Below are positions 1-64,000 of a DNA stretch of 64,000 nt, one piece after another. Positions within the stretch are counted from its first letter, which is position 1. Every line of letters begins with the position of its first letter. The DNA lies in the IMG/VR virus record IMGVR_UViG_3300024268_000043, positions 13,665 to 77,664 of that record; one strand, given 5' to 3'. The translations under genes were made by a program, and so were the position numbers. The stretch comes from a virus (lineage: Duplodnaviria > Heunggongvirae > Uroviricota > Caudoviricetes). The notes under the pieces are model-generated. The model made no database searches. It was not told the DNA's origin and saw only the letters and a list, made by a program, of their open reading frames with translations.

Positions 1-213
1 AAACCCAAGAGACTTGCTGATGGGGTTATTAAATGGATAAAAATAAGGGCTACCGTAATTGGTAGTCCTTATTTTTTTGGCTATAATCACTCGCAATAAT
101 TATAACCTGCGTAAATATAAAAAATACATGGATATTTTTTATGTTTATATAATATCATATTTTGTTTTGCTATGCAAGAAAAAAACAAAAAATATAAGAG
201 CGACTATTCGCTC

Positions 214-2160
214 TTATAGATATCTCGATATCCATGTATTAATCTTAATAATGGTTTCGAATTGTGCATTAAGGTTACAGTATCTGTAGATAGTATCAAT
301 GTCAGTACATATATTGAAACCTCTCAGCATATCATCTTTGGACGCTATACAGATATATGGAGGATGATCCGCCTTGTGTCTTTTCTCTGTTTGTTTAACA
401 AAACCCTTTTCTATGAATTCATCTATTATAGGAACTATAGCATAATTAGCGATAGTATCATATTTACGAACTTCATTAAGAAGTTTTATTTTCCCAAAAC
501 TATTAACACTGGAAATATAATTTATGATAGTTCGTTTTATTCTATCTTCTTTTGACATTCTCATAATAGTTTGGTCCTCAAAAATATTTCCTAATTCTCC
601 ACGAAGTCGTACTTCAATATATTGGTCTTCATATACATATATTTTTTCAACTAAAGTTTCTAATTGTCGTTTACTTATTTTTGGCGAGTTGATAATTTCA
701 TCAAATAAACCTAATGCCGTTGTAAAGTTACGTTTTATATTACTTCTGTTTTTATCCATATTTTCATATTCATTAATTTGGGCCTGTAAATTATTAATTT
801 TATTTAACTTTTCTTTTCGAATTTCGTCATATGTCTGCGCAATCATTTCTGTCATTGTAGGGTCGCCCCCGGCATCTTTAATATCTCTAATTTTTTGTTG
901 CATTATAATTTTTAATTCTTCTTGTGCGTTTTTAATATTTTCTTTAATCATTTTTAGCTTTTTATCTTTGCCATTACTTTGCTTCAATTGCTCGTACATT
1001 ATACTATCTAATGATTCAATCATACTTTTCATTGCACTTCTGCATAATATTAGATAATCTTGCACAATTAAATCAAGTTCTTTTTTATTAATGCTGTGCG
1101 CGGAACAAGCAGACACACCTCTTTCTCTATATACTCTACAAGCATATGAAGTAATTCCCTCATCGTTATAATGAGCGACTGTTAAAGAGCTTTCGCAGTC
1201 TCCGCAGAATAATAATCCTCCGTACAAATTATCGTATTTTCTTGTGCCTTTGTATGCATTGCTCTCTCTTCTTCTTTCATTGATAGATTGTACTAAATTA
1301 AATAATTCAAGTGAAATTATCGGAGGATGTGCATTTTCAAAGACGTGTTGTTCTTCCTCTGAAAGATGCTTTTGATCGCCATGGATTCCATTTCTAATTG
1401 TTTTTCTTAATCTTAATGTTCCAATATAGAAATCATTTTGAATAATCCTTCTAATAGCATTTGTTTCCCATCCGTTTGCCACTTTTATTTTAGATACTAT
1501 TCCCTTTTCTTTCTTGCGGCGGTCAAGCAACATACTTGGAGTTGGTGCCCCCATTTCATTAAGTATTTTTGCAGTCTTTTTATATCCACCGCCATCTGCA
1601 TATGTTTCAAATATTTTTTTTACCCATATGGCAGCCTCTTCATCTATGTAATATTTTGTTTTTACATACGGATCTTTAATATATCCATAGGGAACGCTCA
1701 TTATAAGATTGCCATTCTCTTGCATATTTTTCATGGCATTACGTACTTTTTTACTTCCGTCTTTTACATATCTTTCATTATACCAAGTTTTAATTCCAAC
1801 AATATCATCGTCATCCACTTCGCTATCATAATTATCATCAATCATGATAATCCTAACACCATGTTTTCTAAGTCTTTCTAAAATAAGTAGAACGCCTGCA
1901 TTATGTCTTCCGAGTCTAGATAAGTCTTTAACTAAAAGTACATCAACTAAGTTTTCGTCAATTAGATGTTGTATCTCATTAAACGCAGGTCTATCCATGG
2001 TGTATCCAGTATATCCATCATCTTCATATATTTCATCTACAACAAGACCGTGTTCTTTTGCATATTTGTTAATAATATCTTTTTGGTTTTCAATTGACAC
2101 ATATTTTTTTCTTAGGTCGTCTTTTGATAGACGTGCATATCCTATTACCATTATAATCAC
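214..2160 (-). CDS. large serine recombinase (resolvase catalytic domain + recombinase domain + zinc ribbon)
   Basis: N-terminal GYARLSKDD resolvase motif with nucleophilic Ser; 648 aa with a C-terminal Cys-rich zinc ribbon and coiled coil typical of large serine integrases. Confidence 0.85.
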   Translation of the reverse strand: MIIMVIGYARLSKDDLRKKYVSIENQKDIINKYAKEHGLVVDEIYEDDGYTGYTMDRPAFNEIQHLIDENLVDVLLVKDLSRLGRHNAGVLLILERLRKHGVRIIMIDDNYDSEVDDDDIVGIKTWYNERYVKDGSKKVRNAMKNMQENGNLIMSVPYGYIKDPYVKTKYYIDEEAAIWVKKIFETYADGGGYKKTAKILNEMGAPTPSMLLDRRKKEKGIVSKIKVANGWETNAIRRIIQNDFYIGTLRLRKTIRNGIHGDQKHLSEEEQHVFENAHPPIISLELFNLVQSINERRRESNAYKGTRKYDNLYGGLLFCGDCESSLTVAHYNDEGITSYACRVYRERGVSACSAHSINKKELDLIVQDYLILCRSAMKSMIESLDSIMYEQLKQSNGKDKKLKMIKENIKNAQEELKIIMQQKIRDIKDAGGDPTMTEMIAQTYDEIRKEKLNKINNLQAQINEYENMDKNRSNIKRNFTTALGLFDEIINSPKISKRQLETLVEKIYVYEDQYIEVRLRGELGNIFEDQTIMRMSKEDRIKRTIINYISSVNSFGKIKLLNEVRKYDTIANYAIVPIIDEFIEKGFVKQTEKRHKADHPPYICIASKDDMLRGFNICTDIDTIYRYCNLNAQFETIIKINTWISRYL

Positions 2161-2362
2161 CTCTATTGGTAATTATAACATATCGTGTCACCTTGGTACA
2201 ATAAAATTCAATAAAACTTTTTTCATATTTTCATCCCCACTTCTTAAAAAAACCACTGTTTTAGTTGGATGTTGTGCTTTCAGATGATTCACTTCTTCTT
2301 TTGTGGTATCTTTATCTATTGGAATATAAACCATTCCCCTATCTACATACTTCATACTACGC

Positions 2363-2902
2363 CTACCTATCTGCTACAAAATATCCAAAGCAAGTGTAAT
2401 CAATCTGAGTATATGGCTTGTACCCTTCCCAATCAAAATGATGGCTGGTTCTAAAGTAAAGACAATACTCTGGTAGGGTTGAACCATTCTTTAACACATA
2501 ATCAACTGCCTCATAGTTGATTTCTGTTGGTGTTGTTTGATAAATTAAATTAGCAGGAGTAAATTGATAAGGTGCATACACAACCTTTAGTAGCGTCTGT
2601 CCCCATCTTCCATCTTGCCATCTGTTAATTACTACTGATGCCACGGCCATTTGACATTCAAGACTTTCCGTATTAGCTTCTAGATAAACCAATCTTGCTA
2701 GCATTTCTCTTTCCATTGATGTGATATTGTAGGCATATAGCGGTTCTTTTTCAACCTCAACGATTACTTCTTTTTCTACTTCTTTAATAACCTCTATCGT
2801 TTCAGCTTCTTTTGGTATGATTGCAATAATAATGCAAAGCAATACAATAATACTTATTAGTTTTATAATAATACAATAATAGGTTCGTTTTTGTTCTTCC
2901 AT
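2363..2902 (-). CDS. SleB/CwlJ-like cell-wall hydrolase with N-terminal TM anchor
   Basis: Hydrophobic N-terminus then a SleB-type Hydrolase_2 domain (MLARLVYLEA...VASVVINR...YAPYQF). Confidence 0.6.
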   Translation of the reverse strand: MEEQKRTYYCIIIKLISIIVLLCIIIAIIPKEAETIEVIKEVEKEVIVEVEKEPLYAYNITSMEREMLARLVYLEANTESLECQMAVASVVINRWQDGRWGQTLLKVVYAPYQFTPANLIYQTTPTEINYEAVDYVLKNGSTLPEYCLYFRTSHHFDWEGYKPYTQIDYTCFGYFVADR

Positions 2903-2963
2903 TTATACCACTCCTTAAAAATAAAAAGAGGTGATAAATAATACCACCTCTATGAAATTTTAA

Positions 2964-3638
2964 TTACTTGTTATTATTTAATGTCTCTACCGTTGCATAT
3001 GCGTTGGAAAGATTGAAATCTCCATCCAAAGCTATGGCTCCAGACTCGCCACAGTCTCCTGAGACGCCTCTTATAGAACTTGTCACACAGGACATTGTTG
3101 TGTACAAATCATTGACTCCCTTAGATGTGTATGTATAGCCAGTGGCGTAATCTCTCGAAATACCAATGCTTTCTGCTTCTTTTACAGCATCCATATTGGC
3201 ACCAAGGAACATAAATTTCCAGCCGTGGCCATTAGTCTGATGCTTAATCATCTTTTCAATCTGACTTTTAGTGTACTTACGACTAGAGTTCTCTTCGCCA
3301 TCCGTGGTGATTACAAAAAGCACCTCTTCGGGTTTCTCCGTGCCAAGCTCGTCATGTCTATCCTGCACGCGGTTGATAATTTCGCCAATAGCATCAAGCA
3401 TTGCTGTTCCGCCGCCCGCAACATAGTCTGAATTTGTCATAGACTTAATTTCGCGAAGATCTACACCATCGTGCAGAATTCTCCATGAAGTGTCGAATAA
3501 AACAGTAGTCAATGTGGCTTTTCCGTCAATAGCCTTTTGACTTTCAATAAATCCGTTGAAGCCACCAATAGTGTCTCCTGCTAAATGACTCATCGAACCC
3601 GACTTATCAATTACAAAAACAATTTCTGTATTTTTCAT
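2964..3638 (-). CDS. von Willebrand factor A (vWA) domain protein
   Basis: MIDAS motif VFVIDKSGSM near the N-terminus, conserved T and D downstream, about 220 aa. Confidence 0.65.
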   Translation of the reverse strand: MKNTEIVFVIDKSGSMSHLAGDTIGGFNGFIESQKAIDGKATLTTVLFDTSWRILHDGVDLREIKSMTNSDYVAGGGTAMLDAIGEIINRVQDRHDELGTEKPEEVLFVITTDGEENSSRKYTKSQIEKMIKHQTNGHGWKFMFLGANMDAVKEAESIGISRDYATGYTYTSKGVNDLYTTMSCVTSSIRGVSGDCGESGAIALDGDFNLSNAYATVETLNNNK

Positions 3639-3655
3639 TTTTATATTTCTCCTTA

Positions 3656-4087
3656 TTAGTTTGTTCCGGTAGACCCGAGTCCGCCTCTGTCCGTATTATT
3701 TTCTAATGACGATTCAGTAAATTTAATCTTAGGTTGATGTTCCATAATTCTAAACTGACAAATACGGTCGTTTGTATTAATAACAGTGTCTCTTAAAGCA
3801 TACGCAGGGAAGAACCACTGGTCATTTGGTCCAGAGTATGATTCATCTATAATGCCTTGAGAATTGGTCTGAATAATACCAAAATTTTTAAAGGTAGAAC
3901 TTCTCGGTACGACGTGCGCTTCATAACCTTCTGGTAATTGCATTGCAATCCCAAGCGGGATGAGCTTAAATTCTCCGGCCTTAAGCTCTACTGTTTCCGC
4001 TGCTCTAAGATCAATCCAATCAGACTTGCCGTCTATATAACGGAGCTTATCAATCTTGTCGGTAAAATATTTGATTTTAATTTCCAT
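3656..4087 (-). CDS. dut: dUTP pyrophosphatase
   Basis: dUTPase motifs ([18 protein letters not shown]-terminal RGGLGSTG). Confidence 0.85.
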
Positions 4088-4099
4088 ATCTACTCCTCA

Positions 4100-4402
4100 T
4101 TACCAAACCCAATTCCAAAACTTAGAACTGAAAAGCGGATTTATATCATCGTCATCTGATGTATATGAGTAAATGCCATAGTCGTGCATATATGCCTTAA
4201 CAAGCTCTCTGCACTTTTCGATAGCGTTATCCACTTCCTTCTTACGAGCTTCCTTTTCCGCGTCGAGCTTAGCTTTCTTGGCCATTTCCTCTTCAATTTT
4301 CTTCTTTTCCTCGCAGTCTAAAATACAACGAGCAAGACCGCCAGGTGTTTCGTGCGCCCCCTTACAATAAGGGCATATGTATAATGCATGTTTATTTCCC
4401 AT
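4100..4402 (-). CDS. hypothetical protein with CxxC...C zinc-ribbon and lysine/glutamate-rich coiled coil
   Basis: ORF preceded by the ACAAAATGATTA leader motif and AAAGGAG RBS. Confidence 0.45.
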   Translation of the reverse strand: MGNKHALYICPYCKGAHETPGGLARCILDCEEKKKIEEEMAKKAKLDAEKEARKKEVDNAIEKCRELVKAYMHDYGIYSYTSDDDDINPLFSSKFWNWVW

Positions 4403-4435
4403 AATTAAATCTCCTTTTAATCATTTTGTATTGTT

Positions 4436-4648
4436 TTAATCTTCTACTTTGATAATTTTGTATTTGCCACAGTTACATTCGGTTTCTTCACCTCTTGCGA
4501 GAGCTTCTCTAAACACCTTGCAGCAACACTTTGTGTCCTCATTCCACTCAAGCGCACAAGGGCAATAGCCTTTTGTCTCTTGGAGTTGTCTATTTACCTC
4601 GGCAATTAACTCTCGATCGTCGCCAAGTACAATTTTATATTTAACCAT
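4436..4648 (-). CDS. small Cys-rich protein, ferredoxin-thioredoxin-reductase-catalytic-subunit-like
   Basis: CPC...CCC...CNC cysteine spacing reminiscent of FTR catalytic chain; sits next to nrdG/nrdD. Confidence 0.35.
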   Translation of the reverse strand: MVKYKIVLGDDRELIAEVNRQLQETKGYCPCALEWNEDTKCCCKVFREALARGEETECNCGKYKIIKVED

Positions 4649-5126
4649 TATGATATCCTTTCTGGAATCTATATGTTATATCATTCCATTTGCCACATTT
4701 CCAATCCCACGCAAGCATTTTTTGATTGGTGTTTGGGTTATCAAGACCACCATAAGTTACATCGTAATGTCCCAGTTTGCAATAGTCTAAATTACCCAAT
4801 ATACGAATATGCAAGTCGCTCATAAAATCACAGCCTGTATATAAAGCTGTTTTTAGTCCGTAATTATGAACAAGTATTAATAAGTCAGTTAGTTCTTTTT
4901 GATTCTGATCTCCGCCCATAAAACACACGCAAGTGATTAGTTCTTTATATTTTTCAATTAAGTCTTTTAAATCATCGGATACATAATGTCCGTCATATTC
5001 CCATAGATACTTGCTGTGGCAACCCTCACATTTGTGAGGGCAACCACTAATATTAATTGCAAGAGTTACTTCGTCTGGGACTTCTTGGAATACAATGCTA
5101 TATCCCAGATATTTTAACTTATTCAT
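4641..5126 (-). CDS. nrdG: anaerobic ribonucleotide reductase activating protein (radical SAM)
   Basis: CPHKCEGC = CxxxCxxC radical-SAM cluster; about 160 aa; immediately downstream of nrdD. Confidence 0.8.
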   Translation of the reverse strand: MNKLKYLGYSIVFQEVPDEVTLAINISGCPHKCEGCHSKYLWEYDGHYVSDDLKDLIEKYKELITCVCFMGGDQNQKELTDLLILVHNYGLKTALYTGCDFMSDLHIRILGNLDYCKLGHYDVTYGGLDNPNTNQKMLAWDWKCGKWNDITYRFQKGYHNG

Positions 5127-6942
5127 AATATCTCTTTTTCTCTTCCTTCTGTCTTGCCTCAGAGAATGCAGACACTCTCTTAAGATAGCCGATGATTCTC
5201 GTTAGGTAATCAATGTTTGTGCTTCCACACTTTTCACAATGATCTAAACGGTGCTTACTAATATGTCCGCATTCATTACAGATTGTGTTGGGGATATTGA
5301 AGGTGAAGTAAGAACATCCGGTCTTAATTGCATCATTCATCAGCACTTTATACTGTTCCTTTGTAAGATGCTCATTAAGGTTTGCATGGAGCGCACTACC
5401 ACCATCGAGATACTTTGTAAGCTTTTCTCCGTGAAGAATGAACTTATCTACTACGTTTGTTCCTTCATCTTCGACAATATAGAAATAACTATTATAGCAA
5501 TCACGGGGAACGAAGTATCCGTCTTCTCTGTCCCACTTGGCATTCTTTACGCCCAGATTTTCAGCAGGGACGAATTCCGTATTAAACATCAATTCGTCAG
5601 TTCTCTCTGCTTTGTTGAGTTCATAGATGGGCTTAAGAATTTTTTCACAATAATTGAAATACTCATCATTGGGCGTAATCGGAATACCTAAAAACTCAGC
5701 ACCCTCTACAAATCCATTTACGCCAATCGTTACAAACTGCTTGTCAAGAGATATGTATCCGGCATCGTACACAGGAAGGAGTCTTGCGTTGAAATTGTCC
5801 TTCATAATCTCATTAAATGCCTTAAGGTAACAATGCACTTTCTTAATCTGTTCGGTTACCGCCTCAGAAATGTCTCTGTTGGACTTTGTTGCGTCCTGTA
5901 CAAGCCTATTAATGTTAATAGTAATAACTCCCTTAGAACCAGTAGATACACCACCAGCACCAAGAGTAAATGAGAAAGTGTTATCCTGAAGCTCATTACG
6001 AAGTCTACAACAACTTGCAAGAGAATCTACGCTTCCGCTTCTATATGTAAAGAACGAATGTCCTTCTGAGTACATTTCGGCCGCAAAGTCGAACCATTCG
6101 TTATCAACATATGACTTGCCATCATCAAGAAGATTTACGGTCTCTACGGGGAAGGTCAGAGGCTTTCTAAGTCTCTCTGCATTGAACCACTTCATAAATC
6201 TCTTCTGAAGCCAGTTCACGCTTTTCCACTGAGGCTCAGTATCATCGGGGAAAATAAATTCGTGGAAGATTCCATCAAAATAATTCTTATCGAAATATGC
6301 AATATTCCAGAATACTGCCTGATATCCTCTTGCCGCAGCAGGCTGATTGATAGAATACACTACCTGTCCAAACTTATCAGTGATTACTTTGTCGATAGTT
6401 TTAGGTTTATTGCTCATAGTAACAACCTTATCTGCATTAAGATAATAGTCGTCGCCATATTCCTTTCTAATAAAGTAATCAAGATATGTCAAAAACTCAG
6501 GTGTCGATACTGCTCCGGCAAACTGTGACGCAATGGCAAACACCAAGTTGATGAATGACCCACAGAATGAATCAAGATTCTGTGGAGCCTCAGAAAGTCC
6601 ACCAATAGATTTAAGTCCTTCAAACAAGAATGGATACATAGTAATACTTACGCAATAAGGCATTACTGAAGTTTCGTCGTGCTTGTAAATCTCGTGAGAT
6701 TCAAGCTGTCTGATATACTCATCTGCCATATCCTCGCCAAACATTTCGGAAATCTTATTCCACATAAGCAATCTGTTTGTTCCAATTAGGTCTCTCTTGG
6801 GTAACTCTCCCTGCATTGTTGCAATGTTCTTATTTTCAACATTGGCATTTGCGTCTACTTCACTACCACTTGATGCATTGCTTGCCTTCTTATACTTATT
6901 AATAAAATTTACATATTTTGAATAACTACTATACTTAGCCAT
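5119..6942 (-). CDS. nrdD: anaerobic ribonucleoside-triphosphate reductase
   Basis: 607 aa; C-terminal zinc ribbon (CNECGH...CEKCGS) followed by the glycyl-radical motif RIIGYL. Confidence 0.9.
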   Translation of the reverse strand: MAKYSSYSKYVNFINKYKKASNASSGSEVDANANVENKNIATMQGELPKRDLIGTNRLLMWNKISEMFGEDMADEYIRQLESHEIYKHDETSVMPYCVSITMYPFLFEGLKSIGGLSEAPQNLDSFCGSFINLVFAIASQFAGAVSTPEFLTYLDYFIRKEYGDDYYLNADKVVTMSNKPKTIDKVITDKFGQVVYSINQPAAARGYQAVFWNIAYFDKNYFDGIFHEFIFPDDTEPQWKSVNWLQKRFMKWFNAERLRKPLTFPVETVNLLDDGKSYVDNEWFDFAAEMYSEGHSFFTYRSGSVDSLASCCRLRNELQDNTFSFTLGAGGVSTGSKGVITININRLVQDATKSNRDISEAVTEQIKKVHCYLKAFNEIMKDNFNARLLPVYDAGYISLDKQFVTIGVNGFVEGAEFLGIPITPNDEYFNYCEKILKPIYELNKAERTDELMFNTEFVPAENLGVKNAKWDREDGYFVPRDCYNSYFYIVEDEGTNVVDKFILHGEKLTKYLDGGSALHANLNEHLTKEQYKVLMNDAIKTGCSYFTFNIPNTICNECGHISKHRLDHCEKCGSTNIDYLTRIIGYLKRVSAFSEARQKEEKKRYYE

Positions 6943-7147
6943 TTGACTGCTCCTTTATCCAATCTGCTGCTTCTTTAAATCCCATGACAATACCCTCAAC
7001 TTCAAGTTTAGGCGCCTCGTTAAAACCTTTGGCTTTCATAGCCTCAAGATCATTCACTGTCTCATATTGAATGCCGCTCTTGTCGAGTTTCATCTTAAGC
7101 ACCTTGCATTTCGGACATCCATGCTCATACAAAATTACTTTTCCCAT
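6935..7147 (-). CDS. nrdH: NrdH-like glutaredoxin
   Basis: 70 aa, CPKC redox motif; overlaps the nrdD start by a few nt, consistent with translational coupling. Confidence 0.75.
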   Translation of the reverse strand: MGKVILYEHGCPKCKVLKMKLDKSGIQYETVNDLEAMKAKGFNEAPKLEVEGIVMGFKEAADWIKEQSNG

Positions 7148-7704
7148 TCTCTCTCTTTCCTTTCAATTATATTTATTACATTATTTATCTCACCCCAATT
7201 ACGGATACGATATATACTATAAACATAGTCCATGTCTTTATCCACATTCCAAGGCTGATTAAAACATATTCTATCTGCAAATGTGCTTTTCAGATTATCG
7301 AGTTTATCTTCTACTAACACATCTACATTAAGTAACGCCTTATTATGAATACGAATTAGATTCTTCTTTGGAATAAACGGAAAGTGCTTCTTAAGCAATT
7401 CTTCCTTCCATTCCATATTTCTCACATCAGTTGCTGTTGCAATATACACTTCGTGTCCTTGCTCAACAAGAGTTTTAACCGCCCTAATTGCACCTTTATA
7501 AGGTTGTAAAGAAGAATACACATCCTTCTCTATGAAAAGTTCTATTAACTCGTCTGCAACATCTGACTCAAAACTATCTGACAAGTTATATGTGACAATC
7601 TGCGATAATTCAAAATTTGTGCCGTGACGTTTGTTATAGATCTCAAGAACTTTTTCTAGTGTTGGAAACAGTGTTTCGTCAAAGTCGATTGCTATCTTTT
7701 TCAT
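7135..7704 (-). CDS. 5'(3')-deoxyribonucleotidase (HAD superfamily, NT5C-like)
   Basis: N-terminal DFDETL HAD motif I; about 190 aa, as in phage NT5C-type enzymes. Confidence 0.6.
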   Translation of the reverse strand: MKKIAIDFDETLFPTLEKVLEIYNKRHGTNFELSQIVTYNLSDSFESDVADELIELFIEKDVYSSLQPYKGAIRAVKTLVEQGHEVYIATATDVRNMEWKEELLKKHFPFIPKKNLIRIHNKALLNVDVLVEDKLDNLKSTFADRICFNQPWNVDKDMDYVYSIYRIRNWGEINNVINIIERKEREWEK

Positions 7705-8294
7705 TTTGTTTCCTCCCCGAGATTATTCTTCCATACGCCTTCAACTGTTGCCACCCAACGAAGAACAGAGTATGCTTTTGCTGCATCTATATTAGATATT
7801 GCATAATCAAAATCTGCATTTCTTAACATAACGCGAAATTGGTCTCTCTCTGCCATATCCCTCTTCATAAATACAAGTCTATCATCGCCGCGCTTGTTAA
7901 GTGCTCGTTCTTTGCGAACATCATCTGGCGTGTTGATGAAAATAGTTACAAGACGAAGATTGGGCAGATTTAATTCTCGGAGAGTCTCAATCCCTTTGTA
8001 ATCTATAATATACACTGAGTGTTCATATAACTGCTCGATAGTGGTCCAATAGATGTTTCCAGCAATCTCGGTATATGCCGCAACATTACCATCCGCCTGC
8101 ATTTGCTCATAAGCTTCTTTAGTAGAGAAGATGTGCGTGTCACCCTCATTATTTCTACGAGGACGTGTAGTATATGATGTTATTGCAGTTAAACCTGTAC
8201 GCTCACACAACTTATTAACAAGAGTATCTTTGCCACAGGATGTGCGTCCGAGGATACAAAGTAATACGTGTTCTTTATTCATCACTATCACCAC
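7701..8294 (-). CDS. P-loop nucleoside-monophosphate kinase (guanylate-kinase-like / dNMP kinase)
   Basis: Walker A GRTSCGKDT plus TTRPRR motif characteristic of guanylate kinase family. Confidence 0.5.
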   Translation of the reverse strand: MVIVMNKEHVLLCILGRTSCGKDTLVNKLCERTGLTAITSYTTRPRRNNEGDTHIFSTKEAYEQMQADGNVAAYTEIAGNIYWTTIEQLYEHSVYIIDYKGIETLRELNLPNLRLVTIFINTPDDVRKERALNKRGDDRLVFMKRDMAERDQFRVMLRNADFDYAISNIDAAKAYSVLRWVATVEGVWKNNLGEETK

Positions 8295-8832
8295 CCTGAT
8301 ATTTCTTGTTTAACCCACAACAATTGAATTCTGTACATATACCATTTCTATATCCACATAGGGGTACAAGCACATCATTAAGCTCTGGATTTGTTTCAAC
8401 CACCTGTCTAACAATTTCTTGCATAACCTTACGAGTGTATGGATCTGCTTGCCCACACAATCTCTTATGTGCCATAAATACCAGCTCTTGAGCGTTTACA
8501 GACATAATATGGGCGACCATTGCGTCTTGCGGAGCTTTGGTTCTATCGTAATTATCTTGTCTGTCATTACGCTGAGACTGCACATAATGATTAACTCCGA
8601 TGTGATGACGCACAAAATGTACCGACACATATGAGGGTATCGTCATTTTGATGCCAAACCATAGTTCTCTAAGAGGGCTATGCTCCGCCTGAATAAGTTT
8701 CTTCTTCCATTCGTCTGTTGGTAGCTTTGCACTAACTTTACCGACGGTATTTAATGTGCAGGTTTTACACCACATCCAATCCTCTTCTTTAGGGTATTTT
8801 AAAATTTCAACTTTAAAATCCATTTGTTTCAC
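8275..8832 (-). CDS. ThyX-like flavin-dependent thymidylate synthase (short)
   Basis: RHHIG...SQRNDR resembles the ThyX RHRx7-8S signature; nucleotide-metabolism neighbourhood. Confidence 0.45.
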   Translation of the reverse strand: MKQMDFKVEILKYPKEEDWMWCKTCTLNTVGKVSAKLPTDEWKKKLIQAEHSPLRELWFGIKMTIPSYVSVHFVRHHIGVNHYVQSQRNDRQDNYDRTKAPQDAMVAHIMSVNAQELVFMAHKRLCGQADPYTRKVMQEIVRQVVETNPELNDVLVPLCGYRNGICTEFNCCGLNKKYQGGDSDE

Positions 8833-8833
8833 C

Positions 8834-8986
8834 TCAAAGCTCTATTTTAGTCACGCCGCAGTGTTCTAATGCACACTCAAGACAACAAAATACTTCGCCG
8901 TCGTCATTTACGTAATATTCTTCGCCTTCGTCCGTAACAGGGTCACCGCAATTTTCGCAGTATCCGAAAGTTCTAACTTCATCCAT
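8834..8986 (-). CDS. small zinc-ribbon protein (start moved to internal Met)
   Basis: Track ORF 8834..9100 overlaps the upstream gene by about 120 nt; the internal start MDEVRTF... lies just after the upstream stop; CxxC...CxxC. Confidence 0.35.
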   Translation of the reverse strand: MDEVRTFGYCENCGDPVTDEGEEYYVNDDGEVFCCLECALEHCGVTKIEL

Positions 8987-9317
8987 TGTTCTGTTCTCCT
9001 TCCTGTTCAAACTTTTCTTTTTCAAACAAGATGCCATTCTTTGCCGGTCTTGTGATAACATCCTGCGGAAGAAGTCTCTGTCCTCTTGGTATTTCTTCAT
9101 ATGCTTCTGACATTACGTCATCGAATTGGGATTTATTGAGTACACAAATAACTTTATCATCATAAAATGGAGCACAACCCAACATTTCATGATCGAAATG
9201 ATTAAAGTTATATCTTCTCTTGCGAATTCTCTCTATAAGAGCTTTTCTTCTTTCCTTCGTAAAAGGCACGACAGAATATTGTGTCGTATATGCATCAGTC
9301 CAGCCTATCACTGTCAT
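8979..9317 (-). CDS. hypothetical protein
   Basis: Start overlaps the stop of the upstream HD-domain gene (ATGA-type coupling). Confidence 0.4.
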   Translation of the reverse strand: MTVIGWTDAYTTQYSVVPFTKERRKALIERIRKRRYNFNHFDHEMLGCAPFYDDKVICVLNKSQFDDVMSEAYEEIPRGQRLLPQDVITRPAKNGILFEKEKFEQEGEQNNG

Positions 9318-10117
9318 ATTTCGTCCTCCTCTTCAAAATATTTCTTAATCATAGTAAGTAATGGCTCTCTAGTTAAATTCTCCTGGGCCCAAACAAGCCA
9401 ACCTCTATCTACGACAGCAATCTCGGTGATAGTCTTGCCGCTATGTTTGCCAAAATTCAACTTATATTCATTGATGTCGGGCAACTTTGGTTTACTATCT
9501 TCGCCTTCAAACAGAATGTGAATATCACCACGGCTTGCAATATAATCGCTGAGGTGCACGAGCTCCTGTACGAGCGTCTGAGGAGAAGGTAATACTACCT
9601 TACTTCTCTTGCTTGTAGTCCATTCGCCACTGTGACTAGCAACGGCATCACCAATGATAACTCTAATTTCATCACTGACAATTCCATTGAGTCTTTCATC
9701 AGTCTTGACAAATTCTGCAGCGAGTACTGGATGCTGATGCACTGAGAAACCAGTCTTATTCTCCCAATCGTGTTTCAGACAATCGTGTAACAGTGCAGCA
9801 CAAATTACACAGTCCTTCTCGACCTCATTTAACTTGCTTTTATACTGCTGTAAGTTAACAAGATAATTTGCAACCTTGGCGACGGATCTAGTGTGATACA
9901 CTAGACCGCCAAAGCCACATTCAAGGCCGCTATGAAACTTACCAGAAGAGGACGCCGGAACCTCAAAGAAGTAATCGGGCACAAGCGTTATTGCCTTTTT
10001 GAAGAAATCTTTAATGTTTTCGATCTCCATATAATCGATTTCTTTTTCAAACAGAGAAATCTTCTCTTTATTAGTCATTAGCAACTTCCTCCGAGGCATT
10101 GTTCTCTGTTGAATCAT
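9314..10117 (-). CDS. HD-domain phosphohydrolase
   Basis: H...HD...D metal-binding pattern (HTRSV...LLHDCLKHD); ends in the acidic tail EEEDEI. Confidence 0.55.
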   Translation of the reverse strand: MIQQRTMPRRKLLMTNKEKISLFEKEIDYMEIENIKDFFKKAITLVPDYFFEVPASSSGKFHSGLECGFGGLVYHTRSVAKVANYLVNLQQYKSKLNEVEKDCVICAALLHDCLKHDWENKTGFSVHQHPVLAAEFVKTDERLNGIVSDEIRVIIGDAVASHSGEWTTSKRSKVVLPSPQTLVQELVHLSDYIASRGDIHILFEGEDSKPKLPDINEYKLNFGKHSGKTITEIAVVDRGWLVWAQENLTREPLLTMIKKYFEEEDEI

Positions 10118-10376
10118 TTTGTTTTGTAAGCTGTACTAAGAGCATCTTCTTAATATCCGCAATACAACGTTCATAGTCTCGCAAACTAATTTTGCCCGGC
10201 TTTTCAAGATGCTTCTTGAATTTGCCCATTACCCCTGCGGCTATAAACTGAGCTCCAATTTTCATACCGTCTGTGCGAGTACTTTCGAACCAGCCTTCGA
10301 TAACCTTACGCAGACTCTCTTCATCTGCACTCTTGATTTCGTCAATAACCGCAGACATATTTGTCGTTTCTTCCAT
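10071..10376 (-). CDS. hypothetical protein
   Basis: Preceded by a sigma70-like promoter, leader motif and RBS. Confidence 0.4.
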   Translation of the reverse strand: MEETTNMSAVIDEIKSADEESLRKVIEGWFESTRTDGMKIGAQFIAAGVMGKFKKHLEKPGKISLRDYERCIADIKKMLLVQLTKQNDSTENNASEEVAND

Positions 10377-10423
10377 ATTACAATCCTTTCCAAATTATTG
10401 TACAATCATTTTGTACTGTAATT

Positions 10424-10451
10424 ATTATATCACTTTTATTTCGGTTGTCAA
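10424..10451 (-). promoter_or_regulatory. sigma70-type promoter (TTGACA-16-TATAAT) with upstream TTGTAAA direct repeat
   Basis: Minus-strand TTGACAACCGAAATAAAAGTGATATAAT; repeat AATTGTAAATAAATTGTAAAC about 15 nt upstream of -35; leader motif about 9 nt downstream of -10. Confidence 0.6.
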
Positions 10452-10636
10452 CACACAAATTTATTTGTTTACAATTTATTTACAATTATACATTTTCTTC
10501 CATAAGGGTTTTGAGTTCCGCAAGGATGTTCTCGTAACTTCCTCTGGAAACAACCCACTTGCCGTCGAGGTAAAGGTCGTAAACTCGATCCTCTCTAAGT
10601 TTAATTGTAAAATTGTGTACTGTCTTATTTGCCATA

Positions 10637-11437
10637 TTAAATAGTCTCCTTGTCTCCACTTCTTATTCCATATCGTTCGAACAGCTCTCGTTGTGGTGCA
10701 AAATCACCATAATACTTTGCTTCTGCATTTAGACGAGCCATTATTGCATCGTTCTTATCTACATATCGTCCCAGCCAATGTATCTGTTTATCAATATGAA
10801 TTGATGCTATCCAATTGTTATTACTCTTATCCCAATATACACCAGTAAACCCGCTTGTATTATCTTTTCTTTTTGTATGATTTCTTGCGTTTTCTGATTG
10901 TGTGGCTGGTCGCAAATTGTTCCTTCGGTTGTTTAACGTGTTCCTATCAATATGATCGCATAATTCATATCCAGTCAACACATACCACATCGAAACATAT
11001 CTTTTTTCGGTTTTATCCCACGCTTCAAGCATTCGATATCCATTTTGATGTATATGTTCATACCAACAATAGTTATCTATAAGAAGATCCTTATCTTCTT
11101 TGTCAAAATAGAATTCTGAATTAGTATTTAATGTTAATCCAACATAATATTCATCCTTTATATCTACCGGATTTGTTTTATTATTGTTTTTGCCTATATC
11201 TCTTGTTTTTTCTCTTCTAATACACCCACACGAATTTGTATGCCCGTTTCTTAAATGTTGACCCGTCGAAATCACATAATCAGAATTACCGCACGAACAT
11301 TTACACTTCCATTGCGGCGTGCGTGTTTGAGTATTTGGATTAATATAATCCTCCGCTCTCTCAACTATTGTCAATCTACTATTTGGAACTCCGTGTTCCG
11401 ACATAACCCAACCTGTCATATCTATGAACTTTCTCAT
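10637..11437 (-). CDS. HNH homing endonuclease with AP2 DNA-binding domain
   Basis: Cys cluster (CKCSCGN...CGC), HNH_3-like DHIDRN...N...NL, AP2-like C-terminus; paralog of 40685..41485; its stop overlaps the ligA start. Confidence 0.7.
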   Translation of the reverse strand: MRKFIDMTGWVMSEHGVPNSRLTIVERAEDYINPNTQTRTPQWKCKCSCGNSDYVISTGQHLRNGHTNSCGCIRREKTRDIGKNNNKTNPVDIKDEYYVGLTLNTNSEFYFDKEDKDLLIDNYCWYEHIHQNGYRMLEAWDKTEKRYVSMWYVLTGYELCDHIDRNTLNNRRNNLRPATQSENARNHTKRKDNTSGFTGVYWDKSNNNWIASIHIDKQIHWLGRYVDKNDAIMARLNAEAKYYGDFAPQRELFERYGIRSGDKETI

Positions 11438-13395
11438 TGTATTTCTCCAAGCATATTTAAAAATGTTAGTTCATCAATAATCGGCACATTCAGTTCTACT
11501 GCTTTCTTGTATTTACTACTACCGCTTGCTTCATTAGTGATAAGGTAGTCAGTGTTCTTACTAACTGAACCAGCAGACTTTGCACCGAGTTCTGCAATCT
11601 TTTCGTTGATACTATCTCTCGTGAAGTGATTGAGCTTGCCAGTCACGCAAAGCGTTTTGCCACTAAACGGATTATCCACCACTACCTTACTTTCACGCTT
11701 TACAAAACGCATCTCTGAAGCGAGAAGGTTAATCTCATCAAAATTATCAGTTAAGTACTTAGTGATATTTTGAGAGGTCTTATCTCCGATATCCTCTAAT
11801 TCGGACCAATCAAATCCACTATTAAAAGCACTAAGCAGTTTATCAAAATCACCTTCAAAAGCGTCAGAAATGGTCTTGGACGCAGACTTACCTACACCAT
11901 CAATTGAGAGAGCGCAAATAAAGTTTTCGAGCCTTACATCTCTACTGCTCTCAATTGCGTCAAGTATTTTTTCTACGGATTTTTCTCCGTATCCACTTGT
12001 AAGCTTCCATCTATAAACAACCCCTGGTGCAATTTCAAGTTTATATAAATCACAGAACGACTTAATCCAACCCTTGTCAATTAAAAACTCCAATGTTGCC
12101 TCACTCAATCCGTCAATGTTCATTGCGGGCTTGGATACAAAGAACTTCAATCTACCCAATAATTTGCCTGAACAGTTGGGATTTGTACACATCAATACTT
12201 CGGATGAATTCTCGGTCACTACTTCGGTTTCACCTCCGCAAACTGGGCAGTACTTAGGGATTTTTATATCAGAATCACCATCCTGAATGCGAGAATCTAT
12301 CTGCGGAATTATTTGGTTTGCTTTATATACTCTTACGGTGCAATTATTGGTGAGTCCCAACTTCTTGATAATAGAAATGTTATGAAGCGAGGCCTTACTG
12401 ACATCTGTTCCGTCAATGTTGACAGTTTCAAAAATTGCAGTAGGAGTAAGAGTATTGGTCTTGCCCATTGTCCATTCGATGTCAAGCAGCTTGGTCTCAT
12501 AGAGTTCGTCGTAGAACTTAAATGCGTAGGCTGCTCGGCTATGATGACCTGTTGTTCCAAGCGATTCTCCGTATGTAATATCGTTAAATCTACCAACTAA
12601 TCCGTCTATTGGATATCCATATACCTCAGCCTGTTCTACTAAAAACTCTTTTGCATCCCAATCAAAGCTGCTTGTCCAGGGTGTTACCGTAAAACCAAGA
12701 TTGTCCATTGCCACCAAATTATCAATTACTGTGTTGTGTGGGCCTTTAATAACGTTCCACAATACAAACTTAAGCTTACGATTGACACATTCTCGAGAAT
12801 CCAATAGCCTAATGGAACCCGATGCAAAATTGCGAGGATTCGCGTACTCTGTTTTAAACTCTTCAAAATCTGCTTTGGTGCAAATAATCTCTCCGTCTAC
12901 AATGAGCTCGTCTGTATAATTAATCTTTTTGGGAATGTTTTTTACAACCAAGGAATTATGCAGAATGTCTTCGCCTTCTTCTCCGTTACCACGAGTCTCA
13001 GCAGAGACAAGTTTACCGTCAACATATCGCAAGGAGCAGGTCAATCCATCGAGCTTGATCATTCCAACAACATCTTTGCTTCCAAAATATCGCACAAATT
13101 CATTCCAGTCCTTTGTCTTGTCAAGCGATAACATAGGGTGGTTGTGTTTAACCTTCTGCAACTCATTCACGACAGTATAGTTTACTTTCTGGGTGGGCGA
13201 GTTGGACAAAATGTATCCATAATTATGTTCAAGTGCCGCTAGTTCAAAATACATATCATCCCACTGCTTGTCGCTAATTTCTGGTATACCATTGTCGTAA
13301 AGTTCTGTGTGTCTGTTGAGTTCTGCGACCAAATACTCAATTCTTGCTTTTGCATCAAATGTCTCCATTTTCTCCTTAACCTCCGTTATACTCAC
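11434..13395 (-). CDS. ligA: NAD+-dependent DNA ligase
   Basis: 653 aa; adenylation motif MIKLDG (KxDG); zinc finger CPVCG...C; C-terminal HhH/BRCT-like region. Confidence 0.9.
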   Translation of the reverse strand: MSITEVKEKMETFDAKARIEYLVAELNRHTELYDNGIPEISDKQWDDMYFELAALEHNYGYILSNSPTQKVNYTVVNELQKVKHNHPMLSLDKTKDWNEFVRYFGSKDVVGMIKLDGLTCSLRYVDGKLVSAETRGNGEEGEDILHNSLVVKNIPKKINYTDELIVDGEIICTKADFEEFKTEYANPRNFASGSIRLLDSRECVNRKLKFVLWNVIKGPHNTVIDNLVAMDNLGFTVTPWTSSFDWDAKEFLVEQAEVYGYPIDGLVGRFNDITYGESLGTTGHHSRAAYAFKFYDELYETKLLDIEWTMGKTNTLTPTAIFETVNIDGTDVSKASLHNISIIKKLGLTNNCTVRVYKANQIIPQIDSRIQDGDSDIKIPKYCPVCGGETEVVTENSSEVLMCTNPNCSGKLLGRLKFFVSKPAMNIDGLSEATLEFLIDKGWIKSFCDLYKLEIAPGVVYRWKLTSGYGEKSVEKILDAIESSRDVRLENFICALSIDGVGKSASKTISDAFEGDFDKLLSAFNSGFDWSELEDIGDKTSQNITKYLTDNFDEINLLASEMRFVKRESKVVVDNPFSGKTLCVTGKLNHFTRDSINEKIAELGAKSAGSVSKNTDYLITNEASGSSKYKKAVELNVPIIDELTFLNMLGEIQ

Positions 13396-13849
13396 AAATC
13401 AATACGTCGCAATCACTATCGCCGAATATGTCCTCAATCATTTTGTAGACTATATTCCAGTCGCCACCGCCACGAGCACAGCCAATAAGATATGGAATTG
13501 CGATGGTTTTACCAGCCGACCTTAATTTGACTATTCTTAATGCGGTCTCTAAAGCGCTGTAATCTGTATATATTTTTGATTCTTTTCCATAAGTATCCTG
13601 CCCAAATAGATTTTCTATAACAGTTGTTTCATTAATGAATACTCTTAAAGATCTTCCAAGTAAGGCAATGGCTTTTTTCTTTTGACCATATCTATCAAAT
13701 ACAAAATTCCTATAAGTACCATAAACCCAAGGATACTTTTCTCTCACTTGTTTAGCAATACCGCTACCCATAACTCCTTGGCAATTTACCTGGTGACAAA
13801 TTACATCTGCACCAGACTCAAAAATATCGCATTTAATATGTTTAATCAT
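13376..13849 (-). CDS. macro domain protein (ADP-ribose binding/hydrolase)
   Basis: ADVICHQVNCQGVMGSGIAKQV matches the macro domain N-terminal signature. Confidence 0.65.
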   Translation of the reverse strand: MIKHIKCDIFESGADVICHQVNCQGVMGSGIAKQVREKYPWVYGTYRNFVFDRYGQKKKAIALLGRSLRVFINETTVIENLFGQDTYGKESKIYTDYSALETALRIVKLRSAGKTIAIPYLIGCARGGGDWNIVYKMIEDIFGDSDCDVLICEYNGG

Positions 13850-14874
13850 ACTTCACCTCTTACAATTCTTTCATTGACTGACATAACAAATTCGTTAATC
13901 TTCTTATAATCGGGTGTGCTAGGTAACTCGGTTGTTTCCTTTATCTTCTGCATCTCATTCTCAAAATAATCAACCATTTCCATAAATTCAGAGGTAGGTT
14001 GCTGATTATCATCGAGATACTTTCCGGCACGAATATCCATCAATAAGTCGTGGTCTTTCTCGCGATAGGTAATAATTTCACCGTCTTTCATAATGTCGAG
14101 ACACATAAGGTACAGTCTAATCAAGTGCATCATATGCTTTGCTATTTTACCGTGTTCAATTGCGTTTATATTTCTGTGTCCAATTTTGGAGTAATCTTTG
14201 ACGATGCTCTTCATAACATTCCACATACCCTTGTAGTCTCCCAAAGGGTAGTGATGTAAACTGATATCCATAAATATTTCTGTATCATATTCTGGCTTAC
14301 TGGATTTATCGATGTAGAGTTTGATGGAATCTTCGTCATACTCAAAGAAATCGTGCTTAAAATCATAAGCAGCATTTTTAATGCTATTAAGAATATACTG
14401 TGTCTGCTCTGCCTGGCTAACACTCTGTGCAGACTTTGAAGACAGTCTACGCAACTGCTGATTAGCATATCCGCCAAAAGAGTGGATGCACTTCTTAGAA
14501 AGGAAGAGATGACGGTTGTTTATGAGTTCCTGACCGATAGGTGAAAGGTAGAGATAGTGCTCGGCTTTTAGACCTAACAGCTCAATAACGTTTGGGTTAC
14601 AATTAGATAACAAGGAAATGATTTTATTAAACGCATAAATTGTAGTATCTGTTTCTTCATTTACAAATTGCTCGAAATTCTGATTGGTCAAAATTTCTAT
14701 TTTAGAATTTAATGCAATTCCTCTCCAATCCCAGTCGGATTCTTCATTGTCGGTGCCATAGCCTCTGCTTCCACCAAGACCTAATAAAATTATAGGTCTT
14801 TGAGTTTCAAAGTTTCTTATAAAATCATATTTTTCTTTCTTAAATTCATTTTTTAAATCTTTATTGGTCGTCAT
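13846..14874 (-). CDS. Pol-beta superfamily nucleotidyltransferase
   Basis: LGLGGSRGYG...DWDWRGI = GS...DxD nucleotidyltransferase motif. Confidence 0.5.
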   Translation of the reverse strand: MTTNKDLKNEFKKEKYDFIRNFETQRPIILLGLGGSRGYGTDNEESDWDWRGIALNSKIEILTNQNFEQFVNEETDTTIYAFNKIISLLSNCNPNVIELLGLKAEHYLYLSPIGQELINNRHLFLSKKCIHSFGGYANQQLRRLSSKSAQSVSQAEQTQYILNSIKNAAYDFKHDFFEYDEDSIKLYIDKSSKPEYDTEIFMDISLHHYPLGDYKGMWNVMKSIVKDYSKIGHRNINAIEHGKIAKHMMHLIRLYLMCLDIMKDGEIITYREKDHDLLMDIRAGKYLDDNQQPTSEFMEMVDYFENEMQKIKETTELPSTPDYKKINEFVMSVNERIVRGEV

Positions 14875-16025
14875 TATCTGTGTTCCCTCTTGTCTAAATT
14901 ACTTTTTCTCATATTAAAATGATTTCCGTCTATAAACGCAACACTTTGTCCATCTTTGGCATTCACGAGCAATCTGTTAAGATAAATACACTTTTTAGGT
15001 TTCCTAGTTCTAGAAATCACTCTACCATTTTCAATGTGCCATTTATATTTATTGACTATATCGATATCTTCTATATCAAAATATACATTACATTCTTTAA
15101 TTTTCAATATCGCTACATCTTGCAATATCGTTATATCATTTTCTTTTATTTTTTTAGACACGACAAATAAATCACTATAACATTTGCTACAATATATTCG
15201 TTTATCGATGTCATATATTTTATTTTTATAGCTAAGCGTTTTGAAACAATTACAACATGTCAATTGATTTGTTTCAATGTGCTCATTTGGATTAAAACTA
15301 TCACCCGACTTAATTGTTCTATCGTAAAGATTGATTTTAAGATTTTGATATGTCTTCCATTCGTCTGTACCTAGTTTATTAAATTTTTCATATTTTCTTT
15401 TCATAAAAATATTCGCATCTTGATACAGATATTCTCTGATTCGAATACATTGACGACACCCAGTAAAAGCCAATGTTGCTATTCTTTCATCTTTGCCTTT
15501 GTATGAAATTAATTTATTTTCATTTAACTCGCATTCCATGGCTATTACTTTATTGATGTCTGCAATAAATGGCCGATATCCTATAATTGAAAAGCATGTT
15601 TTATGATCACCGCTCTTTAATACCGATAAGCATATACTTCCATCTCCATCAAATACTCCACGAATAAAATGACGATATAATAATTTGGAGATGAAGTAAG
15701 GAAACGTGACTTGAAAAGTTTTCGCTTGCCCACAACCATGTTTCGCCAAACTGTCAGAAAGTTTTTTATTACTTACATATAACTCACAATAAGAGTAGTT
15801 ACCATTTCTGGTGCCATACCACAATGGTCGGTCTTGGTTTGGATATAATATATTTCTAAATTTTATTAAAAGCTCTTCGTCTTGTATGGAAAGTCTAATT
15901 TTAATTTCATGTTTTTTGACATTATTGTATCCGTCGGCATATAAAAATCCTAGAAAATATGCCTTTTCTTCTGTATCTATGTCATCAAAATAATCTTCAT
16001 TAATTTCCCATTTACATCTTGACAT
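14874..16025 (-). CDS. LAGLIDADG homing endonuclease (two motifs) with C-terminal HNH_3-like domain
   Basis: FLGFLYADGY and IRGVFDGDGSI motifs; C-terminal AFIDGNHFNMRKSNL. Start moved from 16043 to the internal Met (MSRCKW) because the track start codon is the CAT inside the conserved leader motif and GGAGGTGA RBS precedes the internal ATG. Confidence 0.65.
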   Translation of the reverse strand: MSRCKWEINEDYFDDIDTEEKAYFLGFLYADGYNNVKKHEIKIRLSIQDEELLIKFRNILYPNQDRPLWYGTRNGNYSYCELYVSNKKLSDSLAKHGCGQAKTFQVTFPYFISKLLYRHFIRGVFDGDGSICLSVLKSGDHKTCFSIIGYRPFIADINKVIAMECELNENKLISYKGKDERIATLAFTGCRQCIRIREYLYQDANIFMKRKYEKFNKLGTDEWKTYQNLKINLYDRTIKSGDSFNPNEHIETNQLTCCNCFKTLSYKNKIYDIDKRIYCSKCYSDLFVVSKKIKENDITILQDVAILKIKECNVYFDIEDIDIVNKYKWHIENGRVISRTRKPKKCIYLNRLLVNAKDGQSVAFIDGNHFNMRKSNLDKREHR

Positions 16026-16053
16026 ACCATCACCTCCAATCATTTTGTATGGT

Positions 16054-16926
16054 TTAATGTGCTGCCAAATCAGCTTCGTGTAATAAATCTACCTGCTTTT
16101 TAAGAAACGGAGGTAGATTGTTATAATATTTGGTGTTCATATAAGGGTCCATATGTGTACTAATAAGCCACGCGATATGTGGAGTAATATGCTCAAAACC
16201 ATAAGATAAGTAAGCCCCTACGCACTGATGCTGGTAAAAATGCGCGTGTTCACAAGGATTGCCTTTACTATCCACAAAAGCTTTAACATATGGTTTGCCT
16301 ATGTCATGCCACAATGCGGCCATACACACATCCGAGTCAGTAGAATGACAACATACTTCTTCATATGCTTCTTGACAATGATCATAAACACAAAGAGTAT
16401 GATGTGGATTATCGTGTGGGATGCACATAGCAAACGTTGTGGCGCCGTAATACTTGGTAGTGCTAAAATTTGTGGGTTTGATTATCTTAATCTCATCAAT
16501 ACCCTCATCATAATAAGGTGCCTGAAACCTCTTAAGCATTTTATCAATCACTTCCTTGCCAACAGTTCTATCCCTCATCTTGTCACGCTGAATGCATTCT
16601 TCGATAGGTGCCCAAATCACATAACATTCGATCTTAGCGAACTTTGGACAGACCCCAATAATACCCCATCTATCCTTGCGAGTTATATTTGTTGCATCAT
16701 AAATCACATCCTGTCCATTATTTAGAGCCTCAATTGCTCTCTTCTGCATCAAAGAAAACACATCAGCCGGATTGCCCTGTGTGGATTCGTCGCCATAGAG
16801 TTCGGCACGAATTGCATCAGAACTAAGATGAATTGTGTTGGGTTGAAGTGTAATATAATTTTTAGCATAGTGGGATTTGCCGGCGCCCGGAATTCCACAT
16901 AACAAAATTAACTTCGGTCTATTCAT
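16054..16926 (-). CDS. P-loop polynucleotide-kinase-like domain fused to HD phosphohydrolase domain (Pnkp-like RNA/DNA end-healing candidate)
   Basis: Walker A LLCGIPGAGKSHYA; C-terminal H...HD...H...D (LWHDIGKP...HAHFY...D) HD domain. Confidence 0.55.
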   Translation of the reverse strand: MNRPKLILLCGIPGAGKSHYAKNYITLQPNTIHLSSDAIRAELYGDESTQGNPADVFSLMQKRAIEALNNGQDVIYDATNITRKDRWGIIGVCPKFAKIECYVIWAPIEECIQRDKMRDRTVGKEVIDKMLKRFQAPYYDEGIDEIKIIKPTNFSTTKYYGATTFAMCIPHDNPHHTLCVYDHCQEAYEEVCCHSTDSDVCMAALWHDIGKPYVKAFVDSKGNPCEHAHFYQHQCVGAYLSYGFEHITPHIAWLISTHMDPYMNTKYYNNLPPFLKKQVDLLHEADLAAH

Positions 16927-17762
16927 TTGTTAATCTCCAATTCTTTTGTTATACCAATTTTAATAGTGTTATATGTTACTTCTTCAAAAAGTTTATATAT
17001 AGTTTCATCTACGGTATTATCGCAAGTCTTCAGATAACTCTCATACATCTCCTGAATAAAGTCCATTGAGCCTTTGCCATATCGTCTCGCATCCTCAAGA
17101 TTGTATTTGCCCTTCTTGACATCAACAAGCCACTCGGGTTCAACGGAGATTAAGCAACACTCGAAAGACTCTCCATTTATCCATCTATACATAAACTCTT
17201 TGATTCTAAAGAGATGGTGCAGTTGTTTGCAATCATAGCCCCATTTTTCAATGACATGCATTCTAGAGGGATACTTATGTTCGAGAGCATGATACTTCTC
17301 ACTTGCAATTCCTTTCATTGATTTAATAAGGGAAGGCAAATTCATTTTTACGATAGAATCTCTTGCCTTAACAAGCTTATTCCATTCCTCTTCATAGATA
17401 GGGTTGATAATATAATATTTCGTATAGAGAATTTCAAGGAAGTTGAGATTAGATTTTCTGAAGGTTTCCAACATCACTCTAATATCTTTAAAGTCAATGT
17501 GTTCATCATTCTCTCTTACATAGGTAGTGCTAGCCATCTTGCTTTCTGCAAGTTCTTTAAGAGACGGTGCCAATACGCATTTGGTATCAACGTCTGAGCC
17601 TTCATAATCGAGACAATAGTTGCCAGACCCTTGGTAGTACACACCTATAATTCTATGTTCAGGATACTGTGTGAGAGCATCGTTGTAATGCTCCCACATT
17701 TTATTCATTATCCATTCATCGGTATGAAAATTCATTTTACTCTCCTCAATTTCCAATCTCAA
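16923..17762 (-). CDS. Pol-beta superfamily nucleotidyltransferase (second copy)
   Basis: GVYYQGSGNY...DYEGSDVDTKCV = GS...DxD motif. Confidence 0.5.
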   Translation of the reverse strand: MRLEIEESKMNFHTDEWIMNKMWEHYNDALTQYPEHRIIGVYYQGSGNYCLDYEGSDVDTKCVLAPSLKELAESKMASTTYVRENDEHIDFKDIRVMLETFRKSNLNFLEILYTKYYIINPIYEEEWNKLVKARDSIVKMNLPSLIKSMKGIASEKYHALEHKYPSRMHVIEKWGYDCKQLHHLFRIKEFMYRWINGESFECCLISVEPEWLVDVKKGKYNLEDARRYGKGSMDFIQEMYESYLKTCDNTVDETIYKLFEEVTYNTIKIGITKELEINK

Positions 17763-18750
17763 TAAGATACTTAATTGTCATCTGCTCTTCCTTATAAACA
17801 ACAATTTCATCGTTTCTTAGCATACCTCTGTCGGCGTGTGCGTGTAGGCAATTTGCCCCAGACTTAAACTGCTGAAGTTTGTTATAATCAAGGTTATAGT
17901 ACTTGCTATCAAAATTGTACACGTCATAAGGCGTTCCATAGGCTACATCGAAAATTGCCATATAAGCAGTGTTGTTACCGCCGTGAGCCCAATAAGAACC
18001 AGAAAGTGAGGTATAACCAATGCTCTTTGCGCACTTGGGAGCATAATATACCCCGTATCCAAACATCTTTCCGGTGATGACGGCATTAGTAGGTCTAAGC
18101 ACCAAGCCGGTCTTCATAATGGACCAGAAGTTTTCCGATCTACTACCGTGGAACAGCAACCTCGTATCCTTAATACCATTCTCCTTAACAAACTTGTCGA
18201 AACGTTCTTGCGTCTTCAGATTGGTAACTCTCCAAGCCTTTCTAAACTTATCAGCAGAATCATTCATTAATGTTTTAATGAGTGCAACATCATCTCTAGT
18301 AGTCTCTTCCATTACAAGGCCGAGTTCCTCAAGAATAGTCTGTTGCTTCTTTTCGGTCATGACTGTGGGTTCAATCTCCGGCTTCACATAAATCTGTCCA
18401 CGCATTACATCAAGAAGATCCTGCTCTTTGGTGATGATTTTCGCAAAGTCATCGGGTTTATTTGCTAAGTAATCTCGCACATCGCCCATCTTTCGAGGAA
18501 TAACTGTAAACAACCTAAGCAGATTCGCGTTGAACTCATCAGTGGTAGAGCTATTATTGGCAAGTTCATCAATGATTTTCTGTGCCGCATCAACCATATC
18601 CTGGGTAACGGCAGATGCCTTGACTGTATAGTTCTTACGAATTGTATCACGAGCGAGACTCTGTAACTTTTCAACAATCAGTCTTACGGCTTCATTCTCA
18701 ATTTCTCTATAGGGACTTTCGGGATTGGTAGAGGAAATCTCCTCCACCAA
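17746..18750 (-). CDS. PARP-like ADP-ribosyltransferase catalytic domain protein
   Basis: LLFHGSRSENFWSIMKTGL...GKMFGYGVYYA...EIVVY reproduces the PARP H-G-S / Y / E signature blocks; helical regulatory-like N-terminal region; track start is a TTG. Confidence 0.7.
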   Translation of the reverse strand: MVEEISSTNPESPYREIENEAVRLIVEKLQSLARDTIRKNYTVKASAVTQDMVDAAQKIIDELANNSSTTDEFNANLLRLFTVIPRKMGDVRDYLANKPDDFAKIITKEQDLLDVMRGQIYVKPEIEPTVMTEKKQQTILEELGLVMEETTRDDVALIKTLMNDSADKFRKAWRVTNLKTQERFDKFVKENGIKDTRLLFHGSRSENFWSIMKTGLVLRPTNAVITGKMFGYGVYYAPKCAKSIGYTSLSGSYWAHGGNNTAYMAIFDVAYGTPYDVYNFDSKYYNLDYNKLQQFKSGANCLHAHADRGMLRNDEIVVYKEEQMTIKYLIEIGN

Positions 18751-18813
18751 ATCCTTCTTGAGGTCGGTTACATCCTGGTATCCCTTCTTTAACTTGCTAT
18801 TAATCTGCGAATT

Positions 18814-18963
18814 CTACTTAGACATAGGATAATACGCCGTCGTCTTGGTTGCGTCTACTCTACCATACTCAACACGGAACTGGTCGCCTTCTGGAAAACA
18901 GTTATAATATTTATTGTTATTTGCCGTTGTAACCATAATGAGATAAGTAGGTCTAACTTCCAT
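18814..18963 (-). CDS. WGR-like small ORF, in frame with the downstream PARP ORF and separated by one TAG
   Basis: 49 aa with KYYNCFPEGDQFRVEYGRVDA (WGR-domain-like); ATG start with upstream RBS; 21 sense codons connect its TAG to the PARP TTG start in the same frame. Confidence 0.4.
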   Translation of the reverse strand: MEVRPTYLIMVTTANNNKYYNCFPEGDQFRVEYGRVDATKTTAYYPMSK

Positions 18964-18975
18964 ATCTTTCTCCTA

Positions 18976-19401
18976 TCAAATCTCACAAATCAAAATCTCG
19001 ACATCCGTATTCTCAAATACATCACAGATGATATCGTAGACCTGTTCCCACGTTAATCTGTCAAGACCGCAACCTATCTTGGGCATTGCGAGTTTAGTAG
19101 TTGAGTTGAAATCCATTATATCTTTCATAGTTACAAGTGCTTCACGTACTGAATCATATGTCGGCTTATGATAACACTTATTCTTGGTTACAAGATTAAA
19201 AACATTATCAATCAAAAGCGCATCTCCGCCCACGTAAGAATACATATCATACTCTCTGAAGAGTTTAAATCTCATATTATAGATTTCATCAAATGTCTTT
19301 GCTATGCCAGCACCGAGTGCGAAGTCTGCGCTGATGCAATGTGCGAGGTAATAGCCCTGAGGCACCGTAAATAAATCTCTCTTTTCAATAGTAATAGTCA
19401 T
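18976..19401 (-). CDS. macro domain protein (second copy)
   Basis: YLAHCISADFALGAGIAKTF resembles the macro domain nucleotide-binding loop; 141 aa. Confidence 0.5.
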   Translation of the reverse strand: MTITIEKRDLFTVPQGYYLAHCISADFALGAGIAKTFDEIYNMRFKLFREYDMYSYVGGDALLIDNVFNLVTKNKCYHKPTYDSVREALVTMKDIMDFNSTTKLAMPKIGCGLDRLTWEQVYDIICDVFENTDVEILICEI

Positions 19402-19433
19402 AATTCAATCTCCTTTATATAAATAAATTTTCA

Positions 19434-20810
19434 TCATTCTGTATCGTTTTCAACCGACTCTGCTTCCTCGATATCAGGAGCCTCAGCCTCCACCTTAACA
19501 ATTCCTTCAAGGGCTTTAAAGAACCAATTCTTATGCTTATAAGCACAGAACTTAGGACGATTTATGATACGAACTACCACACCCTCGCGAATATGAGTCT
19601 TGCCTATAGGGTCGGGTCCATCATAGTACTTTTCTGCTCTTGCCATAACATACTCACCAGGTTTCTTATTCTTTGCTGGAATTGTAAACTTGTCAAACAC
19701 AGGCACACACTTAACACCCATCTGTTCACAACGATAACGCATAAAGTCAGGAGTGTATTCTACTATGAAGCCATCTTCGTTGGTCATAGTCATACGATAT
19801 ACATAGATGTCAGACTGAGGAAGAGTGTCTGCGAGTTGAAGCTCACCATTTTCATTGACATAATCGGCGGGTGTTTCATCCACACAAGGCACACATCCAT
19901 AAGAGAATACCGTTGTCTCTCCATACTTCTTTACAAAGTCCTTATCGTTGAGCTTCTTGTTATCACCGCTCGCCATAATAGGAGTACCAGTATGAGTGAA
20001 ACCAACTACTTCATAGAAAATTTCCTCGCCCTTATTTAACTTGCCCTCAAAGAACTTTGAATGTGCTTCACGGAATTCGTTACTTCCGTAATATCCACCT
20101 TCAAAATTCTCAAGCACTGTACGACGAGTGCCAGATACATAGCCCCAATCATAGATGGGCTTGCCTTCCTTGCGAGTGATTTTGTCCCATAGGGTTTTCT
20201 TGTAGCTCTTGAGTACGGGAAAATCGCCGGTTCTCTGACTCGTTCCGTGCATCTTGAGTGTAATCTCAATCTCGTCGCCAGGCTTAAAAGCAGCAAGATT
20301 ATACGCAAGTTGTTCGGTATCTGCGTGCTCCGCAAACAAGGGTGCTACAGGAACTTTCTTCTTGCGAGTCTTGTTGCCCTCTGAATAATGTCCTCTTCTA
20401 TTCTGGGTACGAGGTACATACTTACAGCAAATCTCATGTCCATTGAAGTTGTCAATTCTGTCACCCTCACGAAGAGTTGTAATATCTCCGAAAGACTCAA
20501 GTGACTTAAGGGGAAGAAAGAGTCCATCTGACTTCTCTCCACGCAGTTTGATAGCAGTCACATTTCTCTTGTCTGGGTCCATATAACCACCGATGTTATT
20601 GCCGTTCTCATCCTTCTTACGAAGCAGGTTGTTGGCCTCGGCAAACTCCACAGACAACTGCCCGTCTGAGGGGAAATATACGCCGAGCTGATTATCCTCG
20701 TATTCCATTGATACGATTACGGCATTTCCGAAGCACTCTCCAATCTGAAGTCTATCAGCATTAGGGTGCTTGTGCATATTCTTAATCCTTGTAATATAAG
20801 CGTTATACAT
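19434..20810 (-). CDS. RNA ligase (Rnl2-like nucleotidyltransferase) with N-terminal tRNA-binding OB domain
   Basis: N-terminus KHPNADRLQIGE = tRNA-binding (Myf/Trbp111-type) motif; ligase motif I LKMHGTS (KxHGT), III EEIFYEVVG, IV HIREGVVVR, V YKHKNWF. Confidence 0.7.
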   Translation of the reverse strand: MYNAYITRIKNMHKHPNADRLQIGECFGNAVIVSMEYEDNQLGVYFPSDGQLSVEFAEANNLLRKKDENGNNIGGYMDPDKRNVTAIKLRGEKSDGLFLPLKSLESFGDITTLREGDRIDNFNGHEICCKYVPRTQNRRGHYSEGNKTRKKKVPVAPLFAEHADTEQLAYNLAAFKPGDEIEITLKMHGTSQRTGDFPVLKSYKKTLWDKITRKEGKPIYDWGYVSGTRRTVLENFEGGYYGSNEFREAHSKFFEGKLNKGEEIFYEVVGFTHTGTPIMASGDNKKLNDKDFVKKYGETTVFSYGCVPCVDETPADYVNENGELQLADTLPQSDIYVYRMTMTNEDGFIVEYTPDFMRYRCEQMGVKCVPVFDKFTIPAKNKKPGEYVMARAEKYYDGPDPIGKTHIREGVVVRIINRPKFCAYKHKNWFFKALEGIVKVEAEAPDIEEAESVENDTE

Positions 20811-21456
20811 TTTTCTCCATCTCCTTTGCTCTTACAATTGCCTCAGCCATTTCCTGAATACGCTTCTCTCTTTCCATGGCACGCTTCTTCTCCCAGTGCT
20901 TCTGCAACTTCTTGCGATTCTTTTCGGCGGCAATTCTCTTCTTTTCCTCTTCCTTGGCTTTCTTCTTCTTGTCTGCCTCTGCCTTGTTGTAAATATCCGT
21001 AGCATAAGAAAGTAGCTTACCAAGAATAGCGGTACCTTCCTTACCAATCATCTCTTTTACGATACATCTGAGGAGACCGTCTTCAAGAGAAAATGCGTCA
21101 CCCTTCTGTGCGGTAGACTTCTGAACGTCTCCATTCACGAATGTTACCTTAACCGTATTTTTATTAAATACTTCAACCGATTTAATAGCAGGAATGAGAT
21201 CTTTGCTATCGGTAAAGAATCCGTCCTTATAGAACCTAGCAACAACTCTTTTCTTAATTTCAAGAGAAGAACGCTGCTCTGTCCTAACCTCTGGTTTCTT
21301 TGTAGCCTCATTTATGGCAGATGTTACGTAGTCAGATGTGACAACAGTGCCACATATGTTATCAATTGTAGAATAGACTGAATTACTACAAGTAATAGCC
21401 GAACTGCCATCGTAGGTAAGAGTTGCATTCCCGTCTTTGTCTGTTTTCACAATCAT
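20803..21456 (-). CDS. hypothetical protein with lysine/glutamate-rich C-terminal coiled coil
   Basis: ORF, operon context. Confidence 0.4.
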   Translation of the reverse strand: MIVKTDKDGNATLTYDGSSAITCSNSVYSTIDNICGTVVTSDYVTSAINEATKKPEVRTEQRSSLEIKKRVVARFYKDGFFTDSKDLIPAIKSVEVFNKNTVKVTFVNGDVQKSTAQKGDAFSLEDGLLRCIVKEMIGKEGTAILGKLLSYATDIYNKAEADKKKKAKEEEKKRIAAEKNRKKLQKHWEKKRAMEREKRIQEMAEAIVRAKEMEKNV

Positions 21457-21488
21457 AATAATTTCTCCCTTTTCTTTTAAAATTTATT

Positions 21489-21749
21489 TTAAGCATTATT
21501 AAATGAAACCATAATAATATGACTATCTATTTTCGTTGTCTGTTCAAAATTTCCTAAACAAATAATTTCAAGATTAGAGCTTCTTAAATAATAAGGAATG
21601 TCTTTGAAGTAATGTTTGCCCTCGTAAATGTCGTCACAGACATATTCATACATATATTCGAGAGCCGTAGGAATATTTTCTGCGACAATAACAAACCCTT
21701 TATAACAATCGTAATCATAATCCTTAACCGTAATCTTAAAAAGTTTCAT
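21489..21749 (-). CDS. hypothetical protein
   Basis: ORF preceded by the leader motif and GGAGACGA RBS. Confidence 0.35.
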   Translation of the reverse strand: MKLFKITVKDYDYDCYKGFVIVAENIPTALEYMYEYVCDDIYEGKHYFKDIPYYLRSSNLEIICLGNFEQTTKIDSHIIMVSFNNA

Positions 21750-21761
21750 ATCGTCTCCTAA

Positions 21762-22322
21762 TCATTTTGTTTTGTTATATCCATCAATAATTTCGTCAAG
21801 CGTCCGGGGCGTATAATCCATATACGGAATCATTGCTCCGCAATTATACATTTCACAGGGCTTCGTATAAAGCTCTTCGAACAGATACTTATTATGCTCC
21901 ATCATATTCCACTCAAATGAAGTATGAACATGACCATATAAGTGATACCAGCCATAGAAGTGGTTTCTGTAACAAGGTATAGGATAGTGACAAAGCACTA
22001 CTTTTCTGCCGTTATCATCAATCACCTTATACTCTTTGACATCTGCAAAATATCGGCGAGTTTTATTTGGTGCAATATCATGATTGCCTTGGATTAAAGT
22101 TTTCTGCCCATTAAGCCTTGAAAGTATTTCAAGCCATCTATCTTCTTTCTTCCAACAAAAATCACCAAGTATATAAACGTGGTCTTCATTGGTTACGGCA
22201 TTATTCCAATTTTCAATCATCTTTTCATTCATTTCGTCCACATCTTTAAAGGGACGAGCGTCAAAATGAAGACAATTAGCATGGTCAAAATGCAAATCTG
22301 CAATATAAAAATTCTTGCCCAT
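21762..22322 (-). CDS. calcineurin-like metallophosphoesterase
   Basis: DLHFDH ... GDFCW ... GNHD metal-binding motifs. Confidence 0.75.
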   Translation of the reverse strand: MGKNFYIADLHFDHANCLHFDARPFKDVDEMNEKMIENWNNAVTNEDHVYILGDFCWKKEDRWLEILSRLNGQKTLIQGNHDIAPNKTRRYFADVKEYKVIDDNGRKVVLCHYPIPCYRNHFYGWYHLYGHVHTSFEWNMMEHNKYLFEELYTKPCEMYNCGAMIPYMDYTPRTLDEIIDGYNKTK

Positions 22323-22346
22323 CTTAAACTCCTTTCTTTATTAATC

Positions 22347-22598
22347 TTAATCACCGAGCGTCATCGGTGTATAACAATTTTCACAAATTCGTTCGCCATT
22401 CGCAAGTTCAATGTGATCGCCGTAAATCCATTCGCTACAACAACCACAACGATATGTTTTTACATAATCACCTTTACAAACAGGACATCCACTAACCGTT
22501 TCCGAACACGGTATGCCCCAAAATTCACCTCGGTCTTCTTGCCACACAGCAATTTCATCCTCTTCAAACAATGCACCACAATCTAAACATACAAGCAT
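22347..22598 (-). CDS. small zinc-ribbon protein
   Basis: CLDCG...CPVCKG...CGCC...CENC; leader motif upstream. Confidence 0.35.
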   Translation of the reverse strand: MLVCLDCGALFEEDEIAVWQEDRGEFWGIPCSETVSGCPVCKGDYVKTYRCGCCSEWIYGDHIELANGERICENCYTPMTLGD

Positions 22599-22718
22599 TC
22601 ACTTCCCTCCAATCATTTTGTTGTGTCTATATTATATATCCAAACTTCCTCAATGTCAATACATTTATGTAAATGTTTACATTTTATTAACAAATAAAGG
22701 CATAGCCAAAGCTACACC

Positions 22719-23540
22719 CTATAATTTCTTTGTGTAAGTTAAGCAGATCCATCCGGCACCACTCAACAATTTGCCCCAAACATCATTGCCAACAACCTTT
22801 TCTTCTATTATTGTATAAACTTCATTCATCTTGACAGTTGTTACAATATTATGATTTGTTCCAGCACCCTTTCTAACATTTAGCACATCAGTTGTCACTC
22901 TTACTAAATATCTTGCTTGCATACTTAAGAATGACTCTACTAACTTTCTAAAGTCGCCCATAGTCTTCCCGTGCTTCTTGAACCAATGTTCTGGATCTGC
23001 GTGATTAGATGCATAACCTTTTCTGTATGCCTCGCAGTGCCCTACAATTGTCGCTGGATGAAGATTGAACTGTTTGCAAAGCATAGCACAGTATTCGGCA
23101 GCAGTGCTAAATACGGCATTAAAATAAGCCTCATTTGTTAAATCATCCTCGCATAATTCAATCTGAATATGTCCAGTTGGATTGTAGTTGTAACTTCCGT
23201 GTTTTCCCCTACCACATCCCCAACAAGCGTAATTATAAGGTAGAATGTTTGCCACTCTTACCTTGTTATACTTATCGTAGCCAATGAAACTATGTACACA
23301 CTGCTCGCCAATTTTGTTTGATGGATTGTTCCAATGGTTGTTGTACCAATTCTTGCCGCATTCAGATGGACAATCTACGTATCTTTTTAAGTTTGGATTG
23401 TTTGCTCCAGTGCTATGTAATACAATTCCTACTGGAGTCATTGGTTGTTTAATAACATAACAATCATTTTTGGTAGCATAAGCTGTAATAATATTCATAA
23501 AAAAATCACTCCTCGTATAATCATCAATTCCATTATACAA
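22719..23540 (-). CDS. endolysin: N-acetylmuramoyl-L-alanine amidase (Amidase_2/PGRP) with C-terminal SH3b domain
   Basis: Amidase_2-like His/Cys zinc ligands (VLHSTG...H...C); C-terminal VRVTTDVLNVRKGAGTNH...WGKL SH3_3-like; own consensus promoter. Confidence 0.7.
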   Translation of the reverse strand: MYNGIDDYTRSDFFMNIITAYATKNDCYVIKQPMTPVGIVLHSTGANNPNLKRYVDCPSECGKNWYNNHWNNPSNKIGEQCVHSFIGYDKYNKVRVANILPYNYACWGCGRGKHGSYNYNPTGHIQIELCEDDLTNEAYFNAVFSTAAEYCAMLCKQFNLHPATIVGHCEAYRKGYASNHADPEHWFKKHGKTMGDFRKLVESFLSMQARYLVRVTTDVLNVRKGAGTNHNIVTTVKMNEVYTIIEEKVVGNDVWGKLLSGAGWICLTYTKKL

Positions 23541-23559
23541 GGAGCAATCTTATTTGTCA
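23531..23559 (-). promoter_or_regulatory. sigma70 consensus promoter (TTGACA-17-TATAAT) for the endolysin
   Basis: Minus-strand TTGACAAATAAGATTGCTCCTTGTATAAT; the ACAAAATGATT motif abuts the -35. Confidence 0.6.
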
Positions 23560-23560
23560 A

Positions 23561-24007
23561 TCATTTTGTATTGTTATTATACCATTGCATAAATTCTGTG
23601 CCGAATTTTGTAGCATCTCTCTCATACCATACAGCATCATATTCAGGTAGATCATCCGAGTTTACAACTCCATTGTCAACAACCCATCGTCTACACCAGT
23701 AACGAATTGCCGAAGGAATTGCAACAACGAAAGGCATAAATGGACCAAGCAGACAGTTCTGAATGGCATGTCCAACTTCGTGGTTTTTAGTGTGCTCCGA
23801 AGGATTTCGACTTGTTACAAAGATTGGTCCAAGGTTTACGCCGCCCCAATCTTCTCCAATTTCGAAATAATAACAGTATCCCCATTTCTTAGGTTTATAT
23901 CCCATTGCAAGTAAGACACCTGCCGCAATAAACCCAATCAAGGTCATTATACATCCCCAAGTGCAAGACAAGAAGTAAAATACAAATTTATTTCGTATCA
24001 TAATCAA
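23561..24007 (-). CDS. membrane protein with HExxH zinc-metallopeptidase-like motif
   Basis: Two hydrophobic segments; NHEVGHAIQN. Confidence 0.4.
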   Translation of the reverse strand: MIMIRNKFVFYFLSCTWGCIMTLIGFIAAGVLLAMGYKPKKWGYCYYFEIGEDWGGVNLGPIFVTSRNPSEHTKNHEVGHAIQNCLLGPFMPFVVAIPSAIRYWCRRWVVDNGVVNSDDLPEYDAVWYERDATKFGTEFMQWYNNNTK

Positions 24008-24163
24008 TCTCCTTATTAACCGAGTGCTTTAAACTGTCTTTCAAGCTTTTTAATTATCGGATAATTATCCTTACCTCTTGATCTAAGACGGTCAATTCTG
24101 TTTTGAATTGCAAGTTTCTTGAATTCAGTGTTCATAAGTTTTCTCTCTTTTATAAAAAAATAA

Positions 24164-24240
24164 TGGTCGGGATGAGGTGAGTCGAACACCCTGCATCTAG
24201 TTCCCAAAACTAGTGCCTTGACCGATAGGCTACATCCCGA
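24164..24240 (-). tRNA. tRNA-Pro (anticodon UGG)
   Basis: Canonical cloverleaf built by hand: acceptor CGGGATG/CATCCCG, D-arm GCCTATCGGTCAAGGC, anticodon loop TTTGGGA, T-loop TTCGACT, CCA encoded. Confidence 0.8.
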
Positions 24241-24242
24241 TT

Positions 24243-24333
24243 TGGCGGCGAACCAGGGACTCGAACCCTGAAGGGCTTTCACACCCACGGCAGTTTTCAG
24301 GACTGCTGTCTTACCAATTAGACTAATTCGCCG
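24243..24333 (-). tRNA. tRNA-Ser (anticodon UGA), type II with long variable arm
   Basis: Acceptor CGGCGAA/TTCGCCG perfect 7 bp, T-loop TTCGAGT, long variable arm, anticodon loop containing TGA; CCA encoded. Confidence 0.6.
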
Positions 24334-24339
24334 TATATA

Positions 24340-24590
24340 GGCAGTGTGCTACCACTACACTACCGGGCCAATGCATATACATCAACCCAGACCGGAATCG
24401 AACCGGTGTTACTGCCTGTGGTGCCCCGAGCGGGAATTGAACCCGCGACCCACAGATTATGGTGGTTGAAGCAAGCTTCGAACTTGCGTCCCTCCCCTGC
24501 CTTCTCGGCTACCAGGGAGACTCTATCCAGTTGAGTTATTCAACCAAAGTCTGTTGCTCTACCATCTGAGCTACCGGAGCATATATTAAA
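24340..24590 (-). other. cluster of tRNA-like fragments / irregular tRNA-like elements (possible pseudo-tRNAs)
   Basis: Several canonical 5' halves (acceptor + D-arm: GGCCCGGTAGTGTAGTGGTAGCAC; GCTCCGGTAGCTCAGATGGTAGAGC) and 3' halves (T-arm + acceptor + CCA) whose acceptor strands do not pair with one another; one 91-nt element (GGTTGAA...TTCAACCACCA) has a matching acceptor but a 28-nt anticodon region. Confidence 0.35.
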
Positions 24591-24809
24591 TAACACTTCC
24601 TCCCATCACCAGATTCCGCTTTATGATGGGCCATTTTATGACTGCTTACGGGTCGTAACTTCTCTGAGCGGTTACGGGCGACTTATCACGAGTTCATTAG
24701 GACTTCTACCTTACGGTAATTCTCGACTTAGGTCATCTCTGGCACTCTTCTATCTATTTTCATAGACCTGATATCAGGCGTGTTATTTTATAACAAAGAA
24801 TAATATACT

Positions 24810-25358
24810 TTATCCACAAGTAGACCAAACGGGGTCTTTCTTGTATGCAATGTCACTTTCCGTAAAGTAAACATTGGTCTTATCAATAATCTTCTTGGCA
24901 CCAAACTCTTCTGCATGATCGTGGAAAGCACGGGCCTTGCCATACTTGTTCATACAGTCTCTGAAAGCCTTGTCAGACTCGCCAAGAATATAAACCTCTT
25001 CATAAGAACAAATCGGAATAGGAATGATGGGGGCAAGGAAAGTCTGTCTTAAGCCAAGCCAATATTCCATATTCTTTTCTCCCCAATCAAAATTAGCCTC
25101 CTTACCATAGAAGAGTCTTGTGCAATCCCAATAGGGGCAGCTTTCAGAACCAGCCGCCATAGGCTCTATCCACTTATCAATCTGTTTGTCGTGACCTACA
25201 ATAATCTCACCGAGATGATTGGGCGAACCTAAAGTACCCTCGATCTTAGACTGTCTTTTAGCTTCTTTACGCGCCTTAAATACTTCGAGGCAGTTGCCAA
25301 TATCTCTCAAGCCTAAAACTCGCTTGAATGCCCAATTAAATAACATTTGCTTATTCAT
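24810..25358 (-). CDS. hypothetical protein embedded in the tRNA array
   Basis: 182-aa ORF between the tRNA-like fragments and tRNA-Trp; no recognisable motif. Confidence 0.4.
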   Translation of the reverse strand: MNKQMLFNWAFKRVLGLRDIGNCLEVFKARKEAKRQSKIEGTLGSPNHLGEIIVGHDKQIDKWIEPMAAGSESCPYWDCTRLFYGKEANFDWGEKNMEYWLGLRQTFLAPIIPIPICSYEEVYILGESDKAFRDCMNKYGKARAFHDHAEEFGAKKIIDKTNVYFTESDIAYKKDPVWSTCG

Positions 25359-25399
25359 TTTCTCAAACCTCTTTCATAATATTTTAATTCTTTTATTTT

Positions 25400-25473
25400 T
25401 TGGCAGGAGAGCAGGGATTCGAACCCCGATTGACCGTTTTGGAGACGGTGAGCCTACCGTTGACAGACTCTCC
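25400..25473 (-). tRNA. tRNA-Trp (anticodon CCA)
   Basis: Acceptor AGGAGAG/CTCTCCT, anticodon arm ACCGT-CTCCAAA-ACGGT, T-arm CGGGGTTCGAATCCCTG, CCA encoded; D-arm irregular. Confidence 0.55.
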
Positions 25474-25476
25474 TAT

Positions 25477-25551
25477 ATGGCAGAGGTAGTATGATTCGAA
25501 CATACGAATGAGGGAGTCAAAGTCCCTTGCCTTACCGCTTGGCTATACCCC
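25477..25551 (-). tRNA. tRNA-Gln (anticodon UUG)
   Basis: D-arm GCCAAGCGGTAAGGC identical to bacterial tRNA-Gln, anticodon arm AGGGA-CTTTGAC-TCCCT, T-loop TTCGAAT, CCA encoded. Confidence 0.85.
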
Positions 25552-25557
25552 TATAAT

Positions 25558-25649
25558 TTGGCGGAGAGGGTGAGATTCGAACTCACGAGCCCCCTTGAGG
25601 GCTGCCGCGTTAGCAGTGCGGTGCATTTAACCATGCTCTGCCACCTCTC
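25558..25649 (-). tRNA. tRNA-Ser (anticodon GCU), type II
   Basis: Acceptor GGAGAGG/CCTCTCC, D-arm GCAGAGCATGGTTAAATGC, anticodon loop CTGCTAA, long variable arm, T-arm GTGAGTTCGAATCTCAC, CCA encoded. Confidence 0.75.
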
Positions 25650-27265
25650 CATATTAAATGCAGCCTTACCCTAACTGCCACTGGTAATCGTTATCCCAAC
25701 CTTCTTTCGAAGTTGCCAGTCCCTTCAAGTGTTTGCTTTACCATCAACCGCAGATTCCATCACACTCGGCCCTTCAATCAGATGCACAATGATAAAGCGA
25801 TGATTTGCAAATCATTTTTGCCCTTGTCGGGCTAAACTTGTGGCTGGACTTACACCTCTACAAGATGCCCTTCCACTACGCATATAAACCCCTCACTTTC
25901 TTTGATGGTGGAGGAAACCACATTTTGTAGTCAATTCACAAAATGGCTTTACCGAGTTTCACGGTCTTTTTAGATGAAGCGTCCTGCAGTCGTTACCTGC
26001 CACTTGGAGTCCCTTCAACCTGTCAATAGGATATTCGTATCATTCGGATTTCCCGACTTTTTTCGAATAGTAGTATGTTATAACTACACGCCATTACTAA
26101 GCCTTTCGATGCTTCCCGAGTACAGCCCAGCGAAGACGCACTCGTTATGAATTTGAAGACCTCATCCGTATCGTGTTTGCAACCACTACACAGGAAAAAC
26201 TAATATCGTACTCATTATTTCAGAGCATTGATATTCTCAAAAGCCTTAGCCTTCTCGACTTTTATCCCACATGTGCTACCACCTTGTTTTATGACTACAA
26301 GGAAAACAATAATATGACTGGCTCACCCGCAAAAACAGTCTGGATAAAATGCTCTCTGGTGATGATTGTAGCTCCACCTAAACTCCACAGTCTTTCACTT
26401 TATCACTATGCCCTTCACTACAAATCGGCGGGTTTTTAAAACGGAAACGCCATTGCTGACGAAACCTCAACTCAACCCACACTACTACAAGCCTAATCAC
26501 TTGGCGCGAATTGAAGCCCTCAGTGAGTTTACACTTACATTGCCACGCGAGAAAGGATGGGTGAGTAATGGTAGTTTTCTTTCGGCTTTCACCTATCGTA
26601 GAATTGGCTCACTATCAACCGTTTGTGCTTCTCCCTAACCCCTTCACTCCCTACGCCGAGCAAAGGTCTTCATCGGATTCGATACCGCCTCAAGAATGCG
26701 ATAACATGGACCGGTCTACCAGTCGTGCAGATTTGCTCCCATTCACCAGAGAAGACTTCTCCCTTTTTCTGTTGTGTAACCAACGCTCCGTCCCTTACAT
26801 ACGGAATTAAAGAGGGTGAATTGTGATACTTACCTACCCGCAGGATAATGTAAGTTGTTCGTTAATCCTTGCAGTAGAAACCCCTCAACATTCATTGAGT
26901 ACCGATTTACCACATACCTACTTCTACTGGATTGGATCAACCTTTAAATCACTCGCTTGATTAGGTGCAAGCGAACACCAATTATGGCAGGTTGACAACC
27001 TCTCTGCCACGAGGTTTACTTAGTTAGGTGGAGTTTCCTCCGCAATAAAATTAATCATAATTCAATCTCCTTTCCTAAGTAGATTTGCAAGCCTACGCAC
27101 ATCCTCGCTTGCCTTCTATCCTACCGAGCCTCAGTTTACTGCAGACACCGAGGTGATCCTGTGCGTTTCCGACGGTTAAGGATAACCGCTTTGTCACCGT
27201 TTGTCTTACACGGGCAGAAATTTGTCCGAGAATACCAATATCAGTTTAAAATATGTAGTCCAGAA
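25650..27265 (-). ncRNA. about 1.6 kb ORF-free, GC-enriched region: candidate large structured non-coding RNA (GOLLD/ROOL-like, or an ORF-less intron)
   Basis: No ORF above 90 aa on either strand in an otherwise gene-dense genome; GC content visibly higher than flanking coding DNA; embedded in the tRNA/Y-RNA array, the typical neighbourhood of phage-borne giant ornate RNAs. Confidence 0.4.
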
Positions 27266-27269
27266 CCAA

Positions 27270-28095
27270 ATGTACTATGAAGTAACTGATAAAACCGCAT
27301 CGGAACAATATTATATTTTCGAGGATATTTTATAGAGTAAACAAATATGCATAATATAAGGGAGTTATATAATTCAAACTTATCATTAATTTCTATGAAG
27401 TAACTCTATAATCTGCATCGAAAATAGTTTTTTCATTTGAATTTACGAGAATAAATGTAACAGTACATTATAACGTTGCGCTACCAACTGCGCCACCTCC
27501 CGTTATAGTCGGGAGGGTAGGACTCGAACCTACGACACACGGCACCCAAAGCAAGAAGTAACTGTTACGACTGCATCGTAAATATGGTATAAGAATTATG
27601 AGAATAACTAGATTAGTAATTTTAGCGCTCTACCTGCTGAGCTACAACCCAATTGGGTAGGTTGGATTCGAACCAACGACCTCTCGGTTAACAGCCGAAG
27701 TAACTAATCTAACTGCATCATAATTAATATCTGTGTAATTTGTGAGAATATCGACAATAGTATAAAGGCACCTTTGCCTATAACAAATGGACGTTATAAA
27801 AAGAATTGAACTTTTCGAAGTAACTATCATCACTGCATCACAAATAGTTTATGCTATTAAATTTCTGAGAGTATCGAAATGAGTTTATGTAAACTAATTG
27901 GAAGTTAGTAGGTATTTTGATTAGAAGTCAAAGCCTGAAGTAACTCATTTCACTGCATCAGAAATGTAGTCCAAGGAAGAAATGCTTGAGAAAAACGACA
28001 ATGCTAAAGTACGGACTCGAACCGCTATATCAGTTTTCAAGACTAATTTTCAACCAGATGAAGTAAGCATTAATCACTGCATCAAGCATTTATAT
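27270..28095 (-). ncRNA. tandem array of about 7 Y-RNA-like (YrlA-like) tRNA-mimic modules immediately upstream of the Ro60/Rsr gene
   Basis: Seven copies of a conserved 23-nt element (minus strand GATGCAG-N7/8-AGTTACTTC) at 119-158 nt spacing. Modules at about 27440-27578 and 27580-27722 carry a canonical T-arm (GTAGGTTCGAGTCCTAC; GTTGGTTCGAATCCAAC) and D-arm (GCGCAGTTGGTAGCGC; GCTCAGCAGGTAGAGC) in which the acceptor 3' strand is joined directly to its complementary 5' strand (CCTCCCG-ACTATAA-CGGGAGG; CTACCCA-AT-TGGGTTG), while sequences flanking the module are mutually complementary. This is the topology described for bacterial Y RNAs: tRNA-like domain closed at the acceptor, long Ro-binding stem formed by the ends. 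Confidence 0.55.
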
Positions 28096-28100
28096 TAAAA

Positions 28101-29753
28101 TTAATTATTTGAATCAATTGCGTTCCACTGGTCAATCATCGCCTTAGCGAATACGGCTTCTTTACCAGTCCATCCGTACATTATGTTGGTACGATACGCA
28201 TATTCGGGTAGAACCGCGTTGTCATAACCTGCAGTCTGCACAGAGAACACATTCACTTTAGGATTAACCTTCTTACGGTACTCCTGTACGAGCTTGAACA
28301 CATTGATATAAGAGCCATCTACAAACCAACCACGTCCACAGCCATATCCACGATTCTGATATTCCGTCTTATGTCTGTCGGTGCCATAGAGACCACCGTG
28401 ACCAGCCTGCTGATCGGAATAAATAAAGATATTATCCCAGTGTTCCTTGTTGGCAATGGCGTCTCTGAAGAACTCCCAAATACCACCCTCGGTAGCACCA
28501 CCTACATCACTATATCTATTTCTGGTAATCTCCTGTGCCTGAGAGAGAACGCCCTTACGCTTACTGATAGGACTTACGATAAGCTTGTCGCCAAACTTGC
28601 CTACATATCCTTCGTCAGAACAAGCAGCAGTAATTACAGAAGAAAGATTATCAATGTCTGCCACAGTAACAGTGCCATACTCAGAATTAAGAGCACCCCA
28701 AGCCGAACCAGAATTATCTGACAAGCACATAGTCTTGCCGGAAAGCTTAGGATAATTTTCAAGTGAAATATCCATGCACTCCTCAAGAGCATCAATAATT
28801 AAAGGCTGATGATTGCATTTGCTCGTTCTAATAGCTTGAATAGCAGAGTAATAACGGAACGGAAACTGCTTGCCGTCAACTACACCACTCTTAAGCTTCT
28901 CAAGATACTTCTTGCAAAACTCACTATCCTCTATTTCGGTAAACACTCCTCTGATGTTGCGGAGAAGTGCCATATGACCCATATCAACGGTGTCGAAAAT
29001 TTCCTTCCAAGACTTGCCCTCGGAACGAAGGTTTTCCCAAGTCTTCTCGTCTTCTTTAACTTCGACGGTGCCGGTAGTCATAAGTTCATCAATAACCTTA
29101 GAGTTAGCGTGGCAGAGACGAACTCCGTTAATCATACCAATCTCGTGATTCTTATACTTAGCAACCTTATAACGAGAGAGTTTACTAAGGTTCTTTGCCC
29201 AAGAACGCTTGATAATAGAAGGGATGTTGTTCTTCTTACCCTTATTAAGATACAGATAATAAGCCATCTGAGACATAGGTTCATCTGCTCTCTTCATAAC
29301 TTGCTGATTATACTCATCAAATTTACCAGGATTATCGTCGGTCCATTCTTTACGCTTAGGATGAGTAGCAGCTCTTACCATAATAACCTGAGGGTTAAGT
29401 CTCATCATATAGTCACTACGAAGAGTCGTTGCCCACTCAAGAGTTGCACCAAAATCATAATCAAGTGCCGCGTCGATGGATTCTTCCATAATAGTTTCAG
29501 TATCTTTGCCTTCATAACACTTAGGAATAACACTAAACTCTTTAACAAGGGCATCAACAACATATGCCTTTCTCGACTTAGATCCTCTGTAATACGACGG
29601 CTCTCCAAAGATTGAAGACGCACTAATCATCTTAAGAGTATCAAGAGGATTAATCTTATAGGAATCTCCTCCCATAAAGTTAGTGACCGTTTCGTCAAGT
29701 CTAAGATTGTTTCTCTGATTCATTTCAGAGACTGCTTTAGAAATCTTGCTCAT
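28101..29753 (-). CDS. rsr: Ro60/TROVE-domain protein (Rsr-like) with C-terminal vWA domain
   Basis: 550 aa, the size of bacterial Rsr; C-terminal vWA MIDAS motif CLSDNSGSAWG (DxSGS); adjacent to the tRNA-like Y-RNA-like array, as in bacterial rsr-yrl loci. Confidence 0.55.
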   Translation of the reverse strand: MSKISKAVSEMNQRNNLRLDETVTNFMGGDSYKINPLDTLKMISASSIFGEPSYYRGSKSRKAYVVDALVKEFSVIPKCYEGKDTETIMEESIDAALDYDFGATLEWATTLRSDYMMRLNPQVIMVRAATHPKRKEWTDDNPGKFDEYNQQVMKRADEPMSQMAYYLYLNKGKKNNIPSIIKRSWAKNLSKLSRYKVAKYKNHEIGMINGVRLCHANSKVIDELMTTGTVEVKEDEKTWENLRSEGKSWKEIFDTVDMGHMALLRNIRGVFTEIEDSEFCKKYLEKLKSGVVDGKQFPFRYYSAIQAIRTSKCNHQPLIIDALEECMDISLENYPKLSGKTMCLSDNSGSAWGALNSEYGTVTVADIDNLSSVITAACSDEGYVGKFGDKLIVSPISKRKGVLSQAQEITRNRYSDVGGATEGGIWEFFRDAIANKEHWDNIFIYSDQQAGHGGLYGTDRHKTEYQNRGYGCGRGWFVDGSYINVFKLVQEYRKKVNPKVNVFSVQTAGYDNAVLPEYAYRTNIMYGWTGKEAVFAKAMIDQWNAIDSNN

Positions 29754-29777
29754 TTGTTTTCTCCTTATATAAAATTA

Positions 29778-30002
29778 TTACTGTAGCAATTTTTCGAAGT
29801 TGGTAATAATCTTCTCGTTGCCTACCTTTAGTTCATCCAAAGAAGAATTTGTGCTTTGAATGGCAGCAATCATTGCATCATTCTTAGATCTCTCATCGTC
29901 TATGGCTTTGTTGGTGTTCTTAAGCCCCTCAATAGTCGTAAGAACGAGGCTGATGGCATTCTTGGATTTCTCGGTGAGTACCTGTAAGGTTGTCTTTTTC
30001 AT
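29778..30002 (-). CDS. hypothetical coiled-coil protein
   Basis: ORF with leader motif and AAGGAGAA RBS. Confidence 0.35.
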   Translation of the reverse strand: MKKTTLQVLTEKSKNAISLVLTTIEGLKNTNKAIDDERSKNDAMIAAIQSTNSSLDELKVGNEKIITNFEKLLQ

Positions 30003-30038
30003 TTGTTTTCTTCTCCTTTAATCATTTTGTTTTGTTAG

Positions 30039-30113
30039 TGGAGCGGGATAAGGGATTCGAACCCTCACTACCAGTTCGGAGGACTGGGGTGCTAGCCGTT
30101 ACACTAATCCCGC
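30039..30113 (-). tRNA. tRNA-Gly (anticodon UCC)
   Basis: Acceptor GCGGGAT/ATCCCGC, D-arm GTGTAACGGCTAGCAC, anticodon arm CCAGT-CCTCCGA-ACTGG (C at position 33 is unusual), T-arm GAGGGTTCGAATCCCTT, discriminator U, CCA encoded. Confidence 0.65.
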
Positions 30114-30283
30114 ATTCGATGAGCAATCTTTAAAACCTACTGCAATAGGAAACTCAACTGCTCGGAGTTTTTGGATGAAAGGAGGTGTTTTCGTGATAAC
30201 AAATCACATATTTCTAAGTCTCATAAAGGGTGGTGCGGGAAACCGGGGTCGAACCGGCACGGGCATAATGCCCACGGGATTTT

Positions 30284-31255
30284 CTTCCCACTCTATGTCG
30301 CCATAGCCGATTTCTCGTTGTGGGCTGGACTATGTCTTAACCATATCTTGCGACTTAGGTTGACTCCGTATAGTCTCTACGCATTTTATCAATAAACAAT
30401 CTACTAATTAGGAAGGAATTGCACTTGCCATCCTTTGCAGTTTCACTCTGCCTATAGCCGACTTACCGTTATTGACGTTATAGATTGTTTATTTAATTTA
30501 GTACGGCGTTCTCAGAATCTTCGCCGTTTAGAAGCCATTCACTCAAGAGGTTTCCCTCCTGGTGCTCCTGCATAAGATGTACTATGTTGTACTTAAAAAT
30601 AAGCTCCCTTGCTCGGCGATAATTATCGCCTTTTGGAGTTAGCCCTAACCTTCTCAGAGCTTGTCTGATATTAGGACTGTTCCTCAATACCTCCGCAAAA
30701 TCATCGTCCGACACCTTAACAACCCCATTGTTGATGTTCTTGCCACGATAATTTTTTGTAAGAGCATGACAGTTTGGACATAATAATTTCAAATTTTCCA
30801 TTTCATTATTCAAAGAATCACCATCTTCGTGATGTACTTCCAATGGTATTGGTTGATTCAACCACTCTTCTTTGTTACATCGTTCGCAGCGATGTCCTCT
30901 AACATAAGACAAAGCTGCTACAGCCTGAGATGTTTTAATTACAACTCCTTGACGAAATCGTGTGTAATCAAAATTGTTTTTATTCCAGGCCTGGTTTTTA
31001 AAGTGAGACACATCTAGATCAAGCTCTTCAATCATAGATTTAAGAGTAGTCAAACAACTGCCACTCGTTGTTAAATATCCCAACTTCTCTGCCAGCGATG
31101 CAAATCCGTCACTGTCTTGTACAAACTTTTCAATCTCTTGCCGAGTAAAATTTCTCCACTTTGCTATCTTCATAATACCCTCTCCAATATAAATTGAAGA
31201 GTAATTTTTCAGGTATCTTTTGTGGAATCTTTTAGAGAAAAATCACCTTCTGATA
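30284..31255 (-). mobile_element. group I intron (about 972 nt) in the tRNA-Leu(UAA) anticodon loop, carrying an HNH homing-endonuclease ORF
   Basis: Bounded by the tRNA exons above; 5' exon terminal U / intron terminal G; a GACTA-containing segment in the about 200-nt region downstream of the ORF, consistent with a P7/G-binding core; encloses ORF 30493..31173. Confidence 0.65.
30493..31173 (-). CDS. intron-encoded HNH homing endonuclease
   Basis: HHEDGDSLNNEMENLKLLCPNCH = HNH motif with zinc-ligand Cys pairs (CERCNK...CPNCH); lies wholly inside the tRNA-Leu intron. Confidence 0.7.
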   Translation of the reverse strand: MKIAKWRNFTRQEIEKFVQDSDGFASLAEKLGYLTTSGSCLTTLKSMIEELDLDVSHFKNQAWNKNNFDYTRFRQGVVIKTSQAVAALSYVRGHRCERCNKEEWLNQPIPLEVHHEDGDSLNNEMENLKLLCPNCHALTKNYRGKNINNGVVKVSDDDFAEVLRNSPNIRQALRRLGLTPKGDNYRRARELIFKYNIVHLMQEHQEGNLLSEWLLNGEDSENAVLN

Positions 31256-31293
31256 AAGTCCCGGGCGTCTGCCTATTCCGCCATTCCCGCATA

Positions 31294-31377
31294 TGGTGCA
31301 CCAAAAAGGACTTGAACCTTCACGTCGATGACACTAGATCCTAAGTCTAGCGCGTCTGCCAATTCCGCCATTGGTGC
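31294..31377 (-). tRNA. tRNA-Leu (anticodon UAG), type II
   Basis: Acceptor GCACCAA/TTGGTGC, Leu-type D-arm GCGGAATTGGCAGACGC, anticodon arm CTAGA-CTTAGGA-TCTAG, long variable arm, T-arm GAAGGTTCAAGTCCTTT, CCA encoded. Confidence 0.7.
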
Positions 31378-31434
31378 ATATCGTTGCTCGTCTAGTTCCG
31401 AGCCGCCAACACAATCATTTTGTCTTGTGTACTT

Positions 31435-31463
31435 ATTATAGCACAAACTTTTCAGTTTGTCAA
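31435..31463 (-). promoter_or_regulatory. sigma70 consensus promoter (TTGACA-17-TATAAT) driving the tRNA-Leu/tRNA-Gly operon
   Basis: Minus-strand TTGACAAACTGAAAAGTTTGTGCTATAAT; TTGTAAAC direct repeat upstream; ACAAAATGATTG leader about 11 nt downstream of -10. Confidence 0.6.
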
Positions 31464-31498
31464 GTGGTTGTTGTTATCGTTTACAATTTGTTTACAAA

Positions 31499-32473
31499 TT
31501 AAGGATTTCTAGTATCGAGGATTAAAGAATCGCCACCCATAATACCAGGGAGCTCACCATTCCACTGCTCATACTTAATCTTATCAAGAAGCTCAGGTGT
31601 CAAAGATTCTGCGATCTTCTTGTTTGCCTCTGCTTTTGCTTCAGCCTCAATACGAATTGCCTCTGCCTCAGCCTCAGCAGCTACAAGAATCTTTTCTGCC
31701 TCGATGCGTGTGACTTCCTTCTCAGCTTCTGCTTTAGTAAGTGCAACTTCCTTGTCTTTCTCTGCCTGCATAAGTGCTACTTGCTTATCCTTTTCTGCCT
31801 GAATAAGTGCAGTCTTCGCTTCAATCTCTGCAAGCTCAAGTTCCTGCTGTGCGGTTACCTTCTTCTGAATGGCAGCCGCAGTCTCATCATCTACAGATAT
31901 ATTGGTAAAGTTTACAGTGTCAATAATAATACCGTAGGGCTCAAACTTCTCTCGCAGATATACATCGAGCTCGGCGTTGATTTGAGTTCTCTTATCTCCG
32001 AAAATATCAGTTACTGGATGATTAGCAGATACTTCTTGAGTCCAAGCAACAATCTTAGGCTTAATGAAAGAAGTTTTAACCTCCTCGCCCGACATTCCCT
32101 TAAATAGAACAAAGGTTTCTGCCACTCTTTCTGCATCAAACTTATACGAGAATTCAAGATCGACCTTTACCGTTTTACCATCTGATGTCGGGATATTGAA
32201 ACTCTCATCAGTGGGAGAATCTCCCTTGTCTGCTGCGGTCAAATATGACTGCTCAATACCGATAGAATAAGTGGTAACCTTCTTAGTGGGTGAAACTATA
32301 TGCCAACCCTGAGTGAGGATTTCTCCGTCAACGCCGCCGTCCATATTGTATACAACACCAACATAACCTGCGGGCACTCTAGCAAGACACAGAAGTCCGC
32401 AAATTAGCACTCCCAAAATAATTACTGCTAAAATAATGCCACCAAGCATTCCCTTGTTTATTGTCTTTTTCAT
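31499..32473 (-). CDS. SPFH/Band-7 (prohibitin/HflK-like) membrane protein
   Basis: N-terminal TM helix, SPFH core, then Ala/Glu/Lys-rich coiled coil (EAEAEAIRIEAEAKAEA). Confidence 0.75.
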   Translation of the reverse strand: MKKTINKGMLGGIILAVIILGVLICGLLCLARVPAGYVGVVYNMDGGVDGEILTQGWHIVSPTKKVTTYSIGIEQSYLTAADKGDSPTDESFNIPTSDGKTVKVDLEFSYKFDAERVAETFVLFKGMSGEEVKTSFIKPKIVAWTQEVSANHPVTDIFGDKRTQINAELDVYLREKFEPYGIIIDTVNFTNISVDDETAAAIQKKVTAQQELELAEIEAKTALIQAEKDKQVALMQAEKDKEVALTKAEAEKEVTRIEAEKILVAAEAEAEAIRIEAEAKAEANKKIAESLTPELLDKIKYEQWNGELPGIMGGDSLILDTRNP

Positions 32474-32664
32474 TTTAATTCTTCTCCTTTGTTTTCGTTT
32501 TTATTTTCTTCTTCGGTCATTACTCTTTTCGCGTCATCTACTAATCGTTTTCCAACTGACCCAATGGGTTTGAATAAAAACGACAACAACAACCATAATA
32601 ACGCTCCAGCAGCAAACAAACCAATAAAAAATACCGGATTCATTTTTTTGTTCTCCTTAATCAT
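32470..32664 (-). CDS. small membrane protein, overlapping the SPFH start
   Basis: Single TM helix; own sigma70 promoter and a degenerate second copy of the leader motif before the RBS. Confidence 0.4.
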   Translation of the reverse strand: MIKENKKMNPVFFIGLFAAGALLWLLLSFLFKPIGSVGKRLVDDAKRVMTEEENKNENKGEELK

Positions 32665-32678
32665 CGTGTTGTGTATTA

Positions 32679-32707
32679 ATTATATCATAATCATTTTGTT
32701 TTGTCAA
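32679..32707 (-). promoter_or_regulatory. sigma70 consensus promoter (TTGACA-17-TATAAT)
   Basis: Minus-strand TTGACAAAACAAAATGATTATGATATAAT (leader motif inside the spacer); TTGTAAAC repeat upstream. Confidence 0.55.
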
Positions 32708-32724
32708 GTACTTTTTGAAATCGT

Positions 32725-32937
32725 TTACATTTTGTTTACAAATTCCTTAAAATCGTCATAATTGCCATCTCCGGCAACGCACAAGAACTTCTCATTAAGG
32801 TTCAGTGCAAGCACGCCAAGGATGCTCTTACCATCTACTGAGTAATTTCCCTGAAACAATTTTACCTCTGATGGATGCTTCTGTGCGACTTCGAGGAAAT
32901 CATAGATGTCCGATATAAAAGTCAATTTAATATCCAT
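32725..32937 (-). CDS. HPr-like phosphocarrier domain protein
   Basis: GNYSVDGKSILGVLALNLNEKFLCVAGDG resembles the HPr fold (DAKSIMGxMSL...G..V...G.D); start moved to the internal Met with GGAGAA RBS. Confidence 0.45.
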   Translation of the reverse strand: MDIKLTFISDIYDFLEVAQKHPSEVKLFQGNYSVDGKSILGVLALNLNEKFLCVAGDGNYDDFKEFVNKM

Positions 32938-32967
32938 TCGTTTTCTCCTTCGTCTTATTGCTCTTAT

Positions 32968-32996
32968 ATTATAGCACAATCATTCTGTATTGTCAA
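32968..32996 (-). promoter_or_regulatory. sigma70 consensus promoter (TTGACA-17-TATAAT)
   Basis: Minus-strand TTGACAATACAGAATGATTGTGCTATAAT; TTGTAAAT repeat upstream. Confidence 0.55.
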
Positions 32997-33044
32997 TAGG
33001 GTTTTGAAACTGTTTACATTTTATTTACAATTAACGATATTTAA

Positions 33045-33566
33045 TTATATAACTTCAATTTGACACATTTTCATAGCTTCAAGAGCGTTCTTGTGACTCT
33101 CGGGCGTAACACCGGCACAACAAGAACTGTCTATGATGATAGGAGTCTCGGGGAAGTGTGCCTTAAGCATCATTGCGTTACTAATAACGCAGATGTCCGT
33201 GCATAAGCCGACAAGTTCTATACTATCAATTCGGTTGCGAAAATTACTGTGGATATATGTAGGAAGCCATGTGCTACCAAATGTAGGCTTATCAACTACC
33301 GTACAACCCTGTCTATAAAGACCGGCTGCAATTTCCCAACCGTGTGTGCCATTAATGCAATGAGGTACGGGCAACTTTTTACCTTCCTGAGTTTCAAGAT
33401 AGTTATCATAATGGGTGTCTCTGGTATAAATTACCACATCAGAAGAAGAATTAGAATATTCTTCTATCTTATACTTTACATTAGGCACTATTGCCTGGGC
33501 TTCGGGAGTGCCAAGAGCATCCGAAATAAAATCATTCTGCATATCTACTACTACAAGTAACTTCAT
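33045..33566 (-). CDS. pncA: nicotinamidase / isochorismatase-family hydrolase (PncA-like)
   Basis: VVDMQNDF N-terminal motif and GLCTDICV catalytic-Cys motif of cysteine hydrolases; adjacent to pncB. Confidence 0.6.
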   Translation of the reverse strand: MKLLVVVDMQNDFISDALGTPEAQAIVPNVKYKIEEYSNSSSDVVIYTRDTHYDNYLETQEGKKLPVPHCINGTHGWEIAAGLYRQGCTVVDKPTFGSTWLPTYIHSNFRNRIDSIELVGLCTDICVISNAMMLKAHFPETPIIIDSSCCAGVTPESHKNALEAMKMCQIEVI

Positions 33567-33568
33567 AA

Positions 33569-34798
33569 TTAAATTCCTTCCTTTATTCTATAATCTACTG
33601 CGTTCTTAAGATATTCAAGATAACTGCCATCCTGACACATTGCTTTGCCAGGAGTATCGCTCAACTTTGCTACAGGATGGCCATTGACATACTGCAATTT
33701 AATGACAATATTAAGAGGATCTGCGTAAGTATCATTGCTAAGGAAAGTGCCGATACCAAAACTAACATTAATACGGTCTTTGAAATAGTCATTAATGCGC
33801 TGAGCACGGTCAAAATCAAGACCATCGCTAAACAAAAGTGTTTTTGTTTTGGGGTCAATACCAAGCTTCTCGTAATGAGCAATTATCTTGTCGCCCCACT
33901 CATAAGGGTCACCCGAGTCGTGCCTTACTCCCGTGTAGCAAAGTGCCTGAAGTTTATTGAAGTCACGAAGGAATAAGTCAGTGCCGAGAGTATCTGTAAG
34001 TGCTGTACCAAGATCACCCTGATATTCATCAAACCATTCCTCAAGAGCCATCTTATTGGTGTATGCGAGCTGAACTCCGGGAACGCCCTGGAACATTTGT
34101 ACATATTCATGAGCATAAGTACCAATAGGCTTCACTCTATACTTCATCGCAAGATACACATTAGATGTACCAACACAATGTTCATCTCTGATGAGATCGC
34201 TTACAACATAATCCTGCCACTCACGACTCAAACGACGTCTGCAACCAAATTCTGCAAACTTAAAATCATACTCCTGTGAACGGAATCCATTCATCTTTGC
34301 CACAAGTTTCTCTTTTGCACTCTCTACAAGAGAAAAGCGATCATACTTCGTGCGAAAATAAACTTCATTAACTATTTCAAGGAGATAAATCTCAAACTGC
34401 ATTACAGAGAAGAGCGGACCATCTACATAGAGAACCATACCACCAGAGGCGATATTCTCTTCGTCCTCGTAAAGATAGTAAGTATCTGCTTTGAAACAAT
34501 GTACATAGCGACGGAGGGGTCTCCAAAGACGAAGAAACTCAACATAGTCTGGCTTGATAAAGCGGAGAGACTTGAGATAATCAAGCTCTTCATCGGTAAA
34601 AGTCAACGTGCAAAGATGATCTATTTGGGCATTGATTTCGTCTATCATTTCATCGGTAAATATGACACCCTCATTTCTACACTTGAATATATACACACCA
34701 TTAAGATTAGTGTGTTTATGAAACATAACCTGATTCATTGAAAATTTGTACAAATCTGTATCTGTTAAATTCGTAATTATGGGACTAAGTTTCATCAT
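33569..34798 (-). CDS. pncB: nicotinate phosphoribosyltransferase (PncB-like type II PRTase)
   Basis: N-terminus TDLYKFSMNQVMFHKHTNLNGVYIFKCR parallels the E. coli PncB N-terminus; about 400 aa; flanked by pncA and nadE, which fits the deamido route. Confidence 0.6.
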   Translation of the reverse strand: MMKLSPIITNLTDTDLYKFSMNQVMFHKHTNLNGVYIFKCRNEGVIFTDEMIDEINAQIDHLCTLTFTDEELDYLKSLRFIKPDYVEFLRLWRPLRRYVHCFKADTYYLYEDEENIASGGMVLYVDGPLFSVMQFEIYLLEIVNEVYFRTKYDRFSLVESAKEKLVAKMNGFRSQEYDFKFAEFGCRRRLSREWQDYVVSDLIRDEHCVGTSNVYLAMKYRVKPIGTYAHEYVQMFQGVPGVQLAYTNKMALEEWFDEYQGDLGTALTDTLGTDLFLRDFNKLQALCYTGVRHDSGDPYEWGDKIIAHYEKLGIDPKTKTLLFSDGLDFDRAQRINDYFKDRINVSFGIGTFLSNDTYADPLNIVIKLQYVNGHPVAKLSDTPGKAMCQDGSYLEYLKNAVDYRIKEGI

Positions 34799-35340
34799 TT
34801 CTTTTTACCTTCTTTCAAAGTTTCTTTTAATTCCTTAAATGTTTTATCTACGCCAACCGCCACAATATGTACAAGCCAATATTCTAACTTTTCTCGTGTT
34901 TCTAAATGGAACTGATTTTCATCATAATGTGTTCCATAATAGTCCAAAGCAGACTTATCTGTAAACTTGTCGCCCAAATAAATCATTGATGCCGCAACTC
35001 TATCACAGAGCATTTCGGCAAGATATTTCGGTGGCATATCAATAGCAGTAGTTTTGCCATCTCTACCGATATCCTGCCAGTACTCGGCATGGTGCTTGTT
35101 TCTGTTATGATGATGTATCCACGCTTTGCTATAACCATACTTTTCACGTTCTCCTATATGCGGAGACTTTGTGCCCGTATAGAACTTCACTCCGTTCCAA
35201 AACTCTGTAGGTGAATATTTGGATAGATCGTGTGTTAGTCCCTGCCAATAGAGTCCACACTTGAAGCAGAGTTTACGCACCATTGCTCGATGTCGATGGA
35301 CGGTGCGAAGATGACCAAAGAATCGTTTAAATAAATTCAT
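34795..35340 (-). CDS. conserved hypothetical protein (His-rich)
   Basis: Start moved to the internal Met directly after the upstream stop; the first 58 codons of the track ORF overlap nadE out of frame. Confidence 0.4.
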   Translation of the reverse strand: MNLFKRFFGHLRTVHRHRAMVRKLCFKCGLYWQGLTHDLSKYSPTEFWNGVKFYTGTKSPHIGEREKYGYSKAWIHHHNRNKHHAEYWQDIGRDGKTTAIDMPPKYLAEMLCDRVAASMIYLGDKFTDKSALDYYGTHYDENQFHLETREKLEYWLVHIVAVGVDKTFKELKETLKEGKKK

Positions 35341-35341
35341 A

Positions 35342-36112
35342 TCATTCTCCTTTTTTAAACATAGGCATAGGACAATATTTGTGACGAGTGGCCTTGTGTA
35401 GTCGTTCAATCTTCTTGATGGTATCCCAACTAGTCTTACAATCCTTACCATTAAGAAGATAATCGTCTTCTTCTTCGTAAGTAAAGCCAAGCTTCTCTTC
35501 ATCTGATTTTCCACTCATACCATCTTCAGGTATTTTATATACCCACTCAGGCTTCAATACACCCTCATCTACATATTCCTGTCCAACAACAAGAAGCTCA
35601 CGAACCGTGAGGTCGCCAATGGGAGAAAAATCACCAGCAGCATCGCCATATTTGGTGGAATAACCAACATAATCTTCGCTGCGGTTGCAAGTATTTACTA
35701 CGCGGGAACCAGGGTAGAATGCGGCGACCGCATAAAGAGTGGTCATACGAAGGCGAGCCGGAGTATTTGTGGTAAACATATCGTTATTCCATACTGTTCC
35801 AAGTGGTTGTTCATCTTTTCTACAAATCGCATTAGCGACCTCCATTGAAAGAGCGTTGTAGGCGTTTCCTATATTGATATAGTGATGCTCAATGCCAAGT
35901 GCTTGACATATAGCAACAGAGTCCGCAAGGTCTATTTGACTTCCGTTAGGCATCATTATACCAACTACACGATCTGAACCAAGCGCTTCTACACAAAGTG
36001 CAGCAGTAATTGTACTGTCCTTGCCACCACTCATTCCTATTACGGCAACGCCATTATCATTGTCACGGAACTGGTCTCTTATAAACTCAACAATTTCACT
36101 TCTTATTGACAT
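35342..36112 (-). CDS. nadE: NH3-dependent NAD+ synthetase
   Basis: PP-loop VIGMSGGKDSTITAAL (SGGxDS). Confidence 0.85.
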   Translation of the reverse strand: MSIRSEIVEFIRDQFRDNDNGVAVIGMSGGKDSTITAALCVEALGSDRVVGIMMPNGSQIDLADSVAICQALGIEHHYINIGNAYNALSMEVANAICRKDEQPLGTVWNNDMFTTNTPARLRMTTLYAVAAFYPGSRVVNTCNRSEDYVGYSTKYGDAAGDFSPIGDLTVRELLVVGQEYVDEGVLKPEWVYKIPEDGMSGKSDEEKLGFTYEEEDDYLLNGKDCKTSWDTIKKIERLHKATRHKYCPMPMFKKGE

Positions 36113-36668
36113 CTTTTATTACCTCTTTCATAAATTCTACTTTATCTCTTATTCCATATGGAATGTACATTCTTATTACCATTTCATCGCCGGCGAGTAT
36201 ACCTTCACGAATTTCTGTTGCCGAAATAGGTATTATTGTTCTCGGAACCTTTACAACAGAAACATCAAGGTTGTCATACCAATGAGCTCGCTCCTCTTCT
36301 TCTCCCTCATAAATAACATCGGGCATTTCTCCGGTTGCCGACCACACCTTGTCGAGTAAATAATCGCCCCAAGAAGCATCATTACTAGGATGTTCTCTAT
36401 CCGGAATGGGAACAACGTGGAGGATATGATTTTTACGACTACAAAATGTCTCGACAATCCATCGACTTCTTGTGGCGAAGTCAAAGGGATTTCTCTGTGT
36501 ACCACTCTCTTGGGCCGAGCCAACTCCTACGATCACTACTTCGCATTCATCAAACATCTTGCTGATTATGCTCGTGTGTCCAATGTGCAAAGGCTGGAAG
36601 CGACCGACATATAAACCACACTTATACTTCTTCATCTTTCTGCTCCTTCTCGGATAACTCTTTTTCAA
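36096..36668 (-). CDS. nadM: nicotinamide/nicotinate mononucleotide adenylyltransferase (archaeal/NadM type)
   Basis: GRFQPLHIGH = (H/T)xGH nucleotidyltransferase motif as in NadM-type NMNATs; the start may be the internal MKKYKCGLY. Confidence 0.7.
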   Translation of the reverse strand: MKKSYPRRSRKMKKYKCGLYVGRFQPLHIGHTSIISKMFDECEVVIVGVGSAQESGTQRNPFDFATRSRWIVETFCSRKNHILHVVPIPDREHPSNDASWGDYLLDKVWSATGEMPDVIYEGEEEERAHWYDNLDVSVVKVPRTIIPISATEIREGILAGDEMVIRMYIPYGIRDKVEFMKEVIKDVNKK

Positions 36669-36799
36669 GTTCTTTCTTTTCGTGCTGCCGTACTCTCTTG
36701 GAGGACAACCTACGATTAAACTTACTGCCCCACCAAAAAGGCATCCATCCGGTTTCTGATACCTTCTTCTTATCTTTGTTTTTCATTGATGCTCTCCAA

Positions 36800-37252
36800 T
36801 CAATAATGAATCGAATTACGAATTCTACATGTTGCATCACTCACAAGGTGTTCAGATGCTTGATAATAATAACTTGTTAACGCACTGCCCAACTGCTGAC
36901 ACATCAACTCCACCAACACCTTAGGCATTAATTCAACTATAATTTTGCTCAATTCTTCATCTGTTATTTGACTGAAAATTTTATCAACAAGAGGAGATGT
37001 AAGGTTTCGTATTTCAAGAATCAATTCATCATTAACGTGACGTCGAGTTGCATCATTCAACTCACCAGTCCAACGATTAGCGACCAGATGAGATTCTACG
37101 CAATCTTCAACTTCGTCTTGGATTTTCCTATCAATTTTTGAATTAATGTCGTAGATTTTACTTAAATCCATCTCATTGATTTTTTCATGGATCTGCTGAT
37201 TGATTGCGTCATAATCAATTTTATTGAGGTCTAATTCGATTTCAAGTTTCAT
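36800..37252 (-). CDS. hypothetical protein
   Basis: Start moved to MKLEIE, which has GGAGA RBS spacing and follows the leader motif; own promoter. Confidence 0.4.
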   Translation of the reverse strand: MKLEIELDLNKIDYDAINQQIHEKINEMDLSKIYDINSKIDRKIQDEVEDCVESHLVANRWTGELNDATRRHVNDELILEIRNLTSPLVDKIFSQITDEELSKIIVELMPKVLVELMCQQLGSALTSYYYQASEHLVSDATCRIRNSIHY

Positions 37253-37285
37253 TTTCATTCTCCAATCATTTTGTTTTGTACCTCT

Positions 37286-37313
37286 ATTATACTCACATTT
37301 TTCCAATTGTCAA
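37286..37313 (-). promoter_or_regulatory. sigma70 consensus promoter (TTGACA-16-TATAAT)
   Basis: Minus-strand TTGACAATTGGAAAAATGTGAGTATAAT; TTGTAAAC repeat upstream. Confidence 0.55.
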
Positions 37314-37478
37314 CCACTTATTCCATTTGTTTACATTTTGTTTACAATTGCACTTAAAGTGCAACTCAAATGTGCAACTTTTGCACTTTAAAAAGATTAT
37401 GAATATGCAATTATACCCCAAAGGGCGTTCCAATGGGGTACAATTTTGTCGTAAAAAGTGTATAGTTTTGGTGACGAG

Positions 37479-40400
37479 TTATTCAATAGTATAGGATGCG
37501 AGCCAAATATCTTCTCGGCTATAGTCTTGCACCCACTCTCCTTTTTCGTCTTTCTTCCACGCAGGCTTCTTTGTTGTACGGTAATTAATAATCATACCTG
37601 AGGCGACCGGATTATTCTCGTAGTCCTTCTTCTTCAACTTTACACTGACCGTCTGTCCATCATAGAGTCTATACAATGAAAGTTTGGGCGTGTATTTAGT
37701 GTTGATTTCAAGAATAATAGCTTTGGTAGGCTTGGTAGGATCTACAAGATCAATATAACCTAAAAATTCCTTCTGTGCCTCAATCTGAGCCATAACATCA
37801 AGCTCTTGGTTTGGCACCATATCACACAGCTCAGTAAGCATTGCCATCATACTCTCGGGCTCAAAACGATATTGCTTCTCGGTTTCTGAGTTAGCATACT
37901 TGGTTACGATATCAATCGGCAGACCGAGTTTCTCCTTTTTCAAAATTTTCTTTCCGTTGTATGTATCATAAAGTTCCGCTATTTTTAATAGCCTTAAACT
38001 GCCTCCAAACTCAGAAAAATAGTTTAATTTTATGAGTATGGAAAGCTGTTTGCTATTGCCCGGAAATACTGAAAGAAGGTCGGTGAAAGAATCAAAGTGT
38101 CTATCTTTCATTGCATAAAGTTGCTCTGCCATATCTGCGGATAAAAACTTTACGCTACTACAGCCTTTATATAACGAATGTGTTTCTTTATCAACCGTAT
38201 AATTCGCACCCGAATGTCTAAACTTAATAGGATGTATTTTAATATTCTTAACTCTCGCCAATTCAGTACCATATCGAATATCATCCTCATTATTGGCGTT
38301 ATTGAGATATGCTGCTATAAACTCCTCTGGATAATAATATCTCATATAAGCGCACAAATAACCAATCATACTGTATCCTGTGGAGTGGTTAAAGCCAAAC
38401 TGATAATTACTTGAGTCTTCTATAATCTGTAAGAACTCTTTGGCCTCTTGTTCTGCTACATCTCTTGGCTTAGGTGACATCTTACAATAACCCTCAAGAA
38501 TTTCTGGCATTGCCGCTTCAAGTCTATCCTTTTGCTTACGACCAATAGCACGACGCACATTATCTGCATCGCCACCTGACAGTCCGCAAATGTTCTGAAG
38601 AAATGCAATTGTATCCTCCTGGTAAATCAAAAATCCAAGATTATCTTTTAGCAATTCATCAATAATCTCTGATGGATTCTTATTTACTTCGTGGGCAAGT
38701 AGTCTATCTCTATAAGATGCTCCAGACGGACGTAGCGCGGCGTTTACCATACTCATATCATTTATCTTATGAGGAACGAACTCCTTTAGCATCTTAAATG
38801 CATAATCACCTTCGAACTGGAAGATACCGGCAGGTGCAGTAATCATATCTGCCCAAACACTTTGGTCTTCCCAGTTGATAGTGTGTGACTTGGGATACGG
38901 AATACCTGCAAGCTTACAAGTATCTTTAATAATCTCAACGTTCTTCAATCCAAGAAGGTCATACTTAACAAGCGACACCTCGTGAATTTCTTCCATATTA
39001 ATCATCATAATACGCTTGCCATCTTGCCAGAATGTACCATAGTTATCGGGTAGTGTTAAAGGTGCAACGACTATGCCTGCCGGATGCATTGACTGTGAGA
39101 TTGCCGTATTAACAAGACCATCGAAGTAATAAAAGATATCGGGATATTTCTGTCTGGTTGCGTCGGGGTTTTCTTCATATTCTTTTTTAATACGAGCAAT
39201 ATTATCAAGAGAATATGGGTTTGCACCACCAGTATGATTATCATACAATGTATTGACATATGGATTATTACCGTTATTATATTCCTCATCCCATTTTGAC
39301 GCTAATGCTCTACCTATTTCATCAATAGTACCCTTATCAGAAATAGTGCCAATAGCAAGAATGTACGCCGTCTTATCCGAACCAAACTTATCAATAATAT
39401 GTTCGTATACAAGATGTCTCTGTGTAGGAGCAATATCCACATCAATATCACCAATCTCGGTTCTATGCTCATTACAGAAACGAGAGAATACCGTATTCCA
39501 TACAATAGGATCTACATCTATAATATCCGTAATATAGGCAATAACACTACCACCCACACTACCACGACACGGTCCAATCGGAATGCCGTTATCCCAACAC
39601 CAACAAATAAGCTCAGACATAAAAAGCATAAAGCCAACCATACCAATCTTCTTAAAGACTCGCATCTCTTCACGGATTTGCTCAACATATCTTGGGTTAT
39701 TCTGAATAATGCCCTTCTTAAGTTTGTCCTTATACATCTGATTAATACGCTGCTTAAACACCCTCTCTTCATCTTCGTAGAGTTTAGGATATTTAAAACT
39801 GGTGTCAAGCTCAAATTCTTCTACCGAAGCAGCCATCACATTTGTGTTTTCAATAGCGGTCAAATACACTTTTGATGGTAAGGCTCCCTGTTTATCGAAC
39901 ATCTCAACCAATTCATCATATGACTTATAGGTTAAATCAAACTCGTCCTCGTTGGTAAAAACAATATGTTTTGCTCGCTGAAGAATAGAACGACACTCTG
40001 CTTTATATTTATCAAGGTTGTGAGTATCCGTTCCTGCGATAAGAGGCTTGTTGTGTTTTACTGACATCTGATAAAGCCATTGGTTGTATTCCTTCTGATC
40101 TTGACTGTTGATATGGGGTTGAATCTCAAGATAATCATAATACTTAATAAGGCCTTCATCCCTTAACTTATTTAAGGGTGATGCAAGACAAGCACTAATC
40201 TTAATGATGTTATTTGAAATGTTTTTAAATTCATCAAAGGTTAAACGTGGCTTGTAATAGAAGTGGTCGTCCTGAGTAGATAAATCTACAAGAGTATTTA
40301 ATTCTTGGAATCCAGCATAGTTTTTGGCAACAAGAATGGTATGGTAGTTATCACGAATCTTCTTTTTGCCCTCTTCTAACATCGCATCAAGTTCTGCCTG

Positions 40401-40688
40401 AACTTCTTTTTCATCTCTGCCTAAGTTGCTTTCATACCATTCGTCTGGAATTTCTGGATATTCATACAACTTCTCCGTAAGATAACACTCGACTCCGTGC
40501 AGATATTTAATGCCTTGCTCTTTGCAATACATCTTCTTCTCAATCCAGTTATAACAATTGCCGTGCTCGCTGAAGCAAATAGCAGTCTGACCAAGCTCTT
40601 TTGCTTTGTCCACATATAATTTAAAACTTGTACACGAGTCAAGCAAACTCAACTCTGTATGCAAATGGTATGTAACATAATTACTCAT
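37479..40688 (-). CDS. dnaE: DNA polymerase III alpha subunit
   Basis: 1069 aa; N-terminal PHP domain (HLHTELSLLDS...FSEHG), polymerase core, C-terminal OB-like region. Confidence 0.9.
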   Translation of the reverse strand: MSNYVTYHLHTELSLLDSCTSFKLYVDKAKELGQTAICFSEHGNCYNWIEKKMYCKEQGIKYLHGVECYLTEKLYEYPEIPDEWYESNLGRDEKEVQAELDAMLEEGKKKIRDNYHTILVAKNYAGFQELNTLVDLSTQDDHFYYKPRLTFDEFKNISNNIIKISACLASPLNKLRDEGLIKYYDYLEIQPHINSQDQKEYNQWLYQMSVKHNKPLIAGTDTHNLDKYKAECRSILQRAKHIVFTNEDEFDLTYKSYDELVEMFDKQGALPSKVYLTAIENTNVMAASVEEFELDTSFKYPKLYEDEERVFKQRINQMYKDKLKKGIIQNNPRYVEQIREEMRVFKKIGMVGFMLFMSELICWCWDNGIPIGPCRGSVGGSVIAYITDIIDVDPIVWNTVFSRFCNEHRTEIGDIDVDIAPTQRHLVYEHIIDKFGSDKTAYILAIGTISDKGTIDEIGRALASKWDEEYNNGNNPYVNTLYDNHTGGANPYSLDNIARIKKEYEENPDATRQKYPDIFYYFDGLVNTAISQSMHPAGIVVAPLTLPDNYGTFWQDGKRIMMINMEEIHEVSLVKYDLLGLKNVEIIKDTCKLAGIPYPKSHTINWEDQSVWADMITAPAGIFQFEGDYAFKMLKEFVPHKINDMSMVNAALRPSGASYRDRLLAHEVNKNPSEIIDELLKDNLGFLIYQEDTIAFLQNICGLSGGDADNVRRAIGRKQKDRLEAAMPEILEGYCKMSPKPRDVAEQEAKEFLQIIEDSSNYQFGFNHSTGYSMIGYLCAYMRYYYPEEFIAAYLNNANNEDDIRYGTELARVKNIKIHPIKFRHSGANYTVDKETHSLYKGCSSVKFLSADMAEQLYAMKDRHFDSFTDLLSVFPGNSKQLSILIKLNYFSEFGGSLRLLKIAELYDTYNGKKILKKEKLGLPIDIVTKYANSETEKQYRFEPESMMAMLTELCDMVPNQELDVMAQIEAQKEFLGYIDLVDPTKPTKAIILEINTKYTPKLSLYRLYDGQTVSVKLKKKDYENNPVASGMIINYRTTKKPAWKKDEKGEWVQDYSREDIWLASYTIE

Positions 40689-41485
40689 TCTTTCACCCCA
40701 TAATCATTTTGTGTTGTTATGCCGTATTCATCGAACAGATGTCTTTGTGGTGCAAAATCTCTGCCGAAATATTTAAGTTCTGCTTCTAATCTTGCCACAA
40801 CAGCATCATTTAAATCATTATATAACCCTAAGTCAATTTGTTTATAATCAACTATGATATAACTACGCCATCTTTGACGATTTTTGTTCCAGCTCACACC
40901 TGTAAAACCAGATGTGTTAGTGTTATATTTTGAATGATTTCTTCTGTTTTCTGTTTTTGATACTGCTCTTAAATTACAATCTCTATTATCTAATGGATTT
41001 CGGTTTATATGATCGTAATCTTTATATCCCAATAAGTCCGTCATTTTAATCATTCGATGTCTATCTTTGCTCCAAGCAAACAAACTTACATATCCATCTT
41101 TTTGCTTTCTTTCACACCAACAATAGTCCTTAATTTCATCATATCGACATAAATCAAAATAAAATTCGTTATTCGTATTGGATGTAAATCCAATGCCATA
41201 TTCGCCAGATAAGTCGTATGTATTACTCTTTATTTGTGCTTTTGCCGCCTTTTCTTTCTGTATGCACCCACACGACCTTGTAGGTGATTTTTTACTTGTC
41301 AAAGATGTTCCAACTATAATTTTACGTGTTTTATTGTCACAACTACATTCGCATAACCACTGAGCACTACGCTGACCACTCGGACGAATATAGTCCTCTG
41401 CGCGGCTTAACACGGTCAATCTGCCAAACACTCGACCTGTTAAATCTTCTTTAACTTTAACCATCCATCTCACCTCTCTAATCAT
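40685..41485 (-). CDS. HNH homing endonuclease with AP2 domain (paralog of 10637..11437)
   Basis: Same architecture and clear sequence similarity to the ligA-adjacent copy; its stop overlaps the dnaE start. Confidence 0.7.
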   Translation of the reverse strand: MIREVRWMVKVKEDLTGRVFGRLTVLSRAEDYIRPSGQRSAQWLCECSCDNKTRKIIVGTSLTSKKSPTRSCGCIQKEKAAKAQIKSNTYDLSGEYGIGFTSNTNNEFYFDLCRYDEIKDYCWCERKQKDGYVSLFAWSKDRHRMIKMTDLLGYKDYDHINRNPLDNRDCNLRAVSKTENRRNHSKYNTNTSGFTGVSWNKNRQRWRSYIIVDYKQIDLGLYNDLNDAVVARLEAELKYFGRDFAPQRHLFDEYGITTQNDYGVKE

Positions 41486-41560
41486 TTTGTCGTGTATAGA
41501 ATAGCACCAAAATGCGTTATTGTCAATACACTTTGGTGCTAATTTACAATTTATTTACAA

Positions 41561-42163
41561 TTAGATTTCATCATCTTCTTCTTCGGAGCCATTCACATTT
41601 AAGAATTCTGTGAATTTATCATAGGCTCGTTGCTTCAACTTGCCATCTTTGCCGTTAATTGAGTAAGTAAGATTTTTCTCAAACAATTTTGCAACATCAC
41701 GCCGGGCGTTCTCATAACCTCTAGAAAGTCCATCTCTGTATCCCTTATTAGATTTGCCCTCTCCGAGTGCAGACTTCTCCCCGTCCTGTCCACCAGAAGT
41801 TTTGTTGCGAAGCTGGTATCCATTATCAGCATTCCACTTAATCCAATATCTCTCTCTTTCATCAAGAGCTTCTTCCGCACACTCTTCAATTATCTCTACA
41901 TGATATCCATAAGGATTAGTTTCCTCGTCATAAAACTTATGCTTCTTAATGCTACAATCTATGTGTTGATAACCTGTCAGATGCTCTGCAAGTCTCTTTA
42001 AAAGGTTCTTTGCCTGTCCTACATACGCGAATTTAAATCCATTCTCATCTATGCGCCAAAATGCGTATATGCCAGATTTCTCTGATGCCGTAGGACAGAG
42101 CCTCCGTATCTTATCTTCGTTGGCTTTTCGTATAGCCATTATCTGTCTGTAATTTGGAGCCAT
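41561..42163 (-). CDS. GIY-YIG homing endonuclease
   Basis: GIYAFW...YVGQAKNL...R...E...N GIY-YIG catalytic motifs; basic C-terminal DNA-binding region; acidic tail EEEDDEI. Confidence 0.7.
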   Translation of the reverse strand: MAPNYRQIMAIRKANEDKIRRLCPTASEKSGIYAFWRIDENGFKFAYVGQAKNLLKRLAEHLTGYQHIDCSIKKHKFYDEETNPYGYHVEIIEECAEEALDERERYWIKWNADNGYQLRNKTSGGQDGEKSALGEGKSNKGYRDGLSRGYENARRDVAKLFEKNLTYSINGKDGKLKQRAYDKFTEFLNVNGSEEEDDEI

Positions 42164-42176
42164 ATCTTAGCCCTCC

Positions 42177-43784
42177 TTAATCATTTTGTTGCGTATAATC
42201 ATCAGTTGTCAACTGTAGATACTGAACCCTGCCGTATCTCGGAGAACTCAACGTGCCTACTGCGACCAACTGCTTGTCATTCTTCATCGTCTGCCAATCA
42301 TTGGTGTTCCACTTAACAATCAGAAGTCCACTCTCATCTATAACCTTTAAGTGCTTCTTGGTAGAGAATGTACTAACTTCATAGTTATTGGTTCTCACTA
42401 ATACCGTCACAGGAGGGAAGCCTTCGCCGCTTATACGGTTAATGGCATTCAGTTGTTTCACCAAATTCTCATTAATCTGGCTCGGAGTAAGTTCTATATC
42501 TGCTTCTATATTAACAGAGAACTCAACGTCCTTAAGTTCTTCCTCAATAACCTCTTTGAACTGCTCGAACTTATCTATGTCTATAAAAGCACCGGCAGCA
42601 TTGGGGTGTCCTTGACAAAGACACAACCTCGTACCATTAGCAACCTCAAGGAAGTTCTCAGTGCCCATACTTCTCATACTACCTTGATATTGTCCATCTC
42701 TCACCTTTAAGATAAATAACGGTCTCTGATACATTGCAAGGAGTTTGTTGCCGATAAGTCCTGTGATTTCCGCATCCGTATCATTGTCAAGCATAAAGAA
42801 CATACACTTTCTATCAAGTTGCGACTCGCCTTGCTCAAGCAATCCGTCAAGCATTTCTGCTACAACCTTGTTCTGCTCTTCTCTGCAATTCTTCAGATCT
42901 TTAACCAGCTCATCAATCTCGTCCTCGTCTTCTGCAAGAAAAACATTCATTGCTTTTTCATTTTGATGCATTCTCATGGCGGCATTAACCAACGGTCCAA
43001 TACTGAAACTTACCGACTGACTATCGAATGTATAGTTGCCGACCATCTTCTGCACCATAGGGTTTCTGAACTGCGCCAGCCCTCGATATGCAATATATCT
43101 ATTTTCTGGCTCTGCCATTGAACTCATATCTGCTATAAGTCCTATTGCTGCGTATGCCCATAGGTCGTCGCTATAATCAGTCAAGTTTTGGTAATCACAG
43201 TATTGTACAAATTTTAGACAAACTCCTGCACCAGACAAGAACTCATTTGGATATCCGTTTGCAGAGCTTACGAGTACGAAGTCTAATCTAGCGTCAAATA
43301 ATCTTTGCTCAGGAAGATGGTGGTCAAACACCACAAGTTTTACACCAGTATCGAGAATTCTTTTGTATACCTCCGGATTGTTGTCCAAAGAATCGACTAT
43401 AATCATTACATCAACGCCGTCAAGTAACTTCGAATTGAAGTCTTCGGCCCCGTGCTTTTTACCGTCATTGATAACACACTCAACATTTGCTCCACACTTA
43501 CGCAGATACCGTGTTATAATAGCATTGCTACTGCAACCATCTGCATCCACATCTGCAAGCACGAGGAATTTTTCTCCCATCGTGATGGCGTCATCTATAA
43601 TCCGATATGCGTCGTCAAGCCCTTTTAACTCCTCAAATGGTATCATATCGTCCTCAGTGGGCTTTAGAAAATCACTAATATCCTCTATGCCACGACTATC
43701 CAAAATAGCATCTATAATCTCAAAATCATCTTCCATCTGTCTGCCATCAATCTTGGCAGTCAAAACTTTTTCCATATATATCAC
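42177..43784 (-). CDS. RecJ-like DHH/DHHA1 single-strand exonuclease
   Basis: DHH motif (VVFDHH) and DHHA1 motif GHPNAAGAF. Confidence 0.7.
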   Translation of the reverse strand: MIYMEKVLTAKIDGRQMEDDFEIIDAILDSRGIEDISDFLKPTEDDMIPFEELKGLDDAYRIIDDAITMGEKFLVLADVDADGCSSNAIITRYLRKCGANVECVINDGKKHGAEDFNSKLLDGVDVMIIVDSLDNNPEVYKRILDTGVKLVVFDHHLPEQRLFDARLDFVLVSSANGYPNEFLSGAGVCLKFVQYCDYQNLTDYSDDLWAYAAIGLIADMSSMAEPENRYIAYRGLAQFRNPMVQKMVGNYTFDSQSVSFSIGPLVNAAMRMHQNEKAMNVFLAEDEDEIDELVKDLKNCREEQNKVVAEMLDGLLEQGESQLDRKCMFFMLDNDTDAEITGLIGNKLLAMYQRPLFILKVRDGQYQGSMRSMGTENFLEVANGTRLCLCQGHPNAAGAFIDIDKFEQFKEVIEEELKDVEFSVNIEADIELTPSQINENLVKQLNAINRISGEGFPPVTVLVRTNNYEVSTFSTKKHLKVIDESGLLIVKWNTNDWQTMKNDKQLVAVGTLSSPRYGRVQYLQLTTDDYTQQND

Positions 43785-43797
43785 TCCTGGCTTAATT

Positions 43798-44049
43798 CTA
43801 ATAACTTAAATCTCGTAATGCACGAATAATGACCTCTTCTGCCTCTTCTTTACTATATCCTTCAAGAATATCTGTAAAATAATCATAAATCAATTTCATC
43901 AAATCATGATTTTTCGCTATCTTCATATATGAATAGCGCAACGAATCCTCAAAGTCCTTACATTTATTAATACAAAAATCCTCGGATACAGAGCAAAGTG
44001 TTCTAAATGTAGAACAGTTACTTGCTTTTTCGCAATGATAACATAACAT
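43798..44049 (-). CDS. hypothetical Cys-containing protein
   Basis: ORF only. Confidence 0.35.
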   Translation of the reverse strand: MLCYHCEKASNCSTFRTLCSVSEDFCINKCKDFEDSLRYSYMKIAKNHDLMKLIYDYFTDILEGYSKEEAEEVIIRALRDLSY

Positions 44050-44052
44050 ACA

Positions 44053-44682
44053 TCATCCCTCCAACAAATCTGCATTCTCAAACACGGTGCCAATCTTCAC
44101 AATATCGTCATAGTATGAGTGATCATCGAAACCCCATCTTAAGCACTGTTCTCTGCTTTCAAGCTTACGCTTTCTATATTCATCCTTATTTGAAGTATGA
44201 TTAAAGTATGGTTCATACAAATCACGGGTCATCGGAGGTTCTCTATCATATTCTTCCTTGCCTCTTGCTTTACAAATAGACTTATTGTAATTATTCTCAA
44301 AATCAATAAGCCATCTACCATATTTAAGCATAATAACCCCTCTGAATTTCACCTTACCGTCATACTGGCTCCAATTAGACTGATATATTTCTCTATTACC
44401 CCATACTTCTACAATGTCACCCTCATAGAGTTTAGCATTACGAGTTTCATCCATAAGTACCCATTCATCAAAGCCTGTATACTGCCCAACCGACTCTGGA
44501 ATAACCGGCGTAGCATATCCATCAATGCAACCCAAATCATTCATATATGGAACGTCTATGGGATGCAACTTATCTTCATCTTGTAAAATGCAACAGTAAT
44601 CACCATAATGAATCAAGCAACCTTCCACCCATTTGTCTTCATCTCTGCACTTACCGCGAAAAATATATTCTCTCATAATCAA
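44053..44682 (-). CDS. YopX-domain phage protein
   Basis: GQYTGF...YEGDIVEV...IGTVFENADLLEG matches the YopX family pattern. Confidence 0.65.
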   Translation of the reverse strand: MIMREYIFRGKCRDEDKWVEGCLIHYGDYCCILQDEDKLHPIDVPYMNDLGCIDGYATPVIPESVGQYTGFDEWVLMDETRNAKLYEGDIVEVWGNREIYQSNWSQYDGKVKFRGVIMLKYGRWLIDFENNYNKSICKARGKEEYDREPPMTRDLYEPYFNHTSNKDEYRKRKLESREQCLRWGFDDHSYYDDIVKIGTVFENADLLEG

Positions 44683-45077
44683 TCCTCCACTTTGACTGCA
44701 AACTTATCAAAACTATCGGCACGCCACTTCGGCAAACCTAACGCCTTTTCACTCAAGTCTTTTACAAACACCCATTTAATCTTGGTGTCTGGATGAACGT
44801 CATATAAAGACGCATCATAATCCACATCGTCTATTCGACCACAAATTGTGCACACTTTGGTAGGTTGCTTAGACTCAGAAGTTCTCGGCTCACCAAGATT
44901 AAAATGATAATAGCGAGTCAGAAGAACCGTTTCATAAGTATGTTTATGCTTCGACCGAGGTTGACCCTTTTTCTTTGATTTCTTTCTATATGCCGGAATA
45001 TCGTAATCAATTAAATCTATTTTATTACTCATCCTTTTGTCTCCTCTTTGGCATAACATACAATGTGGTATGTCCAA
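44679..45077 (-). CDS. hypothetical zinc-finger protein
   Basis: CMLCQ...CTICGR. Confidence 0.4.
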   Translation of the reverse strand: MDIPHCMLCQRGDKRMSNKIDLIDYDIPAYRKKSKKKGQPRSKHKHTYETVLLTRYYHFNLGEPRTSESKQPTKVCTICGRIDDVDYDASLYDVHPDTKIKWVFVKDLSEKALGLPKWRADSFDKFAVKVED

Positions 45078-45262
45078 TCAATTTTATCTTTCTGTAACAA
45101 TGCAACTGGAATAGCATCACCTTTCATAACTCTAACTGCCTCATTTATACCGCCATAGGGCTTAAGCTTGCTCAGAGCGTGAGCATATTCACACATATCA
45201 TCGCATTCTTCTGTATATTGCTTACCATATCTATTCAAACATTCAAAACATGGATTATACAT
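45029..45262 (-). CDS. hypothetical Cys-rich protein
   Basis: ORF only. Confidence 0.35.
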   Translation of the reverse strand: MYNPCFECLNRYGKQYTEECDDMCEYAHALSKLKPYGGINEAVRVMKGDAIPVALLQKDKIDWTYHIVCYAKEETKG

Positions 45263-45542
45263 TGTCTTCTACCTCACTTTCAAGCCACATCTTCACAATC
45301 TCCTTACTGTCCGGCACATCTTCCATCTCATCAAAAAAGCGACATTTATCATAAATTTCGCAGTACGCACAACGATATTGTCTTGAATCATCTGGAGACT
45401 TGCATATAATATCTTCACAGTTCTTACAGTATTTGCGGTCAAACCATAGGCTCCAGGGTGCTGTATCATACTGCCCATTCTCGTCAAGCCACTCGGTGAA
45501 TTGGTCTATGTTAAGCGATTTTAATTTATCAAAATTATTCAT
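45255..45542 (-). CDS. hypothetical zinc-ribbon protein
   Basis: CKNCE...CAYCE. Confidence 0.4.
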   Translation of the reverse strand: MNNFDKLKSLNIDQFTEWLDENGQYDTAPWSLWFDRKYCKNCEDIICKSPDDSRQYRCAYCEIYDKCRFFDEMEDVPDSKEIVKMWLESEVEDNV

Positions 45543-45766
45543 AATTTACCTCTTAAAATTTTATTTTTATATGTTATATTGATTGTCCCATTTGATAAAT
45601 CTAATCACAGTATCAAATTGACAATACTGTTTTCCACTATATTCATACATAGCTTCGCATTTATCGCATTTGCCTTTGATGCACTCACAAGCCTTGCTTT
45701 TATAATATTCAATAGTTCCTATTGTCAGTTCGTAATCTTCCATAACTACCTCTTAAAAGTTTGTTT

Positions 45767-46207
45767 TTATTGCTCTTTCGGCTTCCACATATGACAGAAT
45801 CCATACGGATTCAATCCTACTGCTCCCCATTTTGGACAATTCAACTCGTTTTTAAATTCATCTTTAAGATGAAAACTTTCTTTTGCGTTACCGCAATTTT
45901 GACAACAACCAAATTGTGTTTTTTCAAATTCACCTACAACACCATCGCCAAGAACAATAAATCTTTCTTTAAAAAATAGCTTTGACCAAGAATCATTTAT
46001 AACAATTTGCTTTCTCAACGCTGCTTCGTGGTCTTCAGATACCCAATCATATCCATCAATGGCAGTTAACTCATCTACAGTACCTTGCGCCATAGGTGTG
46101 TAGATATATGGTTTAATTTGTTTTATATAAATTTTCATATTTAAACCTCTTAAAATTCGTATTTTATTTCTTCCCACCGAAGTAAAGCCACCAGCGTTTA
46201 ACATCAC
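45767..46207 (-). CDS. hypothetical protein
   Basis: ORF only. Confidence 0.4.
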   Translation of the reverse strand: MMLNAGGFTSVGRNKIRILRGLNMKIYIKQIKPYIYTPMAQGTVDELTAIDGYDWVSEDHEAALRKQIVINDSWSKLFFKERFIVLGDGVVGEFEKTQFGCCQNCGNAKESFHLKDEFKNELNCPKWGAVGLNPYGFCHMWKPKEQ

Positions 46208-46628
46208 CAGTTATATTAGATTCTTTCAGCTCTTTAATTTTTTCATTATTAGCAATATAAACCTCTATTTGCTTTTGCACCAAAGTATCAGCCTTCAACT
46301 CAGGATAAAGGGCAACAAGTGTCACAGAGCTTTCGGGTGCAACCTCGGTAAATATTCCACTTTCATACTCTTGGTATTGTTGCACCGTCTCTGCTATTTG
46401 TGTTTCAATCTTTTGATTTTCTTGTTCATACATTGCTATTTTTTCATTAATGACGGTAAGATTGGAAACACCAATAATAAGAGATACCATTGCTATAAAA
46501 CTTGCAACCGCACCAAGTAATCCAACCACCCCCATCGCTCCACCCGAATATTCAAAGTCGGTGTCCGTGTTAAGCCAAATTCCTATGGCTGCCATTATAA
46601 TAAAAATTATTAAAAGTAATATAATCAT
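46164..46628 (-). CDS. membrane protein with coiled coil
   Basis: Two TM helices. Confidence 0.4.
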   Translation of the reverse strand: MIILLLIIFIIMAAIGIWLNTDTDFEYSGGAMGVVGLLGAVASFIAMVSLIIGVSNLTVINEKIAMYEQENQKIETQIAETVQQYQEYESGIFTEVAPESSVTLVALYPELKADTLVQKQIEVYIANNEKIKELKESNITGDVKRWWLYFGGKK

Positions 46629-46652
46629 TATTTTTTATCCTTCCTTGCTACC

Positions 46653-46946
46653 TCATAAAATACGCTTTTCGCCATCCATTTTTGCACCGCAACCGCCACA
46701 ATATTTCATTGCTACATCGCTATCAAACTTGCATAAATTACAAGAGAAACAGTCGTGTGTTGCGATATAATCCCACATTCCGTGCCTAACCGGGGCAACA
46801 TCAGCGGTGGGACTACAGTCTACTGTCGTTAATAAAGCATTAACATACGCCTTACCTGTCACGGTGCTTTGCGCTTTGGATGTTCGCTGACACCAAGCAA
46901 CCAACTCATCCGCATCAATATATCTGCTCATTCTGCGTCCACCCAT
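46653..46946 (-). CDS. hypothetical protein
   Basis: ORF only. Confidence 0.4.
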   Translation of the reverse strand: MGGRRMSRYIDADELVAWCQRTSKAQSTVTGKAYVNALLTTVDCSPTADVAPVRHGMWDYIATHDCFSCNLCKFDSDVAMKYCGGCGAKMDGEKRIL

Positions 46947-47091
46947 TCTGTCCGTCTATATCCTGCCCACCCATATTCTGGGCCACAGAATTTTGAGCAA
47001 TTGCAATCATCATCGCAGTGGTCACACGATAAGCAATCTGGCATTTCATCGTCTGCCGTAAATATGATACGTCTTCCCATTATTTCCATAA

Positions 47092-48126
47092 CTATATTTC
47101 ATCCTCTTCTTCTAAATTTTCTATTGGTTCTATTTCATTTGCTAATATATATTCAAACTCCGCCTTAGTATCGTCACAAGGAGCAGCTTTATCGTCTAAT
47201 GTTAAATTATCTTCCCAATTCCAATAACGGATCTCCAACTGCCTCATAGTACAAAATGTCTTGAGCAAGTCTGCATTCCTTTTGGTGTTCTCTAACTGTA
47301 AACTCTTATCGAGCATAAAAGTCACTTGCTTCGGATTTAATGACATTAGCAGTTTGGCTTGTGCCAGACTCAATGAGTTGCTGCCAAGAGCAACTACATT
47401 GTTATAACCCCAAGAGTCCAAAATAAGCACCGACTTCTCTGACTCAACCACAAGGATTTCATTCTCATAGAGCGAACTGTAATTCTCCGAATACCCAAAA
47501 AGAGTCTGTGACATTGGTCCATTAACTATGTAAAGATACTTGGGTTCGAACTCTTCTGGCGTACCGTTAAGCCTTCCTTTTATCGCCATAATTTCCCCAG
47601 TTGAAGTTCTTATCGGCATTGTTATGCGTTGTGATTCTACATCGTAACCTATGCCCCATTTTCGTTGAGTACTTAGCGAAATTCCGTCTTTTAACCAAAG
47701 CAGATTTGGCGTATTGCCATACTGTTCAAGTATCTCTTCTGGGTAAGTAGTTACGGATATTTCGCCATTAGAACGGCTCAGACCGTCATATATCCCGCCA
47801 AAGAGCCCAACCTTGCGTTTGTAATTATATATGGAATCAAGATGTAGCTCCTGTTTGATAACATTCATTACATCTTTAAATGGAATATTTTTGCTCTTGA
47901 TAAGGTAGTTTATTAAGTCGCACGAGAGATTTCGCTCGTAATCTTTCACAAACAAATTCTCGTTGTCTTGCAGCCTAATAACCACCGCGGTCGGGTTCAT
48001 CCCAGGCTCAAAAGCACACCTAAGTTCTCGGTTCCGAATTCGTATCTTATCAAAACCAAAGGTGTCTAAGATATGCTCTATGGACTCTGGTTGCTCTAAT
48101 AATTTTTCTTTTACTTCTTCGAACAC
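47092..48126 (-). CDS. DnaG-like primase (Toprim domain)
   Basis: Toprim-like ILVVESEKSVLILDS; immediately downstream of the DnaB-like helicase; acidic tail EEEDEI. Confidence 0.55.
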   Translation of the reverse strand: MFEEVKEKLLEQPESIEHILDTFGFDKIRIRNRELRCAFEPGMNPTAVVIRLQDNENLFVKDYERNLSCDLINYLIKSKNIPFKDVMNVIKQELHLDSIYNYKRKVGLFGGIYDGLSRSNGEISVTTYPEEILEQYGNTPNLLWLKDGISLSTQRKWGIGYDVESQRITMPIRTSTGEIMAIKGRLNGTPEEFEPKYLYIVNGPMSQTLFGYSENYSSLYENEILVVESEKSVLILDSWGYNNVVALGSNSLSLAQAKLLMSLNPKQVTFMLDKSLQLENTKRNADLLKTFCTMRQLEIRYWNWEDNLTLDDKAAPCDDTKAEFEYILANEIEPIENLEEEDEI

Positions 48127-48166
48127 ATCTCTGACACCTCCATTCTAATCATTTTGTCGTGTAATT

Positions 48167-48195
48167 ATAATAATATCATTTTTTCAATTTGTCAA
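48167..48195 (-). promoter_or_regulatory. sigma70-type promoter (TTGACA-17-TATTAT)
   Basis: Minus-strand TTGACAAATTGAAAAAATGATATTATTAT; TTGTAAAT repeat upstream; leader motif downstream. Confidence 0.5.
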
Positions 48196-48229
48196 GGTAG
48201 TTTGAGATTTATTTACAGTTTATTTACAA

Positions 48230-49810
48230 TTATCTACCCTCAGTATTAATCAACTTGTGTGTAGGTCTGCACTTGGCGGTTTCGTAAAACGTGCAAAAGT
48301 CTCCGTCGTATCTAACCAAATATGCAACGCCAGTATCATTACTGTCTGCACCTCTTCGTGACTTATCTATAAAGAAACACCTCCAAACCTTAGTTCTGTC
48401 GGGTTGGTAGGGCTCTTCGTACCACGAACCGTCTTCTCTTTGTTTTGATCTGAATGGATGAATAAAATAAGGAGAGGACGGATCTAGCTCGGCATCTGTA
48501 ATTTTACGGAACATTATTAAGTTCGAAAGCGTTTCCTTAATTGCACGGCTCTGTGATAAACAACTAGCATCAATCCAGCACCTATTTAAAGAATTAAGTG
48601 CAAGCTGAACCGTCATCAAACCAATAACATTATACTTCATTGCAAGCGATGTCAGGTCTCTAGTATCTTTAATAAGACTCATCCAAAACGCGTCATTGGA
48701 GCCGCCATCTGTAGTTAATTTGAATGTATCTACAAGGAAGGTTGTACATCCGTCTCTAAGAATATGTCTCTTAATAATCTGACAAGTTAGTCTTGCATCG
48801 GCGTCAGATAATGTTACTATCTTTACAGATTTTGCATATTTTTCCTTCCACCATTGTCTTGCCTCTTTAATCTTTTCTTTATCTTCATATGTAAGATTGC
48901 CTGATGTTAATTTCTTTTTAGAAATCTTCCAATAATCTAAGCATCTTGTAAGTATCCAAACTAAAAATTGAATACGAACATCTGAAATCTGGGACTCGTT
49001 ACTAACCAAGATAACCTTCTCTCCCTTCGCCACAAGGCTCATAAGCACCGTAATCATATACGTACTCTTACCGGCTCCCGAATGGGCTGCCCAGCAATTC
49101 AAAGTGCCTGGTTTTAATCCAAGAATATTGCCACTCATAAATGGGAACGTAGAAATTTCCTCTCCGTTGATATTAAGTCCAGCATCTCCAAATGAAACGC
49201 CTACTTCTTCCTTGCGTGAAAGCCTCTCAATGAATTCGTCATCGAAATCTACGAAGCCCTCATCCACAATTTTGCTACTATTAATATTAGTTTCAAGGCT
49301 TGCAAGTTGTGCATTATACCAGTCTAATATTTCAGAAGAACTTAATTTTTGAAACAACTCATATGGAATAACTTTCTTTCCACTATCGAGTGTCATTTCC
49401 TCGAAGATGTTAAAGTTCTTCTTATAGAGAGACATTAAAACATTTCTCTTGTTTAATTCATCCATAAAAGCATCCATATTCTTTACAGACACAACATCTA
49501 TAATATTCTGGATCGCTCTAAATCCACCCAATTCATTGTCTATCTTTTCTTTAACATCGTCATTCACATTAGAAAGCAGAGTTATTTCATCGAAGTTTGC
49601 ACAACCCTTTTCTCTGAGTTGCTTACCAATGGTAAATAGCATACGCCCATGCTTAGTTACGAAATCCTTGCTCTCTAATCCACAATCATCATAAAAGGTG
49701 AGATCAGAGAGAAGTAATCCACAGACATTACCTTCAGTTGTCAAAGAATTTTCAAGCAACCTATGGTCATATTTCTCCATAACTCCACTAATAAATTGAT
49801 TCTTATCCAT
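48230..49810 (-). CDS. DnaB-family replicative helicase
   Basis: Walker A AAHSGAGKST within a RecA-like C-terminal domain; 526 aa. Confidence 0.75.
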   Translation of the reverse strand: MDKNQFISGVMEKYDHRLLENSLTTEGNVCGLLLSDLTFYDDCGLESKDFVTKHGRMLFTIGKQLREKGCANFDEITLLSNVNDDVKEKIDNELGGFRAIQNIIDVVSVKNMDAFMDELNKRNVLMSLYKKNFNIFEEMTLDSGKKVIPYELFQKLSSSEILDWYNAQLASLETNINSSKIVDEGFVDFDDEFIERLSRKEEVGVSFGDAGLNINGEEISTFPFMSGNILGLKPGTLNCWAAHSGAGKSTYMITVLMSLVAKGEKVILVSNESQISDVRIQFLVWILTRCLDYWKISKKKLTSGNLTYEDKEKIKEARQWWKEKYAKSVKIVTLSDADARLTCQIIKRHILRDGCTTFLVDTFKLTTDGGSNDAFWMSLIKDTRDLTSLAMKYNVIGLMTVQLALNSLNRCWIDASCLSQSRAIKETLSNLIMFRKITDAELDPSSPYFIHPFRSKQREDGSWYEEPYQPDRTKVWRCFFIDKSRRGADSNDTGVAYLVRYDGDFCTFYETAKCRPTHKLINTEGR

Positions 49811-50313
49811 TAAAACATATCCTCCAAGTCTGCTAAACTTCTACGCTTATTAAGAGATTGTGTTGGTGCTTCGTAGATAGTTTCTTCGACTACAACCTTC
49901 GGCTTCTCAACAACCTCAACCTTCGGCACAAATGCCTTAATTTTATCCCTAATTATCACCGACAAATAGCGTATACGCGCGTACTCAGAACTCTGCAGCC
50001 TAGCAATCACCGAAGTTAAGTAGTCCTTGTTTTCCTCTAAGTACTTAGCAATTTTTTCGTTATCTGCGACCTTTAGCCACACTTGCCACTCCTTGAATAA
50101 CGCCGTACTGATTATTTCCTTCTCGCCCATAATATCACATATCAAACGATACACTCTATCCTTATCTTCCTGGATTTTCTTCTTGCGCTCTTCTTCTGCC
50201 TCGAACTCAGAGGCTGAGCAAAAATATTTGTTCTTTCCATTCTTATCTGTCACCTTATACGCAACATTTGTATCTAAAGTGTTTCCACAAATTTTACATT
50301 TTGCTTTTGCCAT
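49810..50313 (-). CDS. hypothetical protein with N-terminal CxxC zinc knuckle
   Basis: ORF only. Confidence 0.4.
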   Translation of the reverse strand: MAKAKCKICGNTLDTNVAYKVTDKNGKNKYFCSASEFEAEEERKKKIQEDKDRVYRLICDIMGEKEIISTALFKEWQVWLKVADNEKIAKYLEENKDYLTSVIARLQSSEYARIRYLSVIIRDKIKAFVPKVEVVEKPKVVVEETIYEAPTQSLNKRRSLADLEDMF

Positions 50314-50330
50314 CTCAATTCCTCCTTATG

Positions 50331-50368
50331 TCAAAAGTAGGTGGCGGTGATTCCTCACCAACCACCTA
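50331..50368 (-). terminator. rho-independent terminator
   Basis: Minus-strand hairpin TAGGTGG-(17)-CCACCTA followed by TTTTGAC, directly after the stop of 50377..51639. Confidence 0.5.
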
Positions 50369-50376
50369 TGTGTTTA

Positions 50377-51639
50377 TTAAACCTCGTCGTTCAATCCAAG
50401 GATTTCCTCGATAGCATTAACATCGCTAATCTTCATCTCTGCACTTAATTTGTTTGAATAATCAACAAGATGCTTCTTAACCTTTGCCTTAGTTGTTGCA
50501 TCAGAACCCTTAAACGCCGCTCGGATTGCGTTGAGTCTATCCTCATCAAGAGTGATGATTGCATCCTCATCAACCTCTTCCTCTTCATCCTCATCGATGT
50601 CAAAAGGCACAGCATCATCGGGAATCTCATCCTCGTTTACACCATACATTTCATTATCAGTAGTCTCATCTTCTTCTGCCTTCTCAACTACTGCTCTAAG
50701 CATTGCAGTAAGGTCATCTTCTTCCTCATCATCTACTACAGGAGTAGGTTCAGGCTTCTTGGTAGTCTTCTTGGAGGTAGGCTTTTTCTTAGCGCCAAAA
50801 TCAAGCTTACTCTTCTCCATACCTTCTTCGCAGGTCTTAAGGAATAGTTCTGCAAACTCCATATCAGACATATCATAAGTAAGATACTCAGGCACTGCTC
50901 CATCTGCAAATCTCGAACCTGCATCAATCAAAGTTGTACCTCTAAAGTACAGCTTACGAATTTCTCCTGTAGCATACTTCTTTGCCTTATCTCCCTCGCC
51001 CTTGGTTTCATATGCTCTGTCAATAACACCTGTAAGGGTGGCATCAAAAATGTCGCCGAAAGCAGCTTCGTAGTTGGAGACAAGATTACTAGTTAGCTGC
51101 ATATATCCATCTTCATCAAGTCCGCCCTTTTCCTTAATGGTCTTAAACTTGGAATGTGCGATAACCCATACACCATAGCCTGCCTGAATAAACTTATCGA
51201 AGTACGCCTTAATCATCTCGCCAACATACTCGGGTCCAGCCATATACCCACCAAATGCTCCCTTAATTGACTTGGTAGGTCTATTAGGATTCTCAATATT
51301 TGAAAGACGAATCGCTTCCTTTTCAAACATGGGACACAGTTCGTCGGCGGTATCAAAGCAAAGAATCTTTACATTGCCCGGATTTTCAAGAAACCACTTC
51401 TGGAATTCAATAGCATCCTTATATGTGTCGATGTGTGCCTTGTTGAGATTATCCAAAAGCTTATAGCCCTTCTCCTTGCCACATCCAACAAGAAGTCCAT
51501 AACTAGGATCACCATATTTGGCAAGAATAGTAGATCTAAACAGAGTGCTCTTACCAAACTTCTTTACCGATCTAATATAAATGCTAAGTGTTGCCATATC
51601 AGGCTTAATTTCATTAATTGAAGGTTTTACAAATGCCAT
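50377..51639 (-). CDS. AAA_24-family RecA-like ATPase (Sak4-like)
   Basis: Walker A SVKKFGKST; acidic C-terminal region. Confidence 0.5.
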   Translation of the reverse strand: MAFVKPSINEIKPDMATLSIYIRSVKKFGKSTLFRSTILAKYGDPSYGLLVGCGKEKGYKLLDNLNKAHIDTYKDAIEFQKWFLENPGNVKILCFDTADELCPMFEKEAIRLSNIENPNRPTKSIKGAFGGYMAGPEYVGEMIKAYFDKFIQAGYGVWVIAHSKFKTIKEKGGLDEDGYMQLTSNLVSNYEAAFGDIFDATLTGVIDRAYETKGEGDKAKKYATGEIRKLYFRGTTLIDAGSRFADGAVPEYLTYDMSDMEFAELFLKTCEEGMEKSKLDFGAKKKPTSKKTTKKPEPTPVVDDEEEDDLTAMLRAVVEKAEEDETTDNEMYGVNEDEIPDDAVPFDIDEDEEEEVDEDAIITLDEDRLNAIRAAFKGSDATTKAKVKKHLVDYSNKLSAEMKISDVNAIEEILGLNDEV

Positions 51640-51674
51640 AATTACTATCTCCTTTTAATCATTCTGTACTGTTA

Positions 51675-52766
51675 TCATATTTCATCGTCTTCATTTTCAG
51701 GGAAGACATCAATATCTGCATCCTCAGGCTCATCCTTCGTAGGAGTCTTAGTTAAATCATCTGCTTCATAAACAGTCTCCTTGGCGCCGGTCGTGTATCC
51801 ACGAGCAAGGTCTGTAATTCTCGTCTCAGTCTTCTTGTCTCCATATACAGAACCGCCCATATCTCTCTGAATATCTTCAAGAGTAATAAGTCCGTCCTCA
51901 ATCATCTCTTTCTGTTCGTCGGTAAGATGCTCCTCAGAAATTTCTACCTTCTGTGCACCATTAACATAAACTACATTTACAGAAAGCTCTTTAACTGCAT
52001 CGCCTTCCGCCTTGTTATACTGTCTTGTTAAGCCCTTAGCCTTAGGGTGATCCTTAGCAATTACAAGAGGCATGGGAGTGAAGCAATTCTTCTTACACTG
52101 CTGGTCATAATACTGAGTATAAACATTGAAGAGGATATCGTTCTCGCCCTCGTCATCTACACATCCCTCAGAGAAGAATGTCTTAATAGTACCTACACAC
52201 TGAGGCTCGGTTGTAGGATCTACATGGTATACTCTTCTAGGAACAAAGTCACGATAATACTTACCGTTGTTATAACGATACTCAACCTCGCCAGTTACCT
52301 TCCATACCCAATCCTTAGTCTTCTCATTGACGGTTACCTTATCAAGCCACTTTACAAAGTCTATTGCTGCGATAAAAGTCTTATGCTTCTTAGCGGACGC
52401 CTCAATTGCAGCCTTATCTCCGCTTGCCTCAATATCCTTTCTTGCCTGTGCAATCTCCGTATCTACAGTATAGGTCTTGTAATTTGCGACACTCTCTACT
52501 ACATCGGGATTAAATCTGTCTTCCCAATTAATAGTAATCTTCTCATCTTTGCCTCCCTCGTTGTACTTAACAGTCATAACACTGTTCTTACTCGCGTGCT
52601 TCTCGTCCCACATACCACCAGATGCTTTCAGGAACTGTACGTTGTCGCCACAAGCCATCGTAAAGTTTAGCTCATTAATAAGCCACCCCGAACCAAATGA
52701 TTTCTCTACAAATGCGTTTTCTTTTCTACGGGAAATCTTTCCCACAAAACTAAATGTGTTTGCCAT
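51675..52766 (-). CDS. hypothetical protein, possible ssDNA-binding/annealing protein
   Basis: Position beside the AAA_24 ATPase; acidic C-terminal tail ENEDDEI. Confidence 0.3.
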   Translation of the reverse strand: MANTFSFVGKISRRKENAFVEKSFGSGWLINELNFTMACGDNVQFLKASGGMWDEKHASKNSVMTVKYNEGGKDEKITINWEDRFNPDVVESVANYKTYTVDTEIAQARKDIEASGDKAAIEASAKKHKTFIAAIDFVKWLDKVTVNEKTKDWVWKVTGEVEYRYNNGKYYRDFVPRRVYHVDPTTEPQCVGTIKTFFSEGCVDDEGENDILFNVYTQYYDQQCKKNCFTPMPLVIAKDHPKAKGLTRQYNKAEGDAVKELSVNVVYVNGAQKVEISEEHLTDEQKEMIEDGLITLEDIQRDMGGSVYGDKKTETRITDLARGYTTGAKETVYEADDLTKTPTKDEPEDADIDVFPENEDDEI

Positions 52767-52797
52767 TTTTTATTTTCTCCTTTTAATAATAATCATT

Positions 52798-52983
52798 TTA
52801 ATTGCTATTAGCCTTGCTTACAAGGATTGCCGTCTTAACACTATCCGGCAGATTAGACTTCTGAAGTTCTTCGTAAAAAATTTCAAGAGTGCGAATTGTC
52901 ATCTTGCAGGTTGCACGAATTCCATTTTCGAGCTCTGCCATATCCTCTTCATCTAAGTCCATCAAATCATCAAAATCAAACAT
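52798..52983 (-). CDS. hypothetical small protein
   Basis: ORF with leader motif upstream. Confidence 0.3.
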   Translation of the reverse strand: MFDFDDLMDLDEEDMAELENGIRATCKMTIRTLEIFYEELQKSNLPDSVKTAILVSKANSN

Positions 52984-53019
52984 AATTTTATTCCTTTCTT
53001 CTAATCATTTTGTATTGTT

Positions 53020-53229
53020 TCAATAATATCTTGGATCTGCGTTCACATCGTAATACAAATACAAATCTTCCGGTTTATTTCCCACCCAAAGATGATTTGT
53101 CATCTGCTTACAATGATTACATCTTACCTTTATGTACAATTCGTTCGCATCTATATCAGGCGGATCTTCTATCCAATGTAGAGTTCCACAATTCATACAT
53201 TGATACTGAGATTTTTGTTTGTCTCCCAT
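53020..53229 (-). CDS. small zinc-ribbon protein
   Basis: CMNCG...CNHCK; sigma70 promoter and leader upstream. Confidence 0.35.
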   Translation of the reverse strand: MGDKQKSQYQCMNCGTLHWIEDPPDIDANELYIKVRCNHCKQMTNHLWVGNKPEDLYLYYDVNADPRYY

Positions 53230-53279
53230 AAATTAGCCCTCCTTCCTGCTAATCATTTTGTTCCTTATCGGTTGTATAT

Positions 53280-53308
53280 ATAATAGCATAAGAAGGGCAA
53301 TTTGTCAA
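53280..53308 (-). promoter_or_regulatory. sigma70-type promoter (TTGACA-17-TATTAT)
   Basis: Minus-strand TTGACAAATTGCCCTTCTTATGCTATTAT; TTGTAAAT repeat upstream. Confidence 0.5.
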
Positions 53309-53325
53309 GAGGTTATGTTATTTAT

Positions 53326-53583
53326 TTACAATTTATTTACAATTATTATCGTCATCATCTTATCTCGCACCGTGTATGCGTTCTCATAAACCCAAAAATC
53401 AACCACGTCATGCTTGTACGCAAATAATTCTCTTCCTTTAATTATAACCCCAATTCTATGTTCATCATTGATAATCTGTGCATTGTCGCAGTCGTATTGC
53501 TGCTCATCAAACAGTGCGTGATTAATAATTACTCTGCAATTTTTATTTTGTAGTTGGTCCCATAATTCAAACGTTCTCATCAA
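53326..53583 (-). CDS. hypothetical protein
   Basis: ORF only. Confidence 0.35.
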   Translation of the reverse strand: MMRTFELWDQLQNKNCRVIINHALFDEQQYDCDNAQIINDEHRIGVIIKGRELFAYKHDVVDFWVYENAYTVRDKMMTIIIVNKL

Positions 53584-53780
53584 GTCTCTTCCCCTTTGTA
53601 TATAGATATGTGTATATTATACAACAAACATATGTTTGGATGCAATATTAAAATTATGGTAAAATTATGTATAATCTGACTATTCTGTCTTCCTTATACA
53701 TAATATACCAAATTTGGATTACACAAAGCGACGCCATTATAATCATTTTGTACTGTATGCCAAAAGAAGCAAAGGCAACA

Positions 53781-54722
53781 TTATTCAAAATATTGCCCCA
53801 ACTTATCTTGGATGATCTGAGCATACAGTTCTGATCTAATATCATACCTCTGTGCCAACCATTTTGCTCGCTCAGTTCTCACAAATTCCCTAAACGACAA
53901 CCCTGTTTCTTCCATACCAAGTTGAATGTGATGCAGTAACCCGCTTGCTTGTAGTCCGCTTGCAGTTAACCTAACGCCCAAGTCTTTTGAAATCAACAAT
54001 AACCTTCTTTGGATGAATCTATATCTGCGCTCCACTGATTGTATGTCGTTATAATCGGAGTTATCAGATAATGCATTACATCTCACCTTGTATAACGAAT
54101 TGCCAGTAACTTTGCTCACTCTCGTTGTTGACCCAAATGATACAAGTTCATCTTCTGCAAACGCCTCCATTAGCAAATCACAAATTTCATCCGTAACCGG
54201 AATGTTTTTTCCAGTTCTGAAGTACACCATCAAATGCTCTCTATCTACTTGGTTGCGCGTTAAGAATGCAACTTCTCTTAACCACTCGCCACCGGCTCCT
54301 TGGAATAACATCTCGACTATTGCTTTATCTATTGCATTCAATAAGTTATCTTTCATATTGTCAATGTCTTCTCTGCTGAAAATCAAACTTCTTTGTTTAT
54401 TAACATCAACAACCTCACTTAGAACATCTTTTGTTATCTCTTCATATGTGTTTGCTACTTCCTTCTTATGCTTATAAGCAAACCATCTTGCAGCGTGCTT
54501 CAATGCCAAATTGTTATTCTGCAACGTTACAACAGAGATGGCGTGAACGCTTTTATACATTTCCAATGCCTCTTCTGTCGTAAAGTAATAAAATGGCTTA
54601 TTGAATTTATACTCAAATTCAACCGCCCTATTAAGCGTTGCTCTTGTCGTCGTCTCTATGATAACTCTGCTTCTACCATACTCCTGTAGGAAATCTTCTA
54701 TTTCCTGTTCGTTTGTATACAC
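53781..54722 (-). CDS. hypothetical protein adjacent to the integrase
   Basis: 313-aa ORF; no confident motif. Confidence 0.4.
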   Translation of the reverse strand: MYTNEQEIEDFLQEYGRSRVIIETTTRATLNRAVEFEYKFNKPFYYFTTEEALEMYKSVHAISVVTLQNNNLALKHAARWFAYKHKKEVANTYEEITKDVLSEVVDVNKQRSLIFSREDIDNMKDNLLNAIDKAIVEMLFQGAGGEWLREVAFLTRNQVDREHLMVYFRTGKNIPVTDEICDLLMEAFAEDELVSFGSTTRVSKVTGNSLYKVRCNALSDNSDYNDIQSVERRYRFIQRRLLLISKDLGVRLTASGLQASGLLHHIQLGMEETGLSFREFVRTERAKWLAQRYDIRSELYAQIIQDKLGQYFE

Positions 54723-54754
54723 ACATATCGTCTCCTTACTTCTTTATCGATTTT

Positions 54755-54784
54755 ATTATAACACTACAAAATGATAAATTGCAA
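54755..54784 (-). promoter_or_regulatory. sigma70-type promoter (TTGCAA-17-TATAAT)
   Basis: Minus-strand TTGCAATTTATCATTTTGTAGTGTTATAAT upstream of 53781..54722. Confidence 0.45.
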
Positions 54785-54794
54785 TCATTTTGTT

Positions 54795-55781
54795 TTAGAA
54801 CAAGTTGTCGAGAACACCTTTAGTCTTTTCCTTATCCTCATTAAACACATCTACATAACGCATTGTTACGCCAATTCCGCTATGACCGAGCTGTTGTGAA
54901 ATTGCTTTAACCGGCACTCCTGCTTTCGCCAAAGCACAGGCCGAAGATGCTCTAAGTTTGTGAAATGTAACCCTTTTAATTCCGGCACAATCGCAATACT
55001 TCTCTAACATATCATTAGCATCCCACACAGACAATCTATTATAGTTTTTGGTGAAAAATAACGCCTGAGAATTAACGTCTTTATACTCATTGGACCTAAA
55101 TTCAACATACTCCATTAACATATTCTTTGTGTTCTCGCCCATAGGAATCTCGCGCACCTTCTGTCTCTTCTCAACGACCTTAATAACACTACCCTCAAAA
55201 TCAATATCATCAACATTAATATTAACTAGCGCACTCACACGAAGAGCCGTAGCAAGAGCAAGACTAATAATAGTTTTATCCCTCATTCTAAATGTCTCGT
55301 TTTGATTCTTGTCAATCGCCCTAAACAACTTATTGATCTCAACCTTTGTCAAATATGTTACTTTATGTTCTGTGTTATTCTTAGGCCTACTAACAACACC
55401 CATAGGATTCTTGTCAATATAACCCCTTTTCAGGCACCAATCAAAAAATGTATTCAATGAACTCCAACGATTCTGTAAAACATCATCGCCAGTTCTTTTA
55501 ATGCCGTTTGATGTATTCCTTGTTTCCAAAGAGATCATATAATTTTCAACATCGGATGCAGTGATATGCTTATAGAAATCTTCGGTCGGTTTTTCTCCTG
55601 CCACAAAACGTGCAAAATGCAGAACATTATTTATATATACTCCAACAGTTGTGTATGACTTTCTATTTGCTCTCATTGAAGTGCAATACTCTCCGATAAT
55701 CTTCGGCATCCCCTTCAATTTTTCTTTCATTTTTTCGTAAAATTGAGTTTCTTTTTCTAATCTTCCAGCTATATTATTCAT
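54795..55781 (-). CDS. tyrosine recombinase / phage integrase
   Basis: C-terminal catalytic region HKLRASSACALAKAG...LGHSGIGVTMRYV (HxxR...Y) and upstream conserved Arg. Confidence 0.8.
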   Translation of the reverse strand: MNNIAGRLEKETQFYEKMKEKLKGMPKIIGEYCTSMRANRKSYTTVGVYINNVLHFARFVAGEKPTEDFYKHITASDVENYMISLETRNTSNGIKRTGDDVLQNRWSSLNTFFDWCLKRGYIDKNPMGVVSRPKNNTEHKVTYLTKVEINKLFRAIDKNQNETFRMRDKTIISLALATALRVSALVNINVDDIDFEGSVIKVVEKRQKVREIPMGENTKNMLMEYVEFRSNEYKDVNSQALFFTKNYNRLSVWDANDMLEKYCDCAGIKRVTFHKLRASSACALAKAGVPVKAISQQLGHSGIGVTMRYVDVFNEDKEKTKGVLDNLF

Positions 55782-55793
55782 AATAACCTCCTA

Positions 55794-56141
55794 TTATTTT
55801 TTGATTTTATGTCTTGTGATATATTTGCGCCAAATGATAGTTGCAATAATCCAAATAATCCAATTGCCTTTAAAAATCGTTGCTACCGCCATTACAACAA
55901 TCCACAAAATTGTGGCCTCATCATTCTCTAAACTGTTGGGGTGATCACAATTAGCAAACAGATTTTCTGAATTTTGCTGCTTTTGCGCTACTTTTTCTCG
56001 CTCTCTTTCCTCGTCCCGCTTTTTTATTTCATCCAAGAATTCATTCAATTCTTTTTCTCGTTCTTCTGGCGTAAGATTTTTATTTCTTCGATACTCTGCG
56101 AGCCATTCTTCTTTGGTTTGTCCAGGCCATTCTCGAATCAT
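55794..56141 (-). CDS. hypothetical protein with C-terminal TM segment
   Basis: ORF only. Confidence 0.35.
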   Translation of the reverse strand: MIREWPGQTKEEWLAEYRRNKNLTPEEREKELNEFLDEIKKRDEEREREKVAQKQQNSENLFANCDHPNSLENDEATILWIVVMAVATIFKGNWIIWIIATIIWRKYITRHKIKK

Positions 56142-56153
56142 AGCCCCACCTCC

Positions 56154-56423
56154 TTATGACGCAAAACTATATATTGTTTGTTTTCTTGCTTTGCGCCTTT
56201 CCTTTTTCTGCTCGTGCTGCCTCCAAAAATCATGTTCTTCGTATTTCTTCAGCGCATCACACTGCTTCTTCAAGCATTCGTGACACTTCATGGTCTTCAC
56301 TGTCAAAGCTGCCTTATGATAATGGCAATACCCTACTGCTCTAGTTCTACTAATCATACTTCCATATAATCCGTGCAACATATCAATCTTGTTTACATCC
56401 ATCAATAATATAACCTCCTTCAA
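56154..56423 (-). CDS. hypothetical Cys/His-rich protein
   Basis: ORF only. Confidence 0.35.
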   Translation of the reverse strand: MKEVILLMDVNKIDMLHGLYGSMISRTRAVGYCHYHKAALTVKTMKCHECLKKQCDALKKYEEHDFWRQHEQKKERRKARKQTIYSFAS

Positions 56424-56439
56424 TCATTTTGATTCGTCA

Positions 56440-56706
56440 TTAAATTTCATCAACGCAGCTCGCCGCTTCTTCTGCTGCTTCAATTGCATTATCCATAGAT
56501 TTAATCGCCTCATTCATCGCATCAATTGCTTCTTCCGCGTCCATACCTCTAGTGCTGCCTTGCAAGTTCTCAGGCATATTGTCGAAGTAATCCTGTTCAT
56601 CAGAGCAAATATTCTCAAGTTCACTTTTCAGTCTTTCACCATGTGACGCCCATTCTTCTGCTTTTCTAACCCACTCTATAAGTTCCTTGCGTCTGTTCTT
56701 GTTCAT
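56440..56706 (-). CDS. hypothetical acidic protein
   Basis: ORF with sigma70 promoter. Confidence 0.35.
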   Translation of the reverse strand: MNKNRRKELIEWVRKAEEWASHGERLKSELENICSDEQDYFDNMPENLQGSTRGMDAEEAIDAMNEAIKSMDNAIEAAEEAASCVDEI

Positions 56707-56746
56707 AATCGCAATCTCCTTTTAATTTGTATTTTAATTATACATT

Positions 56747-56775
56747 ATAATTTTCAGTTTGTCAATCATTTTGTG
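56747..56775 (-). promoter_or_regulatory. sigma70 consensus promoter (TTGACA-17-TATAAT)
   Basis: Minus-strand TTGACAAACTGAAAATTATAATGTATAAT. Confidence 0.5.
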
Positions 56776-56798
56776 TTGTGTTCAAGAAATGTTTACAA

Positions 56799-57323
56799 TT
56801 ATGCCGTTTTCATTCTCTTAGCCATAGCTCGTCTATACGGCTCAAACGCTTCTTGCTCATCATAATTCATCTTGTTCATAATCTCAACTCTCTCCTCCTC
56901 GCTGAGAATCCTCGTAACCTTTATTCTGTCCGCTATAATCCACAGACGATTACCAGACTCTCTAAAATTATAAAAGCCTCCCTCAGGAAGTCGATCGATA
57001 AAACACTTCTTGGGTAATTTCTCAACTACGGATGTATAATCTACATCTGCTACATACTCTACTTCGCACCATACTCTTCTAAATTTCTTACCACGCTGAG
57101 ACTTGTAAGTCCCATCAGCTCCCATTAACCACGGGGCACTAGGTACTCCAGTTCCCAGGTGCCATCCAGGTCTGTGCGCGAACTGAGGATGATGCTCTAT
57201 AATCTCTGCCATGACCCATTCATTCATAGCTGTTTCCTCATTCTTGCCAATAAATAGAGGAAATAATCTCCCCTCAGAATTCATCTCGAACAGTTTCCAC
57301 CCTTTTGCAATTTTCATAATCAC
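56799..57323 (-). CDS. hypothetical protein
   Basis: ORF only. Confidence 0.4.
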   Translation of the reverse strand: MIMKIAKGWKLFEMNSEGRLFPLFIGKNEETAMNEWVMAEIIEHHPQFAHRPGWHLGTGVPSAPWLMGADGTYKSQRGKKFRRVWCEVEYVADVDYTSVVEKLPKKCFIDRLPEGGFYNFRESGNRLWIIADRIKVTRILSEEERVEIMNKMNYDEQEAFEPYRRAMAKRMKTA

Positions 57324-57380
57324 TTTACCTCCTTATTATATAATCATTTTGTATTGTTTTGTAATTAAAGAAAGAGATGA

Positions 57381-57755
57381 TTACTCATCTCTCATTTGTC
57401 TTGCCCATCTTTGCTCAAGCCAAGCTCTCATTGGTGATATATCGAGGTCATTTTCATCAATACACACAACCTTGATTCTTTCATCCTTAAATCTATCCAT
57501 AAGTGATATCAATCTTATATTACCCCTTGCAACCCTTGAAAGATTTTTAACGATTACAGTGTCTCCACTTTTTAATTCTTCAATAAGGTGCTTAAACTCT
57601 GGTCCAACGTCAAAACCACTTACACCGTCGTCACAGAAGAATCCATCAACTTTTAAGTTATTATCCTCACAATAATTTGCAATTACCCTCATTTGTTCTG
57701 ATATTTCTTCTTTACTTGCTAACGCAGCCCTACAATATCCATATACTTTACACAA
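57381..57755 (-). CDS. small resolvase/invertase N-terminal-domain protein (catalytic Ser apparently replaced by Ala)
   Basis: VYGYCRAALASKEE aligns to the resolvase GYARVS motif with Ala at the nucleophile position; rest of the catalytic domain is conserved (DGVSG, R...). Confidence 0.45.
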   Translation of the reverse strand: MCKVYGYCRAALASKEEISEQMRVIANYCEDNNLKVDGFFCDDGVSGFDVGPEFKHLIEELKSGDTVIVKNLSRVARGNIRLISLMDRFKDERIKVVCIDENDLDISPMRAWLEQRWARQMRDE

Positions 57756-57810
57756 TACAAACCTCTCCTTTTATAATCATTTTGTTTTGTTCTATTTAAC
57801 AAAGACCTGC

Positions 57811-57999
57811 TTATTCGCAGATCTTATTAATGTCGTTTTGCATTTGGCTTAAACACTTATCGCAAACATGAAACGATATAATGTTGTCTACTGGGTGAAT
57901 ACGTTGAATTCTGATATTGATATGCCCATCTGTGGAACTACAAATTAAACAACGATTCCCTTCTTTGCTTTGAGTTAATTCAATAATTTTATTTTCCAT
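57811..57999 (-). CDS. small zinc-ribbon protein
   Basis: ORF only. Confidence 0.3.
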   Translation of the reverse strand: MENKIIELTQSKEGNRCLICSSTDGHINIRIQRIHPVDNIISFHVCDKCLSQMQNDINKICE

Positions 58000-58056
58000 T
58001 ATAAACTCCTCCTTGATGATAATATTATATACTATTTTCTACAAATATACTATATT

Positions 58057-58248
58057 TTAATTCTCCTTCCATCCTATAATATCAACACAACAATTCTTAT
58101 AGTCTGCCTTAACACGCCATTCATACTTATTTTCCTCCAAATATTCGTTAATTGCCTTGGTCCAACGATAGACTGTACTTCTTGAACATCTTCCTAAACT
58201 AATACCTCCGTCAAAACCAAGCTCTTCTACTGCCATTACAATATCCAT
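58057..58248 (-). CDS. small helix-turn-helix DNA-binding protein
   Basis: GRCSRSTVYRWTKAI resembles an HTH recognition helix. Confidence 0.4.
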   Translation of the reverse strand: MDIVMAVEELGFDGGISLGRCSRSTVYRWTKAINEYLEENKYEWRVKADYKNCCVDIIGWKEN

Positions 58249-58260
58249 ACTAATCCTCTT

Positions 58261-58500
58261 CTATTCTTCATAAATACCCGCTTTGACATCTTCGCCATCA
58301 AGCCATTCTATAAAATTATTTGTCCTGTCCTTATTGGCTTCATCAAAATAATAGAGATATGTTCGCCACGTTTTATTTGCTTCTTTGGTAAATCTTTTAA
58401 ATGCAGAGTCGTATGTCTTGCCCACAACATACCAAATATAATTATCACCACTCTCTTCATCAATAACGTCTGCTATAAACAGTTTTAACCCTTTATTCAC
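58261..58500 (-). CDS. hypothetical protein
   Basis: ORF only. Confidence 0.35.
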   Translation of the reverse strand: MNKGLKLFIADVIDEESGDNYIWYVVGKTYDSAFKRFTKEANKTWRTYLYYFDEANKDRTNNFIEWLDGEDVKAGIYEE

Positions 58501-58708
58501 ACTACCACTCCTTAAAATATAAAATCTGTATAAACCTCAGCATCACCCTTAAGTTCCATTCCACTGGAAATATCATCCCATTTCTGACACCAATACTTCT
58601 TCGTGCTTCGGTCATAGTCTTCCTTAATATATACCTGCGATGGCTTCGCTTCTTGTTCGTACATCGGCTTCCTTGTGAAGTATTCGCCACGCTTCAGCTC
58701 TTTGAGTT

Positions 58709-59089
58709 TCATCTCACAACCTCCTTGTTAGCAATATTACGAATTGTCTTCTTTAGTTCTTCTGTAATCTCAACACCTTTGTTTTTGAGTTGCCTTATCC
58801 ATTTACGATATTCTTTTCTTGCCTTAATTTTTCTTTTAATCTTTGCTTTGATTGCACGCACCTTATCTCTCAATCTACACTTCCAGCACTCTGTATAACT
58901 CATAGAATCCCATCCGTCCCAACAATAAAAGTAATGTGTACTTACAAAGTTTCGTTTGTGATATTTACCGCAAGAATCGCACTTCTGATAATACCATTGC
59001 CACTTTGCCGTGTCACTCGGAAGTTCTTCTGCAAGATAATCATATGTTCCCTCATCGTCTAGCCGTGGGTCTTTCCAATATTCGTTCAT
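58709..59089 (-). CDS. hypothetical Cys-rich protein with basic C-terminus
   Basis: ORF only. Confidence 0.4.
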   Translation of the reverse strand: MNEYWKDPRLDDEGTYDYLAEELPSDTAKWQWYYQKCDSCGKYHKRNFVSTHYFYCWDGWDSMSYTECWKCRLRDKVRAIKAKIKRKIKARKEYRKWIRQLKNKGVEITEELKKTIRNIANKEVVR

Positions 59090-59101
59090 ATTAAAATCTC
59101 C

Positions 59102-59341
59102 TTAATTCCAACAGGTATACTGATTTTCATACGGAACCCTAATAGTGACTGCTACCCATCCTCTTCCAAGTAATTCACGCATATATCTATCTGCGTCCTC
59201 TGATGTGAATTCCAGAGGTAAAACATCCTTTTCAAATAGCGGTACTGTATTTTGAATCTTTGTAACGACTCTCATCGTTTTAAATCCACTTGCCGTATCA
59301 CAAAATCCATAACATCCTACATAATATTTGCACTTTTTCAT
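59102..59341 (-). CDS. hypothetical protein
   Basis: ORF only. Confidence 0.35.
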   Translation of the reverse strand: MKKCKYYVGCYGFCDTASGFKTMRVVTKIQNTVPLFEKDVLPLEFTSEDADRYMRELLGRGWVAVTIRVPYENQYTCWN

Positions 59342-59552
59342 ATTGGTCTCCTATATTTCTTTAATTCTGGATATGCTTCATAAAAATCTTTTCTGCTATC
59401 AAATTCCAAAATCATTTCATCGACTTGTCCATCTATCTCAGAATACTCGTTATAGTCTTTTAACTTTCTTCCAAGGAGATATTCGTATTTGTGTATGCAA
59501 TCTCTATCAATTTCATCGGCGCATTTTAACCAATCTCTCACGGCCGTGCTCC

Positions 59553-59906
59553 TTACATTCCAAAATTTTCAACATCCCAACTAAATTCAGGTACTTCTAA
59601 ACCTAACACATATGCAATTGCTGTCATATATAACAAATCACAATTATATAGACATGCTGACCACATATCATGTTCATCTTCTGATTCATCTTCATCATAC
59701 AGCCCATCATAAGATTCTGCCTTTGAAAACTCAGAATCTTTATCATTCATAAGCTCCCATACTTTTTCTTCGATCTTTTTAAATGTTCCTTTTTCCATAC
59801 ACTTTTCAAAAATCTCTTCTGAAATTTCTGAGCAATACATGTTATCTAATTTGTCAATCAAATCAATATCTTCATATTTTACATATTCTACAATTAAACT
59901 TTTCAT
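59553..59906 (-). CDS. hypothetical acidic protein
   Basis: ORF only. Confidence 0.35.
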   Translation of the reverse strand: MKSLIVEYVKYEDIDLIDKLDNMYCSEISEEIFEKCMEKGTFKKIEEKVWELMNDKDSEFSKAESYDGLYDEDESEDEHDMWSACLYNCDLLYMTAIAYVLGLEVPEFSWDVENFGM

Positions 59907-59907
59907 A

Positions 59908-60138
59908 TTAAACCCTCCTAATTCCTAAATCCTGTTCACGGTACCTGATAAACATTTCTTTCGTTTTCACGTCCAACTTATCCCCACAAGGAGAAAACGG
60001 ATCTGTCATAATTCTTCTTGTATCATCGAGCGCTTTCTCAAAAGCCTCACGTCTATCATTTGTGCTTCTTTCCCAAAATTTTAAACAGTCTTTAAAGAAG
60101 TTCTCCATTATTAATTGTGTTTCGTGTTCATTTAACAT
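59908..60138 (-). CDS. hypothetical protein
   Basis: ORF only. Confidence 0.35.
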   Translation of the reverse strand: MLNEHETQLIMENFFKDCLKFWERSTNDRREAFEKALDDTRRIMTDPFSPCGDKLDVKTKEMFIRYREQDLGIRRV

Positions 60139-60154
60139 TTATACCATCCTTTCA

Positions 60155-60412
60155 TTAATCATTCTTGATAATTTCTTCAATTTGTTCTAGATAGTCTATT
60201 GCCTGTCCATAGTGCAACCCAAACTCTTGATTATCTGCAACGCCATTCTTTTCTGTTATAATCGCTTTGATTTTATTTAGCTTTTCCACCGATGTTAGTT
60301 CCAATTTCAGTTCATCTAAAAGTATTTGCGATGTCATTGAATGATCTGCCTTAACTATTGACAAACCAAATTCGTTTTTTTGCAATCTGTTGCAATCTTT
60401 CAAAAGTGCCAT
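60155..60412 (-). CDS. hypothetical protein
   Basis: ORF with leader variant upstream. Confidence 0.35.
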   Translation of the reverse strand: MALLKDCNRLQKNEFGLSIVKADHSMTSQILLDELKLELTSVEKLNKIKAIITEKNGVADNQEFGLHYGQAIDYLEQIEEIIKND

Positions 60413-60445
60413 CTTTCATATACACACCCCAATAATTTTGTATTG

Positions 60446-61057
60446 TTATCTCATTTCTTTTCGCCATAAGCAACGAGCGTATCGAGTCTGATTTTCAATT
60501 GCTGACTGAAGACGTAGCACACAGGTGATTGCGCCCTTTACCGCCTCTACCTTTGATATTTTCTTTGCTTCAAGCTTACAATCCTGCATAGCAATATGAT
60601 AAGCAGCCTTCTCCATAGTAGCAAAACAAACCTCTTTACCATTTGGTTTCGTTCCAATAATATACTCTCTTTCAAGCCCTGGATAAAATGCTCCCTTTAT
60701 TTTATTACACGGTGCACACATAGTTTGCATATTAGATGCTCTATCAGCACCACCCTTGCTCTTGGGAATAATATGATCCTTGGTCATTAGTGTGCCATCA
60801 TCTGCATAAAGATTAAAGTGTCTACGATTGGTCCCCTCATCTCCATCGAGTTGAAAATATGCACCCTCCTTACCACAACAGATACATTTAGTTCCCTTTT
60901 GATAAAATGTCATGTACCTCAAAGAAATAGGATGTACCTTAAATCCATCTACCTCAATGTCATGTTTATGCTGGTCGGCATCATTGTTTCTGTTGAGATA
61001 TTCCTCTCCTATCATTTGGAATACTTCAGCTATAGAATATCTTTTCTTTTCTGTCAT
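60446..61057 (-). CDS. HNH endonuclease domain protein
   Basis: C-terminal DHIIPKSKGGADRASNMQTMCAPCNKIKG = HNH motif. Confidence 0.6.
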   Translation of the reverse strand: MTEKKRYSIAEVFQMIGEEYLNRNNDADQHKHDIEVDGFKVHPISLRYMTFYQKGTKCICCGKEGAYFQLDGDEGTNRRHFNLYADDGTLMTKDHIIPKSKGGADRASNMQTMCAPCNKIKGAFYPGLEREYIIGTKPNGKEVCFATMEKAAYHIAMQDCKLEAKKISKVEAVKGAITCVLRLQSAIENQTRYARCLWRKEMR

Positions 61058-61087
61058 TGTTGCTTTCTCCTAATCATTTTGTGTTGT

Positions 61088-61807
61088 TTAGTGATCATAA
61101 ACAGCAGTTATAATTCCCTTATTGCCAGAGAAACATCTCTTACATTCACTGCAAGTAACGCCAGTCTTACGACCCTTTTTATTAACAGCAGGGCAATGGA
61201 ATAACTTTTCTATAGCAGGGTCTGTGCCATCATCATACACAAATTTATTCAATCCATCGAATTGATAACCTTCTGTATTACCTTTCCACTCGGAAATATT
61301 ACACACCAAGTTCTCGGGGAACGCACCGTGGTCTTTTACATACTGCTCAATAAACGTAAATCTCTTTGTGTAGAAATAGAACTGCACGTCGGGCATCTCG
61401 ACTGCCATCTTGATCATATGAAGTAAATAATTATAATTCATTATCTCTCCACTTGACTGCCAACGAAGCACCTTTGCTTTGTTTTCAATCAACGCCTCCT
61501 TGATCTGCTTAAAGCCCTTATCCATGTCGTGTCTCATAATTACCGTATTCTTACCAACACTCGGAATTACAGAATTATGATGCATACGAGCATCTCTTAC
61601 CGCGTAACAATTTCCCTCACAGCCATCACAACATCCACCGCAAGTACCCCATACATTTGTTAGTTCTCCTTTGTCCTTCGTAGAAATAGGTTTATTGCCC
61701 GGCATAAGATTGAAGGCAAATACCTTCTTACCCAACTTGCTATTACCCTTTGCAAGAGAGATTATCATTGACTCATCGTAATTTATGTTATATAAAACGT
61801 TTCCCAT
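61088..61807 (-). CDS. hypothetical protein with Cys cluster (CGGCCDGCEGNCY)
   Basis: ORF only. Confidence 0.4.
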   Translation of the reverse strand: MGNVLYNINYDESMIISLAKGNSKLGKKVFAFNLMPGNKPISTKDKGELTNVWGTCGGCCDGCEGNCYAVRDARMHHNSVIPSVGKNTVIMRHDMDKGFKQIKEALIENKAKVLRWQSSGEIMNYNYLLHMIKMAVEMPDVQFYFYTKRFTFIEQYVKDHGAFPENLVCNISEWKGNTEGYQFDGLNKFVYDDGTDPAIEKLFHCPAVNKKGRKTGVTCSECKRCFSGNKGIITAVYDH

Positions 61808-61855
61808 TTTTACATTTCTCCTTTATTATATCATATTTTAATCATTTTGTATTGT

Positions 61856-62083
61856 TTAATCGAATATAATCTCTGTCGTATAATCCTCATCGTCTTTATC
61901 ATCCCATATCAAGGCCCTAAGTTTTTCTCCTAAAGGCTTTTCCATCAACACGGTAGGTCTACTTAAAGACTCGCCCATATCATCATCTGCAACAAACTCC
62001 ACACAAATACCAGGATAATTCAGATCGCCACTAATAGTGGCATATAGATAGCCGCCATCTACCTTAACTTTCAAACTTTCCAT
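61856..62083 (-). CDS. hypothetical protein
   Basis: ORF only. Confidence 0.35.
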   Translation of the reverse strand: MESLKVKVDGGYLYATISGDLNYPGICVEFVADDDMGESLSRPTVLMEKPLGEKLRALIWDDKDDEDYTTEIIFD

Positions 62084-62084
62084 G

Positions 62085-62444
62085 TTAATCCTCCTTAATT
62101 TCTACACATATTTTTTCGCAAGGCTCGAACGTATCGCACCAAGTATTCATAAAATTCTGAAGTCTTGCGGCACAATATTCTTTTACACATTCTTCATCAT
62201 CGGACGCCTCAACCATTCCATAGATATCATATGCTTCAGTAGAGCCGCCACCATAATATCCCATGGTGAATACGCCGTCCTCTTCATCGAATATTCTTGT
62301 TAATTTCATGCCATACCAGCCGCTTGGTTTACACTCCGGATATTTATCAATATCATCAAAAGTAAAATCCAATTTTTTAGTTTTTGTTTTTAGTTCAAAC
62401 AATCTATCAATGGCCTCTGCGGCCGTCATCATTTTATATTTCAT
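62085..62444 (-). CDS. hypothetical protein
   Basis: ORF only. Confidence 0.4.
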   Translation of the reverse strand: MKYKMMTAAEAIDRLFELKTKTKKLDFTFDDIDKYPECKPSGWYGMKLTRIFDEEDGVFTMGYYGGGSTEAYDIYGMVEASDDEECVKEYCAARLQNFMNTWCDTFEPCEKICVEIKED

Positions 62445-62496
62445 ATATTTCCTTCTTTCTCCCGGGGCTTAATAACCCCGGGTCGATTAATTATAC

Positions 62497-62895
62497 TTAT
62501 ACAATTTCTTCGCGAATATTATCACTATTTCGCTCAACGGTATCAATCAAAAATGACACACGCTCTTCCTGGTTCATATGGTCCCAACAATAATCAAGAA
62601 TGGTTTCAAACAGTTCAATACCTGAATTTCTGCCAAGATTAGTTACCTCAGTAATTTTATGAGTCTTACAGAATTCTATGACTTCTCCTATAGTCCTAAG
62701 TCTGCCTCTCATTAATGTGTTGGATGTTCTGTTTGACATCGGCAAAGACATAACCGATACATCATAAATTTCCTCGTTATAAGGAATCGATACTCTTCTC
62801 TTATTGTACACTCTCTTAAGCGCCTTAGAAAGTGTATCGCCCTCAACCATCTTGCTAACAATAATGTCCATTACGTCAATGTTTTTCTGTGTCAT
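62497..62895 (-). CDS. hypothetical protein, RNA-polymerase-alpha-CTD-like helix-hairpin-helix
   Basis: MSLPMSNRTSNTLMRGRLRTIGEV resembles the alpha-CTD DNA-binding motif. Confidence 0.3.
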   Translation of the reverse strand: MTQKNIDVMDIIVSKMVEGDTLSKALKRVYNKRRVSIPYNEEIYDVSVMSLPMSNRTSNTLMRGRLRTIGEVIEFCKTHKITEVTNLGRNSGIELFETILDYCWDHMNQEERVSFLIDTVERNSDNIREEIV

Positions 62896-62934
62896 AGTTA
62901 AAATTCTCCTTTTAAATCATCTTGTATTGTTTAA

Positions 62935-63171
62935 TTATTTTGTAACATATATGACCGCATTACCCATTTGTTCGGGAATCTGCAATCCAGCGCTCTTGAT
63001 TACCTCTTGAATTTCCTCTGCCTCTCCAAGGGTTGCTCCGTGCGACAAGTAAACCAAAATTCCACCCTCACGGTCATCGATGCTTTCCATGATTTTTGCA
63101 ATTTTATCTTTCTTTTTTCCCATTACACTTTTAAGAACCATTTCTACGATTACTTTAATTTCGTTGTTCAT
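62935..63171 (-). CDS. hypothetical protein
   Basis: ORF only. Confidence 0.35.
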   Translation of the reverse strand: MNNEIKVIVEMVLKSVMGKKKDKIAKIMESIDDREGGILVYLSHGATLGEAEEIQEVIKSAGLQIPEQMGNAVIYVTK

Positions 63172-63461
63172 TATTGGTCCTCCAAATCTACAATAATCGC
63201 ACCAATCGTGCCATACTCTTCGTCTTCAAATTCTTCCCACTCAATCGACACAACCTTCTTTGCCAGGTCTCTTGATGACACAAAGGTTTCTCGTACAGAT
63301 GGAATGCAGCCGCCATCATTTGTACTAATGGCGTAATCTCTATCGCCTTCCATGCGAAGCACGTACATCAGCTCATTAAGTGACTTAGGATTGCTTCGTG
63401 CAATCATAGGGTGCTTTGCGTACATTGCGTCAAGTTTTGCCATAAATTCTATGTTTGTCAT
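63171..63461 (-). CDS. hypothetical protein
   Basis: ORF only. Confidence 0.35.
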   Translation of the reverse strand: MTNIEFMAKLDAMYAKHPMIARSNPKSLNELMYVLRMEGDRDYAISTNDGGCIPSVRETFVSSRDLAKKVVSIEWEEFEDEEYGTIGAIIVDLEDQ

Positions 63462-63530
63462 TTGTTAATCCTCCAAGTTTATTAATTAAATAAGGGCCAA
63501 ATCTTACGACATAGCCCTTTTGGTTTACTA

Positions 63531-63860
63531 TTATTTATCATCTGCCCAAATAATGGAATTATAAGAAATTCCCTCAGAATCAGTATGAACATTTTTCTTA
63601 ACTATTGCCTTTTCGAAATCTGCAATCTGTTCATCACATAAACGTTTCACAATATCACATCCAAGGTCATCAATGTAATCTGCAATATATTCATTGTTCA
63701 TTATGCCTTCCTTACCTTTATAGCAAAGAATTGAATTTATCATATCTCTGCACTGCAATTCTCTTCTTAGTTGATTTTGCTCTGGCGTTAGGATTGGCGC
63801 TTTGCCGTTTTTCCATTGTGGTAATGTTGCCTTTGCTTGTTGGATTTGTTTATCCGTCAT
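63531..63860 (-). CDS. hypothetical protein
   Basis: ORF only. Confidence 0.35.
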   Translation of the reverse strand: MTDKQIQQAKATLPQWKNGKAPILTPEQNQLRRELQCRDMINSILCYKGKEGIMNNEYIADYIDDLGCDIVKRLCDEQIADFEKAIVKKNVHTDSEGISYNSIIWADDK

Positions 63861-64000
63861 AATTGATTCCTCCTAAAATTTGTTTTTAGTTTATAATTTA
63901 TATTAACACGTTATATGTTTTTATACAATTTGTTGCTTACCTCCAACCATAAACGTCCGCCACATCTTTATACAGCGACTTTGTATAATAATTCAATTTC

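What the first reader, a model, noticed from the sequence alone, without database searches (positions are those of the whole stretch)
33045..36668. Complete Preiss-Handler NAD+ salvage route encoded by the phage (PncA-PncB-NadE-NadM)
Four adjacent genes are assigned from motifs: nicotinamidase (VVDMQNDF / Cys hydrolase), nicotinate phosphoribosyltransferase (PncB-like N-terminus), NH3-dependent NAD synthetase (SGGxDS) and an archaeal-type NMN/NaMN adenylyltransferase (GRFQPLHIGH). Together they would convert nicotinamide, the product of NAD+-cleaving defence effectors (SIR2/TIR/DSR-type), back to NAD+. Phage NAD+-reconstitution pathways have been described that use Nampt+Nmnat, or ADPR-pyrophosphokinase plus a transferase. 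A deamido, four-enzyme route appears to be a distinct solution. The window also encodes other NAD+ consumers: NAD-dependent LigA, the PARP-like protein and two macro domains.
Basis: partly seen in the sequence, partly recalled or inferred. Interest (0 to 1): 0.75.

Follow-up and report, generated by a model that had tools for sequence, protein, structure and literature searches.

The report
Phage nicotinamide-to-NAD salvage operon
A roughly 170-kb gut or rumen phage carries one tightly packed operon with all four enzymes needed to turn nicotinamide back into NAD+, plus an uncharacterised fifth gene; the enzyme calls hold up, but such clusters are common in large phages and have already been catalogued from sequence.

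Summary
On the minus strand, 33045-36635 holds PncA (nicotinamidase), PncB (nicotinate phosphoribosyltransferase, clearly not Nampt), single-domain NH3-type NadE and a NadM/archaeal-type adenylyltransferase.

It lies between PncB and NadE and overlaps the PncB start by 4 nt.
- All five genes, plus two small upstream ORFs, lie between two perfect sigma-70 promoters, so they form one transcription unit.
- The same enzyme set recurs in many gene orders. In a PncB-seeded sample of IMG/VR contigs, 37 of 80 loci have PncA, PncB, an adenylyltransferase and NadE. NadD-type and NadM-type adenylyltransferases replace each other between loci.
- That swap, and a rough NadE tree, favour the classical order NaMN -> NaAD -> NAD. 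The Francisella order via NMN is not excluded.

The novelty claim is overstated. "NAD-jumbo phages" with pncB-nadD-nadE clusters were described in silico in 2024. A counter-defence role is plausible but untested, since only NARP1-3 are experimentally established.

DUF5662 is the one new lead. It has an invariant His/Asp signature and is weakly HD-like. In close relatives it stays next to PncA and PncB.

The parts
37286..37313 (-). Perfect sigma-70-type promoter (TTGACA-N16-TATAAT) that probably drives the operon
   Evidence: The window holds 8 perfect matches, all on the coding strand, against 0.06 expected by chance.
36800..37252 (-). orf150, first gene of the unit, function unknown
   Evidence: JGI gene call. 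The only Pfam hit is a sub-threshold EAD9 match, E 0.0096. It is absent at the corresponding position in relative L010.
36622..36786 (-). orf54, a small Lys/Glu-rich ORF of unknown function
   Evidence: JGI gene call mapped from L001; sequence read.
36096..36635 (-). NadM/archaeal-type nicotinate/nicotinamide mononucleotide adenylyltransferase (179 aa)
35342..36112 (-). Single-domain (NH3-type) NAD synthetase NadE (256 aa); its start overlaps the NadM stop by 17 nt
   Evidence: PF02540, E 6e-43. TIGR00552 scores 140 bits against a cutoff of 63.65. PDB hits are NH3-dependent NadEs: 3FIU at 9e-25 and 2E18 at 1.2e-24. SGGKDS lies at residues 28-33.
34795..35340 (-).
33569..34798 (-). Nicotinate phosphoribosyltransferase PncB (409 aa)
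   Evidence: PF17767 + PF04095. TIGR01514 scores 415.8 bits (cutoff 269.55) and NF003704 scores 483.6 bits (cutoff 379). 1YIR matches at 1.9e-92, and no Nampt appears among the PDB hits.
33045..33566 (-). Nicotinamidase PncA (173 aa), 2 nt downstream of PncB
   Evidence: PF00857, E 1.5e-28. The best PDB hit is 1IM5, the P. horikoshii nicotinamidase. D8, D50, H52, H69 and C126 align with its catalytic and metal residues. K93 is the likely catalytic Lys, but the alignment is ambiguous there.
32968..32996 (-). Next perfect sigma-70 promoter; it marks the downstream end of the NAD unit
11434..13395 (-). Context: NAD-dependent DNA ligase, a phage NAD consumer that releases NMN
   Evidence: PF01653, PF03120 and BRCT domains.
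17746..18750 (-). Context: PARP-catalytic-domain protein, a phage NAD consumer that releases nicotinamide
   Evidence: PF00644, E 3.6e-23.

Best explanation
The seven ORFs between the promoters at 37313 and 32996 form one operon read by the host sigma-70-type RNA polymerase. Five of them make a self-sufficient deamidating nicotinamide-to-NAD+ route.

1. PncA hydrolyses nicotinamide to nicotinate.
2. PncB condenses nicotinate with PRPP, driven by ATP, to give NaMN.
3. The NadM-type enzyme adenylylates NaMN to NaAD.
4. The single-domain NadE amidates NaAD with ammonia to give NAD+.

The operon keeps NAD+ available in the infected cell. It recycles nicotinamide released by any NAD-cleaving enzyme, whether a host defence NADase or the phage's own PARP-like protein, and so supplies the phage's NAD-dependent ligase.

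DUF5662 is co-translated with PncB. I infer that it is a metal-dependent hydrolase acting as an accessory to the first half of the route; its substrate is unknown.

Shown: the family identity and catalytic motifs of the four enzymes, the operon architecture, and recurrence across phages. Inferred: the substrate order of the last two steps, expression, and the physiological role.
For: - Enzyme identities.
- Tight packing: genes overlap or are separated by 2 nt or less. The unit is bracketed by perfect promoters, with 8 in the window against 0.06 expected.
- Recurrence: PncA + PncB + adenylyltransferase + NadE occur within a few kb in 37 of 80 PncB-seeded IMG/VR loci, in many different gene orders. 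The same set appears in unrelated large phages, namely a 117-kb human faecal phage, a 735-kb megaphage and Atu_ph07.
- Classical order: homologous clusters carry either a NadD-type enzyme (L164, TIGR00482 at 102.6 bits) or a NadM-type enzyme. In a rough NJ tree, NadEs partnered with NadD and with NadM interleave, and the Francisella NMN synthetase falls outside the clade.
- Archaeal NadM is a bifunctional NMN/NaMN enzyme that works with a conventional NAD synthetase (PMC3376133).
- Phage NAD consumers are encoded in the same window.
Against: - Neither PncA nor the NadM-like protein reaches an NCBIfam equivalog cutoff. PRK11609 scores 30 bits against 174, TIGR01527 scores 61 against 181, and NF002243 scores 65 against 127.
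- The best single PDB hit of NadE is the Francisella NMN synthetase 3FIU, although it is tied with P. horikoshii NadE.
- No PRPP synthetase was found among the window ORFs scanned, so PRPP must come from the host.
- The host, the timing of expression and all enzyme activities are unknown.
- DUF5662 has no assigned function and is absent from most of the more distant clusters, occurring in only 18 of 80.
Confidence: 0.72

Rival explanations
1. Counter-defence reading. The operon was selected mainly as an NAD+ reconstitution pathway, a deamidated NARP, that rebuilds NAD+ from the nicotinamide released by SIR2, TIR, DSR or aRES-type NADases and so rescues phage replication. This overlaps with the best explanation and differs only in what drives selection.
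For: - PncA is part of the conserved core. PncA-DUF5662-PncB occurs alone in 11 loci, which means the entry substrate is nicotinamide, the NADase product, rather than dietary nicotinate.
- Relatives place a microbial PARG-type macro domain directly upstream of PncA (L164).
- Accessory hydrolases in NAD-reconstitution operons have a precedent in the macro-domain phosphatase of the extended NARP1.
- NARP1-3 show that phages do use NAD rebuilding against NADase defences.
Against: - There is no experimental test of any deamidated phage route.
- The route needs four steps, several ATP and host PRPP, so it is slow and costly in an NAD- and ATP-depleted cell.
- The host and its defence repertoire are unknown.
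- The phage encodes its own NAD consumers, which explain the module equally well.
Confidence: 0.35
2. Francisella-type order. PncA and PncB make NaMN. NadE then acts as an NMN synthetase (NaMN -> NMN), and the NadM-type enzyme adenylylates NMN to NAD+.
For: - There is no NadD in the cluster, and NadM-family enzymes use NMN well (PMC3376133).
- The top PDB hit of the phage NadE is F. tularensis NadE 3FIU.
- The top hits of the NadM-like protein are NMN adenylyltransferases.
Against: - 3FIU (90.7 bits) is statistically tied with the conventional P. horikoshii NadE 2E18 (90.2 bits).
- NadEs from homologous phage clusters pair with NadD-type enzymes, which implies NaAD amidation. These NadEs interleave with NadM-partnered ones, and FtNadE lies outside the phage clade.
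- M. jannaschii pairs NadM with a conventional NAD synthetase that has no NMN synthetase activity.
Confidence: 0.15
3. The cluster is not a functional pathway. The isochorismatase-family and cytidylyltransferase-family proteins would have other substrates, or the region would be bacterial DNA mis-binned as phage.
For: - PncA and NadM do not reach the NCBIfam equivalog cutoffs.
- Some database "phage" PncB hits are really bacterial contigs, such as Acinetobacter phage MD-2021a.
Against: - The nicotinamidase-specific metal site and the catalytic residues are present.
- The NadM fold and motifs are specific.
- The same four functions co-occur repeatedly.
- The exact locus lies on ~170-kb contigs recovered from several samples, between DNA polymerase III alpha, RecJ, homing endonucleases and a tRNA array.
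Confidence: 0.04

Closest known systems
Preiss-Handler gene clusters of "NAD-jumbo phages" (Microbiome 2024, PMC11662467)
   Same: Large gut and rumen phages carry clustered pncB and nadE together with an NaMN adenylyltransferase, alongside NAD-consuming enzymes such as LigA and ADP-ribosyltransferases. The cluster is interpreted as phage-autonomous NAD+ synthesis.
   Different: - The published example is pncB-nadD-nadE. Here the adenylyltransferase is NadM-type.
- Here pncA is part of the operon, so the route starts from nicotinamide.
- Here a DUF5662 gene is embedded in the cluster.
- The genome is about 170 kb, below the 200-kb jumbo threshold.
- Both descriptions are purely in silico.
NARP2 (Nampt + Nmnat; Osterman et al. 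2024) and the Vibrio phage KVP40 NadV/NatV pathway
   Same: Both are phage-encoded routes that start from nicotinamide and PRPP and end in NAD+. The final adenylyltransferase belongs to the same nucleotidyltransferase superfamily.
   Different: NARP2 is an amidated two-step route through NMN. Here the phosphoribosyltransferase is a bona fide PncB rather than a Nampt, so a nicotinamidase and an NAD synthetase are also required, making four steps. NARP2 is experimentally validated as an anti-defence system; this route is not.
NARP1 (Adps + Namat) and its extension with a macro-domain phosphatase; NARP3 (PnuC + NadR)
   Same: All are phage operons devoted to restoring NAD+. The extended NARP1 sets a precedent for an accessory hydrolase inside such an operon.
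   Different: None of the operon's seven ORFs is a PRPS-like Adps, a PnuC transporter or an NadR with a kinase domain. The substrates also differ: ADPR or nicotinamide riboside there, nicotinamide here.
Bacterial and archaeal pyridine nucleotide cycle: PncA-PncB-NadD-NadE, archaeal NadM + NadE, and the Francisella NadE*/NadM variant
   Same: The four enzyme families and the chemistry are the same. The NadM + single-domain NadE pairing is the archaeal and Acinetobacter solution.
   Different: Here all four genes are fused into one phage operon. The PncB is of the ~400-aa proteobacterial/yeast type (TIGR01514), even though the phage probably infects a Firmicute. That host assignment is inferred from the promoters, the lysis genes and the distribution of DUF5662.

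Membership tests
Nicotinate phosphoribosyltransferase PncB (TIGR01514 / NF003704) | Full-length match above the curated equivalog or subfamily cutoff | tested here: met
   TIGR01514 scores 415.8 bits (cutoff 269.55) and NF003704 scores 483.6 bits (cutoff 379), covering residues 2-404.
Nicotinate phosphoribosyltransferase PncB (TIGR01514 / NF003704) | Closer to NAPRTases than to Nampt or Namat | tested here: met
   All six PDB hits at E<1e-5 are NAPRTases, the best being 1YIR at 1.9e-92. The PHROG "nicotinamide PRTase" family scores only 80 bits.
Nicotinate phosphoribosyltransferase PncB (TIGR01514 / NF003704) | Nicotinate (not nicotinamide) specificity and ATP-coupled catalysis | not testable with these tools
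   The GTYAHE motif at residues 226-231 is present. From my own recollection, this motif holds the His that is autophosphorylated in enteric PncB. Enzyme activity was not measured.
Nicotinamidase PncA (isochorismatase-like cysteine hydrolase) | Isochorismatase fold with an Asp-Lys-Cys triad | tested here: met
   PF00857, E 1.5e-28. D8 and C126 align with D10 and C133 of 1IM5. K93 in VVDKPTF is the likely catalytic Lys, but HMMER places the 1IM5 Lys in an insertion, so this residue is ambiguous.
Nicotinamidase PncA (isochorismatase-like cysteine hydrolase) | Nicotinamidase-type metal site (Asp, His, His) | tested here: met
   D50, H52 and H69 align with D52, H54 and H71 of 1IM5.
Nicotinamidase PncA (isochorismatase-like cysteine hydrolase) | NCBIfam PncA equivalog (NF008623) above its cutoff | tested here: not met
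   The score is 30.3 bits against a cutoff of 174, and only residues 3-55 match. The protein is a short, divergent family member. Its assignment rests on the catalytic and metal-site motifs, the best PDB hit and its adjacency to PncB.
NH3-dependent NAD synthetase NadE | NAD_synthase domain above its cutoff, with the SGGxDS P-loop | tested here: met
   TIGR00552 scores 140 bits (cutoff 63.65) and PF02540 has E 6e-43. SGGKDS lies at residues 28-33.
NH3-dependent NAD synthetase NadE | No glutaminase (nitrilase-like) domain or subunit | tested here: met
   The protein is 256 aa with a single domain. No CN-hydrolase hit was found in the operon.
NH3-dependent NAD synthetase NadE | Prefers NaAD over NaMN (NAD synthetase versus NMN synthetase) | tested here: inconclusive
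   3FIU (an NMN synthetase) and 2E18 (an NAD synthetase) score equally. The partner swap between NadD and NadM and the NJ tree favour an NAD synthetase. Kinetics are needed to decide.
NadM / archaeal-type NMN(NaMN) adenylyltransferase | HxGH and ISxTxxR nucleotidyltransferase motifs | tested here: met
   HIGH lies at residues 17-20 within GRFQPLHIGH, and ISATEIR lies at 137-143.
NadM / archaeal-type NMN(NaMN) adenylyltransferase | Closer in sequence and fold to NadM/NadR NMNATs than to PPAT, NadD or cytidylyltransferases | tested here: met
NadM / archaeal-type NMN(NaMN) adenylyltransferase | NCBIfam equivalog or subfamily cutoff | tested here: not met
   TIGR01527 scores 61.3 bits (cutoff 181.2), NF002243 scores 64.9 (cutoff 127), and NF010365 scores 39.9 (cutoff 198). 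The protein belongs to a phage-specific clade of only 245 database relatives.
Experimentally defined phage NAD+ reconstitution pathways (NARP1, NARP2, NARP3) | Signature gene pairs: Adps + Namat, Nampt + Nmnat, or PnuC + NadR | tested here: not met
   The operon has no PRPS-like gene, no Nampt, no PnuC and no NadR kinase domain. The route would work towards the same end but is not a member of NARP1, NARP2 or NARP3.
Experimentally defined phage NAD+ reconstitution pathways (NARP1, NARP2, NARP3) | Restores NAD+ and phage growth in the presence of an NADase defence | not testable with these tools
   This requires infection assays.
HD-domain metal-dependent phosphohydrolases (candidate family for DUF5662) | H...HD...D metal-ligand signature | tested here: inconclusive
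   H17, H37-D38, H77, H83-H84 and D113 are invariant in 158 homologues, which is compatible with a dinuclear HD-type site. No Pfam HD hit appears even at E<=0.5.
HD-domain metal-dependent phosphohydrolases (candidate family for DUF5662) | HD fold | tested here: inconclusive

The most novel reading that the evidence does not exclude
The module is a fourth, deamidating type of phage NAD+ reconstitution pathway that defeats NADase-based immunity. In this reading DUF5662 is a previously unrecognised enzymatic component: a dinuclear-metal, HD-like hydrolase that processes an NAD-breakdown or signalling product (ADPR, ADPR-1''-phosphate, a cADPR isomer or a related nucleotide) and so feeds or protects the PncA/PncB half of the route.
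Probability: 0.15. Interest if true: 0.7.

Novelty: new member of a known kind. Interest (0 to 1): 0.4.

Why it matters
NAD+ is a central battleground between bacteria and phages, and three phage NAD+-rebuilding pathways have been demonstrated since 2024. The deamidating four-enzyme route seen here is widespread in large-phage contigs. At least 555 PncB-encoding stretches occur in IMG/VR, and 37 of the 80 loci sampled carry the full set. It has never been tested experimentally.

If it restores NAD+ in cells under NADase attack, it would add a common, ammonia- and PRPP-dependent counter-defence. It would also explain why many gut and rumen phages carry a nicotinamidase.

The window offers a compact single-promoter cassette of about 4.3 kb that could be cloned directly for that test. 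It also links DUF5662, a family with no literature, to NAD salvage and gives that family a first testable context.

Tried and rejected
- A megablast of the cluster against 50,697 phage records found nothing, so no isolate-level relative is known.
- The best tblastn PncB hits labelled "Acinetobacter phage MD-2021a" are bacterial chromosome contigs carrying ribH, nusB, thiL and phoBR, so I discarded them.
- Nampt and Namat identities for 33569-34798 are rejected on NCBIfam cutoffs and PDB hits.
- I tested whether DUF5662 is linked to NAD genes in bacteria. None of 80 genome loci has PncA, PncB, NadE or NadM within 6 kb. The commonest neighbour families occur in at most 12 of 80 loci; I did not run them through any family search, and by eye some look like EF-P, an Xaa-Pro peptidase and Dtd. 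The linkage is therefore phage-specific and could partly reflect shared ancestry.
- In a wider PncB-seeded sample only 18 of 80 loci carry DUF5662. It is an accessory gene, not a universal component.
- Foldseek against PDB gave no significant match for DUF5662. The afdb50 library was unavailable. Sequence search against PDB found nothing, and there is no literature on DUF5662.
- The paper on Francisella NMN synthetase specificity determinants (PMC2651253) is not held. I therefore could not do a residue-level discrimination between NAD synthetase and NMN synthetase, and used partner genes and a rough NJ tree without bootstrap instead.
- The macro-domain claim could only be confirmed at sub-threshold level.
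- An Rfam scan of the window found only tRNAs.

Full report
OBSERVATION

The interval 33045-36668 lies in a region where all long ORFs are on the minus strand. It contains five tightly packed genes, not four. In the direction of transcription they are:

1. A NadM-like adenylyltransferase, 36635-36096.
2. NadE, 36112-35342. Its start overlaps the NadM stop by 17 nt.
3. A DUF5662 protein, 35340-34795.
4. PncB, 34798-33569. Its start overlaps the DUF5662 stop by 4 nt.
5. PncA, 33566-33045, which begins 2 nt after PncB.

Three things support ATG 36635 instead: the JGI gene call, the N-termini of 33 homologues, and an AAGGAG motif upstream of that ATG.

ENZYME IDENTITIES

PncB. It scores 415.8 bits on the equivalog TIGR01514 (cutoff 269.55) and 483.6 bits on NF003704 (cutoff 379), over its full length. 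All six PDB matches are nicotinate phosphoribosyltransferases, the best being P. aeruginosa 1YIR at 1.9e-92. A NARP1-type Namat is equally unlikely.

NadE. It passes TIGR00552 with 140 bits against a cutoff of 63.65, carries SGGKDS, and is a single 256-aa domain with no glutaminase.

PncA. It is a short isochorismatase-family protein (PF00857, E 1.5e-28). Its best solved relative is the P. horikoshii nicotinamidase 1IM5. The catalytic Asp and Cys and the nicotinamidase-type metal ligands D50, H52 and H69 align. It does not reach NCBI's PncA equivalog cutoff.

OPERON

The exact consensus TTGACA-N16-18-TATAAT occurs 8 times in the window, always on the coding strand, against 0.06 expected by chance. 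One copy lies at 37313-37286, upstream of two small unknown ORFs: orf150 at 37252-36800 and orf54 at 36786-36622. The next copy lies at 32996-32968, immediately after PncA. The seven ORFs are therefore most simply read as one unit transcribed by the host RNA polymerase.

SOURCE AND CONTEXT

The identical PncB protein, and with it the whole five-gene cluster at 100% protein identity, lies on ~170-kb metagenomic contigs from several samples. The window also encodes:

- DNA polymerase III alpha, RecJ, a DnaB-like helicase and a primase-like protein
- NrdD and NrdG
- ThyX, dUTPase and an endolysin
- many homing endonucleases and nine tRNAs

This is a large phage. It probably infects an anaerobic Firmicute. 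That is an inference from the sigma-70 promoters, the SleB-like and Amidase_2-SH3 lysis genes, and the Clostridia-dominated distribution of DUF5662.

The two "macro domains" reach only E 0.035 and 0.0075.

RECURRENCE ELSEWHERE

- Fifteen IMG/VR loci found with the window PncB all retain PncB. Fourteen of them have DUF5662 within 6 kb, and in ten it lies directly upstream of PncB.
- A profile-based scan found at least 555 PncB-encoding stretches in IMG/VR.
- Of the best 80 (not de-replicated), 37 carry PncA + PncB + an adenylyltransferase + NadE within 8 kb, in many different gene orders. The adenylyltransferase is NadM-type in 23 and NadD-type in 14.
- In a ~155-kb phage group the order is PARG-type macro domain, PncA, DUF5662, PncB, NadD, NadE (L164).
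- Unrelated large phages also juxtapose PncA-like, PncB, NadE and an adenylyltransferase. These are a 117-kb human faecal phage, a 735-kb megaphage and Agrobacterium phage Atu_ph07.

The four-enzyme set is thus a recurrent phage module, not a chance juxtaposition.

ORDER OF THE LAST TWO STEPS

A NadM + NadE pair without NadD can run in two ways. In M. jannaschii and Acinetobacter it runs as NaMN -> NaAD -> NAD. In Francisella it runs as NaMN -> NMN -> NAD, with NadE acting as an NMN synthetase (PMC3376133).

The phage NadE's top PDB hit is the Francisella enzyme 3FIU at 90.7 bits. It is tied with the conventional P. horikoshii NadE at 90.2 bits.

Two observations favour the classical order:
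- Homologous clusters carry NadD in place of NadM.
- In a rough neighbour-joining tree, NadD-partnered and NadM-partnered NadEs interleave, and FtNadE falls outside the main phage clade.

I put the Francisella order at about 0.15. Only kinetics will settle it.

DUF5662

- The family has no literature and no solved relative.
- Across 158 distinct bacterial and phage homologues, H10, H17, H37-D38, S40, K41, E46, H77, N81, H83-H84, W88, D90, E109 and D113 are conserved in at least 99% of sequences, most in all of them. This pattern is typical of a metal-binding active site.
- Foldseek finds nothing significant, and Pfam HD models do not match.
- In 80 bacterial genomes, mostly Clostridia, the gene is never near NAD genes and has no conserved neighbour.
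- Among 80 DUF5662-seeded phage loci, 36 have PncA nearby and 44 do not.
- Among the broader PncB-seeded set it occurs in 18 of 80.

DUF5662 is therefore an accessory gene. In the window's lineage it stays beside PncA and PncB through several rearrangements. Shared ancestry could explain part of this.

COMPARISON WITH WHAT IS KNOWN

Experimentally established phage NAD+ rebuilding pathways are NARP1 (Adps + Namat), NARP2 (Nampt + Nmnat) and NARP3 (PnuC + NadR). This operon contains none of their signature genes.

A 2024 metagenomic study defined "NAD-jumbo phages". It explicitly reported a pncB-nadD-nadE "Preiss-Handler" gene cluster, noted phage pncA, and linked these genes to phage NAD consumers such as ligases and ADP-ribosyltransferases (PMC11662467). 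Literature searches found no experimental test of a deamidated phage route.

The window is therefore a new member of a known, in-silico-described kind. Its variant features are pncA inside the operon, a NadM-type enzyme instead of NadD, and DUF5662.

VERDICT

- The biochemical reading is well supported (confidence about 0.7).
- The counter-defence purpose is plausible but unproven (about 0.35 as the main driver).
- The claim of a distinct, undescribed solution is overstated.
- Interest is moderate at 0.4. Its main value is as a compact, directly clonable cassette for testing a widespread candidate counter-defence, and as a first functional context for DUF5662.

Noticed in passing
window 34795-35340 (-): A DUF5662 gene sits inside the NAD cluster and overlaps the PncB start by 4 nt. 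The family has no literature and an invariant His/Asp signature, and its model is only weakly HD-like. In the window's phage lineage it stays next to PncA and PncB, but in 80 bacterial genomes it is never near NAD genes.
   Followed up: yes
window, minus strand: 10424-10451, 22631-22659, 23532-23560, 31435-31463, 32679-32707, 32968-32996, 37286-37313, 56737-56765: Eight perfect TTGACA-N16-18-TATAAT promoters occur, all on the coding strand, against 0.06 expected by chance. The phage evidently relies on the host's primary sigma factor for many transcription units, which argues for a host that uses sigma-70/sigma-A promoters rather than a Bacteroidota host.
   Followed up: partly
window 28101-29753 (-) and 24164-31377: A TROVE/Ro60-like ORF (PF05731, E 3.4e-5) is embedded in an array of nine tRNA genes. 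An ORF-poor stretch at about 25650-28000 could hold Y-RNA-like non-coding RNAs. Rfam at gathering threshold found only tRNAs.
   Followed up: partly
window 13846-14874, 16054-16926, 19434-20810 (-): An RNA-repair-like gene set (an RlaP nucleotidyltransferase, a kinase + HD Pnkp-like protein and an RNA-ligase-like protein with a PHA02142 OB domain) is interleaved with LigA, the PARP-like gene and two sub-threshold macro-like ORFs (13376-13849, 18976-19401). Together they may form an ADP-ribosylation and RNA-repair island.
   Followed up: no
L164 8463-9245 (also L018, L178, L179, L182): In related ~155-kb phages, a microbial-type PARG macro-domain protein (TIGR02452, 190.8 bits) sits directly upstream of PncA-DUF5662-PncB-NadD-NadE. 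This links the processing of ADP-ribose derivatives to the salvage cluster.
   Followed up: partly
window 214-2160 (-) and 54795-55781 (-): The window encodes both a large serine recombinase and a tyrosine integrase, so the phage may be temperate or may carry integrative or mobile cassettes.
   Followed up: no
window 10637-11437, 14874-16043, 30493-31173, 40685-41485, 41561-42163, 60446-61057 (-): The density of homing-endonuclease-like genes (HNH, LAGLIDADG, GIY-YIG) is unusually high. Several flank replication genes such as DNA polymerase III alpha and LigA.
   Followed up: no
INPHARED records CAKLQH020000008.1 / CAKLQF020000012.1 (L103): Records named "Acinetobacter phage MD-2021a" are ordinary bacterial chromosome contigs carrying ribH, nusB, thiL, phoBR and pncB. 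They would inflate any count of phage-encoded pncB.
   Followed up: yes
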